Positions 1 to 64,000 of a DNA stretch of 64,000 bases are shown here, in pieces; position 1 is the first letter of the stretch, and each line of letters starts with the position of its first letter. This DNA is from an uncultured Planctomycetota bacterium (lineage in GTDB: Bacteria > Planctomycetota > Phycisphaerae > Sedimentisphaerales > Anaerobacaceae). The stretch spans positions 34,301 to 98,300 of the forward strand of contig CAVOUO010000020.1 of NCBI GenBank assembly GCA_963699595.1. Direction: 5' to 3'. A program made the position numbers and the translations under genes. A model generated the notes under the pieces. It saw only the letters and a list, made by a program, of their open reading frames with translations, searched no databases and had not been told where the DNA came from.

Positions 1-1
1 G

Positions 2-979
2 TTGCTCTGGACGGGCGATGTGCCGACCGCGCCGCTGCCGGCCGGCGAGAAATTCGAGATCAAGGAGGACACGGGCTATGCCTGTCCCGACGGTCGCCAC
101 CGATGGCCGGCGGGTCTACGCGATGTTCCCCACGGGCGACGTGGCCGGCTTCGATTTCAACGGCAAGCGGCTGTGGCACAAGAGCCTGGGCCGGCCGGAC
201 AATGCCTACGGCTACGCCTCGTCGCTGGAGACCTGGCAGAAGCTCGTGCTCATCGACTACGACCAGAGCGACGGCAAGGACGGCAAATCGCGGTTCTTCG
301 CCCTGGATGGGGTCACCGGCCAGGTCGCCTGGGAGGCCAAGCGCGAATCTGCCGAGCACGTGGACGACCCCGATCGTGGTGGACGTGGCGGGGCAGCCGC
401 AGTTGATCACCGTCGCCGATCCCAACGTCGTCTCCTACAATCCGGCCAGCGGCAAGGAACTCTGGCGGGCCAAGTGCGTGGGCGGGGACCTGGCCCCATC
501 GCCCCTCTGTGCCGGCGGCCTGGTCTTTGCGATCCAGCCGTTCTCGCAGCTGGTCGGCGATCAAGCCGACGGGTCAGGGCGATGTCACGAAGACGCACGT
601 CGCCTGGAAGGGAGAGGACGGCATCCCGGACATCTGCTCGCCCGTCAGCGACGGCAAGTATGTATACCTGCTGGACAGCGAGGGCCTGATCACCTGCTAC
701 AACGTGGCGGATGGGAAGAAGGTCTATGAGCACGATCTGAAGGAGCAGTGCCGAGCGTCGCCCAGCATCGTGGGCGACAAGCTCTACATCCTGAGCCTGA
801 AAGGGGTCATGCACATTGCCCAGGCCGGGCCCGAGTACAAGGAGCTCGGCAAATGCGAGCTGAACGAGGAGTGCTTCGCCTCCCCCGCGTTCGCGGACGG
901 CCGGATCTACGTCCGGGGCGTGAAGAACCTCTATTGTATTGGCAAGCCCGCAGCAGGCGGACCATCGAGCACCAAGTAG
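2..979 (+). pseudogene. PQQ-like/BamB-type beta-propeller repeat protein; 5-prime end lies outside the window; reading frame broken twice (~345, ~555)
   Basis: Propeller-type sequence continues across three ORF-track frames: 18..689 (RRVYAMFPTGDVAGFDFNGKRLWHKSLG...FFALDGVTGQVAWEAKR), 103..729 (NLPSTWTTPIVVDVAGQPQLITVADPNVVSYNPASGKELWR) and 509..979 (AIKPTGQGDVTKTHVAWK...DGKYVYLLDSEGLITCYNVADGKKVYEH...GRIYVRGVKNLYCIG). Stop at 977-979. Confidence 0.7.
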
Positions 980-985
980 GATGGC

Positions 986-3359
986 ATGGAGCAATTGGAT
1001 CTGACATTCGTGGATCAGGTGGTCGAGAAGGTCGGCACCGGCAAGGAGAAGGTGCTGGAGATCCTCCAGGCGATCCAGGGGCACTACGGCTATCTGCCGC
1101 AGGAGGCCCTGCAGCGCGTCTGCGAGCTGACGGAGATCACGCCGGCCTCGATCGCCGGCGTCTCCACGTTCTACAACCAGTTCCGCCACCGTCCCGCCGG
1201 CCGGCACATCATCCACGTCTGCCACGGCACCGCCTGCCACGTGAAAGGCTCCGAGCTGGTCCAGGACGCGTTCCGGCGGCACCTGGAGATCCCGGAAGGC
1301 GACGACACGGACGCCCAGAGGCTGTTCACCGTCGAGAAGGTCGCCTGCCTGGGCTGCTGCACGCTGGCCCCGGTGGTGCAGATCGACGAGGTCACCTACG
1401 GCCACCTGACGCCGCGAGTCCGTCCCCAAGGTCCTGAACGACTTCCTCCGGCACGAGCAGGCCCGGGCGGCCGCGCCTGGGACAGCGCGCCGGCTGCGTC
1501 CTCCGAAGCCGGGCTTCCATGGCGAGATCCGCATCGGGCTGGGCTCCTGCTGCCTGGCCCACGGCAGCGGCAGGCTGCACGGCGCCCTGCAGGACGCCTT
1601 GGCCCAAGTCGGCGCCAGGGTGCCGGTGAAGCGGGTCGGCTGCGTGGGCATGTGCCACCAGACGCCGCTGGTGGAGCTCGTGCCGCCGCATCAGTCCTCA
1701 TTTCTCTATGCCCGGGTGCAGCCGGAGGACGCCACGGCCATCGTCCTGCGGCATTTCGGCGCCGAAGTGGCCGCACCGGAAGCTCTCCAACGCTGTCTCC
1801 GGTGCGCTGGACCGGCTGTTGACCGACGAGACGTGGGAGCCTGTCACGCGCGTACTCGATCGACGCGCGGGACGCGCCGGTGTCGCGATTTCCTGGGCCG
1901 GCAGATGCACATGGCCACCGAGCACTGCGGCCAGATCGATCCGACCGACCTGGACGAGTACCTGCCGCCACGACGGCTTCAAGGCCCTGGCGCCGGTGCT
2001 CAAAGAGCTGACGCCCGAGGCGGTGATCGCGCAGATCGAAGCGAGCGGGCTGCGCGGCCGCGGCGGGGCCGGCTTCCCCACGCATCTCAAATGGTCGGCG
2101 GTCCGCGCGGCCGCCGGCCCAGAAGAAGTACATCATCTGCAACGGCGACGAGGGCGACCCCGGCGCCTTCATGGACCGCATGCTGCTGGAGTCGTATCCC
2201 GTACCGCATCATCGAGGGGATGACCATCGCCGCCCGGTGCGTCGGCGCCGACGAGGGCTTTCTCTACATCCGCGCCGAGTATCCGCTGGCGGTCAAGCGG
2301 GTCACCGAGGCGCTGGCGCAGTGCCGGGAGCGGGGCTTCCTCGGCGACCACATCCTCGGCACGGATTTCTCGCTGCAACTGTCGGATCGTGGCAGGGGCG
2401 GGCGCCTTCGTCTGCGGCGAGGAGACGGCGCTGATGGCGTCGCATCGAAGGCCGCCGCGGCATGCCCCGGCTGCGCCCGCCGTTCCCGGCGCAGAACGGC
2501 CTGTGGGACCAGCCCGACGCTGATCAACAACGTCGAGACCTACGCCCTGCGTGCCCTGGATCCTCCGCCACGGCGCCGAGGCCTTCGCCGCGCATCGGCA
2601 CCGGCAAGAGCAAGGGCACGAAGGTCTTCGCCCTGGCCGGCAAGGTCGCGCCGCGGCGGGCTGATCGAGGTGCCGATGGGCATCACCATCCGGCAGATCG
2701 TCGAGGAGATCGGCGGCGGCGTTGCCGGCGGGCTGCAGTTCAAGGCGGTGCAGGTCGGCGGGCCCTCCGGCGGCTGCGTCCCGGCGCCGCTGGCCGACCC
2801 GCCCGTGGACTACGAGGCCCTGACCGCGGCCGGCGCGATCATGGGCTCCGGCGGCCTGGTCGTGCTGGACGACACCGACTGCATGGTCGATATCGCCCGC
2901 TATTTCCTCCAGTTCACGCAGGACCAGTCCTGCGGCAAGTGTACGTTCTGCCGCATCGGCACGCGGCGGATGCTGGACATCCTCGACCGCCTCTGCACCG
3001 GCAAGGGCGAGGCGGCGGACCTGGACGGAGCTCGAACATCTGGCCATGACGGTCAAGACAGGGCAGCCTCTGCGGCCTGGGCAAGACCGCGCCCAACCCG
3101 GTGCTCTCGACGCTGCGCTACTTCCGCGACGAATACGAGGCCCACCTGGCGGGCCGCTGTCCGGCGGGCAAGTGCAAGGCCCTGATCAAGTATCGCGATC
3201 ACCGACGACTGCATCGGCTGCACGCTCTGCGCCCAGCACTGCCCGGCCGACGCCATCCCCATGACGCCGTACGAGAAACACGAGATCGACCTGGAGAAAT
3301 GCACCCGCTGCGAGACGTGCAAGACGGTCTGTCCCGCCAACGCCGTTCGGGTGGAGTAA
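986..3359 (+). pseudogene. NuoE/HydC-like [2Fe-2S] module running into a NuoF/HydB-like FMN/NADH/Fe-S flavoprotein (fused, or two genes); at least 9 frame breaks
   Basis: NuoE part: HYGYLPQEALQRVCELTEITPASIAGVSTFYNQF, CHGTACHVKG, CLGCCTLAPV. Next comes a Trx-like 2Fe-2S (IRIGLGSCCLAHG...[13 protein letters not shown]). NuoF motifs are scattered over three frames: [49 protein letters not shown]...[52 protein letters not shown]. The C-terminus has 2x[4Fe-4S] ([24 protein letters not shown]). TAA at 3357-3359. Confidence 0.75.
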
Positions 3360-3361
3360 CG

Positions 3362-4946
3362 ATGCCGAAGATCACCATCGACAATCGCGAAGTGGAAGTA
3401 GAGGCCGGCACGACGGTCCTCGATGCCGCGCAGAAGCTGGGGATTTCGATCCCCACCCTGTGCTATCTGCGCGGACACGAGGCCACGACAAGCTGCATGG
3501 TCTGCGTCGTCAAGCTGGCCGGCGCGAACGGCCTGGTGCCCGCGTGCGGCACGGTCGTGCGGGACGGCATGCGGGTCGAGAGCGACAGCGAGGAGGTGCG
3601 CGAGGCGAGAAAAGCGGCGTTGGAGCTGCTGCTCAGCGATCACGTGGGCGACTGCGTGGGCCCGTGCCAGATGGGCTGCCCGGCCCACATGAACATTCCG
3701 CAGATGATCCGCCAGATCGCGGCGGGCGACCTGCAGTGCAGCGATCGCGACGGTCAAGCGGGACATCGCCTTGCCGGCGGTCCTGGGACGAATCTGCCCG
3801 GCCCCCTGCGAAAAGGCTTGTCGGCGCAAGCAGCACGATGAGGCGGTTTCCATCTGCCTGCTGAAACGATATGTCGCCGATGTGGACCTGCAGTTGCCGT
3901 CGCCGTACCTGCCGACGTGCGAAGCCGGCCGAGGCAAACGCGTGGCCATCATCGGCGCCGGTCCGGCGGGCCTGGCGGCCGCCTACTATCTTCAGCAGGA
4001 TGGTTTTGAGTGCACTGTCTTTGACGATCACGAGGAGCCCGGCGGCATGCTCCGATATGGTGTGCCGGAAGCGAGTCTGCCTCGCGACGTGCTGGCGGCT
4101 GAAATCGCACAGATTCAGAAGCTCGGTGTGACATTCCGATTGGGCACCCGTGTGGGCGTCGCCGTCTCGATGGACGAAATTCGCCGGCAATTCGACGCCG
4201 TATTCATCGGGACGGGCGAGTTGAAGCCGGGCGATGTCGAAGTCCTTGGGATCGATGTCTCACCCGACGGAATCAAGATCGATAGTCAGACCAATGCGAC
4301 AAGCGTGCCGGGCATATTCGCGGGCGGTGACGCGACTCGGAAACGGCGACTCGCGGTCCGTGCGGTGGCCGATGGAAAGGAGGCAGCCGAGTCGATCCGG
4401 CAGTACTTGGTGGGGGAGCACGTGACAGGTTGGCCCAAGGCCTTCAACAGCCGGATGGGCAAAATTGACGACGCGGAGATGCAGATATTCCTGGCGTCGG
4501 CCAGCGCGGACAGCCGGCAGAAGCCTTCCGGCGGCACGGGCGGATTCAGCCGGCAAGAGGCTCACGCCGAGGCCCTTCGCTGTCTCCATTGCGATTGCCG
4601 CAAGCCGGATACGTGCTTGCTGCGGCAATACGCTTGTGTCCACGAAGCCCGGCAGTCGAGATACAAGGCCGAGCGGCGACGCTTTGTCCAGCAGACGCAG
4701 CATCCGGACGTCATCTATGAGCCGGGCAAGTGCATCGACTGCGGCATCTGCATCCAGATCGCCTCGCAGGCGGGCGAGAAGCTGGGCTTGGCCTTCGTCG
4801 GTCGTGGCTTCGATGTCCGCGTGGCGGTCCCGTTCAATGAATCGCTGGCCGAAGGCCTGAAGGTCGCGGCGGCCCAGTGCGTCCAAGCCTGTCCCACCGG
4901 TGCCCTCGCTTTCAAGGATGTGAACAAGAGTAGAGACGAATCTTAG
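3362..4946 (+). pseudogene. Fer2 [2Fe-2S] + GltD/NfnB-like FAD/NAD(P)H oxidoreductase + C-terminal Fe-S clusters; one +1 insertion near 3736
   Basis: ATG at 3362, 3 nt after the upstream stop. Sequence includes [36 protein letters not shown]...TSCMVCVV and [21 protein letters not shown]. After the break: [30 protein letters not shown], Rossmann motif VAIIGAGPAGLAAAYYL, GIFAGGDA, CLHCDC, CIDCGICIQ, CVQACPTGAL. Confidence 0.75.
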
Positions 4947-4961
4947 CCGATGCCGATTCTT

Positions 4962-5049
4962 GTCATCCTGAGCGCAGCGGAGGATCTGGCCTGCGAATGG
5001 GTGGTTCCTCAAATACCAGGCCCAGATCCTTCACTCCGCTCAGGATGAC
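4962..5049. repeat. Imperfect inverted-repeat (REP/MITE-like) element, GTCATCCTGAG family
   Basis: Left arm gtcatcctgagcgcagcggaggatctgg (4962-4989) faces right arm ccagatccttcactccgctcaggatgac (5022-5049). A second copy of the family lies at 42518-42641. Confidence 0.7.
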
Positions 5050-5065
5050 AATCTGCAGGGCGGGT

Positions 5066-5142
5066 GGCAGCGGCAAGCGGAGTCTGAGCCCTCAATCGCG
5101 ATACATCGCGATTGGGAACCCTCTTCGGAGCTTGCCGCTGGT
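5066..5142. repeat. Nested-hairpin repeat element (outer stem CAGCGGCAAGC/GCTTGCCGCTG, inner palindrome CAATCGCGA-TACA-TCGCGATTG)
   Basis: Outer arms at 5068-5078 and 5130-5140; inner 9-bp stem at 5093-5114. Related copies lie at 31551-31590 (inner part absent) and 40607-40676. Confidence 0.7.
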
Positions 5143-5229
5143 CTTGACGCGTATCGCAGGAGCCATCTGCAAGCTGCGCTTGCCGCTGCCACCCATCAGA
5201 TCGAGAACGCGAGACGAAGCCCCCGTGGG

Positions 5230-5937
5230 TCAACTCGGGCCGGCCACTCGCAGGGCCACCTCCGCGACGCGGCGACCGAGGGCTTTGACCGTGGTCATGC
5301 CGATCTCATCTTTCAGCACGCCGCCTTCGGCGCCGCTCCAGACGGTCGCGCCGTGGCGGGGACCCGGCCGACCGTTGCCGACCAGGATCATCTCGTTGCA
5401 GAACAGCGAGATCTGCACCGACTGGATCGTGACCTCCTGCCCGCCATTACGCGTGCCGCCCACGGCGACGACGCCGGCGACCTTGTTGCTCCAGGCGAAT
5501 TTGTCCTGGTAGAGAACGATACATCGCTCCAGAAAGGCCCGGCACAGGGAGCTCATGTTCCCGAAGTACACGGGTGTCCCGATAATGATGCCCCGGACCT
5601 TGGGGTCGGCCAGCGTGGGGACGAGCTTGGGGAAGTCGTCCTGCTCGCCCGGTGGCAGGGGGATGCCGGCGGCGACGCTGCCGTTGATGTTGAGCCCGGC
5701 CAGCTCGATCAACTCTGTCTCGACCTTGGGGCTGACCTCTTTCGCCGCTTGCAGGCAGACCCCCAGCGCCGTGGCGGTCGATTTGCCTTTGCGGGGGCTG
5801 CATGAGATGGCGATGATCTTGATCCTCCCCTCGGAAGAGGCGGCCGGCTGCGCTGCGGCGGGTGTGACGACCGTCGCGGCGGCCGCACCGGCGGCGACCG
5901 AGGTTCTTACGAAGTCACGGCGTGTAAAGCCCTGCAT
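5230..5937 (-). CDS. Tat-signal flavodoxin-like fold NAD(P)H-dependent FMN reductase family protein
   Basis: Intact 235-aa ORF. N-terminus MQGFTRRDFVRTSVAAGAAAA is a twin-arginine signal. It is followed by IKIIAISCSPRKGKST...IIIGTPVYFGNMSSLCRAFLER...GGTRNGGQE, typical of the NADPH-dependent FMN reductase/flavodoxin fold. Confidence 0.7.
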   Translation of the reverse strand: MQGFTRRDFVRTSVAAGAAAATVVTPAAAQPAASSEGRIKIIAISCSPRKGKSTATALGVCLQAAKEVSPKVETELIELAGLNINGSVAAGIPLPPGEQDDFPKLVPTLADPKVRGIIIGTPVYFGNMSSLCRAFLERCIVLYQDKFAWSNKVAGVVAVGGTRNGGQEVTIQSVQISLFCNEMILVGNGRPGPRHGATVWSGAEGGVLKDEIGMTTVKALGRRVAEVALRVAGPS

Positions 5938-6089
5938 GAGGTACCTCCTTTGCCTGAAGTTTTGCCGAACACTCTTGCCTCACTGAGTATATATGGCTAC
6001 GATAGATTCAGGCAAGCCGCAGGGGCTTGGTGCAGGCAGTTTTTGAGGCGGCGGGCCCATGCAAGAGACCGCTGTTCTGAAGGAACCGG

Positions 6090-7354
6090 ATGGTGGCAAC
6101 GTCGCGGCAACTCGGTGGTTGGGGTATCGCTGTCGCCACAGGCATACTGTGCGCGCTGGGTGCGAGCACCGTTCAGGGCGAGGACTGGCCCAACTGGCGC
6201 GGCCCGGACCACAATGGCATTTCGCGTGAGACCGGCTGGGACTGCGAACAAGCTCAAGGATGGGCCGCACTTCCTGTGGCGCAAGCAGATCGGCACCGGT
6301 TTTGCCTCCGTGACCGTCAGCGACGGCCGCGCCTACGCGATGGGCAATTCGGCCAAGCCGGACGGCAAGAGCGACCAGGAGCAGAAGGATACCCTCTGGT
6401 GTTTGGACGCCGGGACCGGCGCGGAGATCTGGAGACATACGTATCCGTGCCTCCTGGAGCCCAAGAGCCATGAAGGCGGTCCCAGCGCCACGCCCACGGT
6501 AGAGGCAGGCAGGGTCTACATCTTGAGCAAGCAGGGGCATGTGTTCTGCCTGAATGCCAAGGATGGGGCGGTCGTTTGGCAGAAGCATCTGACGAACGAT
6601 TACGGCGTCAAGCCGCACGAGTGGGGATTCTCAGGCTCGCCGATCATTGTGGGCGACCTGATCGTCCTGAACGCAGGAACGCACGGGCTGGCCTTGCGCA
6701 AGCAGGATGGCAGCCTGGCGTGGGTCAACGAGAAAGGCCCCTCGGGGTATTCCTCCGCCGTGCCGTATGAGCAGCAGGGCAAAAGGTGCGTCGCGATTCT
6801 CGGCAATCAGGAGGTCTACGGGGTCGTGGCGGCGACGGGGCAGGTCCTGTGGAAGCAGCCCTGGAAGACGATGTACGACGAGAGCATTCCGGATGCGATC
6901 ATCGCGGGGGACAAGCTGTTCATGTGCTCCGGGTTGGGGACCGGGGCGGCCCTGTTCCAGATCCAGGCGGACAAATTGGTCCGGATCTGGAGCCACAAGG
7001 AAATGCAGAACTGGCTGAGTACGTCTATCTTGTGGCAGGGCCATATTTATGGTGTGGACACCAAGGACGGGGCTCTGAAGTGCCTCGACTTTCCAGACGG
7101 GCGCGGTGAAATGGGCCCATGAGGGCTTGGGCGTCGGCAGTGTCACGCTGGCCGGCGATAAGCTCATCGCCCTGAGCGACAAGGGCAGACTGACGATCGC
7201 GAATGCCTCGCCCGCCGGGTACACGGAACTGGCGGCCGCACAGATTCTGGAAGGCAAATGCTGGACGGTGCCTGTGCTGGCCAATGGGCGGATTTATGCA
7301 CGGAACGCCGAGGGCGAATTGGTTTGTATCGATGTCAGTGGGGCGGGTCGGTAG
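6090..7354 (+). pseudogene. PQQ-like beta-propeller repeat protein with signal peptide; two frame breaks (~6245, ~7092)
   Basis: Frame of 6090..6473 gives MVATSRQLGGWGIAVATGILCALGASTVQGEDWPNWRGPDHNGISRETGWD. Frame of 5950..7122 gives NKLKDGPHFLWRKQIGTGFASVTVSDGRAYAMG...WCLDAGTGAEIWRH...VFCLNAKDGAVVWQK. Frame of 7106..7354 gives VKWAHEGLGVGSVTLAGDKLIAL...NGRIYARNAEGELVCIDV. An extra C in tttCCag is reconstructable at ~7092. Confidence 0.75.
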
Positions 7355-7497
7355 CATCTCTGCTTCGTTGCATCAGGGTGAGGGTTTGGCAAGGCGTGGT
7401 TCGGAGGCGCAACTCCGAGGTAGTGCGCAACTTATGAAAGGGGTTTGGAAGATGTCGAGCTTGAGCCGAAGGGTTTTGACGCTCTGTGTAGCTCTCA

Positions 7498-8724
7498 GTG
7501 ATTCTCGAAAGCAGCGTGCAGGCGGCGGATTGGCCCCAGTACCGGGGACCGAACCGGGACAGCGTGTGCACGGAAACCGGGTTGCTCAAGGAGTGGCCGA
7601 AGGGCGGGCCGAAGCTGCTGTGGGATATCTCCGGTCTGGGGCCGGGGTATTCTTCGGTTTCGATCGTGAAGGGCCGGCTCTATACGATGGGCGACCGCGG
7701 CAAGGCACAGTTCGTCTACGCCTACGATCTGAATACGCAAAAGGAGCTGTGGGCGGCCCTGGTGGGCAAATCGCACGATGACGGTCCCCGTTGTATCCCG
7801 ACAGTGGACGACGGTTTTGTCTACGCGCTCGGCACGAGCGGCGACCTGGTCTGCGTCGCCGCCGACAGCGGCCAGGTGGTCTGGAAGAAGAACCTGCTGA
7901 GCGATCTCGGCGGGGCCGCGAATCCCAATTGGAAATTCAGCGAATCGCCGCTGATCGACGGCGACCGGCTGCTGTGCACGCCGGGCGGGCACAAGGATGT
8001 CATCGCGGCCCTCAACAAAAAGACCGGCGCGGTGATCTGGCAAAGCCCGATGCCGGACATCGGCAAGAACGGCAAAGATGAGGCCGGGTACGCCTCCATC
8101 GTGATCAGCAACGGGGCGGGCGTGAAGCAGTATGTGCAGTTGACGAACGAAGGTGTGGTCAGCGTCTCGGCCGACGGGAAGTTCCTGTGGGGCTACAATC
8201 GCGTCGCGAACGGCGTCGCCAACATCTCGACGTGCGTGGTGGACGGCGACCATGTTTTCGCCTCCAGCGCCTACGGAACGGGCTCGGCCCTGCTCCAGCT
8301 TATGCCGGATGGGGGCGGTGTGAAGGCTCAGGAAGTCTACTGGCTGGACGAGAATCAGTTCCAGAACCATCACGGCGGTTTTGTGAAGGTGGGCGACTAC
8401 ATCTATGGCGGTCACGGCCACAACCTGGGCAAGCCCACCTGCATCGAGTTCAAGACCGGCAAGATCCTGTGGCAGGCGGACCAGCCCGGCGACGGCTCCG
8501 GCTGCGTCCTGTATGCCGATGGGAACCTCTATTTCCGGTATCAGAACGGCCTGATGGCCCTGGTCGAAGCGACGCCGGAGAAGTACAACCTCAAGGGCAC
8601 CTTCATGCCGCCGGCCCGGCCGGGGGCGAAGAAAGAAGCCTGGGCGCACCCGGTGATTTCCGATGGCAAGCTTTACCTTCGGCATTGGGACGTCCTGTTC
8701 TGCTATGATGTGAAGGCCCAGTAA
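7498..8724 (+). CDS. PQQ-like beta-propeller repeat protein (third paralog)
   Basis: Intact 408-aa ORF with a GTG start: AADWPQYRGPNRDSVCTETGLLKEWPKGGPKLLW...GRLYTMGDRGK...VYALGTSGDLVCVAADSGQVVWKK...GKLYLRHWDVLFCYDV. A signal-peptide-like MKGVWKMSSLSRRVLTLCVALS starts at ATG 7434 in another frame. The true start may therefore be 7434 with an indel. Confidence 0.75.
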   Translation: MILESSVQAADWPQYRGPNRDSVCTETGLLKEWPKGGPKLLWDISGLGPGYSSVSIVKGRLYTMGDRGKAQFVYAYDLNTQKELWAALVGKSHDDGPRCIPTVDDGFVYALGTSGDLVCVAADSGQVVWKKNLLSDLGGAANPNWKFSESPLIDGDRLLCTPGGHKDVIAALNKKTGAVIWQSPMPDIGKNGKDEAGYASIVISNGAGVKQYVQLTNEGVVSVSADGKFLWGYNRVANGVANISTCVVDGDHVFASSAYGTGSALLQLMPDGGGVKAQEVYWLDENQFQNHHGGFVKVGDYIYGGHGHNLGKPTCIEFKTGKILWQADQPGDGSGCVLYADGNLYFRYQNGLMALVEATPEKYNLKGTFMPPARPGAKKEAWAHPVISDGKLYLRHWDVLFCYDVKAQ

Positions 8725-8891
8725 GCGGCCCATGATCTGCAGGCAGTCTGTGGTCGGCCGTTTGCAGCCGCTGACTGAGCAGTTTCCCTATCTGCCCTCT
8801 GCCAGGTGAGGGCGATCATAAGATCGGTATGCGTGCGAGCCAATCCGAAGCCGAGGACGGTGGCGCACGTTCGATTTGGGGGATTTCAGGC

Positions 8892-9923
8892 ATGAAGGCA
8901 GCGGTGATACACGAGCATGGGGATCTGGATGTTGTGCAGGTGGAGGAGATCGATGCGCCGAAGCCGGGCCCGGGCGAGGTCGTGCTGAACGTCGTGTGCG
9001 CGGGCTTGAACCATCTGGACATCTGGGTGCGCACGGGACGGCCCGGCGCCCAACTGCAAACATCGCACGTCCTGGGCTGCGACGCGTTCGGCACCGTGGC
9101 GGAAGCAGGAGCGGGTGTGGAAAGCCCGAAAGTGGGGGAGCAGGTCGTCGTCAATCCTGCTCTGAGTTGCGGCCATTGCGAGTTCTGCCGGCGGGGCGAG
9201 CAGAGCGAGTGCGCGTCCTTCGGAATCATGGGACTGAGCCGGTCCGGGACCTTTGCCGAGCAGGTGGCGGTGCCGGCCGGCAACTGCTATCCCCGGCCGG
9301 ATCACCTGAGCGACGAGGAGGCGGGCGTCTTCGCTCTTACGTACGTGACAGCCTGGCGCATGCTGATGACGCGCGCCGCACTCAAACCGGGTGAAGCCGT
9401 CCTGATTCACGGCGTCGGCGGCGGCGTCGCCCTGGCGTCACTGCAATTCGCCAAGCTGGTGGGGGCGGAGGTCTTCGTCACGTCGTCGTCCAACGACAAG
9501 CTGTCGCGTGCCCGAAGATTGGGGGCCAATCACACGCTCAACTACCAGAAGGAGAGCGTCGCCAAGTGGATCGAATACGAGACCTCGGGCCGGGGCGTCG
9601 ATGTGGCGGTCGACGCCGTGGGGGCGGCGACGTGGCCACTGGACTTCACCTGCGTGCGCAAGGGCGGCCGGGTCGTCCTGTGCGGCGTCACGACCGGCTC
9701 GAAGGCGGAAGCGGACCTGCGGACCCTGTACTGGAACCAGCTTACGATCCTCGGCTCGACAATGGGCTCCGCCGAGGACTTCCGCCAGATGCTCCGGGCA
9801 GTTACCGTGAACAAACTCAAACCGGTGGTGGACAGGGTCTTTGTGCTGGGACGCGTGCGGGCCGCGATGGAGCGGATGGAAGCGGGCAAGCAATTCGGAA
9901 AAATCGCGATCAAAATCGGATAG
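8892..9923 (+). CDS. Zinc-binding medium-chain alcohol dehydrogenase / quinone oxidoreductase family
   Basis: MKAAVIHEHGDLDVVQVEEIDAPKPGPGEVVLNV, GHCEFCRRGEQSEC (structural Zn Cys cluster), Rossmann motif LIHGVGGGVALASLQFAK. Intact ORF; the internal ATG at 8892 was chosen as the start. Confidence 0.8.
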   Translation: MKAAVIHEHGDLDVVQVEEIDAPKPGPGEVVLNVVCAGLNHLDIWVRTGRPGAQLQTSHVLGCDAFGTVAEAGAGVESPKVGEQVVVNPALSCGHCEFCRRGEQSECASFGIMGLSRSGTFAEQVAVPAGNCYPRPDHLSDEEAGVFALTYVTAWRMLMTRAALKPGEAVLIHGVGGGVALASLQFAKLVGAEVFVTSSSNDKLSRARRLGANHTLNYQKESVAKWIEYETSGRGVDVAVDAVGAATWPLDFTCVRKGGRVVLCGVTTGSKAEADLRTLYWNQLTILGSTMGSAEDFRQMLRAVTVNKLKPVVDRVFVLGRVRAAMERMEAGKQFGKIAIKIG

Positions 9924-9924
9924 C

Positions 9925-9982
9925 GGCGGGGCGTCTGATAAACCTCGTGACAGTGACGGCACCCCGCCGGCACGCGTTTTTT
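9925..9982 (+). terminator. Possible terminator after the ADH gene (bulged GC stem plus T6)
   Basis: ggcggggcgtc (9925-9935) pairs with gacggcaccccgcc (9955-9968) with a bulge. The T-run at 9977-9982 is 8 nt from the stem, so this is not canonical. Confidence 0.3.
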
Positions 9983-10086
9983 GCGATGCGCCCATGCCAC
10001 CGCAGGGAACTTGGTGAACCGTGTCGCCGTTCAGGAGTAGTGTGTATTGAATTGTTACAGCAGGACATCCTTGGAAAGGGTCGACT

Positions 10087-10662
10087 ATGGCAATGACCGC
10101 TTCAACGATGCTGCCGTTGGGGACGGAAGCGCCGGGCTTTACCTTGCCGGATACGGCGGGCAACCTGGTGTCCCTTACAGATTTCGACGAAGCCAAAGCG
10201 TTGGTGGTGGTGTTCATGTGCAACCACTGCCCCTTCGTCAAGCACGTCATCGACGGCCTCGTCAAGCTGGCGAAGAAATACCAGCCGCGCGGCGTGGCGT
10301 TCGTCGGCATCAATGCCAATGACGTGAGCGAGTTTCCGGAAGACCGGCCGGAGAAGATGGCCCAGTTCGCCCGCGAGAAAGGGTTCACGTTTCCCTATCT
10401 CTATGATGAGACCCAGGACGTGGCCAAGCGATCTCACGCGGCCTGCACGCCCGATTTCTTTGTATTTGACGAGAACCGAAGACTGGTTTATCGTGGGCAG
10501 ATGGACGACAGCCGGCCGGGGAGCAACGTGCCGGTCACCGGGGCCGATCTGCGTGCCGCCCTGGACGCCGTCCTGGAGGGTGAAACGGTTCCGGAAGAGC
10601 AGAAGCCGAGCATGGGCTGTAACATCAAATGGAAACCCGGCAATGAGCCGGACTATTTCTGA
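10087..10662 (+). CDS. Thioredoxin-fold redoxin (AhpC/TSA-like) family protein, first gene of the efflux operon
   Basis: APGFTLPDTAGNLVSLTDF...ALVVVFMCNHCPFVKH (CxxC)...FVGINANDVSEFPEDRPEKM...FTFPYLYDETQDVAK. Intact; 15 nt upstream of the next ORF. Confidence 0.75.
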   Translation: MAMTASTMLPLGTEAPGFTLPDTAGNLVSLTDFDEAKALVVVFMCNHCPFVKHVIDGLVKLAKKYQPRGVAFVGINANDVSEFPEDRPEKMAQFAREKGFTFPYLYDETQDVAKRSHAACTPDFFVFDENRRLVYRGQMDDSRPGSNVPVTGADLRAALDAVLEGETVPEEQKPSMGCNIKWKPGNEPDYF

Positions 10663-10677
10663 GGCCGTGAGCAAGGA

Positions 10678-11941
10678 GTGGGCGTGGTCCAGCGAATGAT
10701 GTTCGTGCCTGTGGTTCTGATCATCGGGACCCTGGGCGGCGTTGTCGGGGGAGGGAACGAGCCTGCCGCGGATGCCAACGTGCCGCAGACGCTGGCAGAG
10801 TATCTTGCCTACGCCGCCCTCCACAATCCCGGTCTTAAGGCGACATTCGAGGAGTGGAAGGCGAGCATTGGAGCAGATCCCGCAGGCGAAAGCCCTTCCC
10901 GATCCCAAGTTTACCTACGACTACTTCATCGAGCAGATCGAGACCCGCCAGCGGGCGGGGATCACGCAGATGTTCCCGTGGTTCGGCAAAATCGCCGCTC
11001 GTACGGATGCCGCGTCGGCCGCGGCCAAGGCCGCCCAAAAACGCTATGAGGCCCGGAAGCTGCAATTGTTTTTCGATGTCAAAAAGGCTTTCTACGAGTA
11101 TGTCTATCTGGGCAGCGCGACGCGCATCGCCCAGGAGAACCTGGCGCTGATGCAGCATTTCGAGGAGGTGGCCCGTACGAAGTACATCACGGCGGCGGCC
11201 ACCCATCCGGACATCATTCGTGCGCAAATCGAGGTAGCCAGACTGCAGAACGAGTTGATCACCTTGGAACGGCAGAGGCCTCCTGTCGTCGCCGGGCTCA
11301 ATGCGGCCCTCAATCGTCCGGTCCAGGCCCCGCTGCCCTGGCCCCGGCAAGAGCCTGCTGGGCCGGTGGCGTTGGATCGCCGGGTGCTCCTGGCCTCGCT
11401 CAAGGAGCGCAATCCCGAGATCCAGGCGCTGGAATACGATGTCGAGCGGCTTGGGCGGGAGGTGGACGTTGCGAAGCGGAATTTCTATCCGGACATCGGT
11501 CTGGGCGTGGAGTGGATGAAGATGAACATGGGTCCGGGAGAGCGTGATGACGACGTTAGGCTCGGCCTGGAATTGAACCTGCCGATCTGGCAGCGCAGCT
11601 ACCGGGCCGGCGAATTGCAGGCTCGGGCGATGGCCCGCCGGGCGCAGCATGAGAAGCGGGACCTGGAGAACAGTCTGTCGGCACGAGTGGAGCGCACCTT
11701 GTACGAATTCGAGGATAGCGGCCGCAAAGTGAACCTCTATGGAGCGGCCCTTATCCCCAACGCCCAGCAGCTCGTCGGCGCCTCCGAAGCAGCTTACATG
11801 GCAGGAACGATTGATTTTCTTCGTTTGATCGATGCTCAGCAGACCCTTCTGCAATTCCAGCTCGCGCGGGAGCGTTCTCGGGCCGATCAGCGGCAGAAGT
11901 TGGCCGAGTTGGAGATGCTCGTTGGCACGGATTTGCCGTAG
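10678..11941 (+). pseudogene. cusC: TolC/CusC-like outer-membrane efflux factor; one frame break near 10862; start uncertain (GTG 10678/10684 or ATG 10696)
   Basis: Frame 1: MMFVPVVLIIGTLGG...TLAEYLAYAALHNPGLKATFEEWKA. Frame 2 (10742..11941): ALEQIPQAKALPDPKFTYDYFIEQIETR...ARKLQLFFDVKKAFYEYVYL...IRAQIEVARLQNEL...LRLIDAQQTLLQFQLARERSRADQRQKLAELEMLVG. Confidence 0.75.
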
Positions 11942-12011
11942 AACGGGGCGAACTGAAATCCTATGGGAATAGTATGGGTTTTGGTTAGAGGCTGGTTCTA
12001 AGGAGGTTTCA

Positions 12012-13766
12012 ATGCGCATAAATCGTGTCCCGCGGCAGGTGATTACAGCCGTCCTTCTGGTGGCAGCGGGCTTTGCCATAGGCTATGCCGTCTCGCTTGC
12101 CGGGCAGAGTGTGGCAGTGAGCGATACACACGCCCAGTCGGAAACGACAGGGGCTCAGAAGTGGTATTGCTCGATGCATCCGCAGATTGTCCGCGACCGG
12201 CCGGGACTCTGTCCGATCTGCGAGATGGAGTTGATCCCCATGCCCGCGAATCAAGCGGCCCAGACCGCGCCACGCGAGCTGGTCGTATCCGAAGCGGCGG
12301 CCCGCCTGATGGACGTCCAGACCTCGCCGGTCCAGAGGCAGCTTGTCGCCAACGAGGTGCGAATGGTCGGGAAGGTTCAGTCTGACGAGACCCGGGTCAA
12401 GTACATCACCGCCTGGGTCCCGGGCCGGCTCGACCGCCTGTACGTTGACTTTACGGGGACGACCGTTCGCAAGGGCGATCATTTGGTCTCGCTTTACAGC
12501 CCGGAGCTGATCAGTGCGCAGGCCGAGCTGCTGCAGGCGGCGAAGGCATCGAAGAATGCGGGGGAGAACACATCGACCTATCTGGCCGGGGCCACGGCCA
12601 GCACTCTCCAGGCGGCCAGGGAGAAGCTTCGTCTTTTGGGTTTGACGCCCGACCAAATCGGGGAGATCGAGCGGTCGGGCAAGCTCATGACCCACCTGAC
12701 GATCTATGCTCCGATCGGCGGGGTGGTAATCCAGAAAATGGTCAACGAGGGCATGTACGTGAGCACCGGCACCCCGATCTACGCGGTGGCCGATCTGTCG
12801 CAGGTCTGGGTCAAGCTCGATGCCTACGAGTCGGACCTGCAGTGGATTCGCTACGGGCAGGAGGTGCAGTTCAGTACGGAGGCGTACGCGGGCCGGACGT
12901 TCACCGGCCGGATCAGCTTCATCGATCCGGTGCTGGACCCGATGACGCGGACCGTCAAAGTGCGGGTGGATGTGCCCAATCCGGATGGAAGACTCAAGCC
13001 GGAGATGTTCATCCGTGCGGTGCTCCGGTCGCGGATGGCTGCCCATGGCAAGGTGATGGATCCCGACCTGGCCGGGAAATGGATCTGTCCCATGCATCCG
13101 TCCGTCGTGAAGTCGCAGCCGGGCGAGTGCGACATCTGTGGCATGGATTTGGTGACGACCGAATCCCTGGGTTTTGTGGCGGCCAGCGCTCCGGACCAAT
13201 TACCCCTGGTGATCCCGGAAACGGCGCCCTTGATTACCGGCAAACGCGCGGTGGTGTACGTGAAGAAGCCGGAGGCCCAAGTCCCGACCTTCGAAGGCAG
13301 GGAGGTGGAACTGGGTCCCAAAGCCGGGCACTACTATATCGTCGCCTCCGGCCTGAACGAGGGTGAGCAGGTCGTGACCAACGGGAACTTCAAGATCGAC
13401 TCGGCTCTGCAAATCCAGGGCAAGCCGAGCATGATGAATCCCGAGGGCGGCGCCATGCCGGCCGGGCATCAGCACGGAGGGCCTGCTCCGGCGCAGCCCG
13501 CCGCCGCAGCGGTGCAGACCGCCACGAAGTCGACAACGGAGCAGACGACGTGTCCGGTCCTGGGCAACCCCATCGATCCGGCTGTCTTCGTGGAATACAA
13601 GGGCAAGAAGGTTTACTTCTGCTGCCGAGGCTGCGACAAGAAGTTCCAGGAGGACCCGGAGAAATACCTTGCCAAGCTGCCGCAATTCCAGGAGTCACAC
13701 CCCAGCGCCGAAAACCGATACGGCCGATTCCGGCCACAACCACTGACGTTTCCGTTGATTCCGTGA
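12012..13766 (+). CDS. cusB: RND efflux periplasmic adaptor (CusB-like) carrying two heavy-metal-binding CxxC modules and a C-terminal YHS/TRASH domain
   Basis: RBS AGGAGG at 12001-12006. Modules: WYCSMHPQIVRDRPGLCPICEMELIP and WICPMHPSVVKSQPGECDICGMDLV. Adaptor core: VRMVGKVQSDETRVKYITAWVPGRLDRLYV...IYAPIGGVVIQKMVNEGMYV. C-terminus: TTCPVLGNPIDPAVFVEYKGKKVYFCCRGCDKKFQEDPEKY. Confidence 0.85.
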   Translation: MRINRVPRQVITAVLLVAAGFAIGYAVSLAGQSVAVSDTHAQSETTGAQKWYCSMHPQIVRDRPGLCPICEMELIPMPANQAAQTAPRELVVSEAAARLMDVQTSPVQRQLVANEVRMVGKVQSDETRVKYITAWVPGRLDRLYVDFTGTTVRKGDHLVSLYSPELISAQAELLQAAKASKNAGENTSTYLAGATASTLQAAREKLRLLGLTPDQIGEIERSGKLMTHLTIYAPIGGVVIQKMVNEGMYVSTGTPIYAVADLSQVWVKLDAYESDLQWIRYGQEVQFSTEAYAGRTFTGRISFIDPVLDPMTRTVKVRVDVPNPDGRLKPEMFIRAVLRSRMAAHGKVMDPDLAGKWICPMHPSVVKSQPGECDICGMDLVTTESLGFVAASAPDQLPLVIPETAPLITGKRAVVYVKKPEAQVPTFEGREVELGPKAGHYYIVASGLNEGEQVVTNGNFKIDSALQIQGKPSMMNPEGGAMPAGHQHGGPAPAQPAAAAVQTATKSTTEQTTCPVLGNPIDPAVFVEYKGKKVYFCCRGCDKKFQEDPEKYLAKLPQFQESHPSAENRYGRFRPQPLTFPLIP

Positions 13767-13789
13767 TTACATTTCTAAAGGAGATCGCA

Positions 13790-14134
13790 ATGGATGCAGG
13801 AATGAGGTCCTTGGGAAGAGCCCTGAGGATGACGAGTGTCATCCCGGTCGCATTGATCGGGCTGGCTCTCTTCTCGGGTTGCGAGCGAAAGCAGCCGACG
13901 GCTCAGCAAACGCCGCAAACGTCCGGGCAACAGCCGGCCTCGGCGGACAATGCCGAGGTCAAGGCGGTCGCGGCGGAGCAGACGACTTGTCCGGTCATGG
14001 GTGGGCCCATCAACAAAACGATCTTTGTCGAGTACCAAGGCAAGAAAGTCTACTTCTGCTGTGCCGCCTGCCCGGAGAGGTTCACGGCCGACCCCGCCAA
14101 ATATGTCGCCAAGCTGCCGCAGTTTCAGAAGTAA
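13790..14134 (+). CDS. Small lipoprotein with YHS/TRASH metal-binding domain (candidate periplasmic metallochaperone)
   Basis: RBS aaaggag at 13777-13783, ATG at 13790. Lipobox LALFSGC. TTCPVMGGPINKTIFVEYQGKKVYFCCAACPERFTADPAKYVAKLPQFQK is about two-thirds identical (by eye) to the CusB-like C-terminus. Confidence 0.75.
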   Translation: MDAGMRSLGRALRMTSVIPVALIGLALFSGCERKQPTAQQTPQTSGQQPASADNAEVKAVAAEQTTCPVMGGPINKTIFVEYQGKKVYFCCAACPERFTADPAKYVAKLPQFQK

Positions 14135-14176
14135 TGGAAATATCCCTCGGCCCTGGCGCAGAGGCTGTGAGCAAGT

Positions 14177-17100
14177 ATGATGCCGGCAGACGCGAACGAG
14201 AACAAATACGAGCCGCTTCCCGAGCAGCAGACCCTGGTGGGGAGGATCCTGGGTTTCTGCATTTACAACAAGCTCATGGTGGGGCTGATTACCCTGTTCC
14301 TGGTCGCCGGGGGGATTTACGTCGCCCCGTTCGATTGGGAGTTTGAGTCCTTTCCTCGCAATCCCGTGGCGGTCGATGCGATTCCGGACATCGGCGAGAA
14401 CCAGCAGATCGTTTTCACGGAATGGCCCGGCCGCTCCCCGGGCGATGTCGAGGCTCAGATCAGCTATCCCTTGACGACGGCCCTCCTGGGCATCCCGAAC
14501 ATCAAGACGATTCGCAGTGCCTCGATGTTCGGGTTCTCTTCGATTTACATCATCTTCGAGGATTTCTCGTTCTTTGAGAAGCTGGTGCAGGGCAAGGATT
14601 TCTACTGGACGCGCAGCCGGGTGATCGAGAAGCTCAACAGTCTGCCCGCGGGCACCTTGCCGGCCGGGGTGCAGCCGGCCTTGGGGCCCGATGCGACCGC
14701 CCTGGGCCAGATCTTCTGGTATACCCTGGAAGGACGCGATCCTGACGGCAACGTCACCGGCGGCTGGGACCAGGAGGAACTGCGAACGATCCAGGACTGG
14801 CAGGTGCGGCTGGCGCTGCGCTCCGCTTCGGGTGTCAGCGAGGCAGCCTCCGTCGGCGGCTTCGTGCGCGAGTACCAGGTCGATGTGGATCCCGACGCCA
14901 TGCGGGCCTACAAGGTCGGCATCGACGAGGTCTTCGAGGCGGTTCGACGATCCAACATCGACGTCGGCGCCCAGACCATCGAGTTGAACCGCGTGGAGTA
15001 CATGATCCGCGGACTGGGTTTCATCAAGACGGTGGACGACATCGAGAAAAGCGTCATCAAGACGAACAATAACGTCCCCGTGCTCGTCAAGCACGTTGCC
15101 AAGGTGACTCTGGGGCCGGAGCCGCGGCGCGGCGTTCTGGATAAACAGGGCGCCGAAGTCGTAGGCGGCGTGGTCGTGGCACGCTATGGGTCCAACCCTC
15201 TGGCGGTGATCAAAAACGTCAAGAAAACGATCGCCGAGCTCGGGCCGGCTCTGCCCGCCAAGGCGGTCGTTACGGACTCCAAGATCGCGTCCGCGCAGAT
15301 CCAAGCCTTCGCACAGCAGCACGGCTTCGAGGCGTACGAGGGGGGGAGGTTGAATCAGCCCGTGTGGCAGGAATACCTGCGCCAGACGCCCCAGGAGCAA
15401 TGGCCGGCCTGGCTGACGCGAAGCCAGGTCACCCTCGTGCCGTTCTATGACCGCACCGGCCTGATCTATGAGACCCTGGGCACCCTCAATGCGGACATCT
15501 ACCAGGAGGTGCTGGTCACCGCCCTCGTGATCATTATCATGGTGATGCACCTGCGCAGCAGCATCCTGATCAGCTCGGTGATGCCCCTGGCGGTGCTTGG
15601 CTGTTTCGGCATCATGAAGGTGTTCTCCGTGGATGCCAACATCGTGTCTCTGGCCGGCATTGCCATTGCCGTTGGCGCCATCACGGACATGGGGATTGTG
15701 ATCTGTGACAATATCCTGCGTCATCTGGAGGAAAGCCCGCCGGACATGCCGCGTGCGGAGGTCATTCACCGTGCCGCCAGCGAGGTCGGCAGTGCGATCG
15801 TATCCGCCATGGCGTCGACGATCATCAGCTTCATCCCCGTGTTCTTCATGACGGGGCCGGAAGGCAAGCTGTTCAAGCCGCTGGCCTTCACGAAGACCTT
15901 TGCCCTCTTCGCCTCGATCGTCCTGGCTCTGACTATCCTTCCGCCTGCGGCTCATCTGCTGTTCTTCCCGCGCAAGATTGTCGGAAGGTATTTGCGGCCC
16001 GCGCTTTACGGTTCTCTGGCCTTGGCGGCCCTGCTCGTCGGTTTTGCCTTTAGCTGGCTGGTGGCGGTGGCCGTCATCGGATTCGTGGCCTACCAGTTCT
16101 TCAAGGGTGTGATGCCGCACCGTGTGGCGAGACTGGCCCCGTATCTTGGCAACGCGGTCGTTCTGATCCTGGTGGCATTGCTGCTGACGGCCGATTGGGA
16201 GCCGCTCGGTCCGCAACGAGGTCTGGTACGCAATTTCATCTTTGTCGGCGGGCTGATCGGCATCCTCATGACCCTCGTTCTGTCGTTTCAGTGGTTTTAC
16301 CCATCGATTCTGCGGTGGTGCCTGAATCATAAGGCCGCCTTTTTGTCTCTTCCGGCGCTCCTGCTGGTGATGGGCGCCATGATCTGGCTCGGTTTTGACC
16401 GGGTCTTCGCTTTTGTTCCTGAGACGCTGCGCCAGAACCGCCTGTGGGCCGTGGCCCACCATACGTTTCCAGGGTTGGGCAAGGAGTTCATGCCTCCGCT
16501 CGATGAAGGTTCGTTTCTCTACATGCCCACCACCATGCCGCACGCCTCCCTGGGCGAAGCCCTGGATATTCTGCAAAAGCAGAACACCGCCATCAGTTCC
16601 ATCCCGGAGATCGAATCCGTGGTCGGCAAAATTGGACGGGTGGAATCGGCTTTGGATCCGGCGCCCATCGGGATGATCGAGACCGTGATCAACTACCGGA
16701 CCGAGTACATCACCGACAAGGACGGCCGGCGCGTGAGCTTCCGCTATGACCGTGCCGCCGGCGAATTCGTTCGGGACCCGCAGGGCCAATTGATTCCCGA
16801 CGCTTACGGCCGACCGTATCGGCAATGGCGCGACCAGATGAAGACCGCCGATGACATCTGGAGAGAGATTGTGGCCGCGGCGGAGATCCCCGGAACGACA
16901 TCGGCTCCGAAGCTCCAGCCCATCGCGGCACGCATCGTCATGCTCCAAAGCGGAATGCGCGCCGCCATGGGCGTGAAGATCAAAGGACCCGACCTGGAGA
17001 CGGTGGAGAAAGTCGGATTTGAGCTCGAGCGGCTTCTCAAAGAGGTCCCGAGCATCGACCCCGCCACGGTCATTGCCGACCGCATCGTAGGCAAGCCGTA

Positions 17101-18133
17101 TCTGGAGATCGTGGCCGATCGTCAGGCGCTGGCCCGCTACGGCATTCCCATCCAGCAATTCCAGGATGTCCTGGAGGTGGCTGTCGGCGGCATCAAAGTG
17201 ACGACCACCGTGGAGGGACGCCAGAGATTTCCCGTGCGGGTGCGGTACCAGCGGGAATTGCGCGATAACATTGAGGCTCTCGAAAGAGTGTTGGTTCCTA
17301 CACCGGATGGCGCCCAAATCCCCCTGATCCAGGTCGCCCAGATCCAGTACGTGCGCGGACCCGAAGTGATCAAGAGCGAGGACACGTCCCTGGTGGGTTA
17401 TGTCCTGTTTGACAAGGTGCCGGGGACGGCGGAAGTGGACGTGGTGGAGGCGGCCGGCCGGCTCCTCCGGGAGAAAGAGGCGAGCGGCGTGTTCCATCGA
17501 CCGGCGGGTGTCACCATCACCTTTGCCGGCACTTACGAGAACCAGCTCCACGCGGCCCAGACCTTGCGCATCCTCGTTCCTTTGTCCCTGTTCACGATCT
17601 TCCTGGTTTTGTACATGCAGTTCCGGAGCGTACCGACGACCCTGCTGGTGTTTCTGGGCGTCCTGGTGTCATGGTCGGGAGCGTTCCTGCTGCTGTGGCT
17701 ATACGGCCGGGATTGGTTCCTCAACTTCAGCGTCTTCGGTGTGGACATGCGGGAGCTGTTCCAAGTGCATCCCATCAATCTGAGCGTGGCCGTATGGGTC
17801 GGATTCCTGGCGTTGTTTGGCATTTCCGATGACGACGGCGTGGTGATGAGCACGTATCTGGACCAGACGTTCGGCCGGCGCCAGCCGCAGAGCGTGGCGG
17901 AAATCCGCGCAGTGACGCTCGAGGCGGGCCAACGCCGCATCCGGGCGTGCCTGATGACCGGGTCCACGACCATTCTCGCTCTGATTCCGGTCCTCACCGC
18001 GACCGGTCGAGGCTCCGACCTCATGGTTCCCATGGCGATCCCCTCCTTCGGCGGCATGACCATCGAGATGTTGACCATGCTGATCGTGCCCGTGCTGTAT
18101 TGCTGGCTGCGGGAGCGCAGAGTCGGCCGATGA
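14177..18133 (+). CDS. cusA: CusA/CzcA-family heavy-metal RND efflux pump, unusually long (1318 aa)
   Basis: Intact ORF. Sequence includes ILGFCIYNKLMVGLITLFLVAGGIY, DAIPDIGENQQIVFTEWPGRSPGDVEAQISYPLT, GIAIAVGAITDMGIVICDNI, FIPVFFMTGPEGKLFKPLAFTKTFAL, FMPPLDEGSFLYMPTTMP, GISDDDGVVMSTYL. Confidence 0.9.
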   Translation: MMPADANENKYEPLPEQQTLVGRILGFCIYNKLMVGLITLFLVAGGIYVAPFDWEFESFPRNPVAVDAIPDIGENQQIVFTEWPGRSPGDVEAQISYPLTTALLGIPNIKTIRSASMFGFSSIYIIFEDFSFFEKLVQGKDFYWTRSRVIEKLNSLPAGTLPAGVQPALGPDATALGQIFWYTLEGRDPDGNVTGGWDQEELRTIQDWQVRLALRSASGVSEAASVGGFVREYQVDVDPDAMRAYKVGIDEVFEAVRRSNIDVGAQTIELNRVEYMIRGLGFIKTVDDIEKSVIKTNNNVPVLVKHVAKVTLGPEPRRGVLDKQGAEVVGGVVVARYGSNPLAVIKNVKKTIAELGPALPAKAVVTDSKIASAQIQAFAQQHGFEAYEGGRLNQPVWQEYLRQTPQEQWPAWLTRSQVTLVPFYDRTGLIYETLGTLNADIYQEVLVTALVIIIMVMHLRSSILISSVMPLAVLGCFGIMKVFSVDANIVSLAGIAIAVGAITDMGIVICDNILRHLEESPPDMPRAEVIHRAASEVGSAIVSAMASTIISFIPVFFMTGPEGKLFKPLAFTKTFALFASIVLALTILPPAAHLLFFPRKIVGRYLRPALYGSLALAALLVGFAFSWLVAVAVIGFVAYQFFKGVMPHRVARLAPYLGNAVVLILVALLLTADWEPLGPQRGLVRNFIFVGGLIGILMTLVLSFQWFYPSILRWCLNHKAAFLSLPALLLVMGAMIWLGFDRVFAFVPETLRQNRLWAVAHHTFPGLGKEFMPPLDEGSFLYMPTTMPHASLGEALDILQKQNTAISSIPEIESVVGKIGRVESALDPAPIGMIETVINYRTEYITDKDGRRVSFRYDRAAGEFVRDPQGQLIPDAYGRPYRQWRDQMKTADDIWREIVAAAEIPGTTSAPKLQPIAARIVMLQSGMRAAMGVKIKGPDLETVEKVGFELERLLKEVPSIDPATVIADRIVGKPYLEIVADRQALARYGIPIQQFQDVLEVAVGGIKVTTTVEGRQRFPVRVRYQRELRDNIEALERVLVPTPDGAQIPLIQVAQIQYVRGPEVIKSEDTSLVGYVLFDKVPGTAEVDVVEAAGRLLREKEASGVFHRPAGVTITFAGTYENQLHAAQTLRILVPLSLFTIFLVLYMQFRSVPTTLLVFLGVLVSWSGAFLLLWLYGRDWFLNFSVFGVDMRELFQVHPINLSVAVWVGFLALFGISDDDGVVMSTYLDQTFGRRQPQSVAEIRAVTLEAGQRRIRACLMTGSTTILALIPVLTATGRGSDLMVPMAIPSFGGMTIEMLTMLIVPVLYCWLRERRVGR

Positions 18134-18197
18134 GTCCCAGAGCCATCGGTGAAGCCGCGCAGCTTGATTTCCATAGACTCCGGCGGAGGGAGGAAAA

Positions 18198-18272
18198 TCG
18201 GGGCGACTGGACTTGAACCAGCGACCCCTAGCACCCCATGCTAGTGCTCTAGCCAAACTGAGCTACGCCCCG
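18198..18272 (-). tRNA. tRNA-Pro (anticodon GGG)
   Basis: The reverse complement folds as a cloverleaf: CGGGGCG-TA-GCTC-AGTTTGGCTA-GAGC-A-CTAGC-ATGGGGT-GCTAG-GGGTC-GCTGG-TTCAAGT-CCAGT-CGCCCCG-A. It is 75 nt, has G37, and CCA is not encoded. Confidence 0.9.
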
Positions 18273-18359
18273 ATATAGGGCAGTATAGTATGGCCGGCGC
18301 AGGCGGACAAGTGTTTTTTTCCCGAAATCGTCCCCGGAACGGGAATCCGCAGGAAAGGC

Positions 18360-18389
18360 TTGACAAAGTTAGGTGCAACTAACTATACT
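18360..18389 (+). promoter_or_regulatory. Sigma-70-like promoter (TTGACA-N18-TATACT) overlapped by a DtxR/iron-box-like inverted repeat AGTTAG-GTGCAA-CTAACT
   Basis: TTGACA at 18360-18365 and TATACT at 18384-18389. A perfect 6+6 inverted repeat at 18367-18384 lies between them, 38 nt upstream of the DtxR-family ATG at 18427. Confidence 0.6.
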
Positions 18390-18426
18390 ACACGCAGAAT
18401 CGGCTGTCGTGGAACGTCTGATAAGT

Positions 18427-18891
18427 ATGGAAAAGGATCGCAAACTCAGTGCTTCTCTGGAGGATTACCTGGAGGCGATTTACAACCTCTCCCGGCAATC
18501 CCGGGTGGTGCGCAGCAAGGATATTGCCGAGCAGTTGGGGGTTTCGCGGTCCTCGGTGACCGGCGCGTTGCGTCTGCTCAAAGACCGGGGCATGGTCCGC
18601 TATGAGCCGTACGACCACGCTACCCTCACGAAGGCCGGTCGCACGGCGGCACGGGATGTCGTGACGAGACACGATATCCTCAAATCCTTCTTCATCAATG
18701 TGTTAGGTCTTCCGGTCGAGGTGGCCCAGCAGGCTGCTTGCCGCACGGAGCACACTCTGGGTCCGCATGTCATCGCCAAGTTCTTGGCGTTTATCGAGTT
18801 CGTCGGCAGCACCGGCAAGGACGGGCATCCGCTGGCAGATGAATTTCAGGATTTCTGCGCCGGCGCTGCCGGAGGGAGGGGAACGGCGTAG
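18427..18891 (+). CDS. DtxR/MntR-family metal-dependent transcriptional repressor (no SH3/FeoA domain)
   Basis: MEKDRKLSASLEDYLEAIYNLSRQSRVVRSKDIAEQLGVSRSSVTGALRLLKDRGMVRYEPY...LTKAGRTAARDVVTRHDILKSFFINVLGL...ACRTEHTLGPHVIAKF. Confidence 0.8.
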   Translation: MEKDRKLSASLEDYLEAIYNLSRQSRVVRSKDIAEQLGVSRSSVTGALRLLKDRGMVRYEPYDHATLTKAGRTAARDVVTRHDILKSFFINVLGLPVEVAQQAACRTEHTLGPHVIAKFLAFIEFVGSTGKDGHPLADEFQDFCAGAAGGRGTA

Positions 18892-18995
18892 GATGAATCC
18901 CCGGAAAGTGATATGTTCGGAGCTGTCTGTGTGGCAAAAGAGTTTGCTGTGCCTAACTTTTTCGGGCTTGGTTGGGTCCCGGGGAGCGGGCGGAC

Positions 18996-19496
18996 ATGAG
19001 TAAGCCGAAGGTGGTTCTTGTCGGCAATCCGAATGTGGGAAAGAGCGTTCTGTTCCATAACCTCACGGGGGTGTACGCGACCGTGTCGAACTATCCGGGC
19101 ACGACGGTGGAAGTCGCCCGGGGCCTCGGCCGGGTCGACGCGCGCGAGTTCGAGGTCATCGACACGCCGGGGATGTACGCCCTGATGCCGATTTCCGAGG
19201 AAGAGCGGGTAGCCCGGAACATCATTCTGGAGGAAAGCCCGTCCGTCGTTCTGCAGGTGGTCGACGCCAAGAACCTGGAACGGATGCTGGGTCTGACGCT
19301 CCAACTTGTCGAGGCCGGCCTGCCCCTGATTTTGGTATTGAATATGATGGATGAACTGCGGGCTCTCGGCACGCGGATCAACATCGGCATCCTGGAGAAG
19401 CGTCTCCGTATTCCGGTGGTCCCGGTCATCGCCACCGACGGCGAAGGTATGGATCTGTTGAAACAGAGGATTCTGGATTATGTCGGGAAGTCTTGA
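18996..19496 (+). CDS. feoB: FeoB N-terminal GTPase (G) domain, as a separate ORF
   Basis: MSKPKVVLVGNPNVGKSVLFHNLTG (G1), YPGTTVE (G2), DTPGMY (G3), LNMMD (G4). It stops at 19494-19496 and overlaps the next ORF by 17 nt. Confidence 0.85.
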   Translation: MSKPKVVLVGNPNVGKSVLFHNLTGVYATVSNYPGTTVEVARGLGRVDAREFEVIDTPGMYALMPISEEERVARNIILEESPSVVLQVVDAKNLERMLGLTLQLVEAGLPLILVLNMMDELRALGTRINIGILEKRLRIPVVPVIATDGEGMDLLKQRILDYVGKS

Positions 19497-20949
19497 GGTC
19501 CAAACCCCTCTCCAGGATACGAGCGGGTCGGCGCTGGACCGTGCCGTGGCGCAGATCGAAGGTCTGCTGGCGGGCCGGTATGTGCTGTCGAAGCGGGCGA
19601 TCGCTCTGCTGCTGCTCCAGGACGATGAGCAGATTCGAGATCTGGTCCAGGCCCGAGATGCACGGGCCTATGAACAGATCGAGCGGCTTACCGCGGCAGC
19701 CAAGCAGTCCTACAGCGATCCTCTGGACTACGTTATTGCGATGCGCCGGCAACAGAAGATCAATGAGCTTCTCCGGGGTGCGATCGAGCCGGCGGGGGTC
19801 CGCAGGGGCAGCCTCACGGAGACACTGAGCCGCTGGACCATGCACCCGGCGACGGGGATTCCGATCCTCCTGCTGGTGCTTTACCTGGGGTTGTACAAGT
19901 TTGTGGGCCAGTTCGGCGCGGGCACCGTGGTAGATTTCCTCGAAAGCCATTTGTTCGACAGGCACATCAATCCGTTCCTGACCGAGGTGGTGGGGAGACT
20001 CACCTCCCAGCCGGCGCTGCGCGACCTGTTCGTCGGTGAGTACGGGGTCTTTACGCTGGGCCTGCGTTATGCCGTGGGGATTATTCTGCCGATTGTCACC
20101 GTCTTTTTCCTGATGTTCTCCGTCATCGAGGACGTGGGTTACCTGCCGCGGCTGGCGATGCTGATCGATCGGTTGTTCAAAAAGATCGGGCTGAGCGGCC
20201 GGGCGGTGATTCCCATGGTGTTGGGCCTGGGCTGCGACACGATGGCGACGATGGTGACCCGGACGCTGCCGACCCGGCGGGAGCGTTTCATCGCCACGAT
20301 GCTGCTGGCCCTGGCGGTGCCGTGCTCGGCGCAGCTCGGCGTGATCCTGGCGCTCCTGCACGGGCACCGGCTCGCGCTGGCCGTCTGGGCCGGCGTGATT
20401 GCTGCGGTCTTTCTGTTCGTGGGGTATCTGGCTTCGAAGCTGCTGCCCGGCACGCCGCCCATGTTCTACATGGAGGTTCCGCCGCTGCGGTTGCCCAAGG
20501 TGTCGAATATCTTCATCAAGACGTATACACGGGTGGTATGGTACCTGAAGGAGATCGTGCCGATCTTTATCGTGGCCAGCGTGCTGATCTGGATTGGGCA
20601 GGTGACGGGCCTCTTCGATTGGTGCATCGGCCTGTTGAAATATCCGGTTCAACTGATGGGGTTGCCGGTGGAGGCGGCCAGCGTGTTCTTGCTGGGCTTC
20701 TTCCGGCGGGATTACGGTGCGGCGGGACTGTACGACCTGAACGACGCCGGGGCGCTCACAGGCGTGCAATTGGTCGTGGCCTCCGTGGCCCTGACACTGT
20801 TCCTGCCGTGCATCGCGCAACTGCTGATGAACATCAAGGAACGCGGCATCAAAACGGGACTGCTGATCTCGGCGATCACGCTGCTTTTTTCCTTCGGGGT
20901 CGCCTTCACCCTGAACGCGGTCCTGCAGGCCGTGGGGGCGGTGCTATGA
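19480..20949 (+). CDS. feoB: FeoB helical (GDI-like) plus membrane permease domains
   Basis: Intact 489 aa starting at ATG 19480. Sequence includes THPATGIPILLLVLYLGLYKFVG, VFTLGLRYAVGIILPIVTVFFLMFSVIEDVGYLPRLAMLIDRLFKKIGLSGRAVIPMVLGLGCDTMA, LFLPCIAQLLMNIKERG. Confidence 0.85.
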   Translation: MSGSLEVQTPLQDTSGSALDRAVAQIEGLLAGRYVLSKRAIALLLLQDDEQIRDLVQARDARAYEQIERLTAAAKQSYSDPLDYVIAMRRQQKINELLRGAIEPAGVRRGSLTETLSRWTMHPATGIPILLLVLYLGLYKFVGQFGAGTVVDFLESHLFDRHINPFLTEVVGRLTSQPALRDLFVGEYGVFTLGLRYAVGIILPIVTVFFLMFSVIEDVGYLPRLAMLIDRLFKKIGLSGRAVIPMVLGLGCDTMATMVTRTLPTRRERFIATMLLALAVPCSAQLGVILALLHGHRLALAVWAGVIAAVFLFVGYLASKLLPGTPPMFYMEVPPLRLPKVSNIFIKTYTRVVWYLKEIVPIFIVASVLIWIGQVTGLFDWCIGLLKYPVQLMGLPVEAASVFLLGFFRRDYGAAGLYDLNDAGALTGVQLVVASVALTLFLPCIAQLLMNIKERGIKTGLLISAITLLFSFGVAFTLNAVLQAVGAVL

Positions 20950-21137
20950 AATGCGCGTTGTGCGGACATGACTTTGACGAGACCCAGGCCCAGGCGGCCT
21001 GCGCCGGGTGCCCCCTGGCCCAGGGGTGCAAACGCCTCCGGTGCCCCAATTGCGGGTACGAGACCCTCCCGGAGCCGGCCTGGCTGAGAAAGCTTTTCGA
21101 CAGGAGAAAACGAGATGATGCTGACAGAAAGGGCTGA
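20946..21137 (+). CDS. Small Cys-rich zinc-ribbon-like protein, translationally coupled to feoB (ATGA overlap)
   Basis: MKCALCGHDFDETQAQAACAGCPLAQGCKRLRCPNCGYETLPEP has four CxxC-type pairs. The ATG at 20946 overlaps the feoB TGA at 20947-20949. Confidence 0.5.
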   Translation: MKCALCGHDFDETQAQAACAGCPLAQGCKRLRCPNCGYETLPEPAWLRKLFDRRKRDDADRKG

Positions 21138-21750
21138 GGAAATCCTGGAAACGCTCTGGGTGGAGACGGTGGAGAACCAGCGCATGCCGGATCTTTCCGT
21201 ATTGAGAAACGATACGGCGTTTCGGGAACTTGTGGAACAGGGCTATCTGTCTGTGCAAGCCGAGACCCGTTTGACGTCCAAGGGGCTCGACGAGGGCCGG
21301 CTCTGTGTCCGGCGGCATCGCCTCGCCGAAAGGCTGTTTGCGGATGTCCTCAACGTCAAGTCCGCCCTGGTGCACGAGGCGGGATGCAAACTCGAACACA
21401 TTCTGCACAAGGGCCTGGAGGACAATATCTGTATCCTCCTGGGACATCCGGAGACGTGTCCCCACGGCAAACCCATTCCCAGCGGGGCCTGCTGCCGGAG
21501 CCGGAGGCGCAAGTTCGAGAGCGTGGTGATGCCGTTGTCGGAGATGAAGAAGGGCCAAAAGGGCAAGATCGCGTATATCCGCACCAATGACCGGGAGACG
21601 TTGAGGAAGATCATGGCGATGGGTGCTCTGCCGGGCTCGGCGGTGACATTGCTCTTGCACTTCCCGTCCCCGGTATTCCAGATCGGGGAGAGCCAGTTCG
21701 CCATCGATGCGGACATGGCGGAGAAAATCCGCGTGTGGGTCTCGACGTAA
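21115..21750 (+). CDS. DtxR-family metal-dependent regulator with C-terminal FeoA/SH3-like domain
   Basis: RRHRLAERLFADVLNVK...HEAGCKLEHILHKGLEDNICILLGHPETCPHGKPIP is the DtxR dimerisation/metal-binding domain. MPLSEMKKGQKGKIAYIRTNDRETLRKIMAMGALPGSAVTLLLHFPSPVFQIGESQFAID is FeoA-like. Confidence 0.75.
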   Translation: MMLTERAEEILETLWVETVENQRMPDLSVLRNDTAFRELVEQGYLSVQAETRLTSKGLDEGRLCVRRHRLAERLFADVLNVKSALVHEAGCKLEHILHKGLEDNICILLGHPETCPHGKPIPSGACCRSRRRKFESVVMPLSEMKKGQKGKIAYIRTNDRETLRKIMAMGALPGSAVTLLLHFPSPVFQIGESQFAIDADMAEKIRVWVST

Positions 21751-21844
21751 AGCAATAGGATATAGTCCTACCAGCGGGAGTTGTTCCGCGTTTGCCTTGC
21801 TCCGTGCCGTGATGCTCCCGCCTTTGCGAAGAAGGAGTGTGTGC

Positions 21845-22669
21845 ATGAGCCATAGGCTGTTTGGAATCGTTGCGACGCTTTTGCTCGCGTATGCGAGCGT
21901 ACCTTCCGGGGCCCAGGAGGTCCGGAAGCTCCAGGACAACTCTTTCCTGCTCGAAGAGGCCTACAATCAGGAGGATGGCGTCATCCAACACATCCAAGCC
22001 TTCCAGTACCTGGAAGGGGGGGACTGGGCCTATACGTTCACGCAGGAATGGCCCGTGCCGACGCAGAAGCACCAGTTTTCCTATACCATCCCCTATCTGC
22101 AACTCCACGACGACGGCCAGTCGCGCACCGGTTTCACGGATGTCTTCCTGAATTACCGCTATCAAGCCGTGCTGAAAGGCCCGGTGGCGTTCGCTCCGCG
22201 TGTTTCCCTGATCGCGCCCACCGGAGACCGCAAGGAAGGGCTGGGAACCGACGCCTGGGGCGTGCAGGGCAACTTGCCTCTGAGCCTGGAGCTGGGGGCC
22301 AGATGGGTGACTCACTGGAACTTCGGGGCCACTTTTCTTCCCGGCGCCACAAGTCCCGATGGCACGCAGGCCGACCTTACGTGGATCAATTACGGCGCGA
22401 GCGTGATCTACCTGGTCGACGACCATTTCAATCTGATGCTGGAGGTCGCCGGCTGGACCAACGATCGGTTTGGCGACACAGGAGAAGTCGAGAAAGAGCA
22501 CATGTTCTTCCTGAACCCCGGGATGCGTTACGCCATCGACGTAGACTCCGGGCTCCAGATCGTTCCCGGCTTGAGTTTCCCCATCGGCGTCGGTCCCTCT
22601 GCGGGGGACTTCGGGGTCTTCCTGTACCTGTCCTTTGAGCATCCCCTCTTCCAGCCCAAGGCCCGGTGA
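21845..22669 (+). CDS. Outer-membrane beta-barrel protein (MetA-pathway/transporter-family-like)
   Basis: Signal peptide MSHRLFGIVATLLLAYASVPSGAQE. The sequence has alternating-hydrophobicity strands and a terminal aromatic-rich strand FGVFLYLSFEHPLF. The family assignment is by resemblance only. Confidence 0.5.
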   Translation: MSHRLFGIVATLLLAYASVPSGAQEVRKLQDNSFLLEEAYNQEDGVIQHIQAFQYLEGGDWAYTFTQEWPVPTQKHQFSYTIPYLQLHDDGQSRTGFTDVFLNYRYQAVLKGPVAFAPRVSLIAPTGDRKEGLGTDAWGVQGNLPLSLELGARWVTHWNFGATFLPGATSPDGTQADLTWINYGASVIYLVDDHFNLMLEVAGWTNDRFGDTGEVEKEHMFFLNPGMRYAIDVDSGLQIVPGLSFPIGVGPSAGDFGVFLYLSFEHPLFQPKAR

Positions 22670-22733
22670 CGGCCTTGAACGGGAATCCTGGAGTAATGAC
22701 CTACTGAATCGCTGGGGTATCTCGCCCCCCAGC

Positions 22734-22760
22734 CAATTGGCTTTGTTTCGCACGATTGCC
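22734..22760 (+). repeat. Isolated copy of the 25-nt AATTGGSTTTGTTTCGCACGATTG motif
   Basis: ccaattggctttgtttcgcacgattgcc matches the six copies arrayed at 31611-32018. Confidence 0.7.
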
Positions 22761-22972
22761 CGTCGTGCCTTCGGCCAGACTGGCCTGGATGAGCGTCCCG
22801 GCGGCCTGCTTGAAGGGCGAATGAACGATGCCGATGGGCTTCACTTCCAGACTCATGGACTGCCAATCCCTTCTCTTGTGCTCGCCCGGAACTCAGTCCG
22901 GCATGAATAGGCGGCTACCGTGACCTTCGCGCCAATCATTGCGTGCCTCCGTTCTTGAACACCAATAGGAGA

Positions 22973-23003
22973 CTGCGGGCGACGGTTCCTCTGCCGCCCG
23001 CAG
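22973..23003 (-). terminator. GC-rich hairpin downstream of katG (candidate terminator)
   Basis: ctgcgggcg (22973-22981) and cgcccgcag (22995-23003) form a perfect 9-bp stem. It lies 47 nt past the katG stop and is followed on the minus strand by a T-rich stretch, tctcctatt. Confidence 0.4.
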
Positions 23004-23049
23004 TGTGAATGATACCAGTCAGAAGCCCTCCATGACGTTCACGCTACGA

Positions 23050-25796
<2,747 letters not shown>

Positions 25797-25805
25797 TTTT
25801 GGCCC

Positions 25806-25838
25806 TTTCTTAAATCGTAACCATTACGATTTAAGAAA
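25806..25838. promoter_or_regulatory. Perfect 33-bp palindrome (15-bp arms, 3-nt centre), candidate Fur/PerR-type operator
   Basis: TTTCTTAAATCGTAA-CCA-TTACGATTTAAGAAA lies 10 nt upstream of the fur-like start codon (25796, minus strand). Confidence 0.55.
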
Positions 25839-26039
25839 TACCAGGCAACCGGTGGGGCGGTTCAAGAATCTTTCCGCCCGCTCGATATATTTTTTTCTCT
25901 GCCCGACCGTAAGGTTCGAGAGGCAAGCCCCACAACGGGCCCCTGCCGCCGTGTCGCGAGCCCGTACCCAAGTCGGTCTTGATCCAGCCCACCGGTGCGC
26001 ATCGTTCATGCGGCGGATTCCCAGGACGATGACGAGCGC

Positions 26040-26450
26040 TCAAAACTCGACATCGGCATGACCGGCAGCACGTTCGAGTTCGATAAAGGCCTTGGCGGCG
26101 TCGGCCAGAGCCCCGGTGTAGCCGGCGCGGACTTCCGCCGCCGCACGCTGGGCTTCGAGCACCTCGAGCAGGGTGGATTGACCGCGTTGATAGCTGAAGC
26201 GGCGGGCGTCGAGCACGGCTTCGGCATCCTGCAGGATGCCGCCCCGATAGCGGGTCAGCCGATCCAATCCGCTACGGTAGGCGAGATGGGCTTGGCGTAG
26301 CTGCACCTGGGCCTTCAACTCAGCCGCCTCAAGCTGTTTCTGAGCTTGGCCTGCGGTGTGCCGGGCGGCGGCGATGCCGGCACGATTCTGATTCCACAGC
26401 GGCAGGGGCAACGAGAAACTCAGAGTCACCTGGTCGAAACTGGGCGTGGG
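26040..26450 (-). pseudogene. C-terminal fragment of a TolC/NodT-type outer-membrane efflux protein
   Basis: LSFSLPLPLWNQNRAGIAAARHTAGQAQKQLEAAELKAQVQLRQAHLAYRSGLDRLTRYRGGILQDAEAVLDARRFSYQRGQSTLLEVLEAQRAAAEVRAGYTGALADAAKAFIELERAAG. There is no matching N-terminal half; upstream the ORF becomes antisense of the barrel fragment. Confidence 0.7.
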
Positions 26451-26474
26451 GTCCACAGGGTGATTCAAGGCCAC

Positions 26475-26825
26475 GGGGCCACTTTTCTTCCCGGCGCCAC
26501 AAGTCTCGGTGGCGCACGGGCCGACCTCACGTCGATCAATTACGGCGCGAGCGTGATCTACTTGGCCGATGACCATTTCAATCTGATGCCGGAGGCCGCC
26601 GGCCGGACCAACGATCGGTTTGGCGACACAGGAGAAGTCGAGAAAGAGCACTTGTTCTTCCTGAACCCCGGGATGCGTTACGCCATCGACGTAGACTCCG
26701 GGCTCCAGATCGTTCCCGGCTTGAGTTTCCCCATCGGCATCGGTCCTTCGGCCGGGGAATTCGGAGTCTTTCTGTATCTCTCCTTTGAGCATCCCCTTTT
26801 CAAACCCAAGGACTCGTCTCGCTGA
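26475..26825 (+). pseudogene. 3-prime fragment (about 115 codons) duplicated from the OM beta-barrel gene at 22325-22669
   Basis: DNA is collinear with 22325-22669 at roughly 90 percent identity by eye (ggggccacttttcttcccggcgccacaagtc...). Protein reads ...INYGASVIYLADDHFNLM...FGDTGEVEKEHLFFLNPGMRYAIDVDSGLQIVPGLSFPIGIGPSAGEFGVFLYLSFEHPLF. Confidence 0.8.
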
Positions 26826-26924
26826 ATCCGAGAAGACTTTTTGGTCTGAATGAACGGCGAGAGAGACCCCGCAGAAGAAACTGATCCGGCTGCCATACTG
26901 TCCGCGCGAAATGACTTTTCAGCG

Positions 26925-27353
26925 TCAGCCGGGGTGTTCGATACGTCCGAAGCCTCGGTGGAGAGACAAATGCGGACGGCGCGAGAAGGCCCGTGTCGCG
27001 CGCTCAAATACTCCGGAAACAAAGGACTGGAGTTGGAACTGAGGTTGGCGTTTCGCGCGGCGTCGCGATCGGGAGGCTGGGACGCGGGACGCTTCGGCAG
27101 GCTTCTCGGGATAGTTCAGCGCCACGATCAGGGCGCCGGCGGAGGCTCCGGCGGAGTAACACACCGCCAGCAGCCAGTTATTGGTCCGGATGAAATTCGA
27201 CAGTACCCACAATCCCAAAAGATTTTCGATAAAGACAATGCAGACGAGGACGGTCTTCTCCCCGCGTGCGCACGCCAAGGTACGCCGCAACGCGAGATAC
27301 CATTCGCCGCAGCCTACAGTCAGGTAAAGGATCATCGCCAGGAGGAGGTTCAT
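26925..27353 (-). CDS. Small membrane protein, DUF5698/UPF0316-like N-terminal domain; C-terminal extent doubtful
   Basis: MNLLLAMILYLTVGCGEWYLALRRTLACARGEKTVLVCIVFIENLLGLWVLSNFIRTNNWLLAVCYSAGASAGALIV resembles the TxRTIxxxRG...FxE...aY..G pattern of UPF0316 proteins. The last ~55 residues are Arg-rich and may not be real. Confidence 0.4.
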   Translation of the reverse strand: MNLLLAMILYLTVGCGEWYLALRRTLACARGEKTVLVCIVFIENLLGLWVLSNFIRTNNWLLAVCYSAGASAGALIVALNYPEKPAEASRVPASRSRRRAKRQPQFQLQSFVSGVFERATRAFSRRPHLSLHRGFGRIEHPG

Positions 27354-27623
27354 AGTCTTCCTCCTTTCCGGCGTCCCACCAAACCAGGATGTCCTGCATC
27401 GTCTTCATAATTCAAGTATACCAGATCATTGGCCCCGCCGCAAGGCCCGGAGCCGTCCGTTCACTCTCTGTTGATCGTAACTTCTTGTTTCTGAAAGAGT
27501 TACGAACATTTCCGGGGAGCCGTCGCGACCCCGCGCTCCTCGTACGTTCGCAGCCGTCGCTTATGGCAAAGCGACCCTTACTGCCACATTATCTTATTTA
27601 CGTCGGGCGGGCGCGACGTGTTC

Positions 27624-28574
27624 TCACGGGCGGTTCTGTGCGCGAAACCAGGCGACGAAGCGTGCGAGGCCCATCTGGATACTGGTAGAGGGCTTGTAGC
27701 CAAGCTGGATTTCAGCTTTCGTGATATCGGCATAGGTTCGCTCGACATCACCAGGCTGGGGGGGCAGGTATTTCCTTATGGCTTTCTTGCCGAGGGCGTT
27801 TTCCAACTCCGTGATGAGATCGGTGACGCTGATCGGCTGGGACTCGCCGAGGTTGTAGATCTGGTAGTCGGTGCACTGGTCGATGGCGGCCATGACGCCG
27901 TCGAGGATGTCGTCGATGTAGGTGAAATCCCGCATCATCGTGCCGTCGCCGAAGACGGGGATGGGTTTTCCCTCCTCGATCAGCCGCGCGAATTTGTGGA
28001 TGGCCAGGTCCGGCCGCTGGCGGGGACCGTAGACCGTGAAGAACCGCAGGCAGTTGATCGCAATCCCGTAGAGGTGGTGGTAGGTGTGGCAGATCAGCTC
28101 GCCCGCCTTCTTGGTCGCGGCGTAGGGCGAGATGGGGAAATCCACGTTGTCCTCTTCCGAGAAGGGGACCTTCTCATTGTTGCCGTAGACACTGGAACTC
28201 GACGCGAAAATGAAGCGGCCGATCTGGCGTTGCCGGGCGACCTCCAGCAGCGCAACGGTCCCATTGATGTTGACATCCATGTAGAGCACCGGCTCGGCGA
28301 TCGAAGGCCGGACACCGGCTCGCGCGGCCAGATGGACAATCACGTCGGTGTCCCCCTCAAGGGCCTTCTCCATCGCGGCCTTGTCACGGATATCGGCCTC
28401 GACGAGTCGGAAATTGGGATTCGACAGGCAGCCGGCAAGGTTGCTTCGTTTGACGCGCGGGTCATAGAACGTGTCGAAGTTGTCCACTCCGGTGACCGTC
28501 CAGCCGTCCCGCAGAAGCCGCTCGCTCAGATGAGAACCGATGAACCCCGCCGCCCCGGTTACCAGTGCTTTCAT
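27624..28574 (-). CDS. NAD-dependent sugar-nucleotide epimerase/dehydratase (UDP-glucuronate 4-epimerase-like)
   Basis: MKALVTGAAGFIGSHLSERLL, SSSSVYG, YAATKKAGE, RFFTVYGPRQRPDLAIHKF. Intact 316 aa. Confidence 0.85.
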   Translation of the reverse strand: MKALVTGAAGFIGSHLSERLLRDGWTVTGVDNFDTFYDPRVKRSNLAGCLSNPNFRLVEADIRDKAAMEKALEGDTDVIVHLAARAGVRPSIAEPVLYMDVNINGTVALLEVARQRQIGRFIFASSSSVYGNNEKVPFSEEDNVDFPISPYAATKKAGELICHTYHHLYGIAINCLRFFTVYGPRQRPDLAIHKFARLIEEGKPIPVFGDGTMMRDFTYIDDILDGVMAAIDQCTDYQIYNLGESQPISVTDLITELENALGKKAIRKYLPPQPGDVERTYADITKAEIQLGYKPSTSIQMGLARFVAWFRAQNRP

Positions 28575-28589
28575 GCCTCTGTCACTCCC

Positions 28590-28703
28590 GGGAACAATGG
28601 AATAATGGAATGTTGGAATACTGGAATATTGGGCAGCGTGCGGATCGCGTCCTCGTTATTCCATTGTTCCCATCATTCCAATATTCCAATGCTCCACCAT
28701 TCC
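28590..28703. repeat. Large imperfect palindrome built from GGAATA/TGGAAT units; it fills the epimerase-galU spacer
   Basis: gggaacaatggaataa (28590-28605) is the exact complement of ttattccattgttccc (28656-28671). ggaatattgg pairs with ccaatattcc. A related direct segment lies at 31778-31822. Confidence 0.7.
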
Positions 28704-28714
28704 GATCCTGTCGG

Positions 28715-29584
28715 TCACGTTATCCTCTCCGCCAACTGCTTGATGAACTGGCGCAGGTCCTCCGCCATGTCGTCACGCTTCAGCGCGAATTCGATATTTG
28801 TCCGGATGAATCCCTCTTTGTTGCCGATGTCACAGCGCTTGCCGTCGAGCTTGAGGCCGTAGACCGGCCGGCTCCGGACCAGGGCCTTGAGGGCTTCGGT
28901 GAGCTGGATTTCGCCGTCCTGGCTGGGCTTCGTGTTCTCGATGAGGCCGAAGATGTCCGGCGTCAGCAGGTATCGTCCGGCGATGACGAGGTTGGAGGGC
29001 GCCTTCTCCGGCTTGGGTTTCTCGACGAAATCCCGGATGCGATAGACGCCGGGCCGCACCTCCTCGCCGTCGATGACGCCGTAGAGACTCACCTTCCTGG
29101 GCTCCACCTCTTCGAGCAGAATGACCGGCTGCTGGAGCTCCTCGAACAACTCGACCATCTGGGCCGCGGCGGGCTTGGCCGAGTCGATGACCGTGTCGCC
29201 GAGCAGGACGACGAAAGGCTCGTCGTGGATGTGGTAGCGGGCATAATGGACGGCGTCGCCGAGGCCCCGCATCTCCTTCTGCCAGACGAAGTGAATGTCG
29301 GCCAGCTCCGAGATGCGGCGCATGGCCTGCAATTCCGCCATCTTGCCCTTCGCTTCCAGTTGGCTCTCGAGCTGGAAGCTGCGGTCGAAATGCTCCTCGA
29401 TGGAGCGCTTGCCCGCGCCGATGATCATGAGCAGATCGGTGATGCCCGCCTGGACCGCCTCCTCCACGACGTATTGGATCACGGGCGTGTCGACAATCGG
29501 CAGCATCTCCTTCGGCTGCGACTTCGTGGCCGGGAGAAAGCGGGTGCCGAATCCGGCGGCGGGAATGACGGCTTTGCGAATCAT
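28715..29584 (-). CDS. galU: UTP--glucose-1-phosphate uridylyltransferase (GalU-type UDP-sugar pyrophosphorylase)
   Basis: MIRKAVIPAAGFGTRFLPATKSQPKEMLPIVDTPVIQYVVEEAVQAGI...GLGDAVHYA...VEKPKPEKAPSNLVIAGRYLL. The ATG at 29584 overlaps the upstream stop (ATGA). Confidence 0.85.
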   Translation of the reverse strand: MIRKAVIPAAGFGTRFLPATKSQPKEMLPIVDTPVIQYVVEEAVQAGITDLLMIIGAGKRSIEEHFDRSFQLESQLEAKGKMAELQAMRRISELADIHFVWQKEMRGLGDAVHYARYHIHDEPFVVLLGDTVIDSAKPAAAQMVELFEELQQPVILLEEVEPRKVSLYGVIDGEEVRPGVYRIRDFVEKPKPEKAPSNLVIAGRYLLTPDIFGLIENTKPSQDGEIQLTEALKALVRSRPVYGLKLDGKRCDIGNKEGFIRTNIEFALKRDDMAEDLRQFIKQLAERIT

Positions 29585-30601
29585 GCTTTGGCGTTTCCTG
29601 TCCCGGGGACGATCTTGGGTTTGATGACCGTGATATTCAGCTTGCGCAGCGTCTTGCGCAATTCCGCGAACATGCGCTCGTCCGCATAGGCGCCGACGAT
29701 GGCCCCGCCGGAGCCGGTGAACGTGGCGCTGGCGCCGGTGGAACGGGCGGTCTCGACCATCCGGATATTGTCGCTGCTGATCTGATAGATTTGCCGGCGC
29801 TTGTCGAAGCCGGCGTTGAGCAGACTGCCGATCTTGTCGAGGTGGCCGTCGAGCAGGCACTGCTCGGCCTTGTCGGTCAGATCGGCCCAGAAGCGCATCG
29901 CATTGACGACCTTCTGCTCGCCCTGCTCGAAGCGCTGACGGATGTTGTTGTGGAATACCTCCGTCGGCTCGCTCAGATCGTCGCGATAGGCGACATAGAG
30001 TTTGGGCAGCAGGCGGGGATCCAGCGGCTCGTAACTGCCGTACCCCTGCTTTTCCATGATCTCCTTGGCGAAGTCCATGTAGACCAGGCCCTCGTAGACC
30101 TGGATGACACGATCCTGCAGTCCGGCGGGAATCCGCAACTCGCCGGCCTCGGCCGCCAGGACCAGGTTGGCCTGGATGTACTTGGGAATGCTGACCCCGT
30201 AGAAGGCCATCAGGGCCCGCAGGCACGCCGTGATGATGGCGCTGGAGCCGGCCAGGCCCACGCCGTGCGGAATGTCCGAGCTGTAGCGGATCGTGAAGTT
30301 CTTGTTGTGCAGCTCGATCTGGTTTTCCTGGCAGTAGTCGTAGAACTTCTTGACCGTGGCCTTCAGGAGGCGGACCCCGCCGTAGTAGCCGTGCAGCCGC
30401 ACGTCCTTCACGAGGGCCGTGATGCTGTCGAAGCAGGAGCGATCCTTCTCGCTGGGCAGGATCTCCAGCTCCGGCGTCTCGTACAGAACGACCTCCGCGC
30501 GGAAGTTGCTGAAGGCGAACGGAGATCGTCTTGCCGAAGTATCCGTCCGAGGGGTTTCCCACCAGTCCGGCTCTCGGATACGCCTTGGTTCGAATGATCA
30601 C
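29581..30601 (-). pseudogene. GHMP-family sugar kinase (glucuronokinase-like); one 1-nt insertion near 30518
   Basis: N-terminus MIIRTKAYPRAGLVGNPSDGYFGKTIS (frame of 28715..30601), then FAFSNFRAEVVLYETPELEILPSEKDRSCFDSITALVKDVRLHGYYGG...IPHGVGLAGSSAIITACL (GHMP motif II)...STGASATFTGSGGAIVG (motif III). Confidence 0.75.
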
Positions 30602-30736
30602 GCCAGAACCCTCCGTAGAGAACTATGGTTCTTGCTGCCGCACACGCTCCCGGCCACGGCACAAAACGACCGCTATCAATCCAAATCGGCTGATTCGCGG
30701 CCCCAGTTTAGACACGCCGCCGGCCCTGTGCAAGAG

Positions 30737-31333
30737 CTACGCGGGATTCTCGGACCCTTCCGGTGCGGGGCTGTGCGGCCCCTCCACCGGCTCGATCATG
30801 TCGATGTCGATCTCGACGCTGGCCGCCTGGCCCAGCAGGTTGATCTGGAGCACCAGGCGCGTGTCGCCCTTGGTCTGCACGATGATTCCCTCCAGACCGA
30901 GCAGGGGGCCGGCGATGACGCGGCACCACTGCCCCTTTTGCAGGTACTTATGGGGCGTCAGCGGCGCACCGGCCCGCAGCGCCTGCTCGAACCGCACCAG
31001 CTCGTGGATGAGGGTCTCCTGATCCTTCACCTCGATGAGGTTCGCCACGCGGTTGGTCTTGAGCAGCTCGACCCGCTCGTTCTCGTTGCCGCAGAAGAAG
31101 AGGTAGCCCGTGAACAGCGGCAGCAGCGACTTGATGGTTCGGTGGCTGTGGCGGTGCACGCGCCACGTCATGGGCAGGAAGTAGCTGATGTTCTTGGCCA
31201 TCAGGTCGTGGGCCAGGGCCTTTTCATTGCGGCTCTTGGTGTGTGCGACCCACCAGAGGCCGTTGAACTGCCGGAGCGATTCGGCCTGGGGCCAAACCAG
31301 CGGCGGGTTTTCACCGATCTTCAGCAAGAGCAA
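30737..31333 (-). CDS. NusG-paralog transcription antiterminator (RfaH/UpxY-like) with NGN and KOW domains
   Basis: WWVAHTKSRNEKALAHDLMAKNISYFLPM...LFTGYLFFCGNENERVELLKTNRVANLIEV (NGN) and KGQWCRVIAGPLLGLEGIIVQTKGDTRLVLQINLLGQAASVEID (KOW). Confidence 0.75.
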   Translation of the reverse strand: MLLLKIGENPPLVWPQAESLRQFNGLWWVAHTKSRNEKALAHDLMAKNISYFLPMTWRVHRHSHRTIKSLLPLFTGYLFFCGNENERVELLKTNRVANLIEVKDQETLIHELVRFEQALRAGAPLTPHKYLQKGQWCRVIAGPLLGLEGIIVQTKGDTRLVLQINLLGQAASVEIDIDMIEPVEGPHSPAPEGSENPA

Positions 31334-31550
31334 TCTCCCGAATTCAGACAGTATCGGGGGTCATCGGGTCACGTGCCCTGTGCTCCCCGCATCCCCCTAA
31401 TCGACAAACCGGCACTCATCTTCGGTCGATTCATCGGCCGATGGCATAGTGTATTCCTGTCCGTGGCGAAAGTCAAAGCAAATGGCGGCGGACAAGCCCA
31501 ACGGCGTGCGGCCGGCATAGAGTGGCGGATTTCGCCGACTCCTATCCGGG

Positions 31551-31590
31551 TGGCAGCGGCAAGCGGAGTCTTCGGAGCTTGCCGATGGTC
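31551..31590. repeat. Short copy of the nested-hairpin family (outer stem only)
   Basis: tggcagcggcaagcggagtcttcggagcttgccgatggtc contains stem cggcaagc/gcttgccg. It is the same family as 5066-5142 and 40607-40676. Confidence 0.65.
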
Positions 31591-31610
31591 CCTCGCGTCG
31601 GTCGGGCCGA

Positions 31611-32018
31611 AAATTGGCTTCGTTTCGCACGATTTCCCCTCCCAGGGGCCCGGCCTGCCTGCCGGCCGGGCTGAATTGGGTTTGTTTGGCGCAATTGCGC
31701 CGACTGGGAGCGTGGGTTTGCCCCACCGATTCCTCTGGGCGGGCGCAGATTGGGTTTGTTTCGCACAACAGCCACCGGATTGGAATGGTGGAATAATGGA
31801 ATAGAATACTGGAATGGTTGGGTATCCCGGCCACCAGAAATTGGGTTTGTTTCGCACGATTGCCCCCGGGAACGCCGATCTCCCGATCGGCACACTGGTG
31901 GAAATTGGCTTTGTTTTTTCGCATGATCTTGCGGGTCGAATTCGCCATAACCATTTTCTCATAAAACACTTACCATCGCTCGCCCCGCTCCGGAAATTGG
32001 GTTTGTTTCGCACGATTG
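31611..32018 (+). repeat. Array of six same-orientation copies of a ~25-nt motif (R)AATTGG(G/C)TT(T/C)GTTTCGCAC(G/A)AT, irregularly spaced
   Basis: Copies lie at 31611-31634, 31673-31697, 31748-31770, 31837-31862, 31901-31928 and 31993-32018, with start-to-start spacing of 62, 75, 89, 64 and 92 nt. A seventh copy lies at 22734-22760. Confidence 0.8.
31778..31822. repeat. GGAATA/TGGAAT-unit repeat segment, same family as 28590-28703
   Basis: ggattggaatggtggaataatggaatagaatactggaatggttggg. Confidence 0.6.
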
Positions 32019-32340
32019 GCTCCGCGAATTTAGATCATCAATCCCGAGGCTCCGCCTCGGACCACACTGTCCCTCTACCCTTGCTCCGTGTTGCACGAAT
32101 CGTGCCGAAATTCTGTGCGCGCGTGATGCTGCCGCGTCGCGTAACTCCTTGTGCCGCAAGGGATAAAAGATTTTTCACTCACGGGGTGTTTTGCCTTTTC
32201 AACTGTTGCACAAACGCGGTCGTTCGCATCGCAGCCCGCAGGGCGCAGGCGGTCCAAATGGGGGTGTTGTTGCCTTGTTGCCTCCTGTGGACAACGGCCG
32301 ACCGGATCAATTCAACGCCGATGAGGCAGGCAGGGCCGAC

Positions 32341-33045
32341 CTACTTCCGCTTCCCTTTGATCTTCGCATCGCCCTCTGGCATCTTCTTCGGTCGGCCCAC
32401 CGGCAGGGGCCGCACCCGCCGGCCCAGCAGGGTCTCCAGCTTGCTCAGAAAGCTGTCGCTGCCCAGCGGCCGGCCCGTGTGCGTCCGCAGCCGAATCCGG
32501 GCCACTTCCCCCTCCGTCAATCCCTCCGCCAGTTCCTTCCGCCATTCGTCCGCGGTGATCTGCTTGTACCAGCGGGGCAGGTTCAGCAGCTCCGATTCGG
32601 CCTTCTCGTCCGTATGGAGGGCGGCACTGGACCAGGCGTACTGCCACGCCCGCCGGCACAGCTTCGCCCGCACCGGGTTCAATTCCACGTACTTCAGCGC
32701 CAGCCACAGGTGCCGCCCATCCAGGGCACAGGAATGGAACCGTCCCTGCCACAGATGGCCGCTGCGCCCGTGGAAGCGGTTGACGTACTGCGTGTAGCGA
32801 AGGTGGGTCCGGCCGATGGCCTGGGCCAGCGACTCCTCCTCGTGCGGGATCGCCACCAGATGGACGTGGTTGGTCATCAGGCAGTAGGCGAGGATCTCCA
32901 GGCCGTACTTCTGGGCCTGCTCCTGAAGAAGCTCCAAATACACCCGCCGGTCCTCGTCCACGAGGAACACATCCTGGCGGTTGTTCCCGCGCTGCGTGAT
33001 ATGATGGGCACACCCAACGGCTATGGCTCTGGCTAATCTTGGCAT
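32341..33045 (-). CDS. REP-associated tyrosine transposase (RAYT; IS200/IS605 Y1 HUH family)
   Basis: Intact 234 aa: HHITQRGNNRQDVF, LAYCLMTNHVHLVAIP (HUH), RTHLRYTQYVNRFHGRSGHLWQGRFHS (catalytic Tyr region), YVELNPVRAKL. Confidence 0.8.
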   Translation of the reverse strand: MPRLARAIAVGCAHHITQRGNNRQDVFLVDEDRRVYLELLQEQAQKYGLEILAYCLMTNHVHLVAIPHEEESLAQAIGRTHLRYTQYVNRFHGRSGHLWQGRFHSCALDGRHLWLALKYVELNPVRAKLCRRAWQYAWSSAALHTDEKAESELLNLPRWYKQITADEWRKELAEGLTEGEVARIRLRTHTGRPLGSDSFLSKLETLLGRRVRPLPVGRPKKMPEGDAKIKGKRK

Positions 33046-33405
33046 GCCGCCAATCTACCGCAGCGCTCCGCTCCGCGTCAATAGAAAAAATGGTAGCTGT
33101 CCCCGTTACCCCCGCCTATCCGAGGGTCAAGAGAATATCGCCGCCCGTCCGGCCCGGCCCGCCACTGGCATGATCTCTGTTTTTTCCCCCGAGCCGGTGA
33201 ACCTGCGCGTTGCCGGTCAAGTATTGTACGGATGTCGCAAAATATATTGACACCATTCCTTATCGACAGATACAGTATGCCGCGCGTAGAGTCGCGAGGG
33301 CATGATGGTCTTTACGGGCATTGGGGCACGGTTGCGGCCGGGCGTTCGCGGCGGCCGGTGTAGGTTGTCCGTTTTCAGTTTGGGAATAGAGGAAAGGAGT
33401 ATGCG

Positions 33406-33955
33406 ATGAAAGCCATGGTATGGGTGTGCACGTGTGTCGTGGCCTGCGCTGCTGGCCGGCTGCTCGACGGCCCCGAAGTCGGCGGAAAAACAGGCCCAAC
33501 TGACCACCAGGAGTGAAGACGCGATCGAGATGGCCAAGAAGGCCGACCCCGGGCTGCAGAAGTTCTTCGACACCGCCGCCGGCTACGCGGTCTTCCCGTC
33601 GGTGGGCAAGGGCGCCGTCGGCGTGGGCGGCGCGTACGGACGCGGCGAGGTGTTTGAAGGCGGAAAACCGGTCGCCTATGCCACCTTGACCCAAGCCAGC
33701 ATCGGTCTGGCCCTGGGCGGTCAAAAGTACACCGAGCTGATCTTCTTTGAGACCAAGGCCGCGCTGGACCGCTTCAAATCCGGCAACTTCGCCTTTGCGG
33801 CCCAAGTCTCGGCGGTCGCGCTGAAGTCCGGGGTGTCCGCCAATGCGAAGTACAGTGATGGTGTCGCCGTCTTCACGCTGGGAGAAGCGGGCCTGATGTA
33901 CGAGGCCTCCGTCGGCGGGCAGAAGTTCGCCTACCAGCCGATCCAGACGCCGTAA
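33406..33955 (+). CDS. SYLF (Ysc84/DUF500) lipid-binding domain lipoprotein; N-terminal frame break likely
   Basis: RBS ggaaaggag at 33391-33399. ATG at 33406 gives MKAMVWV..., then the frame of 33434..33955 gives SWPALLAGCSTAP (lipobox)...GYAVFPSVGKGAVGVGGAYGRGEVFEGGKPVAYATLTQASIGLALGGQKYTELIFF. Confidence 0.65.
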
Positions 33956-34016
33956 CGGCATCCCGACGCCAACAGAAGTCTACTGAATTGGTCATATAAC
34001 AATGAGAGGTGCTGCT

Positions 34017-34769
34017 ATGCCATTGTCCAAACGATTAACGGCGGAGTTCATCGGGACGTTCTGGCTGCGTGTTCGGCGGCTGCGGCAGCGCCGTGCTGGC
34101 GGCGGCGTTTCCCCAGGTCGGGATCGGCTTGCTCGGCGTCGCCCTCGCCTTCGGCCTGACCGTGCTGACGATGGCCTACGCCATCGGGCACATCTCCGGC
34201 TGCCACCTGAATCCGGCGGTGACGGTCGGGCCTGGCGTCGGGCCGGCGGTTCCCGGCTGGACGAGGTGATCCCCTACATCGATCGCCCAGGTCGTCGGGG
34301 CCATCGCCGGCGCGGCCGTGCTCTACGTGATCGCCAGCGGCAAGGCCGGCTTCAGCCTCGAGCGGCGGATTCGCCGCCAACGGCTACGGCGGCACTCGCC
34401 CGGCGGCTATTCGCCTGCTCGCCGCGCCTCGTGGCGGAGGTCGTGCTGACGTTCATGTTCCTGATGATCATCCTCGGCGCGACGGACAAGCGCGCGCCGG
34501 CCGGCTTCGCCCCGATCGCCATCGGCCTGGGGCTGACGCTGATCCACCTGATCGGCATCCCGGTGACGAACCTGTCGGTGAACCCGGCCCGCAGCACCGG
34601 ACCGGCGCTGTTCGTGGGCGGCTGGGCGCTGGCGCAGTTCTGGCTGTTCTGGCTTGCCCCGATCGTCGGCGCCTGGCTGGCCGGCCTGGCCTACCGGGTC
34701 CTCGGTGAAGAGAAACCGGCGGTGCGCATGGCCCCCGCACGGTCCGCGAGCGCTCCTTCAGGCGCGTAA
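34017..34769 (+). pseudogene. aqpZ: Aquaporin Z; at least 5 frame breaks
   Basis: [70 protein letters not shown] (first NPA), [72 protein letters not shown] (second NPA). These lie in three different frames. Confidence 0.85.
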
Positions 34770-35177
34770 GACACGTGTAAGTGCTGTCGACCAATCGTCA
34801 TGAGTACGGGCAATCCTTCGGGCAAGCCCGCAAGCGCTTCATGTCGCGTCTATCGTCAGCGAGTCCCAGCCGGCGATACGCGCGTTGGAAGCGTGAGATA
34901 CGACAAAGGATAGCCGGGCCGTGCGCACGCAGATGCGCCAGCCCGGCCTCGTTTCCCTCTTTGTCGGGGCTTGACTGGACGCTACAACCCGCGCTGAACA
35001 GGGGCGGGATCGTGGGCGTTCGGCCCACTAAGCAAGCCTGCCGATGCAGCAAACGTGTTTTATCTGCTGCTCTTGCTCTGCCTACCCCGCAGGCAACGCA
35101 GTCACCACGATTTCCGCCACGACAATGTCCTGCGTGGAGCGAGATACCGGCCGGGCCGCTGGCTCCGTGCGGTTCCG

Positions 35178-36207
35178 TCAGAAGTTGATGCCGACACCCA
35201 GCAGATACTTGACATCCGTGGTGCCCCGACCTGGCGCCGGGCTCTCGTCAAAGTTGAAGATGACCTTGAAATTGGCGAACATCGACTTGGTCAGGCTGGC
35301 CCGCAGTTCCGCGGTCGAGGTCAGGAAGTAGTCCGAGAACTGCTCCAGGCTGGGGAAGTAGGCCAGATCGTGGATAAACCTGAGTTTGTCGTCGAAGCGC
35401 TTCTCGAAGTTGTAGCCGAGCTGCAAGGAGATCTCGCTGTTGCTGCCCGCCTGATTGTCGAACTTCTCATAGAGTGAAGCCAGACCCAAGTTGGTGGAGA
35501 AGTTCGTCTTGGCCGTCTCGATCCATTGATAGCCGCCGCCGCCGCCCACCACGATGCGCCGGTCCAGAGCGGCGATGGCATCCTTCTCGTAGCGGGCATT
35601 CATGAACCCGAAGAACTTCTTCGTGAAGAAGTAATCATATTGGGCTCGGGCACGCCACCAGTCCTCGGTCGTCTCGTCCTGACGGGTGGTACGGTCTCTC
35701 GTCTCGCTCTTGCCGTAGTCCGCGCCGGCCGTCGTCCGGTCCTTCTCGGAACGTCGCGAAACGCTGACGCTGGCCGCGACCGATTCCGACTTGGTGTTGC
35801 CATGCGTGGAACTCACCGCCCCGGAAATACTGCCGGTCCACTTGGGCTCGGGCTTGGGCGGCGGATTGATCGAGGTTACGTCGGCCAGAGGAAACTTCTG
35901 GGGTTGCAGCGGCGCCGCAGTCTTGAGGGCGAACTCATTGGGCTCGGCGGCGGCGACCGACTGGTGCAAGACCGTGCCATCTTTGAGATGGACCTCGACC
36001 GGTTCGTTGCTGCTGAAGGTCTTGATGTCCGTGAGGTTCACGGTCACTTCGCCGACGACTGTGGGACAGGAAGATGAGTTTGCCGTCCGTCATCCGCACG
36101 ATCTGGCCGGTCAGGCGGTCGCCGTTCTTCAGAAACACTTGGTCCGCGTAGAGGGTCGAGCACAGGCCGACCAGGCACAAGGCCGAGAACCATACCTTCG
36201 TGTACAT
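35178..36207 (-). pseudogene. DUF481 (YdiY-like) outer-membrane protein; one frame break near 36060
   Basis: Signal MYTKVWFSALCLVGLCSTLYADQVFLKNGDRLTGQIV (frame of 35935..36360), then ORF 35178..36047: KWTGSISGAVSSTHGNTKSESVAASVS...WWRARAQYDYFFTKKFFGFMNARYEKDAIAALDRR...LLGVGINF. Confidence 0.55.
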
Positions 36208-36393
36208 GAGGGATTCCTTTCGAAATTCACATTCACAAGAAACTACCGATCCAAGGACAACACACCCGGGGGGACCGTGAGGTCCCCGAGCCGCACGCCG
36301 CCGGGAATGATCCAACAGGTCCCGGTCCGGCACTCCGGGCACAACGAGCATCAGGTACATCTTGCTGCTCGCGAGGGACGCATGCCCCTGTTT

Positions 36394-36769
36394 CTACTTA
36401 TTTTTTGCGGGAGGCTCACCGCGGAGAAACGGCGGGCGCATTGCCGCAAGGCGGTTGAGCGTTCGGATGACCATGAAGATCGTGAAGGCTACGATCAGAG
36501 AAGTCAATCATGGTGTTGATGAACAGGCCGTAGCGTACGGCCACCGCCGGGATGGCTTCACCCGCGGCGGACGTGCTGGCCTGTTTCAGCGTCAACTGCA
36601 AGTTCTTAAAATCCACGCCCCCCAACAGCATGCCGATCGGGGGCATGATGACATCGTTGACCAGAGAGGTCACGATCTTGCTGAAGGCAGCTCCGATAAT
36701 AATGCCCACCGCCATGTCCATGGCGTTGCCTTTGACAGCGAAATCCCTGAACTCCTTCAGTAGTCCCAT
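36394..36769 (-). pseudogene. mscL: Large-conductance mechanosensitive channel MscL; one 1-nt insertion near 36500
   Basis: [54 protein letters not shown]...[11 protein letters not shown]. The shifted frame continues [17 protein letters not shown]... to TAG at 36394-36396. Confidence 0.85.
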
Positions 36770-37285
36770 CGTTTCTCCCCTGAAAAGGCCCCTGCTATGG
36801 CAGCACAGCTATTGTGACAGTCCTACCCTGCGAGGGCAAAGGACAGCCGACTTAAGGATTACAACCTCATGTGGGGGCAAGCAAAGAGCATGAAGAACAT
36901 CGGGTCTTTCTCCTCGTCGACAATTCTCGGCGACTCTCCCACATGGCCTCTTGCGTCATGCGGGCGATCCGGGCCAACAACCGCCTCCGATTGTACTGAA
37001 GAACGAATGCGTGTCAACCAGCCGGGTGAGAAAATTCAGGATCAGCACTGGCCGGGGCCTTTCTAGGGCGACTAGAATCGGGGGACACCATACTCAATTC
37101 GGGGCCGCAAGAAGTAAGATGTCCTCAGAGTTCTACCCCGTTAAAGGTCAAAATAAGGGCTGGCCCTCTCGCCCGTTTGAATTCGCTCGGGACTAACGAA
37201 ACCCCGCAAGAAGATTTGACGACGGTGGTCCTTGTTCTTAGCATTGACGCGTCCGGCAAGGATGCCGGAGTTTGCAGGAGTGATT

Positions 37286-38387
37286 ATGGGACGATCGCGT
37301 GTCCGTCCGGCGGAGACTGTGGCGGCCGGACCAGGGGGCCAGGGCCATACGCAGCGCCCGGTGACGGTGCTGTTCACCTGCATCGGCCGCCGGGTATCGC
37401 TGCTGCGCAGCTTTCAGCGGGCCGCGCGAAGGCTGCGTCTCGCAGCCTGCTTCTGCGGCACCGACACCAGCCCCTCAAGTCCGGCCCTGCAGTTGTGCGA
37501 CCAGGCCTTCCTGGTCGAGCCGACAACCCATGCCCAGTACATCGATCAACTCCTGTATCTTGTCCGGGAGCACGCCGTGAGCCTGCTGGTGCCCACCGTG
37601 GACCTGGACCTGCCCCTCTTGGCCCGGCATAAACCGCAATTCGAGGAGTTGGGCTGTCGCGTGCTTGTCTCCGATCCGGATGTGGTCGACACCTGCCAGG
37701 ACAAGCGGCGGACGTTCGGATTCCTGACCAAGAACGGCTTCGGCACTCCGGCGACGATGAGTGTTCGCCAGGCCTTGGCGGCCGACCGCCGGGGAGAGCT
37801 GACCTGGCCGTGTTTTCTGAAGCGATGGGACGGCTACGCCAGCCGGGACAATGCCGTTGTCCATGACGCCCAGCGAGCTGCGGTTCTATGCCCGCCGGAT
37901 TCCCAACGCCCTTTGCCAGGAATTCCTCGAGGGGACCGAGTACACGTGCGATGCGTACATCGATTTCAATCTGAACGTCCGGTGCATCGTGCCGCGCCGG
38001 CGCATCGAGGCCCGCGCGGGCGAGGTGAGCAAGGGACAGATTGTCAAGAACCCCGAGATCATGGACCAGGCGAGAAGGGTGGTCGAGCTTCTCGGGGCGG
38101 GCCCGGGCGTGATCACGTTACAGCTTTTCGTCGCGAAGGATGGCCGGATCAGATTCACCGAGATCAATCCGCGTTTCGGCGGCGGGGCGCCCCTGTCGAT
38201 CCGGGCGGGGGCCGATTTTCCCAAATGGATTCTGCAAGAGCTGACGGGCAAGCGGCCGCGCATCGGTTTTGACGATTTCACGGATGGCTTGCTGATGCTG
38301 CGCTACGACGCCGAGGTCTGGCTGCCGGCATCGGACCTCCGAGGCACGAAGGTCACCGTCCCGGGCCCGTCGGCCGAAGACTCGTGA
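37286..38387 (+). pseudogene. ATP-grasp domain protein (carbamoyl-phosphate-synthase-L-like); one frame break near 37860
   Basis: VTVLFTCIGRRVSLLRSF...VSLLVPTVDLDLPLLARHKPQFEELGCRVLVSDPDVVDTCQDKRRTFGFL...PCFLKRWDGYASRDNAVV (ORF 37232..), then ELRFYARRIPNALCQEFLEGTEYTCDAYIDF...RFTEINPRFGGGAPLS (ORF 37851..38387). Confidence 0.65.
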
Positions 38388-38515
38388 CAAGACTGGGACG
38401 AAGAACAAAACGGAAAGGGGAGAGGTCGCACGGGCTCTAACGGCAGGGCGGAAAGTCGGTGCAAGCAGTCGAAATCGCGTGCGGAAGGGGGGTGCTTCGG
38501 TTAAGATGAGGATGG

Positions 38516-40569
38516 TTGGAAAGCCGCAGGTCCGTGGCAGATTCCGGATGCAAATTCGAGATCGCAGGAAGCGTCAACGGCCCGGCGGAACGTCAAATTG
38601 CTGTGGGGCAGGCCAGAAGCGTGGCGAAGCAGAAAAGACCGGCGAACGCCGGAACAGAACGAAATGAAGGGCAGGGACCACCGAGACGTGGATTCGGACG
38701 CTTTCGCGGATGGCTTGGCTTGGGGGTCGTATTGGTCGCCACGGCGTTTCTGTATGCGCCGGCATTGAATCACCAATTCACGAACTGGGACGACGACCGG
38801 CAGATCACCGCCAATCCCGATATCCGCGACTTGTCGCCGCAGGGCATCGGGAAGATGTTCTCCAGCTTCTATGTCTCGCTCTATCAGCCGCTCACGTCTC
38901 TGTCCTGGGCGGTCGAGTACCGCCTCTTCGGACTCGATCCGCGCATCTACCATGCGGTCAACGTCCTGCTGCACCTGGTGAACATCGTGTTGGTCTACGT
39001 GCTGGTCCGGTCCCTATGCCAGAACGTGGGAATCTCCGTGGTCACGACGGCGCTGTTTGCGGTCCATCCCCTGCAGGTCGAGGTGGCGGCATGGGCTTCT
39101 TCGCGGAGCATTCTGCTGTCTTCCCTGTTCTACCTGGGGGCGATGATCGCCTACATCGCCTACGCCAAGTCCGGCAAGCTGCGCTACTTCGCCCTGGGGT
39201 TGGTGCTTTTCCTGCCGGCTCTGCTGGCCAAGACGACGGCGGCCACACTGCCGCTGGTGCTCCTGGTGATCGATCTGTACCTGGAAAGAAGGGTCAGCCG
39301 GCGGACCATCTGTGAGAAGATCCCCTTCTTCCTGCTGTCTATCGTCTTCGGGTGCATCACGATGCTGGCCCGCAGCGGCGTGAGCCATGTCCAGGATTTC
39401 GCGCTGAAGTACTCCCTGGTGCAGAGGATCTGCATCGTGTGCTATTCCTGCCTGTGGTACGTGGGCAAGCTGGTGTTTCCGGCGGGTCTTTCCGTCTTCT
39501 ATCCGTTTCCAGGCAAGCCGAACGGCTGGTTGCCCGTTGCCTTCTATCTGGCTCCCATGCTGCTGATCGGCCTGGCGGTGGGGATCTGGTACGCCGGCCG
39601 GTACCGCCGGCTGCTGGCCTTCGCGGCACTGTTCATGTTGGCCTCGTTGGTGCTGGTGGTCCAGATCGTACCGGTCAGCGAGCTGATGGTTTGCGACCGC
39701 TACGCGTACCTGCCCTGCATAGGGCTGTTCTTTCTGGCGGGGACTTTGGGCCACCGGCTGGGCTTGCGTAACCCGTCCTGGATGAGAGTGATGCTGGTCG
39801 TCACGGTGCTGGTCCTTGTTGCTCTTGGCGGTCTGACGTTTCAGCGCATCGGAGTATGGCACGATAGCACGACGCTCTGGAACGACTTCATCGGCAAGCG
39901 TCAGGATATTTACGTTGCCTATCTCAATCGCGGTTTGGCAGAGTACGAGGCCGGCGACCGCAAAGCGGCCATCGCCGATTTCGATGCGACCCTGCGACTC
40001 AACCCCAAGGTCGACAAGGCGCTGAACAACCGCGCGGCCGCCTATGCGGCCCTCGGCGACCGCTCGGCGGCCCTGCGTGACTTCGACGAGGCGATCCGGC
40101 TGAACCCCGGATAGCAGCTATCTCGTCAACCGGGGCATCCTGAAACGGGACATGGGGGACTTCGCCGGCGCCGTCGGAGATTTCGACACGGTCATCGAGC
40201 GTAATGCCGCGGAGTGTCAGGGCTCTGTGCGAAAGGGCGGACGCGTACCGGATGCAGGGGAATTGGGCCAAAGCCCGGGCGGACTATGAAGCTGTGCTGC
40301 GGCTCGATCCCAGTCACGTCTACGCGACTTTTCTCCTGGGGGCGGTATTGGTGCAAACAGGCGACAACGAGCAGGCCGTGACCATGCTGAACAAGGCCCT
40401 CACTCTGGGAGGCAAAGACCCGGCCCCGGCGTATTTCCTTCTGGCACAAGCCTATCGGAAGATGGGCCGGATGGACCTCGCAAAGGAGGCCCTGCGCCGT
40501 TCTCAAGAGCTGGGATATCGCGGGCCACAAATCCCACCGCGCCAAACGGAGGGACGCCAGCGACAGTAG
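38516..40569 (+). pseudogene. PMT_2/TMTC-like polytopic glycosyltransferase fused to C-terminal TPR repeats; at least 2 frame breaks near 40110-40200; start uncertain
   Basis: LGLGVVLVATAFLYAPALNHQFTNWDDDRQITANPDIRDL...YHAVNVLLHLVNIVLVYVL...AVHPLQVEVAAWASSRS... has about 10 hydrophobic segments. TPRs follow: YLNRGLAEYEAGDRKAAIADFDATLRLNPKVDKALNNRAAAYAALGDRSAALRDFDEAIRLNP. They continue in other frames (GILKRDMGDFAGAVGDFDTVIE; ALCERADAYRMQGNWAKARADYEAVLRLDP...). Confidence 0.65.
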
Positions 40570-40606
40570 TACACCGGCAGTTGTGATTTCGTGAATACAG
40601 GGTAGT

Positions 40607-40676
40607 AGTGGCAAGTGCATCTGGGCCCAATCGCGGTACATCGCGATTGGGAACCTCTTCGGAGCTTGCCGATGGT
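40607..40676. repeat. Nested-hairpin family copy
   Basis: agtggcaagtgc...caatcgcggtacatcgcgattg (40628-40649)...ggagcttgccgatgg. Compare 5066-5142. Confidence 0.65.
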
Positions 40677-42546
40677 ATGGAGACGAGTATGAGAAGGTGT
40701 TTGTCAATCGCTCTCTTGTGTGTGGTGGCCGGTTGGGCGTCAACGTCCGCGGCTGGCGCTTTGCCGTATCGTTTTCTGCTGGTAATCGGAGACCAGTGGA
40801 AAGACCCGGCGAGCCGCCTCATCGAAGCCGGGGGCGAGTTCCCGGTCGTTGTCACGCTGCTCAAGACCTGGGGTTTGCCGTTCGACATCCTGCGCCTCGA
40901 CCAACAGCGTTTCGATCGCTACTATCTGATGGACCGGCAAGGGCGGCCGCGTTACGGCACGATCATCTGGGACGCGGACGCCAACGTGGGCGAATCCAGC
41001 GATTTGGCACTGCTGACGACGCTGGTCAAAGATCACGGCGTTGGGCTGGTAGCCATTGGAGACACGGTCGCAAATCCACAGGTGGCGGCCTTGGCCGGTC
41101 TTGAGTACGGCGGCGCAGTACCGTTCGGCGGACGGCTTGGCGTTTTCCGAGAGCCACTTTGTCACGCGCGGACTGGCCGGTCGAGAGAAGGAGTTCCCGG
41201 GATCGGAAGCGTCCGGCAGCCGGGTCTCCACGCAAGGAAGCGACGGTTGTCGTCAATCGCGGCCGAATGCCCTTTCTCACGGTCCGCGAGGTTCCAGGCG
41301 GAGGCCGGGTCGTCTGGCTCGATGCGCACCGTGCGAGCGGCCGGATCGGCATACAAATCCTGCGGGACCTGTTCAAACGCTCGCTGGTGTGGGTGCAAGG
41401 CTATGCGCTCTACGCCGAGTACCCCAAGAGCATCCTGTTGTTCATGGACGACTTCGGGACGTCGGACCGGTCGTACCTGCCGTACTGGCATTATCGCACG
41501 CTCAATGAGGACGACATCCGCCAAGGCATGATCGAGCCGCTCCAACGGCATCGGGCGGTGCTGATGATGGACGTGGTCACGGGTTACGTGGATCGCAAGG
41601 CCCGGCGGGTCGTCAGCCCCTGGAACCAGCAGGTGATCGACGAGATCGACGGCAAGACGTTCCACGACTATGTCTCCGCCAAACGGGGATTGGACGCCGG
41701 CCAGCGGGCGGGCGTGCTGGAGATCCAGTGCCACGGCTACACCCACATGCTGCCCGACCTGGAATCGCCGCCGGGGCCGTTCTGGACGGTGCCGATGGAC
41801 GCCAACGTGCCGCACGGGTTCGACGAGGAATTCGGCGACAAGCTGCGAAAGAAAGATGTGCCGGCGATCACGCAGCGCTTCCTCATGGAGCGCGGCCTCG
41901 AATACCTCCGCGCAGGACTTCGGGGCAGTCCCGCTGTTCGTGATCAACGGCGGCAGCGGCAAATCGCTCTCCTACCCGCACCACAGCGCCCGCCTCGCCG
42001 CCGAAATGGGCTTTGGCCTCGGGCACTTCAACGCGGTCTGGTACCTGGGCAGCGATCTGGCGGTCGCGATGGAGCAGGTGGTGCATAGCGGCAGTTGGGC
42101 CCACGATCGCCCGCTCCCGCCTCGGGACATCACCTGGACCATCGACGCTCCGCAGTTCCTGATCTTCCATGACCGCGATGTGTCCCTCGATAGCACCGCC
42201 GTGGAGCGGTTGCTCACGAGTCTCGGCCCCGGCGTCCGCTACATGACGGCGAACGAGTACTGCGGCTACCTCCACGCCCGTGTCGGAGCGCGACGCGGAG
42301 ACTCCCGACGCCCTTGTGCTCCATTACGACGAACACTACTGCCGGTACTTCGCGGACCACGCCTCCACCTGGGTCCTGCACCTCTCGGACGAGACACGCC
42401 GCGACCTGAAGATCCCCACGCCGGAAAAGCGTGTGGTGACAAATCCCGAAAGGGACCGGCCGCCACATCGTGCGTCTCGCCGAATGATACCGATCACGAT
42501 TGGTTCGTGCGTCGTGTGTCATCCTGAACGAAGCGCAGCGGAGTGA
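40677..42546 (+). pseudogene. Secreted hypothetical protein (~620 aa); C-terminal half weakly polysaccharide-deacetylase-like; at least 4 frame breaks; 3-prime end uncertain
   Basis: Signal METSMRRCLSIALLCVVAGWASTSAAG. Coherent sequence hops between ORFs 40608.., 41056.., 41159.., 41670.. and 42280.. (e.g. YALYAEYPKSILLFMDDFGTSDRSYLPYWHYRTL...LEIQCHGYTHMLPDL...FVINGGSGKSLSYPHHSARLAAEMGFGLGHF...FLIFHDRDVSLDS). The function call is weak. Confidence 0.45.
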
Positions 42547-42641
42547 AGGATCTGGGCTTCGAATGAGAGAAATCTTCAATTCGGTGGCCAGATTCCTTCG
42601 GCAGGCTCAGGACAGGCTCTTCGGCTTCGCCTCAGGATGAC
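42518..42641. repeat. GTCATCCTGA...TCAGGATGAC inverted-repeat element, second copy of the family
   Basis: gtcatcctgaacgaagcgcagcggagtgaaggatctggg ... cttcggcttcgcctcaggatgac. Compare 4962-5049. Confidence 0.65.
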
Positions 42642-42763
42642 AGAGTCTCGATCGCGCGTGGATTTCTCTGAATTCGTATGACAAGTCAGGGGTCGATTGC
42701 GATGTCAAGGGCACATCGACACGCAGGAAGCAACATGGAAGGGAGCAAGCGCTGGTAGCACAG

Positions 42764-43156
42764 CTACCGGTTGAAGAGGGCGCGATCCAGGACGGTGGTG
42801 CGGATGAAGTCGGCAAGGCCCTTGAAGCCGGCCTTGGCGGCGGCGGAAGCAATCATGGCCTTTTCCTCGTGGGTGAGGCGGACGTTGACTTGGGTGGTTC
42901 GCTTCATGAAGGCGGCGGTTTGGGGTGGGGTCTGGCCCCCTTCGAGCATTGTGGCGACGGCTACGCTCAATGCCTCCTGCGTGGCCTCGTAGCACTTCTC
43001 CGGCGTGTCCCCATCCGCGAACACGGTCGGAAGCTCAACGGATGAGCCGATGTAACCAAGACGCTCGCTCTTCTCGATGGTGAGCTTATAGCCACGGGCG
43101 ATCTCGCGGGCCTCTTGCAGAATCGCCGGGCGAAACGGCTGGGCCGGATCAGTCAC
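42764..43156 (-). CDS. hicB: HicB-family antitoxin with C-terminal ribbon-helix-helix-like tail
   Basis: GTG at 43156 overlaps the upstream stop (GTGACTGA). Sequence: YKLTIEKSERLGYIGSSVELPTVFADGDTPEKCYEATQEALSVAVATMLEGGQTPP...VNVRLTHEEKAMIASAAAKAGFKGLADFIRTTVLDRA. Confidence 0.65.
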   Translation of the reverse strand: MTDPAQPFRPAILQEAREIARGYKLTIEKSERLGYIGSSVELPTVFADGDTPEKCYEATQEALSVAVATMLEGGQTPPQTAAFMKRTTQVNVRLTHEEKAMIASAAAKAGFKGLADFIRTTVLDRALFNR

Positions 43157-43259
43157 CCTCTTGCCGTTCCCGGAAGAATGCTTCGATCTTGTCAACATAT
43201 TCCACACTCACCTTCTGGCCGTGGACGGGAACCAGGAAGGGCAATTCGCCTTCCTTCAT
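43149..43259 (-). pseudogene. 36-codon ORF resembling only the C-terminal half of a HicA toxin (probable remnant)
   Basis: MKEGELPFLVPVHGQKVSVEYVDKIEAFFRERQEGD. An in-frame TAG lies 6 codons upstream of the ATG. It sits directly upstream of, and overlaps, hicB. Confidence 0.3.
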
Positions 43260-43391
43260 GATGTACAGTATAGCCTACGATATACAATCTTCCAGTGTTT
43301 TCTCGAGGCTGTGGGAAAAATCTTCACGCTGCCTCGCCACCCCCACTTGAGTGGTGGCGATCGCTCGGCAGTCAGCGAACGGCGGGCGGGG

Positions 43392-44110
43392 TCAGTAGTC
43401 GCGGAAGGCCTGCATCCATCGGGGCCAATCGGTGGGCTGGGCGCCGCCGGCGCGGGTCCAGGGGCCGGTGACGTCGAACTGGCGGTGCCATTTGAGGGTC
43501 CACAGTTCCTTCAAGCCGACCGAGCGGGCGGTCCAGTCCATGAACAAGAGGTTGATTGCGCCGTCGTGGCGATTGATGCAATAGAGACGCATCTCGTTGC
43601 CGGCGGTGCCGACGCCGGTGCGCGGCTCGCCCTCGTACGTGGGCGGGGTGTCGACCGGGAATGGCTGGATATCCGATCGCACGGAGCCGTCGCCCATGAC
43701 CGGCACGTTGCTCATGCCTTGGCCGGTTTGCGCATCGAGACTTCGGCCGCCGCTGGTGTCCTGGCGTCGGAGACTCCATCCGTTCAAGGCGTAGCTGCCC
43801 TTGGGGTCACGCGGGCGGTGCCGATGACGGCGTAGCGGACCGGGCCCTCCTGAAGTCTGGTCATGGGGCAGAGCAGGACTTGGTGTTGGAGTAGATTGCG
43901 TGAGTTGCCGCATCCACGGTCGGCGAGGTAGGGCGGGAACTGCCTCGCTGTCCTCGGCATCGTCCAGACCAAGCCCCACTGCTTGGATTGGACTCACGTG
44001 CGCTTTCTGCCCCTGCAGGCCGGCGTAGACCGCCATCAGCACGGCGATGATTGAGTCACGACGAGCAGTTCATGTGCGGAGGCCGGGAAGCGGAGCAATC
44101 TGCGCAGCCC
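43392..44110 (-). pseudogene. DUF1559/H-X9-DG-type prepilin-like protein, degraded (several frame breaks; N-terminal methylation motif corrupted)
   Basis: C-terminal half: SYALNGW...MRLYCINRHDGAINLLFMDWTARSVGLKELWTLKW (H-X9-DG-like position). Near 44040-44075, ELLVV and IIAVLMAVYAGLQ lie in adjacent frames, as in the prepilin N-terminal helix. Confidence 0.5.
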
Positions 44111-44587
44111 GCGGATCTCGAGCATTCGCTTCTGGATTCTGTTGCACAATGCGCTCCCGCAGATGATCTCGATTTGGCGCAGTATCTGGGAGATCCGGCG
44201 TCTTGGGATAGTCCGATCAACAGGGCATGTCGCCCCGGACGAGCCACGATGACGGGAATATGGGAGGGCTGGGAAAGCTGGTTTTTTGTTGACAGGGAGG
44301 GGATTTGACTTTAGGATAACTATGTTAAAGCCGAATACTTACGACGGCTTGTTGTTTGTGACCGCTGAAGGGCCTCCAAGCACGGTTCGTTGTGTTTGGG
44401 GCCCCAAGGAAAGGGATGGACCACTCGATTGCAGACACCGGGAGGATGGGGTTTCGTCAAGCCATTTCCCCCGTTTTTTGCAGCCGGGGTGGTCCTACGT
44501 AGCATGGGCACGAGCGCCCATGTGTTCAAGGTCACGGGCAAGATGCCCGTGCTACGAATTGGAGAACGGGGATTGGGAGGCGTCTCG

Positions 44588-46528
44588 ATGCTGAACGGAC
44601 GAACCGGGGTCCCCAACGCGAAAAAAGGCGTTGGGGAGCCCCTTGCCGCGGTGATTCTGATTATCGGATGTTTTGTCGTGGGGGCCGGTTTTGCGCAGAA
44701 TCCACCCGCCGCCTCCAGTGCGCCGGCGGGCCCTGTCCCCAATCCGGAGCAGGCTGCTCCTGCGCAGGCAGGGGTGGGGGATGCCGGACAGACGCTGGCA
44801 GAAAGCTGGAACGATTTTCTCCATTACACCAAGGTCGGCCGCTTCGACCTGGCCAAAGGCTATGGGCAGGCGATCCTCCAGGCCAAAGCCAATCCGGCGG
44901 ACTTGTTCAAGCTCGTGCAGGAGAACCAGCAGGGCTACGATCTGGCCATGCGGGTTGCTGACGGGGCTCACGACCAGGACTTGGCCAAGCTCACGCAGCA
45001 GCTTCTGGCCGTTATCGATCGGGGGCGGTTCCTGCAACGCACGGAGCCGAAGATCATTGTCGAAGAGATTCGGCGACTGACCAGCACGCCGCGGGGCAAG
45101 CTGATGGCGATCCGCCGGTTGCGCGACGCGGGCGAATACGCCGTGCCGTACCTGCTCGATACCATGGCCCAGGCGATTCAGGACCCGTCCATCGCGACCA
45201 AGCTGTCCGACATGATCGAAGCGCTGCCGCAAATCGGCCGGCCGGCAATCCGACCTCTCGCGGCGGCCCTCCAAGTGGATAATCCGCGGGTGCAAGCCGA
45301 GATCGTCCGGGCCCTGGGGACGATCGGCTATCCCCAGTCGGTGGCGTACCTGAAGTACGTGGCGGAGAAGGCCCCCATGGCCGACCTGCGGGACTTGGCC
45401 CTCGCGAGCGTCCGCAAGGTCGATCCGCAGGCTGCCGGTACTGCCGCCGCGGTCCTGTTTTATCAATTGGCGGAGCGGTACTACTACCACGATGAATCGC
45501 TCGCCCCGACTCCCGGCGCGCCCTTCGGAAACCTGTGGTTCTGGGACCCGCAGGCGAATCGCCTGCAGCGCGTGGAGGTGGACCAGGCGTATTTCCACGA
45601 ATTGATGGCCATGCGCTGCTGTGAATGGTCGTTACGGGCCGACGAGCAGTTCGGTCCGGCCATCGGCCTGTGGTTGGCCGCTTACTTCAAGGCAGAGTCA
45701 ACGGGTGTCGCGACGCCGGAATACTTCGGCCCCAGTCACGCCCAGGCGCTGGTCTATGCGACGACGGCCGGGCCGGAATACCTCCACCAGGCCCTGGCCC
45801 GCGCCGTGAACGATCGCAACGCTGCTGTGGCGCTCGGAGCCGTGGAGGCTCTGGCGACGACCGCCGGCGAGAAGTCATTGATGTATACGCTGGGGCCGTC
45901 ACAGCCGCTGCTCCAGGCGCTGATGTTCCCGGACCGGGCGGTGCGTTACAGTGCGGCCATCGCCATCGCGAATGCCGGGCCGCGGCAGCCGTTCACGGAA
46001 AGCCGGATCGTGGTGCAGAATCTGGCCGAGGCATTGGCCAGGGGCGGCCCGGAAGCGCCGGGCCCAGCCGGCCAACCATGGACACCGGAACTGGCCGAGG
46101 CCTATATCTTGCGGTCGGCCCAAGCCATGCTGGGCTTGGCGGTCAGCCGCAATCCTGTCATCGATCTGTCCCTGGCCCAGCCTGCGCTCATCGGCGCCAC
46201 CAAGGACACGCGGCCGGAAATCCGCGTGCTGGCCGGGCAAATCCTGGCCTTTCTGAGCAGTCCGGATGCCCAGCGGGCGATTGCGGCTATGGCGATGGAC
46301 GTCGCCAACGACACGAACGTGCGGGCCGCCGCCTTCGGATCGCTGGTCAACTCGGCCAAGCTGAACGGCAATCTGCTGCCGGATGCTGTCGTCAATGATA
46401 TCTACAAGCTCATCAGCTCGGCCCAGACAGACCCCGCTCTGCGGGCCGCCGCCGCTGCCGCTTACGGCTCTCTCAACCTGCCCAGCCAGAAAGTCAAGGA
46501 CCTGATCCTCGACCAAGCGAAGAGCTGA
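44588..46528 (+). CDS. Membrane-anchored HEAT/armadillo-like repeat protein
   Basis: Intact ORF; ATG 44588 was preferred over 44390. N-terminal anchor EPLAAVILIIGCFVVGAGFA. Repeated helical units: AVPYLLDTMAQAIQDP...AIRPLAAALQVDNPRVQAEIVRALGTIGYPQSVAYL; NAAVALGAVEALA...DRAVRYSAAIAIANAG; RPEIRVLAGQILAFL...NVRAAAFGSL. Confidence 0.55.
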   Translation: MLNGRTGVPNAKKGVGEPLAAVILIIGCFVVGAGFAQNPPAASSAPAGPVPNPEQAAPAQAGVGDAGQTLAESWNDFLHYTKVGRFDLAKGYGQAILQAKANPADLFKLVQENQQGYDLAMRVADGAHDQDLAKLTQQLLAVIDRGRFLQRTEPKIIVEEIRRLTSTPRGKLMAIRRLRDAGEYAVPYLLDTMAQAIQDPSIATKLSDMIEALPQIGRPAIRPLAAALQVDNPRVQAEIVRALGTIGYPQSVAYLKYVAEKAPMADLRDLALASVRKVDPQAAGTAAAVLFYQLAERYYYHDESLAPTPGAPFGNLWFWDPQANRLQRVEVDQAYFHELMAMRCCEWSLRADEQFGPAIGLWLAAYFKAESTGVATPEYFGPSHAQALVYATTAGPEYLHQALARAVNDRNAAVALGAVEALATTAGEKSLMYTLGPSQPLLQALMFPDRAVRYSAAIAIANAGPRQPFTESRIVVQNLAEALARGGPEAPGPAGQPWTPELAEAYILRSAQAMLGLAVSRNPVIDLSLAQPALIGATKDTRPEIRVLAGQILAFLSSPDAQRAIAAMAMDVANDTNVRAAAFGSLVNSAKLNGNLLPDAVVNDIYKLISSAQTDPALRAAAAAAYGSLNLPSQKVKDLILDQAKS

Positions 46529-46543
46529 GCAGATTGCCACGTC

Positions 46544-46572
46544 TTGACAGGGGCCGGTAAGAGCGATAGAAT
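46544..46572 (+). promoter_or_regulatory. Sigma-70-like promoter TTGACA-N17-TAGAAT upstream of the EpsI gene
   Basis: TTGACA at 46544-46549 and TAGAAT at 46567-46572, 127 nt upstream of ATG 46699. Confidence 0.45.
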
Positions 46573-46698
46573 CCGCATCCTAGGAGTACTTGTTGCGGAC
46601 CGCTGGGGGTGTTTCGCCGGTTCGTCACGGTCGTTTCAAGATAGGGCATCGGGAAGAAGCGCAGGGGGGCACGTGCCGACCCGGAGACAGGTGCACTG

Positions 46699-47463
46699 AT
46701 GTACAGGAATCGAACCAATTGCGGCGTGTGGCGCGGGGCCAGTTCACTTTCGCACAGAAGGTCTTGGGGGGGCACTCCCGTCTGGCTCTCGGCCCTCGTG
46801 GCGGTTGTCCTGCTCGTTACGGCGGGCGTCGCCTATCGTGCGATGGCAGCCCGCTTGTTCGGCGGTGCCCTCACCCCCGTGAAATTGCCCGTTCCGTTGC
46901 AGCAAGTGCCGGAGCAGATCGGCGGCTGGGCGGGGCAAGACCGGCCGATTCCCGAAAACATCCTGGCCTATATGAAACAAAACTTCGCGGACGATTATGT
47001 CAGCCGCCGGTACGCCAACGAGAAGGAGGGAGTCTGGGCGGATCTCTATGTCGTGTATTGCTCGTCTCGCCCCGGAGGCATCCTGGGACATCAGCCGCGG
47101 GTGTGTTTCCCGGGCAACGGCTGGATTCACGATGAGACGACATCCTCCCAAATTGTCTCCGGCTCGGGCCGTCCGATCGACTGCCTGGTGCATCGCTTTC
47201 ACAACCCGGCTTACCAGCAGGTGGTCGTCGTGAATTTCTATGTTCTCAACGGGCAGATCACGCTGAACGAGCGTGATTTCTCGGGCTTCTGGGGCCGACG
47301 ACCGAACCTCTCCGGAAATCCGGCCCGTTACGTGGCCCAGGTTCAGATCAGCTCGAACCTCGAGCATTCGGCGCGAACCGCGGCCGCGCAAATGGCGGAT
47401 ATCCTCCTGGCGTTTCTGCCGGGTCCAAAGGATCATGCCACTGCGACCCCCGGCGGGAATTGA
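46699..47463 (+). CDS. EpsI-family (exosortase-associated) protein
   Basis: N-terminal TM WLSALVAVVLLVTAGVAY, then VPEQIGGWAGQDRPIPENILAYMKQNFADDYVSRRYANEKEGVWADLYVVYCSSRPGGILGHQPRVCFPGNGW. This matches the remembered EpsI pattern (W.G.D...DD...R.Y...Y...H.P..C.PG.GW). Confidence 0.65.
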   Translation: MYRNRTNCGVWRGASSLSHRRSWGGTPVWLSALVAVVLLVTAGVAYRAMAARLFGGALTPVKLPVPLQQVPEQIGGWAGQDRPIPENILAYMKQNFADDYVSRRYANEKEGVWADLYVVYCSSRPGGILGHQPRVCFPGNGWIHDETTSSQIVSGSGRPIDCLVHRFHNPAYQQVVVVNFYVLNGQITLNERDFSGFWGRRPNLSGNPARYVAQVQISSNLEHSARTAAAQMADILLAFLPGPKDHATATPGGN

Positions 47464-49111
47464 CCGCTTCGTATGGCGTCGTCGAGTGGAAATCAGCAAG
47501 CGCGTTGTCTTGATCAACACCGCCAGCGTGGTGTTGGCGCGGGTGATCAATCTGGCGGTAGTGTTGTGGCTGAACGCCCATCTGCTGCGCCGGATCAGCC
47601 CGGAAGAATTGCAGCTCTGGCCCTTGCTGATGTCGGTCATCGTTCTCCTGCCTTTGTTTACGTCGATCTTGACGTTGGGCATCGGCCGGTTCGTGCTGGC
47701 GGCGTACGCGACAGGGGATGACCGCACCGTGACGCAAATTGTCTCCACGATGTTCCTGCCGTTGCTGGGCGCAGCCGCCATCATCCTGACCGGAGGATTG
47801 ATCCTCGCGTGGCACATCGACAAAGTCCTGGTCGTGCCGGCCGGACAACTCTGGGATGCGCGGATCATGATGGCGCTGCTGATCTTTGCGGCGGCCGTCA
47901 AGCCGCCCTGCACGGCATTCAGCGTGGGGTTCTTCGTGCAGCAGAAGTTCGCCTTGTACAATGGCATTGGGATCGTCAACGAGCTGCTGCGCGTCTTTCT
48001 GTTAATCGTTTTGCTCGTCGGGGTCAGCACGCGTGTCCTGTGGGTGGTCGTCGCCAACGTAGCCACCGAGCTGGTCCTCACCGTGGTTCTGCTCCTGATG
48101 TCCCGGCGCATGATTCCGGCCTTACGGTTCCGGGTCCGGGAGATCCGGTGGGAGAGGGCGCGGGAGGTCGTGTCCTTCGGGGGCTGGAACGTCCTGGGCA
48201 CCATGGCCGTTCGGATGCGCGAGACGGCGGTCCTGCTGCTCTTGAACTGGCTGGCCACACCGATGGATGTGGTGGTCTTCAACCTGGGGTACCTGGGCCG
48301 GCGCCAGATCGATGCGTGGTCGGACGTTCTGGGGGGGCCCCTGTATCCGGTCGTGACCAGTATGCATGCCATGGGGGCGAAGGATCGGATTCGCGCGATC
48401 TATGTGCGAGGCGGGCGCATTGCCTTGTGGATTCTGCTCATGATCGCACTGCCGGCCGCCCTCTACGCCGAACCCATCATTCGCCTGTACGCCACCAAGA
48501 CTTATCTGGAGGCGGCGGTCGTCATGGTCCTGACCCTGGGGGGGCTTCCGGTCGCGTGCGGAGCGTGGATGATCTGGCAAGTGGCCAGTGCCACGGACCG
48601 CCTTCGACCCACGAGCCTGTACGTCCTGGCGACCCAGGCCGCCATCGTGGCGCTGGTCATCTGTGCCGTGCGCCTGTTGGGATGGGGCGCCTCCGGCGTG
48701 GGTCTGGCCGCTTTCGCCGTGGAGTTCGTCGTGGAGTTCCTGGTGCTGTGGCCCTTGGGGCTGAGGCTGGCCGGTGCGACATTCGACGCGTGGGTGCGCG
48801 AAGCCCTGATCCCCGGCCTGACACCGGGCTGCGTCGCTTCGGTCGTGTGGGCGGCGTTGGCGCTCATCGTCAGGCCGGATAGTTGGGTGGCGGTCGGCCT
48901 GTGTACGGCCGCCGGCCTTCTGTGTTACTGGGCGGTACTGCTGGTATTCTGTTTGGAGCCGCGCGATCGGGAGGACTTGACGAAACTGGTCGCGCGACTC
49001 GGGGATTCTCTACGGTCGCCGTTCGGGGTGCCCCCGGCGACTCCGGTCCATTCCCGCGCGAGTGTCGAATCCGCTTCGCGACCGGCCGTGCCGCAAGACC
49101 ATCGTGGTTGA
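47435..49111 (+). CDS. Polysaccharide flippase (MOP/Wzx-like, multi-TM)
   Basis: Intact ORF; ATG 47435 overlaps the EpsI end. About 12-14 hydrophobic segments, e.g. LINTASVVLARVINLAVVLWLN, LFTSILTLGIGRFVLAAY, GGWNVLGTMAVRMRETAVLLLL, IALWILLMIALPAALY. Confidence 0.6.
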   Translation: MPLRPPAGIDRFVWRRRVEISKRVVLINTASVVLARVINLAVVLWLNAHLLRRISPEELQLWPLLMSVIVLLPLFTSILTLGIGRFVLAAYATGDDRTVTQIVSTMFLPLLGAAAIILTGGLILAWHIDKVLVVPAGQLWDARIMMALLIFAAAVKPPCTAFSVGFFVQQKFALYNGIGIVNELLRVFLLIVLLVGVSTRVLWVVVANVATELVLTVVLLLMSRRMIPALRFRVREIRWERAREVVSFGGWNVLGTMAVRMRETAVLLLLNWLATPMDVVVFNLGYLGRRQIDAWSDVLGGPLYPVVTSMHAMGAKDRIRAIYVRGGRIALWILLMIALPAALYAEPIIRLYATKTYLEAAVVMVLTLGGLPVACGAWMIWQVASATDRLRPTSLYVLATQAAIVALVICAVRLLGWGASGVGLAAFAVEFVVEFLVLWPLGLRLAGATFDAWVREALIPGLTPGCVASVVWAALALIVRPDSWVAVGLCTAAGLLCYWAVLLVFCLEPRDREDLTKLVARLGDSLRSPFGVPPATPVHSRASVESASRPAVPQDHRG

Positions 49112-51401
49112 CGACGGGTGAGGACGGGCGTTCGCCCTCCGCTCGAAATCGCACTTCCGTGAGCGCCGCGTCGCAGGCGACGGCGGCTGCGACGCCGAGC
49201 ACCGCATATCTTCCCGGAAATAGAGCTGCCGGCTCGGAGGTTGCCCCCGAGCCGGCAGGATCGAATCCATCAGGCAGGACCGGCTCAAGCCCTCGAAGAC
49301 GTTGCAACGTCTGCGGGCCTGCACTTCTATGCGTTCATGCCTTGTCCCGGCCTGCCGGAGCCTTTTCTTCGATCGCGGCACCGCAGAATCATCATGATGA
49401 TGCCAAGGGCGGCGCAGGGCACGAGCAACTGGCTCGGCGCAGCCCTCCCCACTCGGAGAAAGGGCGCAGCCGCCGGCGGCACCCGTGCCGGTCGCGGCAC
49501 CGGCCGCATCGGCATCGACCAGATAGAACGGCGTGAAGTGCGTCGTCCGGAACTGCAGCGCGCTCAACCTGGTGGAGATATAGAGGTTCTGGACATCTGT
49601 GATCCCCTGTTGACTGAGCGCCCCGGTCACGGAATCGTACCAGTAGGGCAGGATGCGTCGCTTGCCGGTGGAGGTGGTGTACGGAATGGTTACCGTCACC
49701 GCGCTGCTCGAAGTTGGAGCCGCTGGGCCCGAAGTCGTAGCTTCCCAGCAGAGCCTCGCTCGAGATCTGCGGATTGAGGATCCGGGAGATGGCCATGCGG
49801 AGGTCCGCCTGGCAAGCTCCGGCCGGCACAATGATCGATACGTCTTCCGGCCCGTTGATGGCGGCCGGGTCGGTTCCGATCGTGGCGCCTGCCGAGGCCA
49901 CGACCACTTTCGAGTCCAACGGGTTGGGATCGATGAGCGTGGTCGCGGCACTATAGATCTCCGTCGTGGTTCTGCGGTAATCCGTCCAAACCAGATACGG
50001 CTCGCCGTAGCGATCCACGCCGATGGCGGGGTCGCCCTGGTTGGCGTTCGTGCCGTCGTCACCGACGAGGATGTTGGTCCCGGCCGTCCCGGACCGCAGT
50101 TCGGCAACGTACAAGTCCGTGTCAGTGTCCGTGGCGCCGGTATGACGCCAGTCAGTCCAGCAGGCGAAGACCCGCTGGTCCGGGCCGCAGACGACGGCCG
50201 GTGCGGTCTGGTCTGGCGCCGGAGGTGTCGTCGCTGATGCTGATGCCGGCTCACGGGACTGCTCGGCAGACCGTTCAGCGCGGCGTAGCAGACCTCTGTG
50301 TTGCCGCTGCTGTTGTCCACCCACAGCAGGTGCAGGACGGTTCCCGCCCCGGCCGCCACGGCCGGCTGGGTCTGCTCGGCCAGGCCCGGTCACGACCGGC
50401 ACATTGGGCCAGCCCGCCGATGTTGGAGGCAGCGGCATAGATATCCGCCTGGCCGTTCCTCATGTCCGTCCAGAAGACGTAGGCAACGTTGTCGGCGTCG
50501 ACCGCCAGAACCGGTTCTTTCTGGTCCGCGGCGTTGTTCGTGATCTGCGACACCAGTGGACGTGGCAAAGGCATTGGTGGAGCTGGCCGCGTAGATGTCC
50601 TGGTTGCCGTTGCGGTCATCCTGCCAGGCCGACGTAGACGCGGCTCGGCGACTGATGATCGACGGCCAGCGCGGGATTGATCTCGTGGTGCGTGGAATCC
50701 GTGACCCGTACCTCTTTGGTGAAAGTCGCCCCATCCGAACAGATGGCGGCGTAGATATCCCAGTTGCCATTGCGATTGTCCTGCCAGACCACGTACACGG
50801 CGCCCGTCGCACTGACGGCCAGCGCCGGATTGCACTGGTCGCGCCTGTCTGCGGTGAGCCGAATAGGTACTTGGAAGGTACTGGCGTCAAACGCCCGTTT
50901 CGCGATGTAGATGTCCCGGCTGCCCACGGCCCCGGTGTGCCAGGCCACCCAGAGGTTCCCGGCGGGATCGCTCGCCGCGGCCGGCTGGCTGTCGGCATAA
51001 CCTCCCGCGGTGCTGACCGACCGGTTCTTGCCGAAGGCCCGCATTTCCGTCGTGAAGGAGATCTGGCACTCGCTCATGACATTTCCCGCCTGGTCGGCGG
51101 CATTCACGCGGACGGCCACCGTCTGGTCGAAGCCGAACATCGCATTGGGCTGGTAGATGAACCGATAATCATTCTTCGTGCCGGAACGGCTGCATTGGCC
51201 CTTTGCGCTCGTGTAGACGGCCATGTTGCCCTGGTAGACGACGTTGCCATCGACCCGAATCGCCACGGAATTGGCGTCCACGCCGGAGTTGGCGTCGGTG
51301 ATATGAAGCGTCACCAGGTTGTTCAAGGGCACTTGAATGGCGTCCGGGGCCGGCGACCACTGGACCACCGCCGGAGCAATCTGATCGTTCAGAACGCCGG
51401 A

Positions 51402-53677
51402 CACGGTGAGGCTGACCGTCTCGGAGTCCGTAAGCTGGCCATCGCTGACGGTGAAGGTGACCGGATAGGTGCCGGTCTGGCTGGACGCGGGTGTCCAGGC
51501 AAAGGTCTGACCCGTCAGCGCGGCGCCGCTGGGCAGCGCACCGGCGGAATAGGTCAGACTATCTCCGTCCGGGTCGGTCGCCGAGAGGACGAAGCTCAGG
51601 GGCTTGGTCGCGTCCACCGTCCTGCTGCCGATGGCGGCCAGAATCGGCGGTCGGTCCACATGGACGACGGTAATGGTGATGGTCTGTGAGGTCTGCAACT
51701 GGCCGTCACCGGCGGTGAACGTCACGTCATAGCGGCCGGCCTGGGTGTAGGTCGGCGTCCAACTGAACGTCGGACCGGTCAGACCCGCGCCCGTAGGGAG
51801 ACTCGTGGCCGAATAGGTGATGGGATCGTTGTCGGCATCCGTGGCACTGATCGTGAATGTCAGAGCCTGATTCTCACTGGCCGACTTGTTCCCGATGACG
51901 GCCAGGACCGGAGCCGCGTTGGGCTTCGCCACGGTGATCGTGCTGGACTTGGAATCCTGGGCCGTGCCGTCACTGACCGTGACCGTGACCGTGTAGCTGC
52001 CGGCCTGAGTGGCGCCGGGCGTCCACGTGAACGTCTGCCCGGAGAACGTGGCGCCGCCGGCAGGCCGGAGGCCGAGTAGGTCAGAGCGCCGCGGCCGCCG
52101 GTGGCACTAACCGTGAACGTCAAAGTCTGGCCCACGGTCGCCTGCTGATTGCCGATGGAGGCCAGCACGGGAGCCGTGCCGGTCGCGGCCGGCCAGACGG
52201 GACCGCATTGGGCTCGATACGTATCCCACATGTTCGCGGTGAAATTGCTCATCGACCGCCACCAACCGGCGTACTCTCCGCCGGGGGCCGTAAAGGCCAT
52301 GTACCGATCCGTATAGTCGAAGAAGGCGTCGTGATTCCACCGAGCCTTGCCGCCGGGAGTCAGCAGGGCCGCCAGGGCCGTGCCGTGGAAAGGCGGACAG
52401 GCCACCGCGCGGTACTCCGTCGGAAGCCACTTGTTGCTCAGCTCCGGGTTGCTGGAATGCCGAATTCCCCACTCGGGCAGCCCGAGATCGGAGCTGCTGT
52501 ACGGAATCCGCTGGGCATCCCGGGAATCCGGATTCCAGGTGGGGCCGTTCGTGACGCTGACATCGAGCGAGGCCACGTAGAAGGTCTGGTCATCCTCGCC
52601 GAAGTGCACATAGCCGGGCGGATTGTGGGCAGGCCCATAGCCGGTCTGATAGAGAGAATCCCCGGATTGGGCGCCGATGGATTCCATGTCGGTATCGTGG
52701 AGGGCCAGGCCGGCAAAGAGGATGGGCCACTTGCGACCGCCCGCGTGACCGCCGTCATTGAACCAATGCCAGCTACCGCCGTTGGCCACGACCCCGTAGA
52801 GGTCGATCCCCAACTGCACGTACCGGATGAAGAGAGTCTCCTTCTGGGCGTTCGTGAAGTTCAGATGGAGCATCAGGGCGCCGATCCCGATGTTCGTATG
52901 CATCTCGCGCCCGTAGTCGGGCATGTTGAGGCTCGGGTGCTGGTACCGGGCCACCCAAGTCCCCTGGTGGTCGATCCACGGCGCGGCGAACATCGCCTCC
53001 ACGCTCGCCAGCGTCGGTGTCTCGGCGACCGGCGCGAGGGACTTGAGGAGCGAGTAGTTCAACGCGGATTTGTCGAACTTGATCGTTTTGTCCGAGCCGG
53101 AGTATGGAGGCCGGAAACTACCGGCTGCGGCGGGGGAAGTCAAGACCGTCAGAACGGCCGCCCGCTGCAACTGCGGCAGGCTGCCCGCGGCATCCAGGCT
53201 GATCGTCGACACGAGGGACGAATGGGCCGCCAGGACCAGGGGGTTGCTGCTGGACCGGCTGTAGGCCACGTTCAGGGCCGCATCGTAGGTGTTGGAGGGC
53301 ATCGAGTTGTCATACCCCTGGCTGGCATTGCCCGGCACGGGGTTGAGCATCGAGCCATTCCTGATCCGGCCGCTCACCAGCGTGGACGGCGGGTTGATGC
53401 CAATAATCTTGACGGGCCCGACGACCCAGAAATCCCGGTTGGCAAACTGGCCCACCGGGTAGGTGGTGTCGAACGTCCACGTAATGCCGAATTGCTGCAG
53501 GGCACTCGCCCGATAGGAGACCTGGGTAGGCCAGGGGGCGGCGTACGCGGCGGCATCCGCCGACTGGATGATAATCGTGTCGCCGCTGGCGGCGGCGGAT
53601 TGCACCTTGGTCAGGGTCTGCCAGGGGGCACTGCTCGTGCCGGGATTGCTGTCGTTGCCGCTGGCCGTGTTGAGGTA
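51402..53677 (-). repeat. Intragenic tandem duplication, copy 2
   Basis: Starts ATYYLNTASGNDSNPGTSSAPWQTLTKVQ and ends ...TFTVSDGQLTDSETVSLTV. The period is about 2.3 kb. Confidence 0.8.
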
Positions 53678-56000
53678 GTAGGTGGCGGCCGCCACCGGCG
53701 GCTGGTCCACGCCCACGACGGTGATCGTGATCGTCCGGGAGGTCTGCAACTGACCGTCGCTGGCCGTGAACGTCACAGTGTAGCTGCCCGCCTGGCTGGA
53801 GGTAGGCGTCCAGGCAAAGGTCTGGCCCGTCAGCGTGGCGCCGCTGGGCAGCGTGCCGGCGGAGTACGTCAAACTGTCTCCATCCGGGTCCGTCGCCGAC
53901 AGCGTGAAGGTCAGCAGGCTGCTGACATTCACCGACCGGTCAGTGATGTCGGCCAGAACCGGCGGCCGGTCGGTGTTGGCCACGGTGATCGTGATTGTCT
54001 GCGAGGTTTGCGTTTTCCCGTCACTGGCAATGAACGTCACGTTGTAACTGCCTGCCTGGGTGTAGGTCGGGGTCCAACTGAAGGTCGGACTGTTCAGACC
54101 CGCGCCGGCGGGCAAGCCCGTGGCGGAATACGTGATCGGATCGTTGTCGGCATCCGTGGCACTGAGCGTGAACGTCAGCGCCTGATTCTCACCCGTCGAC
54201 TTGTTCCCGATGGTCGGCCAGGACCGGAGCCGAGTTGGGCTTGATCACGGTGATCGTGATGGTCTCGGAATCCTGGGCGGTACTGTCCCGGACCGTGAAC
54301 GTGACCGTGTAGCTGCCGGCCTGGGTTGCCCCCGGGGTCCACGTGAACGTCTGCCCGGAGAACGCGGCGCCGGCCGGAAGCCCGGAGGCCGAGTAGGTCA
54401 GAGTGCCGCTGCCACCCGTGGCGCTGACCGTAAACGTCAGAGTCTGGCCCGTTGCCACCTGCTGATTGCCGAGGGGGGCCAGGACGGGAGCGCTACCGCC
54501 GGTGGCCGGCCAAACGGGTCCCAATTGGGCTCTATAGGTGTCCCACATGTTCGCGGTAAACCCGCTCATCGACCTCCACCAGCCGGCGAATTCCCCCCCG
54601 GTGGCCGTGAAGGCCATATACCGGTCCGCATAATCGAAGAAGGCGTTGTGATTCCACAAGGCTTTGCCGCCGGGAGTCAGCAGGGCGGCCAGGGCCGTGC
54701 CGTGGAAGGGCGGACCCGCGACGTTGCGATACTCCGTGGGAAGGTACTTGTTGCTCATCTCCGGGTTCGTGGCGTGCCGAATCCCCCACTCGGGCAGCCC
54801 GATATCGGAGGTGCTGTACGGAATCTTCACGGCATCCCGGGAATCCGGATTCCACGTGGGGCCGTTCGTGACGCTGACATCGAGCGACGCCACGTGGAAG
54901 GTCTGGTCGTCCTCTCCGAAGTGCAGATAGCCGGGCGGATTATTGCCGGGCCCATAGCCGGTTTGATAGAGGTAATCCCCGGATTTGGCGCCGACGGATT
55001 TCATGGCGGCGTCATTGAGGACCATACCGGCAAAGAGGATGGGCCACTTGCGTCCGCCCGCGTGACCACCGTCATTGGCCCAGTGCCAACTGCCGCCGTT
55101 GGTCAGGATCCCGTAGAAGTCGATACCTAATTGCACATACCGGATGAAAAGGGTTTCCTTCTGGGCGTTCGTGAAGCTCAGATGGAGCATCAGGGCGCCA
55201 GTTCCGATGTTCGTATACATCTCGCGCCCATAATCAGGCATGTTGAGGCTCGGGTGTTGATACCGAGCGACCCATCCCGCCTGATGGTCGATCCACGGTG
55301 CGGCAAACATGGCCTCCACACTGGCCAGTGCCGGCGTCCCGGAGACCGGCGCGAGCGACTTGAGCAGCGTGTAGTTCAGCGCGGACTTGTTGAACTTGAT
55401 CGTCTTGTCCGTGCCACAGTACGGGGGCCGGAAGCTGCCGGGTGCGGCAGGGGAAGTCAGAACGGTCAGGACGACGGCCCGCTGCACTTGCGGTAGGCTG
55501 CCCCCCGCATCCATACTGATCGTCGACACGAGGGACGAATTCGCCGCCAGGACGAGGGGGTTGCTGTTGGACCGGTTATAGGCCACGTTCAGGGCCGCAT
55601 CGTAGGTGTTGAAGGGCATCGAGTTGTCATACCCTTGGCTGGCATTGCCGGGCACGGGGTTGAGCATCGAGCCGTTCTTGATCCGGCCGCTGACCAGCGT
55701 GGACGGTGGATTGATTCCGACGATCTTGACGGGTCCGACGACCCAGAAATCTCGGTTGGCAAACTGGCCGACAGGGTAGTCGGTGTCGAACGTCCAAGTG
55801 ATGGCGAATTGCTGAAGGACGCTCGCTCGGTAAGAAACGTGGGTGGGCCAAGGGGCGGCGTACGTGGTGGCGTCCGCCGACTGGATGACGATCGTGTCGC
55901 CACTGGCGGCAGATTGCACTTTGGTCAAGGTTTTCCAGGGGGCACTGATGGTGCCGGGATTGCCGTCGCTGCCGCTGGTCGTATTGAGATAGTAGGTGGC
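53678..56000 (-). repeat. Intragenic tandem duplication, copy 1 (uncharacterised domain + 3 Ig-like domains)
   Basis: Starts ATYYLNTTSGSDGNPGTISAPWKTLTKVQ and ends ...TFTASDGQLQTSRTITITVVGVDQPPVAA. It is about 85 percent identical (by eye) to copy 2 at protein level. Confidence 0.8.
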
Positions 56001-56110
56001 GGCGCTTGCCAGTGCCTGTACCCCCAGGCAGTACGACAGCACCGCCGCGACGCCAAGACGGCGATAGCACACGGTGATTCGGCACTAAGGGATGATCGCT
56101 GTGACTACGG

Positions 56111-56193
56111 GTTTCCATGTTACTGCTCTCGGTGCTACTACGTTCGATGTTGCTGCTTTCCATGCTATTACTTACTTTCTTATGTTCCTTGTT
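56111..56193. repeat. Degenerate ~15-bp tandem repeat (4-5 units) 40-120 nt upstream of the giant gene start
   Basis: Units: gttactgctctcggt / gctactacgttcgat / gttgctgctttccat / gctattacttacttt, with flanking related units. Local GC is clearly below the window average. Confidence 0.55.
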
Positions 56194-57198
56194 ACTCTGT
56201 GCGACGTTGTCTCCCTTATTCGTACCTTACGTGACTCTTCTCCAATCAAAATCCACGATGTTCGTAGGTTACACAACAATTCTGCAATCAAAACCTACAA
56301 TATAATATAAAGGAGTCGCCAAAAGACGTGAGCGCGTCCACAAACGACCACGGACTCGGTGGTCTGTGGACCTTCGGTTGGCGGTGCAGAGGCAGGGGCC
56401 GGGAGGGCATCCCATTGCCCGAGGCGAGCCGCGGAACACATTGTCTTCCATGCCGTGGCAACGTCTTGATCCTGTGACTTACATCTTTTATATCTGGACA
56501 AGAGGATCGCGACATGATACAAAAAAGAATTGTGAGAGAGTTTTTGTGGAGATGGATGGGGGTCACGCCCATTGATGGATCTCAGGAACACTGTGCGGTC
56601 AGGCATTTTCGGCCTGTCAATGCACTCGTGGGGGCATGCGCTATGCTCAGAACATCAGGTCCTCTGGAATCCGTGGCGCAGCAAGTCATCCTCATCGACT
56701 CTGGTGATCTCTGTCATAACCCCTGCTCTTATCGATACTTAAGTTGAGACACGCACTCGGTCCGGCACATGAGGAGCCGCCCGGCTGCGAGCAGGGTCCG
56801 ATAGTCCATCTGCCGTCAAGACTATAATCTATGTAGGAATTTCCTGACCGCAGATGCAGGCAACGGCGTGCCGGGAGCGGTTTTTCGGCCGAAAACCGGC
56901 CTTTTCAATGCTTCTGGAAGGTACGAGGCGTAGTTGGAAATGCCTAATTTGCAGGTCATTGTAAGACGATACAATCGTCGGGCGCTCAAGTGCCGTACCT
57001 GGCCATGCTGTTATTGGCGGCCGGTTGGATGCTGTCTTGCGCACCGGCAACTGTGAGTTGGATATCGCCGCAAGGTCTTACCCTTCACGGAGTTGCGCAT
57101 GTCCAGGATGACAACCGACGGGGACGGAGTCTGACCGGGCCTGGGTGTGGCCGATCTACGCCAAAGGTTCGGAACATCGGTGCTGGGACGGCTCGCCC

Positions 57199-58134
57199 AT
57201 GATGGTCAGCATCGCCATCTGCACTTACAACAACGCCAGGAAACTGGAGGCTGTTCTGGAGACCCTTCGGGGTCTGATATGCCCTCCCGCCCTGGAGTAC
57301 GAAATCCTGGTGGTTGACAACAATAGCAGCGACGAGACGAAGGGTGTCGTCGAGAGATGCCAGGCGGCATGGGGACAACGGCTGAGGTATATCCTTGAGA
57401 GAACTCAGGGTCTGAGCCACGCCCGGAACCGGGCACTGAAAGAGGCCGTGGGGGACATTGTCTCGTATATCGACGACGACGTGAAAGTGGACCCCGGCTG
57501 GCTCTCGGCCGTGGCGACGGCGTTTGAGGAGTATTCCGCGGCGGTCGTCGGCGGCAAGAGCTATCTGATCTACCCCGCGCAGCGGCCCGCTTGGCTTCCC
57601 GAGGAATACGAGTCCCTCTTGTCGAAGTTGGACTATGGCGATCAGGCCATCGTGGGGTTGGACAAGGACCTGTTTGGACTGAACTTTTCGGTCCGGAAGG
57701 AATTGGCCGTGCAACTGGGAGGATTTGACACCTCTCTGGGTCGGTGCCGACATTCCCTGTGCTCGGGCGAGGAATCGGATCTGCTCCATCGCATTCGGGA
57801 AACAGGGGGTCTGGCCGTCTATGAACCCAGAGCGATCGTGGGGCACGTGGTCTCTTCCGAGAGAATGACGGTCTGGTGGTTCGTGAAGAGACTGTTTGCG
57901 GCCGGCCGGGACGGCGTGACCATGGCCGCGAAGAACGGTGCTGCTCTTCCATCGGTCTGGGGCGCTGCGGTCCACGCGATCCGGTGCTGCGGGAGCATCC
58001 TCAAAAGCATCGTCTTCGGCGATCTCTCTGCGAAGGTCATTCTCGGCAAGGGATTGGTGGCCGCAGTACGCCTTGGGAACGCTGGATCGTCGCATTCGAT
58101 TGGCCGTTACCGCCCTGTTTTGGGGACATGCACA
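57199..58134 (+). CDS. Family-2 glycosyltransferase (module 1); no stop before the next GT2 module in the same frame
   Basis: MMVSIAICTYNNARKLEAVLETL...EILVVDNNSSDETK...GLSHARNRALKEAVGDIVSYIDDDVKVDPGWL. Confidence 0.7.
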
Positions 58135-59069
58135 ATGCCGTGGGTGAGCGTCGTTATCCCGACGTACAACCGCGCCCAACAGATTGCCCGAGCGATCGAC
58201 AGCGTGATCGCTCAAACGGGTGTGGATTGTGAGATCATCGTCGTGGACGATGGCTCCCGGGACGCCACCGGCGACGTGATCAGGCCCTACGGCGACCGCG
58301 TAAGGTACGTCCGGCAGGACAACGCCGGCCCGAGTGCCGCACGGAACCGCGGCTGGCGGATGGCGCAGCACGACTGGATTGCCTTCCTGGATTCCGACGA
58401 CCTGTGGAAGCCTGCGAAGCTCCGGCGCCAGATGGAACTGGTGGAACGCACGGGGACGCGCGTCTGTTTCACGGACATTGAGATCATGGGTGCCCAGGAA
58501 CGGGCCGAGGCCGTGCCCAGCACCGGCCAGGCCGGCCAGGAGGTGTTTGAGGAACCGTTTGAATTGATACTCCAGCCGTCGCGGGTGCTCTATGTTCAGT
58601 CCATGCTGATCCGACGGGAGTTGCTGAACCGTGTCGGCGGCTTCGATGAACGCTTGCGAGTCGGGGAAGACACGAAGCTGGTCTACGAATTGGCCTTTGA
58701 AACTCCTTTTGCCTATGTGGATGAGCCTCTGGTGTTCGTGGAACGTTCTCCCGCGCGAAATGGTCTGGTGGGGGACTGGTCCGGCGCGCGGCGGAATTCC
58801 TGGATTCCCATATCCGGATCATCTCGCAGGCCTATTTTCGTTACCTGGGCCGGAATCCTGTCGTGACCGGCCGGCTGCGGCACATTCTGGGACATTTTCT
58901 TTCCCTCCGGGCCGTAATGCTGTGCGCGAGCAAGCGTTATGGGGCCGCCCGTCACGCCGCGTGGGACGCCCTTCGCTTCGGAGGGGCCTTCCGGAGCTAC
59001 CGGAGGGCCCTGGCGGCGCTGCTTCTGCCGCACGTTCTGGGAAGATTACGCCGCACCACTTGGAGGTAG
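58135..59069 (+). pseudogene. Family-2 glycosyltransferase (module 2); frame break near 58790
   Basis: MPWVSVVIPTYNRAQQIARAIDSVIAQTGVDCEIIVVDDGSRDATGDVI...NAGPSAARNRGWRMAQHDWIAFLDSDDLWKPAKL. The C-terminus continues in ORF 58863..59069 (preceded in that frame by HIRIISQAYFRYLGRNPV). Confidence 0.7.
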
Positions 59070-60054
59070 TGATTCCTGAACCCTCTCGTCAGCATCATCA
59101 TTCCTACCTTCAATCGCGCCGGCGTAGTCACGCGGGCGATCGACTCCGTACTGGGGCAGACTTACCGTCCCGTGGAAGTCGTGGTCGTCGATGATGGATC
59201 GACGGACGAAACGCCGGAAATCCTCCAGAGCTATGGGGATGCCATTGTCTCGGTGGTCCAGGAGAATGCGGGGCCTTCGGCGGCCCGAAATCGAGGCATT
59301 CGGGAATCGAGGGGCGACCTCATCGCCTTTCTCGATTCCGACGATCTGTGGCTGGCCACCAAGCTCCAGCGGCAAGTGGACCTGTTGCAGCGCGCCGGCG
59401 CGGACGTGCCCTGTTGCCTCTGCAACACGCGCATGAGAATCGCAGAGGGCCGGGAGGAGAACTCCTTTCAGATCGCGCAGCTGATCCTGGGAGAGCCGCA
59501 GGGGTTGTGGGTCAATCCGGCCCCGGTCCTGGCGACGCGTTTTGTGCTGTTCTGCCAGGCGGCGTTGATTCGACGGGAATTTCTGCTGGACTGCGGCGGA
59601 TTTGACGAGCGGCTGTGGCTGATGGAGGACCATGATCTGGCACTGCGGCTGGCGTTGCGCGGGCCGTGGGCCGTGATTCGCGATCCGCTCGTCGTGTGGT
59701 GCGGCGCCAACGATGATTTCAACCTCTCGGTCGCGGCCCAGAAAGAGCCGGCGCGGCTCTTGGCGTGCATCGAGTACATCGAGCGGAAGATTCTGGAACA
59801 AGAAAAGGGACGTCGACCGGCAAGTGAAACGATACCTTCAGCGCGATCTTCAAGGGGTCCGCCGGAGATTGTTGGCGCAACGGTGGGGCGCACAGGGGCG
59901 ATTCCTGCCACGGACAGCCGCCAAAATCGTCGCCGGATGGGAGCGCCTCAGGCAAGCATGGTTTCGACGCTCCTGGTCCTATCCCAGGGCGGAACTGCGG
60001 CCGATCCACGACCACGATTCGACGGCTGAGGTCGGGCAGGCGTTCCGGGGGTAG
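59070..60054 (+). pseudogene. Family-2 glycosyltransferase (module 3); start region and the ~59800 region are frame-broken
   Basis: LNPLVSIIIPTFNRAGVVTRAIDSVLGQTYRPVEVVVVDDGSTDETPEIL...NAGPSAARNRGIRESRGDLIAFLDSDDLWLATKL. RBS GGAGG at 59064-59068 and GTG at 59070 are in a neighbouring frame. The C-terminus lies in ORF 59713..60054. Confidence 0.7.
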
Positions 60055-60058
60055 GCGT

Positions 60059-60646
60059 ATGGCCGGCGTTTTCACCACAAAACGATGCGCGAACCTGGCG
60101 GGTGCGGTCTGGCACTACGTGCGTTGGCGCCCCCGGTTCTATTCGTTTGGCTGGCGGTCCCGACTGGGCCGCTGCGATATGCTGACCAATCCGCGGGCCA
60201 TCTCGATCGGTCGAAACGTGCTCATCCGAAAAGGAGCGCGTCTGGAGGCGGTCGGCGCGGATTCCAATGATGGTCCGAAATTGATCATCGGGGATGGCAC
60301 GGCGATCCAGTTCTACTTTCATTGCGGTGCGGCCGGCCGAGTGACGATCGGCCGGAATGTGCTGGTGGGCGGCAGGGTTTATATCACGGACCACGATCAT
60401 AGCTATGATGAGCCGGATCTCAGTGCGCGGGAGAGCCCCAGACTCAGGGTCGCCCCCGTCGAGATCGGCGACGGTGCGTTCCTGGGGGAGGGGTGTGTGA
60501 TCCTGAAGGGCGTGCGCGTCGGGAAACGAGCGGTCGTGGCCGCCAATGCCGTTGTCACCCGGGACGTCCCGGACTTCACCGTGGTCGCCGGCGTGCCGGC
60601 CCGCGTCGTCAAGTCCGTGTCTCCCACGACGAAGTATGACGTGTAG
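60059..60646 (+). CDS. Left-handed beta-helix (hexapeptide-repeat) O-acetyltransferase
   Basis: ISIGRNVLIRKGARLEAV...IIGDGTAIQFYFHCGAAGRVTIGRNVLVGGRVYITDHDH...VEIGDGAFLGEGCVILKGVRVGKRAVVAANAVVTRDVPDFTVVAGVPARVV. Intact. Confidence 0.8.
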   Translation: MAGVFTTKRCANLAGAVWHYVRWRPRFYSFGWRSRLGRCDMLTNPRAISIGRNVLIRKGARLEAVGADSNDGPKLIIGDGTAIQFYFHCGAAGRVTIGRNVLVGGRVYITDHDHSYDEPDLSARESPRLRVAPVEIGDGAFLGEGCVILKGVRVGKRAVVAANAVVTRDVPDFTVVAGVPARVVKSVSPTTKYDV

Positions 60647-60676
60647 ACTCTCCTCGGAAAGCGGTAGCGCAGAACA

Positions 60677-61998
60677 ATGAATAGCCCAGCAACAATCACC
60701 GGCCCGACACTTCTCATCACGATCGTGCTGGCGCTTCATGACGTTCTTTATTCCGCGGCGTTACCTGCTGCTTCCCTACGTCATTGGGGCCTGCTTTGCC
60801 CCGGCGGATCAGGCCGTGATGGTCGGCGAGTTGAACTTCCAGGTGTTGCGCATCCTCGTGGTGGTGGGCATGCTGCGGCTGGCCCTGCGCGGCGAGATCG
60901 TCGCCGGTCCGCTGGAATCGGTTCGACAAGCTGATTCTGGCCTGGTTCGTCGTCGGGAGCATGATCTATGTCATCCAGTGGATGAGCCTGAGCGCCCTCA
61001 TCAACCGCTGCGGCCGGTTCGTCGAGTGGCTCTGTCTTTACTGGGTGTTCCGTCAGAGCGTGCAGTCCTGGAAGGATCTGCGGTTCGCCTACGTGGCCTT
61101 GGCCTTTTGCGCCGTGGCCATGTTGCCCTTTGTCGTCCTGGAGTGGCTCCAGGGGGCGAATCCTTTCGCCGTGCTCGGGCGCGTGGTGACCACGTTCCGG
61201 GAGGAGAACTATCGGTGTCAGGCGACGTTTCCGCACGCGATCATGATGGGTCTGTTCTGGGCGACGCTGGTGCCCTTGTTCGTGGTCTTTGCCCGGCAGC
61301 GGGGGTACCACCGTTCGGTGCTGTGGGCCGCCGTGGTCGCCAGCACTCTGATGATCTGGATGACGGCCTCGAGCACGCCCATCCTCACCGTGATGGCCGT
61401 CGGTGCCTTGCTGCTCGCGTTCCCGTTGCGACAATACACCGGGACCGCGGCGTGGGGGTCCTGGCGCTGGTGATCGCCCTGAATTTTGTCATGAAGGCTC
61501 CCGTCTGGCACCTCGTCGCGCGCGTCGGGCGTGGTCTCCGGCTCGACCGGCTGGCACCGTTTCTATCTGATCGACCAGTCCATCCGCAATTTCCGTCATT
61601 GGATGTTGCTCGGCACGCGCGACACGAGGAGCTGGGGCTTGGGATTGGAGGACGTGACCAATCAGTACATCCTGGAAGGGGTGCGCGGCGGGTTCATCAC
61701 GTTGGTCTTGTTCTGCGTGATCCTTTTCGTGGGCGCCCGGACGGTGGTGCGCCTGTCGGTGCGTTCCCGGGACGCGAGCGAATCCTATCTGGCGTGGGGC
61801 CTCTTTGTCACGATCATCGCTCACTGCCTGTCGTTCATCGGGGTCTCCTATTTCGGTCAGATCGACATGATCTGGTATCTTCTGCTCGCGGGCGTGGCGT
61901 TCGCGTACGGTCAGGTCTATGAGGCGCCGCAACACCTGGAGCGGGTGGCGGTCGCCGCACGGCCGCAACAGGCCCATTGGCAAGGTGCCCGCACATGA
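60677..61998 (+). pseudogene. O-antigen polymerase/ligase-like (Wzy-type) polytopic membrane protein; at least 3 frame breaks
   Basis: Hydrophobic, coherent segments lie in four ORFs: 60677.. (TLLITIVLAL), 60738.. (YLLLPYVIGACFAPADQAVMVGELNFQVLRILVVVGMLRLAL), 60961.. (LRFAYVALAFCAVAMLPFVVLEWLQGANPFAVLG...MGLFWATLVPLFVVFA) and 61531.. (GFITLVLFCVILFVGARTV...WGLFVTIIAHCLSFIGVSYFGQIDMIWYLLLAG). Confidence 0.5.
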
Positions 61999-62978
61999 GC
62001 CGGCCGACCGTCTCCGTGGTCATCGTGAACTGGAACACCCGCGAGATCCTGCGCGATTGTCTGCGGACGGTCTACGAGCAGACCAAGGAGGTGGAGTTCG
62101 AGGTGATCGTGGTCGACAATGCGTCCGCGGACGGCTCGGTGGACATGGTCCGGACGGCGTTTCCGCAGGCGGTTCTCCTGGCGAACTCCGCCAATCGCGG
62201 CTTTGCCGCCGCCAACAACCAAGGCATCGAGATCGCGCAGGGACGGTACGTCCTGCTGTTGAACTCCGACACGCTGGTGCTCGACGGTGCCATCGACAAG
62301 ATGGTGCGTTTCGCGGAGGCGCATCCGGAGGCCGCGGCCACCGCGTGCCGGGTGCTGAACCCGGACCGGACGTGGCAGCCCACGTGCTTTCTCTTTCCCT
62401 CCGCGTTGAATCTGCTGCTCGCGGCCCTGTATCTGAACAAGCTGTTTCCGCGCAACCGCTTCTGCGGCCGGGAGCGAATGACCTGGTGGGATGGTCAGGA
62501 CGCGCGCGCGGTCGATGTCGTCACAGGCTGCTTCATCCTCGTTCGGCGTGCCGCGATCGAACAAGTCGGCGTCCTCGATGAGAGCTATTTCATGTACGGC
62601 GAGGAGGCGGACTGGTGTTACCGCTTCCGGAAGGCCGGGTGGAAGGTCCTCTTCACGCCGACCGCCCAGATCGTGCACCTGGGGGGAGCCAGCAGTGCCC
62701 GGCTCAAAGGCCCGATGTGCCTTCAGCTCCGGGCGAGCCTTCTGCTGTTCCTGCGGAAGCATCGAGGCCGGGCGTCTTACGTCGCGGGTTGTGTGTTTGT
62801 GAGCATGTTCTTCCTGTTGCGGCTTCCCCTCTGGCTGGCCACGGCCGCGACCTCGCGTGGCGCCCGTCCGGAGAATTGGGAGACCGCGCGGACATATGCG
62901 GCCGGGTTCTGGCGGGCGCTCTGCGGGTGGAGGGCGCTGTGTGTCCAGAAACGGGCAAGGACTTCCGCGTGCGCATGA
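61995..62978 (+). CDS. Family-2 glycosyltransferase (WbbL/rhamnosyltransferase-like)
   Basis: MSRPTVSVVIVNWNTREILRDCLRTV...EVIVVDNASADGS...NRGFAAANNQGIEIAQGRYVLLLNSDT...GCFILVRRAAIEQVGVLDESYFMYGEEADWCYR. Intact. Confidence 0.8.
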   Translation: MSRPTVSVVIVNWNTREILRDCLRTVYEQTKEVEFEVIVVDNASADGSVDMVRTAFPQAVLLANSANRGFAAANNQGIEIAQGRYVLLLNSDTLVLDGAIDKMVRFAEAHPEAAATACRVLNPDRTWQPTCFLFPSALNLLLAALYLNKLFPRNRFCGRERMTWWDGQDARAVDVVTGCFILVRRAAIEQVGVLDESYFMYGEEADWCYRFRKAGWKVLFTPTAQIVHLGGASSARLKGPMCLQLRASLLLFLRKHRGRASYVAGCVFVSMFFLLRLPLWLATAATSRGARPENWETARTYAAGFWRALCGWRALCVQKRARTSACA

Positions 62979-62994
62979 GAGGGCGGGCCAGAGG

Positions 62995-63927
62995 ATGAAC
63001 CCCGGGGGTGCTGTGCCGGACCCAACGTACGTCTTGATCACGCCGGCCTACAATGAAGGCCGGTTCATCGCCAAAACCATCGAAAGCGTTCTGGCCCAGA
63101 CACGGCAGCCGTTGCGGTGGGTCATCGTGAATGATGGGTCCACCGACGACACCTGGGACATCGTGCAGCGGTATGCCGAACGATGCGGATTCATCGAGGC
63201 CTGTCGGCGTCAGCGCGAGGCCGGCGAAACCTACTACGGCAGCAACGTACACGCGCTTCTCCAGGGCTATGCGAGGGTGAAAGGGTCTGGCCTTCGATTA
63301 CCTGGGCTATTCTGGATGCCGATATGATTCTTTGTCCCCGCTATTACGAGGAGATCTTCCGGCGATTCGAGGCGAATCCCGAGCTGGGGATTGCGACGGG
63401 GACGTACGTCGAAGAGGTTGCCGGGGCCTGGCGGGAGGCCTTCATCGATAGACGCTCGACCCCGAAGGCCCTGCAAGTCTTTCGGCGGGCCTGCTACGGG
63501 CAGATCGGCGGGTATGTGCCTTGTCCCAACGGCGGGGAGGACACGTACACCGAGATCCTGGCGCGGATGCACGGCTGGCAGACCTGGTCGTTCCCGGACC
63601 TCCAGGCCGTGCATCAGAAGCCGGTCGGGACGGGCGACGGGAGCAGCATTCTGCGCGAAATTCCGGCAGGGACTGACCGATTACTGCGTGGCGACCCACC
63701 CGGTCTTCATGATCGCCAAGTGCGCCAGACGCTGTTTCAAGGAAAGACCCTACGGCGGGGCGGGACTGGTCCGGCTGGCGGGTTTCGCCTACGGATACTT
63801 GGTGCACGAGCGGCGGCAGATTGTCGGCGAGGCCCGGCGCTACGTGCGGAAGGAGCAGATGAGCCGGCTGCGGGCCAGTGTCGGACTGGGGCCGCGACTC
63901 TGGCAGCCCGTGCTCGCCGGTCATTGA
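62995..63927 (+). pseudogene. Family-2 glycosyltransferase; at least 2 frame breaks (~63290, ~63650)
   Basis: PTYVLITPAYNEGRFIAKTIESVLAQTRQPLRWVIVNDGSTDDTWDIV. Other frames continue FDYLGILDADMILCPRYYEEIFRRFEANPELGIATGTY...GGEDTYTEILARMHGW... and GLTDYCVATHPVFMIAKCARR. Confidence 0.7.
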
Positions 63928-63936
63928 GGACCATCC

Positions 63937-64000
63937 ATGTGTGGGATTGCCGGCATTGTGAATCGGGTGGCGGGGCCGCCCGATCAGGGGATCGTCCAGG
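63937..64000 (+). CDS. asnB: Asparagine synthase (glutamine-hydrolysing) family, N-terminal 21 codons only; runs off the window
   Basis: MCGIAGIVNRVAGPPDQGIVQ has the Ntn-amidotransferase MCGI(A/C)G start with catalytic Cys2. Confidence 0.55.
   Translation, partial: MCGIAGIVNRVAGPPDQGIVQ

Follow-up and report, generated by a model that had tools for sequence, protein, structure and literature searches.

We describe here a gene on the minus strand of a 64,000-nt stretch of bacterial DNA (the window), at 49327..56118, which is likely to be a single gene of a planctomycete of Phycisphaerae/Sedimentisphaerales type for an anchored or sorted surface protein, belonging to an exopolysaccharide (EPS) locus and carrying an old tandem duplication of a large domain (domain X) together with three Ig domains; the indels that break it would be technical and domain X would be glycan-related. 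The gene was reconstructed to ~2,260 codons from stop-free segments, stitching, collinear intact orthologues and comparison of N-termini.

The stop codon lies at 49327-49329 and a terminator-like hairpin on the same strand (49226..49258; 15-bp stem with 12 G-C pairs) follows ~70 nt past it. Eleven single-base indels interrupt the gene, ten of them within 49327-56072 and the eleventh at ~56085; ten are extra bases and one is a missing base (~52055/52056), hence the gene is continuous within the window only after correction of frameshifts and the sequence as given is without an intact ORF. The frame-corrected stitch of 49327-56072 codes for 2,245 aa and is free of internal stops, in agreement with the ~2,246 codons of the earlier note, which had joined the collinear minus-strand ORFs into one gene. 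The probable true start, METRSHS…, lies ~45 nt upstream of the GTG at 56072. The N-terminus with its signal peptide, METRSHSDHPL…CYRRLGVAAVLSYCLGVQALASA|A (56001..56118, minus strand, extra base at ~56085), was read by three-frame translation against the N-termini of L004, L032 and P0003, with the cleavage read as …ALASA|A. A look-up of the exact product of ORF 54189-56072 returned no database record.

The intact orthologous proteins P0003 (1,488 aa) and P0004 (1,478 aa) cross every ORF junction, which contradicts the possibility, named in the earlier note, that each of the collinear ORFs (54189-56072, 51860-54115, 50616-51932 and others) is a gene of its own with a genuine start and stop. The ORF listing does give distinct ORFs with possible start codons, but each boundary sits within a domain that is continuous in these orthologues, the out-of-frame tails are Arg/Pro-rich nonsense and the internal 'starts' are without signal peptides, so that separate genes are hardly credible. 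It is also quite unlikely that we are looking at a true pseudogene whose 11 frameshifts are genuine mutations and whose protein has been lost. The lack of an intact ORF and the high density of frameshifts in the propeller region (8 in ~1.3 kb) speak for it, and partial real decay is possible there, but the same single-base kind of frameshift was found across the window, all but one of the 11 add a single base outside homopolymers, there is neither a nonsense codon nor a large deletion, and the frame-corrected C-terminal part still shows dN/dS of ~0.24 against orthologues. Disabling mutations were thus not confined to the surface-protein gene: a NuoF-like gene is split within the single Pfam domains Complex1_51K, NADH_4Fe-4S and Fer4_20, and FeoB, a PQQ-propeller gene and the glycosyltransferase (GT2) cluster are broken likewise. 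Frameshifts were checked elsewhere in the window at ~0-5 kb, 19.5 kb and 59.8-64 kb, and some stretches are clean (7.5-18 kb). Against the intact locus L001, the differences inside the gene that are not multiples of three are single bases and the remaining indels are multiples of three. Since similar frameshifts split other genes of the window, the 11 indels are most likely technical errors of the assembly and not gene decay, and the surface-protein gene is probably intact in the organism. Homopolymer slippage was ruled out as their cause, as bases of different kinds were inserted, mostly away from runs. Frame correction, which the earlier note had mentioned in passing, turned out to be a window-wide matter of sequence quality; with the frameshifts most likely technical, automated annotation of this contig would yield many false pseudogenes and split genes.

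Correction of the frames along with domain and structure prediction, as the earlier note had proposed, upheld by Pfam, repeat listing and models the order that it had given: signal peptide, X, three Ig, X, three Ig, a further Ig, about seven repeats and an anchor-like tail. All features are on the minus strand. Domain X1 (54498..56000, ~500 aa, defined by its AF2 model and phrog_34846) has an N-terminal beta part and a C-terminal helical part, and is followed by Ig1a-Ig2a-Ig3a (53690..54497, extra base 54215), by the second copy X2 (52175..53689, 85.9% identical to X1 in amino acids) and by Ig1b-Ig2b-Ig3b (51378..52174, containing the missing base). These He_PIG/Big_9/cadherin-like Ig domains score above the Pfam gathering cut-offs in the three large segments, with 49-107 bits for He_PIG (PF05345; cut-off 24) and 26-88 bits for Big_9 (PF17963; cut-off 23.6), and PKD/cadherin-like models are also among the matches. 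The next Ig domain (51033..51377) is unduplicated and Big_5-like, with a Pfam Big_5 E-value of 0.0033, below the cut-off; the orthologous region was modelled as a beta-sandwich. The propeller (49947..51002, extra bases 50630, 50554, 50412, 50384, 50248 and 50217) has seven …DIYAA-type repeats of ~50 aa which end in (D/E)(I/L/V)(Y/C)xA. The all-beta AF2 model of the C-terminal region of P0004 (pLDDT 80.5) agrees with this fold and Foldseek matched it to sialidase, GH145 and lectin propellers (E ~1e-9); the TIGR04275 match to the region is weak and the PD40 Pfam model had no match in the window protein, hence the TolB/PD40-like label of the earlier note holds at the level of fold class. A C-terminal beta-sandwich follows at 49511..49946 (…FGPSGSNFEQ-VTVTIPY…TTHFTPFYLV; orthologue model; extra base 49703). 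The gene ends in a sorting-signal-like tail (49330..49510, extra base 49444) made of a Gly-rich linker, the motif GGCALSPSGE, the hydrophobic transmembrane helix LLVPCAALGIIMMIL and the basic cluster RCRDRRK.

The duplication is a direct tandem repeat of 56003-53690 and 53689-~51378 on the minus strand. Alignment of 56003..53718 with 53689..51403 gave 85.1% identity over 2,276 aligned nt, close to the 85 percent estimated earlier by eye, and the offset between the copies is 2314-2317, with gaps that are solely 3-nt indels or single bases. Each unit, once an error base is removed, measures 2,313 nt (771 codons) and encodes domain X with three He_PIG/Big_9 Ig domains. The junction GCG|GCC GCC ACC (53684..53695, minus strand), with the sequence GTGGACCAGCCGCCGGTGGCG|GCCGCCACCTACTAC coding for …VDQPPVAA|ATYYLNT…, joins the linker that normally stands before the Big_5 domain to the first mature residues past the signal-peptide cleavage site. 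Because the junction lies within one stop-free stretch (54244-51863), the fusion of Ig3a to X2 is seen directly, without frame correction, and the in-frame duplication with a seamless boundary described in the earlier note is borne out. An illegitimate in-frame recombination in this lineage probably joined the linker past Ig3 to the first mature residues of X, and its outcome would have been two tandem X+3Ig modules of 771 codons each.

Canonical relatives of the gene carry the module once. Among the top matches, 29 of 46 have three Ig domains and ~1,490 aa and cover ~65% of the stitched query. The canonical layout (~1,480 aa) is signal peptide, X, three Ig, Big_5-like Ig, seven-bladed propeller, beta-sandwich and a tail of Cys motif, TM helix and Arg-rich cluster, and only the Ig number varies. 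These single-X orthologues (P0003, P0004 and ~30 others from Sedimentisphaerales/Phycisphaerae MAGs; ~1,470-1,500 aa) are annotated as 'putative Ig domain-containing protein' or 'PKD repeat protein', share the domain order and the tail with 82% amino acid identity over the shared parts, and lie in the same neighbourhood of GT2 cluster, EpsI and membrane protein, but have X+3Ig once where the window gene has it twice. In some close relatives the Ig array alone is expanded, to 7 in P0001, 5 in P0002 and 9 in P0008. The best match of a GTDB genome scan, L004 (87%), is a contig of 2x coverage in which the gene ends past Ig1 and unrelated cytochrome genes follow, and the best matches of a protein-guided metagenome scan (L032, 91%; L033, 86%; L107, 81%) are short contigs with the signal-peptide-proximal X only; these four are uninformative on copy number. 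Multi-X loci appeared in the metagenome scan only among distant relatives, JGI metagenome contigs gave no match when searched degenerately for the Ig3a|X2 junction, and no X-3Ig-X junction was found in a close relative among the orthologues and metagenome loci examined.

The gene is part of a conserved exopolysaccharide/EpsI locus. This includes an EpsI-family gene (46645-47460), which scores 45.4 bits with TIGR02914 (cut-off 42.8), and the adjacent multi-TM protein (47267-49108) had no Pfam or NCBIfam match. The arrangement is the same as in L001 upstream, with a divergent GT2/hexapeptide/AsnB cluster, and as in L003 downstream, with a 544-aa membrane protein, EpsI and a HEAT protein.

The earlier note had called the duplication recent, which the divergence of the copies speaks against. 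Synonymous divergence is 0.472 between X1 and X2 and 0.507 between the two Ig blocks, equal to or above that of the window gene to the positional orthologues L001/L003 in other organisms (0.31-0.46 for X, 0.39-0.42 for the C-terminal part), and X1 is nearer in amino acids to the X of P0001 (91.5%) than to X2. These figures indicate that the duplication is old, at species-level divergence or beyond; should it have happened before the P0001 lineage branched off, X2 must have been lost from that lineage. Purifying selection acts on both copies, since dN/dS between them is 0.16 for X and 0.28 for Ig, and X2 retains every invariant residue of a 45-sequence family alignment. There is no trace of recent conversion because the longest identical stretch is only 33 nt. 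We found no sign of the phase-like length variation proposed earlier: the X+3Ig units, at 85.1% nucleotide identity and with so short an identical run, are not the near-identical units that frequent recombination or slippage at a contingency locus uses.

As for the origin of the second module, it is very unlikely that the tandem arrangement is an assembly artefact, whether a false expansion or a chimeric join of alleles from co-occurring populations. Repeat-rich surface-protein genes do assemble poorly, two related short-read contigs (L004 and L032) go wrong directly past Ig1, L003 stops inside X and the junction was not found elsewhere in the JGI search, but copies 15% diverged with dS far above dN are not a collapsed or expanded identical repeat, and an assembler cannot create such a purifying codon-position pattern; the collapse or expansion feared in the earlier note is accordingly unlikely. 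Moreover, the in-frame join of the Ig3 linker to the first mature residues of X, where the parents share only few bases, is not expected of an overlap-based misjoin, and both blocks, native in GC3, are about as distant from known orthologues as the flanks. It is doubtful that a foreign X+3Ig block was inserted in tandem by recombination with a diverged allele or paralogue, as could follow horizontal transfer from a related species. Such an origin would account for the amino acid difference of X1 from P0001 (8.5%) and L004 (11.3%) against 14.4% from X2, and the NJ tree places X1 beside P0001 and has X2 branching off deeper, with no acceleration of its rate relative to far outgroups; the closest relatives with a complete array are without X2, and X genes or domains often stand in multi-copy clusters that could be donors (L036, L041). 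However, the position of X2 is poorly supported in the tree, the closest-orthologue pattern is mosaic (the Ig block of copy B is nearest to L001 and X1 is the X copy nearest to L003), and ancient duplication with loss in sister lineages fits the data equally well. Foreign origin by composition was dismissed, as GC and GC3 are native in both copies. We prefer an old duplication within the gene. The product is probably 'two-headed', as both diverged copies are kept under purifying selection: a secreted protein, C-terminally anchored or sorted and belonging to the conserved EPS locus, could hold two slightly diverged X modules off the cell on Ig spacers.

The AF2 model of X1 has pLDDT 95.5 and pTM 0.94, and both copies match the profile of phrog_34846, a phage protein family of unknown function, over positions 240-667 of 706 (E 2e-43 for X1, 1e-43 for X2). 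The family has 2,836 representatives (clusters at 50% identity) and occurs in surface proteins of planctomycetes and verrucomicrobia, in actinobacteria and in tail proteins of phages; X also stands alone in proteins that carry a signal peptide of their own, and dockerin, beta-helix, LamG, F5/8 and CBM-type domains accompany X among the homology matches. Ten diverse X cores had no Pfam match at E<=10, a PDB search by sequence profile matched the Ig/LamG parts and not X, and a PDB search by fold with the X1 model (Foldseek) gave nothing significant. Resemblance to alginate lyase or GH alpha/alpha folds was dismissed (TM 0.1-0.2, non-significant). A right-handed beta-helix pectate lyase (Pel9A-like PF22842/DUF1565 PF07602) was dismissed too: the Pfam signal of X1/X2 is limited to a 40-50-aa N-terminal cap (profile positions ~4-52 of 370; 17-27 bits around the 25.2 cut-off), only ~40 residues align with PL9 and GH136 in Foldseek, and the model shows a beta part and a helical half with no beta-helix. 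These comparisons indicate that X is a large, uncharacterised, autonomous domain family. Aromatic and charged residues abound in its invariant columns, and X is probably a glycan-active module which binds or acts on glycans of the cell surface or the extracellular space, its most likely role being that of a depolymerase or modifying enzyme. The 'enzyme array' of the earlier note is a reasonable reading. More tentatively, X may be a new, structurally unprecedented family that cleaves or modifies glycans, used by bacteria in stand-alone secreted proteins and as the heads of giant EPS-locus surface proteins and by phages as a distal tail-protein module, with the old, maintained duplication giving an enzyme with two heads of diverged specificity.

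Tandem duplications as such are commonplace in giant surface proteins rich in repeats; the present case suggests that a whole ~500-aa enzyme-like module, beyond the Ig spacers, can be duplicated and retained under selection. With its confident model, thousands of members and no Pfam or PDB relative, X is a concrete target in the search for new carbohydrate-active chemistry.

The nearest phage counterpart is Halley gp45 (706 aa, phrog_34846; cluster-J Omegavirus), whose X core is ~31% identical over ~400 aa (E 1e-42), and the X1 model matches BFVD models in Foldseek (E ~1e-29, TM 0.66). The cluster-J mycobacteriophage proteins have a minor-tail domain (phrog_8174) at the N-terminus and X as their C-terminal module; they adjoin lysin A and are without the Ig array, propeller and membrane tail that the window gene has. 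In a Microcystis phage the X protein adjoins a tail-fibre gene. Annotations of phage X conflict ('lysin A', 'minor tail protein', 'carbohydrate esterase', 'hypothetical'), and the cluster-J phage paper makes no statement on the X-containing protein.

PEP-CTERM proteins (TIGR02595) start with a signal peptide and end in a TM helix, which is preceded by a near-invariant Pro-Glu-Pro and followed, at the extreme C-terminus, by a basic cluster; their genomes encode an exosortase (EpsH, TIGR02602), as a rule within an EPS locus that also has EpsI (Haft et al. 2006, PMC1569441). The window protein shares the signal peptide, the tripartite tail of short motif, TM helix and basic cluster (helix 648-674 in the AF2 model of the orthologue C-terminus) and the place in an EPS biosynthesis locus beside an EpsI-family gene. 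Unlike them, its tail (…GGCALSPSGEAAPSQLLVPCAALGIIMMILRCRDRRK; GGCAISPSGEGSPGQLLVPY… in orthologues) is without Pro-Glu-Pro and has GGC(A/L)(I/L)S…SP; no TIGR02595 or other -CTERM model of NCBIfam matched the C-terminal tails even at E<=10, and no exosortase was recognised among the window ORFs tested. The shared features may point to sorting by a putative exosortase-like system.

Multi-module CAZymes may have tandem catalytic domains parted by Ig/Fn3 spacers. Although X, with no Pfam match and no PDB match in sequence or fold, could be placed in no characterised CAZy-type family and its catalysis is putative, the window protein is like such enzymes in having tandem enzyme-like modules on Ig spacers, in being secreted and, as predicted, cell-anchored, and in being encoded near polysaccharide genes.

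The self-comparison of window 48-58 kb recovered direct repeats spaced 2,314-2,317 nt apart, and in local alignment the minus-strand segments 56003..53718 and 53689..51403 are 85.1% identical over 2,276 nt, the gaps being limited to 3-nt indels and a small number of single bases. Each unit codes for a domain of about 500 residues starting with ATYYLNT… (domain X; the copies are X1 and X2) and then for three Ig-like domains (Ig blocks A and B), which exceed the Pfam cut-offs in both units (He_PIG, Big_9) with PKD/cadherin-like overlaps. The junction reads GTGGACCAGCCGCCGGTGGCG directly followed by GCCGCCACCTACTAC (…VDQPPVAA/ATYYLNT… in the protein) and lies inside one stop-free stretch, 54244-51863, so the fusion of the last Ig-like domain of block A to X2 is read directly, without any frame correction. 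After one error base is taken out, the duplicated unit has 2,313 nt or 771 codons; its 5′ edge is the first mature residue past the signal-peptide site (…ALASA/A) and its 3′ edge is the linker which precedes a Big_5-like domain in single-copy relatives. The in-frame tandem duplication described in the earlier note is thus confirmed, and the domain anatomy given there was right.

The target gene (49327..56118, minus strand) is not one ORF in the window sequence as given. Frame changes were located on the minus strand at 54215, ~52055, 50630, 50554, 50412, 50384, 50248, 50217, 49703 and 49444, and an eleventh at ~56085, upstream of the GTG (56072) from which the gene had previously been started. 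All but one of the eleven are one extra base, the other being one missing base, and the insertions involve all four bases (T, A, G, C), for the most part outside homopolymers. The frame-corrected translation from the GTG gives 2,245 aa free of stops; the true start is likely METRSHS… at ~56118, judging from the same start in two related short-read contigs (L004, L032) and in P0003. Alignment with the intact orthologue of locus L001 (P0004; JGI 3300032046) shows exactly these single-base differences along with a few in-frame indels. The single gene obtained by stitching is real, as P0003 and P0004, which are intact orthologues with one X (1,488 and 1,478 aa; 82% identity to the stitched protein), are collinear with it across every frameshift.

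A codon-usage Viterbi pass was run on the whole window, with frame changes confirmed by translation and Pfam, and same-strand frame hopping of the same kind was found in several other regions. The PQQ-propeller gene (82-1000) runs on through three frames, and in the NuoE/NuoF-like gene set (1000-3740) individual Pfam domains are divided between different frames: Complex1_51K (profile positions 1-25 and 53-124), NADH_4Fe-4S (1-48 and 58-85) and Fer4_20 (27-54 and 57-108). FeoB is split between two frames, one with the G domain (…GNPNVGKS…) and the other with the remainder, and with respect to L001 there are single-base insertions in the glycosyltransferase cluster at 59.8-64 kb. The frame-split genes, several GT2 or unknown genes included, are located in 82-5000, 18957-20946 and 59800-64000. 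The part at about 7.5-18 kb is clean, and the AcrB/CusA-like gene of 1,320 codons is free of frameshifts. The CusCBA-like heavy-metal efflux operon (10721-18130) is intact, unlike the frameshifted regions, and comprises an outer-membrane factor, an HlyD/CusB-type adaptor bearing HMBD and YHS metal-binding domains, and the AcrB/CusA-type pump of 1,320 aa. Indel errors, most of them +1 insertions, appear to be clustered by region in the contig. Since other window genes are split likewise, the frameshifts belong to the sequence record and not to the target gene, and they are very probably indel errors of assembly or sequencing, in which case the gene would be intact in vivo.

The search with the stitched protein gave a tight family of about 30 proteins of 1,470-1,500 aa from Sedimentisphaerales, Phycisphaerae or Planctomycetota MAGs, named “putative Ig domain-containing protein” or “PKD repeat protein” in the source, which align to ~65% of the query and leave out just one X+3Ig unit. 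Of the first 46 matches, 29 show three Ig motifs; the count is higher in several of the closest relatives (P0001 7, P0002 5, P0005 5, P0008 9), and a second X was present in none. This makes the Ig array a recombination hot spot in the clade. In P0001, the closest positional orthologue (L003, 1171-3036; JGI 3300056904), the array grew independently by triplication of the Ig2-Ig3 pair, the linkers being hybrid (…TSSKTASILV(I/S)Q(P/S)NVAPVLA…), at the point where the window gene has the extra X+3Ig. Among the versions seen, only that of the window has an expansion which takes in X. The surroundings are shared as well, with the divergent GT2/hexapeptide/AsnB/Alg14 cluster upstream in L001 and the 544-aa membrane protein, EpsI and HEAT protein downstream in L003 all present in the window. 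Within a conserved family of planctomycete surface proteins from EPS loci, the target gene encodes a lineage-specific architectural variant.

The possibility that the assembly produced the second unit was considered in two forms. Collapse or expansion of identical repeats, of which the earlier note had warned, is unlikely, because the units are 15% apart and their differences are codon-structured. A chimeric join creating X-3Ig-X is unlikely; the junction is absent from the JGI metagenome contigs searched, but the junction partners have just a few bases in common and the fusion is in frame and at a domain boundary. Related short-read contigs (L003, L004, L032) break within the region of the duplicated gene. 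In L004 (10535-10650) and L032 (~2900-2975) the similarity to the target gene ends right after Ig1, beyond which L004 has unrelated cytochrome genes, which suggests a chimeric contig, and L003 ends, at its position 1, inside X. As these contigs go wrong in the gene, public short-read MAGs are unreliable on copy number and architecture of this family.

The duplication had been called recent, and the divergence of the copies contradicts this: dS is 0.47 between X1 and X2 and 0.51 between Ig blocks A and B, against 0.31 from X1 to L003 and 0.42 from X1 to L001 (for the unique C-terminal part, window to L001 0.42 and to L003 0.39). X1 has 91.5% protein identity to the X of P0001 and 85.9% to X2, and in the neighbour-joining tree it clusters with P0001 and L004, while X2 lies deeper at a weakly supported exact position. 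X2 is not simply fast-evolving, because it is no further from far outgroups than X1. The dN/dS values are 0.16 (X) and 0.28 (Ig), all 37 invariant residues of a 45-sequence alignment, among them E363/D364, R317/K318, Y424/R425 and H451, are kept by X2, and GC3 is native in both copies. Identical runs between the units reach 33 nt at most, with no sign of recent conversion between the copies or of a phase-variable repeat, so the suggested phase-like variation was not borne out. From the dS values, the closeness of X1 to P0001, the low dN/dS and the kept invariant residues, we conclude that the duplication is old and both copies are maintained. Either X2 was lost in the sister lineages or a diverged allele was the source of the second unit.

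Domain X itself is a more valuable lead than the duplication. The X1 model (pLDDT 95.5, pTM 0.94) combines a beta-rich N-terminal part (residues 1-181) with a C-terminal half made of helices (225-493). Resemblance to Pfam and PDB entries is confined to the first ~45 residues, a PL9/GH136-type beta-helix N-terminal cap; the body gave no Pfam match even at E<=10 with ten diverse members, no PDB match by sequence and no significant one by fold. The family has 2,836 representatives at 50% clustering (1,366 with E<=1e-30), and many members are stand-alone proteins of 450-600 aa, while a few have 4-8 copies, with up to eight in P0126 (3,989 aa). L036 (1-2676) carries a tandem pair of stand-alone X genes, of which one is complete and has a signal peptide of its own (a stand-alone X occupies 1036-2676), and L041 (1197-16691) has seven X-like regions in 18 kb. 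X also occurs in 21 cluster-J mycobacteriophage records (~31% identity over 400 aa), where it forms the C-terminal module in a 706-aa protein closing the minor-tail block (loci L111, Halley 38266-40386, and NC_022066.1 36028-37230); in Halley gp45 a minor-tail N-terminal domain precedes X, and lysin A comes directly after it. The labels conflict, being “minor tail protein” in Halley, “hypothetical protein” in others and “lysin A” in Redno2, which is perhaps misannotated. The phage family is also matched by L017, a homologue from Rhodococcus tukisamuensis (E 7e-112). Two Microcystis phages have X too, in Mwe-JY25 within a 1,171-aa protein adjoining a tail-fibre gene, and in bacterial matches its partners are dockerin, beta-helix, LamG, F5/8 and Fn3 modules. 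From the family, the phage tails and the co-occurring modules we infer that X probably binds or cleaves surface or extracellular glycans.

The C-terminal third, modelled on P0004 (pLDDT 80.5), has an Ig-like domain, a seven-repeat propeller matching sialidase, GH145 and lectin propellers (E ~1e-9), a beta-sandwich, a disordered Gly-rich linker and a terminal helix. P0003 and P0004 share the tail GGCAISPSGEGSPGQLLVPY…RRRDRRK, and the pattern GGC(A)IS-x4-6-SPxQLLVPY, hydrophobic helix and RRRDRRK is conserved in the family (C-termini of P0003, P0004, P0007, P0008 and window 49330-49510, where the basic cluster reads RCRDRRK). A strong hairpin lies 3′ of the stop codon (49258-49226, minus strand). 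The neighbouring 46645-49108 holds an EpsI-family gene (TIGR02914 above cut-off) and then a multi-pass membrane-protein gene of ~544-612 aa, a pair conserved in L003. No Pfam or NCBIfam model matched this membrane protein; it could be a divergent sorting or export component, as EpsI is in most cases either fused to the 8-TM exosortase or encoded next to it (Haft et al., PMC1569441). No known -CTERM model matched the tail, which may represent an undescribed sorting-signal class in Phycisphaerae. In comparison with PEP-CTERM, the target tail is without the PEP motif but likewise has a three-part sorting-signal layout, in an EPS locus and adjoining an EpsI-family gene.

Follow-up and report, generated by a model that had tools for sequence, protein, structure and literature searches.

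The minus-strand gene at 49327 to 56072 of the window (the whole 64-kb stretch of DNA that was analysed) encodes a giant surface protein that ends in a real and strongly conserved C-terminal tail. Directly downstream of the tail gene, related genomes have a protease gene and then a complete GspC-K operon. With moderate confidence, we interpret the tail as a Cys-type signal that sorts or anchors a large secreted surface protein and is processed by a myxosortase-like protease on a type II secretion system (T2SS) route. The tail probably sends the protein to the cell surface, and an exosortase probably does not act on it. The gene and its tail contain the following features.

49327 to 56072, minus strand: the whole gene, encoding a surface protein of ~2,240 aa, from Pfam and NCBIfam matches, a GC3 frame plot and tblastn with the L002 orthologue.
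49510 to 49940, minus strand: ZU5-like β-sandwich directly before the tail, from AlphaFold and Foldseek, with T-T-H-F-T on the last strand (H-F-T at 49532 to 49540).
49327 to 49474, minus strand: C-terminal tail made up of the GGC motif, a spacer, a helix, a basic cluster and the stop (GGCALSPSGEG[S]PSQLLVPCAALGIIMMILRCRDRRKGSGRPGQGMNA), from the sequence, the tail HMM and the homologues.
49466 to 49474, minus strand: Gly-Gly-Cys motif, followed by A-L-S, with the Cys codon at 49466 to 49468; G, G and C are invariant in alignments A1, A2, A3 and A4.
49384 to 49428, minus strand: hydrophobic transmembrane segment LLVPCAALGIIMMIL, with a Pro at 49417 to 49419 that is invariant in all tail alignments.
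49363 to 49383, minus strand: basic cluster RCRDRRK, in which the Asp at 49372 to 49374 is an invariant column.
49440, no strand assigned: single extra G that shifts the frame within the tail, placed to 1-2 nt, a 1-nt insertion relative to the homologue L004.
49704 to 50631, no strand assigned: six further single-base insertions, at ~50631, 50555, 50379, 50251, 50216 and 49704, from alignment to the intact L004.
~54189 to 54244 and ~52056, no strand assigned: additional frame changes, from the GC3 frame plot and tblastn with the L002 orthologue.

As assembled, frame 0 reads APSQLLVPCAALGIIMMILRCRDRRKGSGRPGQGMNA up to the stop at 49327 to 49329, and frame 2 reads ...FYLVDADAAGAATGTGAAGGCALSPSGEG and continues into non-membrane sequence. 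The original prediction held that one frame correction was needed here, and a nucleotide alignment with L004, an intact homologue that is 83% identical, locates it as a lone extra G at ~49440. Deletion of this base gives the C-terminus ...GGCALSPSGEGSPSQLLVPCAALGIIMMILRCRDRRKGSGRPGQGMNA before the stop and restores GEG-S-PSQLL, which matches homologues such as P0001 and P0002. The extra G is most likely an assembly error.

In the corrected tail a hydrophobic helix of ~15-18 residues is preceded by a Gly/Ala/Cys motif and followed by an Arg/Lys cluster, and P-E-P is absent. Both the tripartite, sorting-signal-like architecture and the GGC in place of P-E-P had been predicted, and both extend beyond this gene: a search with the stitched C-terminus found the same tail on 53 of 60 homologues, with G-G-C, Pro and Asp invariant. 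The family consensus from the GGC Cys onward is C-[SA]-[ILVM]-S, and that of the basic cluster is [RK]-x-R-D-x-[RK]. From the positive-inside rule, the RCRDRRK cluster is predicted to be cytoplasmic. AlphaFold models residues 227-252 of P0002, the equivalent of the tail helix, as helical with a pLDDT of 86-91.

A tail HMM was built solely from the tails of database homologues, with the window sequence left out. The corrected window tail scores 67.4 bits on this HMM, against 40.2 bits for the uncorrected frame-0 piece (49330 to 49563) and 10.2 bits for the frame-2 piece. No second tail was found in the six-frame translation of the 64-kb window by regular expression or HMM, all else scoring at most ~5 bits. 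A search of 1.84 billion representatives with the tail-only HMM gave 166 matches, nearly all of them at the extreme C-terminus (median distance to the protein end, 4 residues); of the 142 matches examined, 82 are proteins 1,000 aa or longer. When a word-indexed database was searched with the tail-only profile, only short fragments of the tail-protein family were returned.

The full protein consists of a signal peptide (VCYRRLGVAAVLSYCLGVQALASA, cleaved before Ala), a pectate-lyase-like β-helix, He_PIG/Big_9/PKD Ig domains, a propeller-like region, WxDxRNGxxDIY repeats, the ZU5-like domain and the tail. The ZU5-like domain is modelled with a pLDDT above 90 (residues 60-200 of P0002). Its best Foldseek matches are the ZU5 domains of ankyrin, UNC5b and ZO-1 together with GAIN domains, at a probability of 1.0, and the target-normalised TM-score to ankyrin ZU5 is 0.55-0.61; Pfam ZU5 matches for this domain are faint. 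The His of the H-F-T motif is invariant and the Thr is at least 90% conserved. The motif, an HF[TS] strand just upstream of the tail, occurs in 127 of 131 informative matches and lies 19-42 residues before the Cys.

The gene is split by at least nine frame changes, which are most likely assembly errors. If they were real, the gene would be a dead pseudogene in the source genome and the tail a relic that is never made. This would fit the clustering of seven single-base insertions within 1.3 kb, next to intact genes of 2-4 kb, as well as the broken copies on the related long contigs P0057, P0058, L002 and L003. We regard a pseudogene as unlikely. All of the lesions are +1 insertions, and GC3 is high in each local frame. 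Once corrected, the stretch aligned to L004 is a stop-free open reading frame with 109 synonymous and 113 non-synonymous codon differences, near-equal counts that indicate purifying selection. FeoB in the same window is split too. The broken relatives lie on contigs named in the style 'contig_NNN', which we infer to be long-read assemblies, whereas the copies in short-read MAGs are intact.

The known models of sorting signals were compared with the tail. The window tail has no match in NCBIfam or Pfam even at E≤10. Two NCBIfam sorting-signal models alone, MYXO-CTERM and JDVT-CTERM, match several homologue tails; both are of the Cys type, and their matches span almost the full model length. MYXO-CTERM (TIGR03901) matches 3 of 32 homologue tails with a best E of 2e-4, and the best tail in single scans reaches 14.4 bits against a cutoff of 20. 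JDVT-CTERM (NF033191) weakly matches 16 of the 32 tails, the best at 17.5 bits against a cutoff of 27. Isolated and weaker matches were obtained for Loki-CTERM (two tails) and for the archaeal PEF-CTERM model TIGR03024 (one tail, E = 0.48, 10.7 bits against a cutoff of 23). None of the 32 tails matches a bacterial PEP-CTERM model in NCBIfam or Pfam or the Synerg-CTERM model, and neither the window tail nor the homologue tails match GlyGly-CTERM in NCBIfam at E≤10. An undescribed signal had been proposed, and none of the PEP-CTERM, GlyGly-CTERM, MYXO-CTERM and JDVT-CTERM models captures the tail above threshold. The tail has the tripartite MYXO-CTERM-type design with an invariant Cys, that is, G-G-C, then the helix, then the basic cluster.

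Support for a partner enzyme comes from 85 related loci, all from Planctomycetota and mostly from Phycisphaerae. In 52 of them, counted by BLAST directly against a genuine CPBP, the gene directly downstream of the tail gene encodes a CPBP/Rce1-like protease of ~250 aa (73.9 bits on the Rce1-like family PF02517, cutoff 22.4). For all 41 proteases scanned, the best NCBIfam matches belong to the myxosortase family (MrtP, Mrt_core, MrtC, MrtS and MrtJ). The cutoffs of these models are not reached by the CPBP protein of locus L036, which scores 84.5 against 100 for Mrt_core (NF040914), 91.8 against 250 for MrtP and 61.4 against 75 for MrtJ; the score on MrtS is 63.9 against 130. Alignment A6, of 41 sequences, shows EExxxR, FxxxH and HxxxN without exception, and across all 52 proteases these motifs are conserved to 98% or more. 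Beyond the protease, GspC-D-E-F-G-I-J-K continues in 38 of the 40 loci with enough downstream sequence. A reciprocal test compared 20 metagenomic genes closely related to the protease with 58 distant CPBP genes: a tail lies immediately upstream of 11 of the former and none of the latter; ~40% of the close relatives do not adjoin a tail gene. Curated models currently accept neither the tail nor the CPBP protease subfamily, and for this reason the genes are labelled 'hypothetical' or, loosely, 'MYXO-CTERM domain-containing'.

The 64-kb window itself contains the substrate gene with its EpsI and flippase neighbours, and no protease, T2SS or exosortase gene. CPBP-like tblastn matches at 49.7-51.0 kb were rejected, being alternative-frame ORFs inside the big gene. 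Because none of these partners lies in the window, the protease is assumed, not seen, for the source genome: we take it and the T2SS to be encoded elsewhere, as in genomes with an unlinked second copy. The design of the tail does not differ between genes that adjoin the protease and genes elsewhere, and seven or more genomes have one copy of each kind.

Whether other proteins of the genome share the tail had been set as a test that could refute a sorting signal. The outcome is near negative and resembles the one-client JDVT-CTERM case: the tail occurs on one or two homologous proteins per genome, almost never on unrelated ones, and all of them are in Planctomycetota MAGs. Because it is nearly always found on one protein family (127 of 131), it could be a conserved part of the protein and not a portable signal. 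The tail might then be a permanent, uncleaved type I membrane anchor in which GGC, Pro and Arg-Asp serve intramembrane contacts or the polysaccharide machinery (e.g. EpsI or the flippase), any release of the ectodomain occurring by autoproteolysis at the ZU5-like H-F-T. Such an anchor would account for the essential restriction of the tail to one family, always after a ZU5-like domain, and for a conservation within and beyond the helix that is unusually high for a mere signal. It would also agree with the resemblance of the ZU5/GAIN-like fold and the invariant His-Phe-Thr to self-cleaving, stalk-attached modules (PMC3210808; PMC3482391), and with the lack of a nearby protease in the window and the other class II loci. 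It leaves unexplained, however, why 52 loci carry, directly downstream of the tail gene, a Rce1-like gene that is catalytically intact by its motifs and itself precedes a T2SS operon. A dedicated T2SS would also be pointless for a protein that stays in the inner membrane. We therefore consider a permanent anchor quite unlikely.

If the tail is a Cys-type signal, as we favour, the N-terminal signal peptide would carry the protein across the inner membrane, where the C-terminal helix LLVPCAALGIIMMIL would retain it with RCRDRRK on the cytoplasmic side. The invariant Cys of GGC-[SA]-[ILVM]-S, ~15 residues outside the helix, would be modified, probably by lipid. The helix and the basic tail would be removed by the myxosortase-like CPBP/Rce1-type glutamic intramembrane protease, and the T2SS would then bring the lipid-anchored protein to the cell surface.

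Two plus-strand genes that neighbour the tail gene are convergent with it.

46699 to 47463, plus strand: EpsI-family protein with an N-terminal transmembrane segment and a periplasmic DUF3485 domain (TIGR02914/PF11984 family).
47465 to 49111, plus strand: 13-TM MOP/MATE-superfamily flippase-like protein, from thirteen hydrophobic segments and a profile search.

The EpsI neighbour named in the original prediction is genuine, with 45.7 bits on TIGR02914 (cutoff 42.8). The 13-TM protein has no Pfam match. Its candidacy as a hidden exosortase was rejected, since a profile of 17 orthologues matches MATE/MOP flippases in the PDB with an E of 1e-7. The flippase-like gene is co-oriented with EpsI and lies beside it in 22 loci.

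The linkage of EpsI to the tail-protein cassette is conserved: an EpsI orthologous to that of the window lies upstream of the tail-protein/CPBP/T2SS cassette in 27 of the 29 loci with enough upstream sequence. The original prediction had suggested that the tail and this EpsI may represent a signal/sortase pair. The linkage part of that claim stands, but the partner is probably the CPBP protease together with the T2SS, not an exosortase. For the tail to be a divergent exosortase signal, E-x-x-x-P would have to take the place of P-E-P and an exosortase would have to work with EpsI. The conserved EpsI neighbour in the cassette loci and the window could be read in this way, as could the EpsI-exosortase pair found 0.3-6 kb downstream of the tail gene in nine protease-less loci (exosortase at 193 bits on PF09721), and the loci are of the polysaccharide-synthesis type in which exosortase systems occur. 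Against this, P-E-P is absent and no PEP-CTERM-type model matches; neither the window nor any of the 52 cassette loci contains an exosortase. The window EpsI is 45-64% identical to the EpsI proteins beside CPBP/T2SS cassettes and only 25-34% identical to exosortase-linked ones, and it falls in a subfamily that has no exosortase next to it. Together with the invariant Cys, the neighbouring CPBP protease indicates a different class of enzyme, and an exosortase signal is very improbable.

To our knowledge, EpsI-family proteins have so far been found only as a partner or domain of exosortases. A bolder proposal, possible but doubtful, is that these loci constitute an undescribed Phycisphaerae surface-display cassette in which EpsI would work in a CPBP-based route that bridges the exosortase and myxosortase systems. 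The cassette would combine a giant β-helix/Ig/ZU5 protein bearing a new Cys-type signal (GGC...E-x-L-L-P-Y...R-x-R-D), a new subfamily of myxosortase-like CPBP proteases and a dedicated T2SS, with self-cleavage at the ZU5-like H-F-T preceding lipid anchoring.

We are aware of Cys-type C-terminal signals handled by Rce1-like proteases as a recently recognised class, with experimental support in Myxococcus only. The described Cys-type systems come from Myxococcota, Bradymonadales, some Pseudomonadota, Synergistota and Thermococcales. Should the Cys-type reading be correct, the mechanism extends to Planctomycetota, and the role of an EpsI-family protein where no exosortase is present becomes a question. 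The loci would also serve as a clean test case in which a single client gene, a single protease gene and a single T2SS operon adjoin one another, and the new conserved positions (the intrahelical Pro and the Arg-Asp after the helix) may help to define recognition by the protease.

The ZU5-like fold before the tail is shared with the ZU5/FIIND/GAIN modules of PIDD, CARD8/NLRP1 and adhesion GPCRs and of bacterial surface proteins (PMC3482391). PIDD (HFS) and CARD8 (cut between F and S in SFS) self-cleave at a motif that corresponds in position and type to the conserved His-Phe-Thr/Ser on the last strand here, a likeness based on motif conservation. The literature searched does not describe such a domain together with a Cys-type sorting tail. 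With the PEP-CTERM/exosortase/EpsI systems the loci have in common the EPS setting, the EpsI-family neighbour and the tripartite shape of the tail. They differ in having no PEP motif, model match or cassette exosortase, and in their invariant Cys and adjacent CPBP protease.

MrtX cleaves MYXO-CTERM in a Cys-dependent manner, and the product surfaces through the T2SS (PMC11980579). MYXO-CTERM occurs on dozens of unrelated clients per genome and is reported only from Myxococcota and Bradymonadales, the latter being the source of MrtP (Haft 2023, 10.1101/2023.06.07.544157). The tail resembles the MYXO-CTERM signals of MrtX, MrtC and MrtP in its invariant Cys after a Gly-rich stretch, its transmembrane helix and its basic cluster. 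The best matches of the neighbour protease are myxosortase models, and surface delivery by the T2SS is established for MYXO-CTERM. In contrast to the many unrelated MYXO-CTERM clients, which are not linked to the protease gene, there are one or two homologous clients here, in Planctomycetota MAGs, and the scores stay below the cutoffs (tails at most ~14 bits against 20; protease 84.5 against 100 for Mrt_core).

Synerg-CTERM is accompanied by a dedicated T2SS, and JDVT-CTERM clients adjoin MrtJ (Haft 2023, bioRxiv 10.1101/2023.06.07.544157). Like Synerg-CTERM/MrtS, the loci studied here combine a Cys-type signal with a CPBP protease and a lineage-specific T2SS; the lineage and the motif differ, the protease reaches 63.9 of the 130 bits required for MrtS, and no tail matches the model. 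JDVT-CTERM differs in its nearly invariant Asp-Pro nine residues after the Cys, whereas the Pro of the tail lies ~16 residues after it in the context [LVI]-P-[YF]. The taxa also differ (Pseudomonadota for JDVT-CTERM, Planctomycetota here), and scores on its model are at most 17.5 bits against 27. The clients described here are also all homologous, with a T2SS operon and an EpsI gene within the locus. What is shared with JDVT-CTERM/MrtJ is the tripartite Cys tail with conserved intrahelical residues that include a Pro, one or a few clients per genome, and a client gene directly beside a CPBP/Rce1-like protease, an arrangement seen in the 52 related loci and not in the window. JDVT-CTERM is also the NCBIfam signal model most often matched. 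Most likely, the tail is a tripartite signal of the Cys-containing class whose described members are MYXO-CTERM, JDVT-CTERM and Synerg-CTERM.

The window has a G+C content of 62.7%, and the tail feature lies on its minus strand. A three-frame translation of the tail region shows that frame 2 reads ...TTHFTPFYLVDADAAGAATGTGAAGGCALSPSGEG and then turns into arginine-rich nonsense, and that frame 0 reads APSQLLVPCAALGIIMMILRCRDRRKGSGRPGQGMNA and reaches a stop at 49327-49329. In a GC3 frame plot frame 0 takes over from frame 2 as the coding frame at the tail, with several further switches upstream. The single frame correction of the original prediction is therefore needed for the tail, but the whole gene needs many.

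When the stitched C terminus (308 residues) was used as a query, 60 homologues were recovered, and 53 of them have a C-terminal tail of this kind. The closest intact homologues, database proteins P0001 (83% identity) and P0002 (85%), carry the tail GGCAISPSGEGSPSQLLVPYAAIGVIMMILRRRDRRK. The consensus is GGGGGC-[SA]-x-S-x-x-G-x-G-S-x-x-E-[FL]-L-[LV]-P-Y-(hydrophobic)-L-[RK]-x-R-D-x-R-x-R, in which G, G, C, P, and D are invariant among the homologues. Nucleotide alignment with L004, the contig encoding P0001 (83% nucleotide identity to the window), revealed seven single-base insertions in the window, at about 50631, 50555, 50379, 50251, 50216, 49704, and 49440. Deleting them gives a stop-free frame that ends ...GEGSPSQLLVPCAALGIIMMILRCRDRRKGSGRPGQGMNA before the stop codon. 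On an HMM trained exclusively on database tails, the corrected tail scores 67.4 bits; across all six frames of the window, nothing besides two uncorrected pieces of the same tail exceeds ~5 bits. The homologue tails, the corrected frame, and the HMM score confirm the predicted tail.

Relative to the L004 homologue, the corrected frame differs synonymously at 109 codons and non-synonymously at 113, a substitution pattern that suggests purifying selection. Codon bias is kept within each local frame, all lesions are +1 insertions, and no stops remain once these are corrected. The FeoB gene of the window is also split:
18957-19496, ORF with FeoB_N
19480-20949, ORF with Gate/FeoB_C
Together these observations point to assembly errors, not decay. 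The clustering of seven insertions, and no single-base deletions, within 1.3 kb beside intact genes of 2-4 kb is odd and speaks for a real pseudogene in this genome, a question orthogonal to the type of signal; given the lesion type, the retained bias and substitution pattern, and the split FeoB, we consider it unlikely. The same gene is broken in L002, L003, P0057, and P0058, related long contigs whose names follow a "contig_NNN" pattern. Polishing may have been confused by paralogous copies.

A tblastn search with the orthologue from L002, a 7.5-Mb contig, together with Pfam scans showed that one gene spans 56072 to 49327 and that its frame also changes around 54189-54244 and around 52056. 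From the N terminus, the encoded surface protein consists of:
signal peptide, VCYRRLGVAAVLSYCLGVQALASA|A
pectate-lyase-like right-handed β-helix, with weak Pel9A-like and DUF1565 matches
several He_PIG/Big_9/PKD Ig domains
a run of WxDxRNGxxDIY repeats
C-terminal β-sandwich and Gly-rich linker, then the tail
The upstream region 56073-57100 contains T-rich, repetitive-looking sequence (GTTACTGCT, GTTGCTGCTTTCCATG...), and its G+C content is markedly lower (0.568 for 56-58 kb versus ~0.63).

An AlphaFold model of P0002, computed with 47 aligned sequences, has a pLDDT above 90 for the sandwich and of 86-91 for the tail helix. A Foldseek search of the PDB with the sandwich returned the ZU5 domains of ankyrin, UNC5b, and ZO-1 as well as GAIN domains, all with probability 1.0, which places one further feature in the window:
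~49510-49940 (-), ZU5-like domain (AlphaFold/Foldseek)
The last strand of this ZU5/GAIN-like fold carries T-T-H-F-T (H-F-T at 49532-49540 (-)), in which the His is invariant; some relatives have H-F-S. PIDD (HFS) and CARD8/NLRP1 (SF|S) cleave themselves at sites that match the conserved H-F-T/S in position and motif. It would be unusual for a putative self-cleaving module to stand directly before a sorting signal.

The tail-only HMM, searched exhaustively against 1.84 billion cluster representatives (E ≤ 1e-3), gave 166 matches, nearly all at the extreme C terminus; 82 of the 142 examined are in proteins of at least 1,000 residues. The H-[FLYMC]-[TSG] motif of the ZU5-like domain is situated 19-42 residues before the Cys in 127 of 131 informative matches, and only four short sequences (P0138, P0151, P0187, and P0191) have other upstream sequence. 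Genomes carry one or two copies. In essence, the tail is therefore a module fixed to a single protein family. When GTDB representative genomes were scanned with a profile, 80 loci were obtained; with three exceptions, they are labelled Planctomycetota (Phycisphaerae, Sedimentisphaerales, Phycisphaerales, "uncultured Pirellulales"). The exceptions, in MAG bins labelled Actinomycetota, Pseudomonadales, and archaeon (L005, JAMDEO010000170.1; L062; L065), are probably mis-binned short contigs.

To compare the tail with known signals, NCBIfam release 20 and Pfam were searched with 32 tails. None of them matched a PEP-CTERM or GlyGly-CTERM model, and the window tail itself had no match of any kind. 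JDVT-CTERM matched 16 of the 32 (best 17.5 bits, cutoff 27) and MYXO-CTERM three (best E = 2e-4; best score in ten single scans 14.4 bits, cutoff 20), both in alignments covering nearly the full model. On these sub-cutoff matches, the tail resembles Cys-type tripartite signals without belonging to any modelled family. The stretch that begins with the invariant Cys, C-[SA]-[ILVM]-S (49457-49468 (-), where the window has C-A-L-S), resembles an internal CaaX box, the motif cleaved after prenyl-Cys by eukaryotic Rce1, a homologue of the CPBP protease family; this likeness may be coincidence. JDVT-CTERM has Asp-Pro 9 residues past the Cys (Haft 2023, bioRxiv 10.1101/2023.06.07.544157), whereas the invariant Pro of the Phycisphaerae tail is ~16 residues past it.

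The gene neighborhood is the decisive evidence. All ORFs of 85 loci were clustered, and the counts were redone by direct BLAST. Directly after the tail gene, 52 of the 85 loci encode a protein of ~250 residues that matches PF02517 (Rce1-like, 73.9 bits) and, as best NCBIfam models, MrtP (91.8 bits), Mrt_core (84.5, cutoff 100), MrtC, MrtS, and MrtJ (61.4, cutoff 75), a ranking identical in all 41 members scanned. Neither tail nor protease passes curated NCBIfam cutoffs. The catalytic motifs EExxxR, FxxxH, and HxxxN are invariant in a 41-sequence alignment of the proteases and at least 98% conserved across all 52. Where enough sequence is available, GspC, D, E, F, G, I, J, and K follow the protease gene (38 of 40 loci), and an EpsI-family gene lies upstream and divergent (27 of 29). 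The gene after EpsI often encodes a 13-TM protein, a MOP/MATE-type flippase according to a profile search. In the complete Phycisphaerales chromosome L047 (CP070678.1), the big-protein family is represented twice within 6 kb, on opposite strands:
8396-11650 (+), big-protein gene followed by a CPBP gene, no adjacent T2SS operon
15108-17615 (-), second big-protein gene

The arrangement of tail gene, protease, and T2SS, with EpsI upstream, defines class I. Class II loci, among them the window and L001-L005, its nearest relatives, carry this tail as well, with neither protease nor T2SS nearby; at least seven genomes have one locus of each class. By tblastn, neither the class I protease nor any Gsp protein or exosortase was found in the 64-kb window, whose only multi-TM ORFs by Pfam are AcrB, FeoB, a TPR membrane protein, and a flippase-like protein. 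In the reciprocal direction, the protease profile detected 22 close relatives on metagenome contigs. The tail is immediately upstream in 11 of the 20 with upstream sequence, compared with 0 of 58 distant CPBP genes. Close relatives on the contigs L088, L089, L095, L097, L099, and L102 (46-55% identity) have no upstream tail gene; a sizeable minority of genomes therefore keep protease and client apart, as that of the window must do too.

To our knowledge, EpsI, the conserved partner in these loci, has until now been tied to exosortases. These genomes (window, loci L007-L084) contain two EpsI subfamilies, one of them paired with an exosortase. Such a pair lies downstream in nine class II loci (exosortase, 193 bits on PF09721). 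The second subfamily, that of the window, is found beside the cassette of tail protein, CPBP protease, and T2SS, usually followed by the MOP-type flippase, and no exosortase was found within the neighboring sequence seen. That the tail is an exosortase substrate is a very improbable reading. Two window genes can be noted here:
46699-47463 (+), EpsI, 45-64% identical to class I cassette EpsI and only 25-34% to exosortase-linked EpsI
38516-40114 (+), 532-residue protein with nine predicted TM segments and C-terminal TPR repeats
Because its EpsI is closer to cassette EpsI, the window holds the EpsI-flippase pair and client gene of the cassette, rearranged in convergent order and minus the protease-T2SS half. 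The membrane part of the 532-residue protein matched no Pfam family at E ≤ 0.01; its position in a polysaccharide locus suggests that it may be polymerase or ligase-like.

Adjacent protease, dedicated T2SS, and single client combined make a Cys-type sorting signal processed by a myxosortase-like protease the most likely reading of the tail, and a reasonably probable one. A permanent anchor, with which the class II loci would agree, is rather improbable beside this combination. For the sorting signal, the protease would be supplied in trans in the window's genome and, by analogy, the client would be lipidated on the tail Cys, cleaved after it, and exported by the T2SS. In the full-text literature we found no paper linking CPBP proteases or C-terminal sorting signals to Planctomycetota, which the Haft preprint (bioRxiv 10.1101/2023.06.07.544157) does not mention. 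Published systems serve as the model for this reading: MrtX performs Cys-dependent cleavage of MYXO-CTERM, with display of the product via the T2SS (PMC11980579); JDVT-CTERM clients adjoin MrtJ, and Synerg-CTERM has its own T2SS (bioRxiv 10.1101/2023.06.07.544157). In the Phycisphaerae arrangement traits of these systems come together: the protease is adjacent, the T2SS is dedicated, and there is one client.
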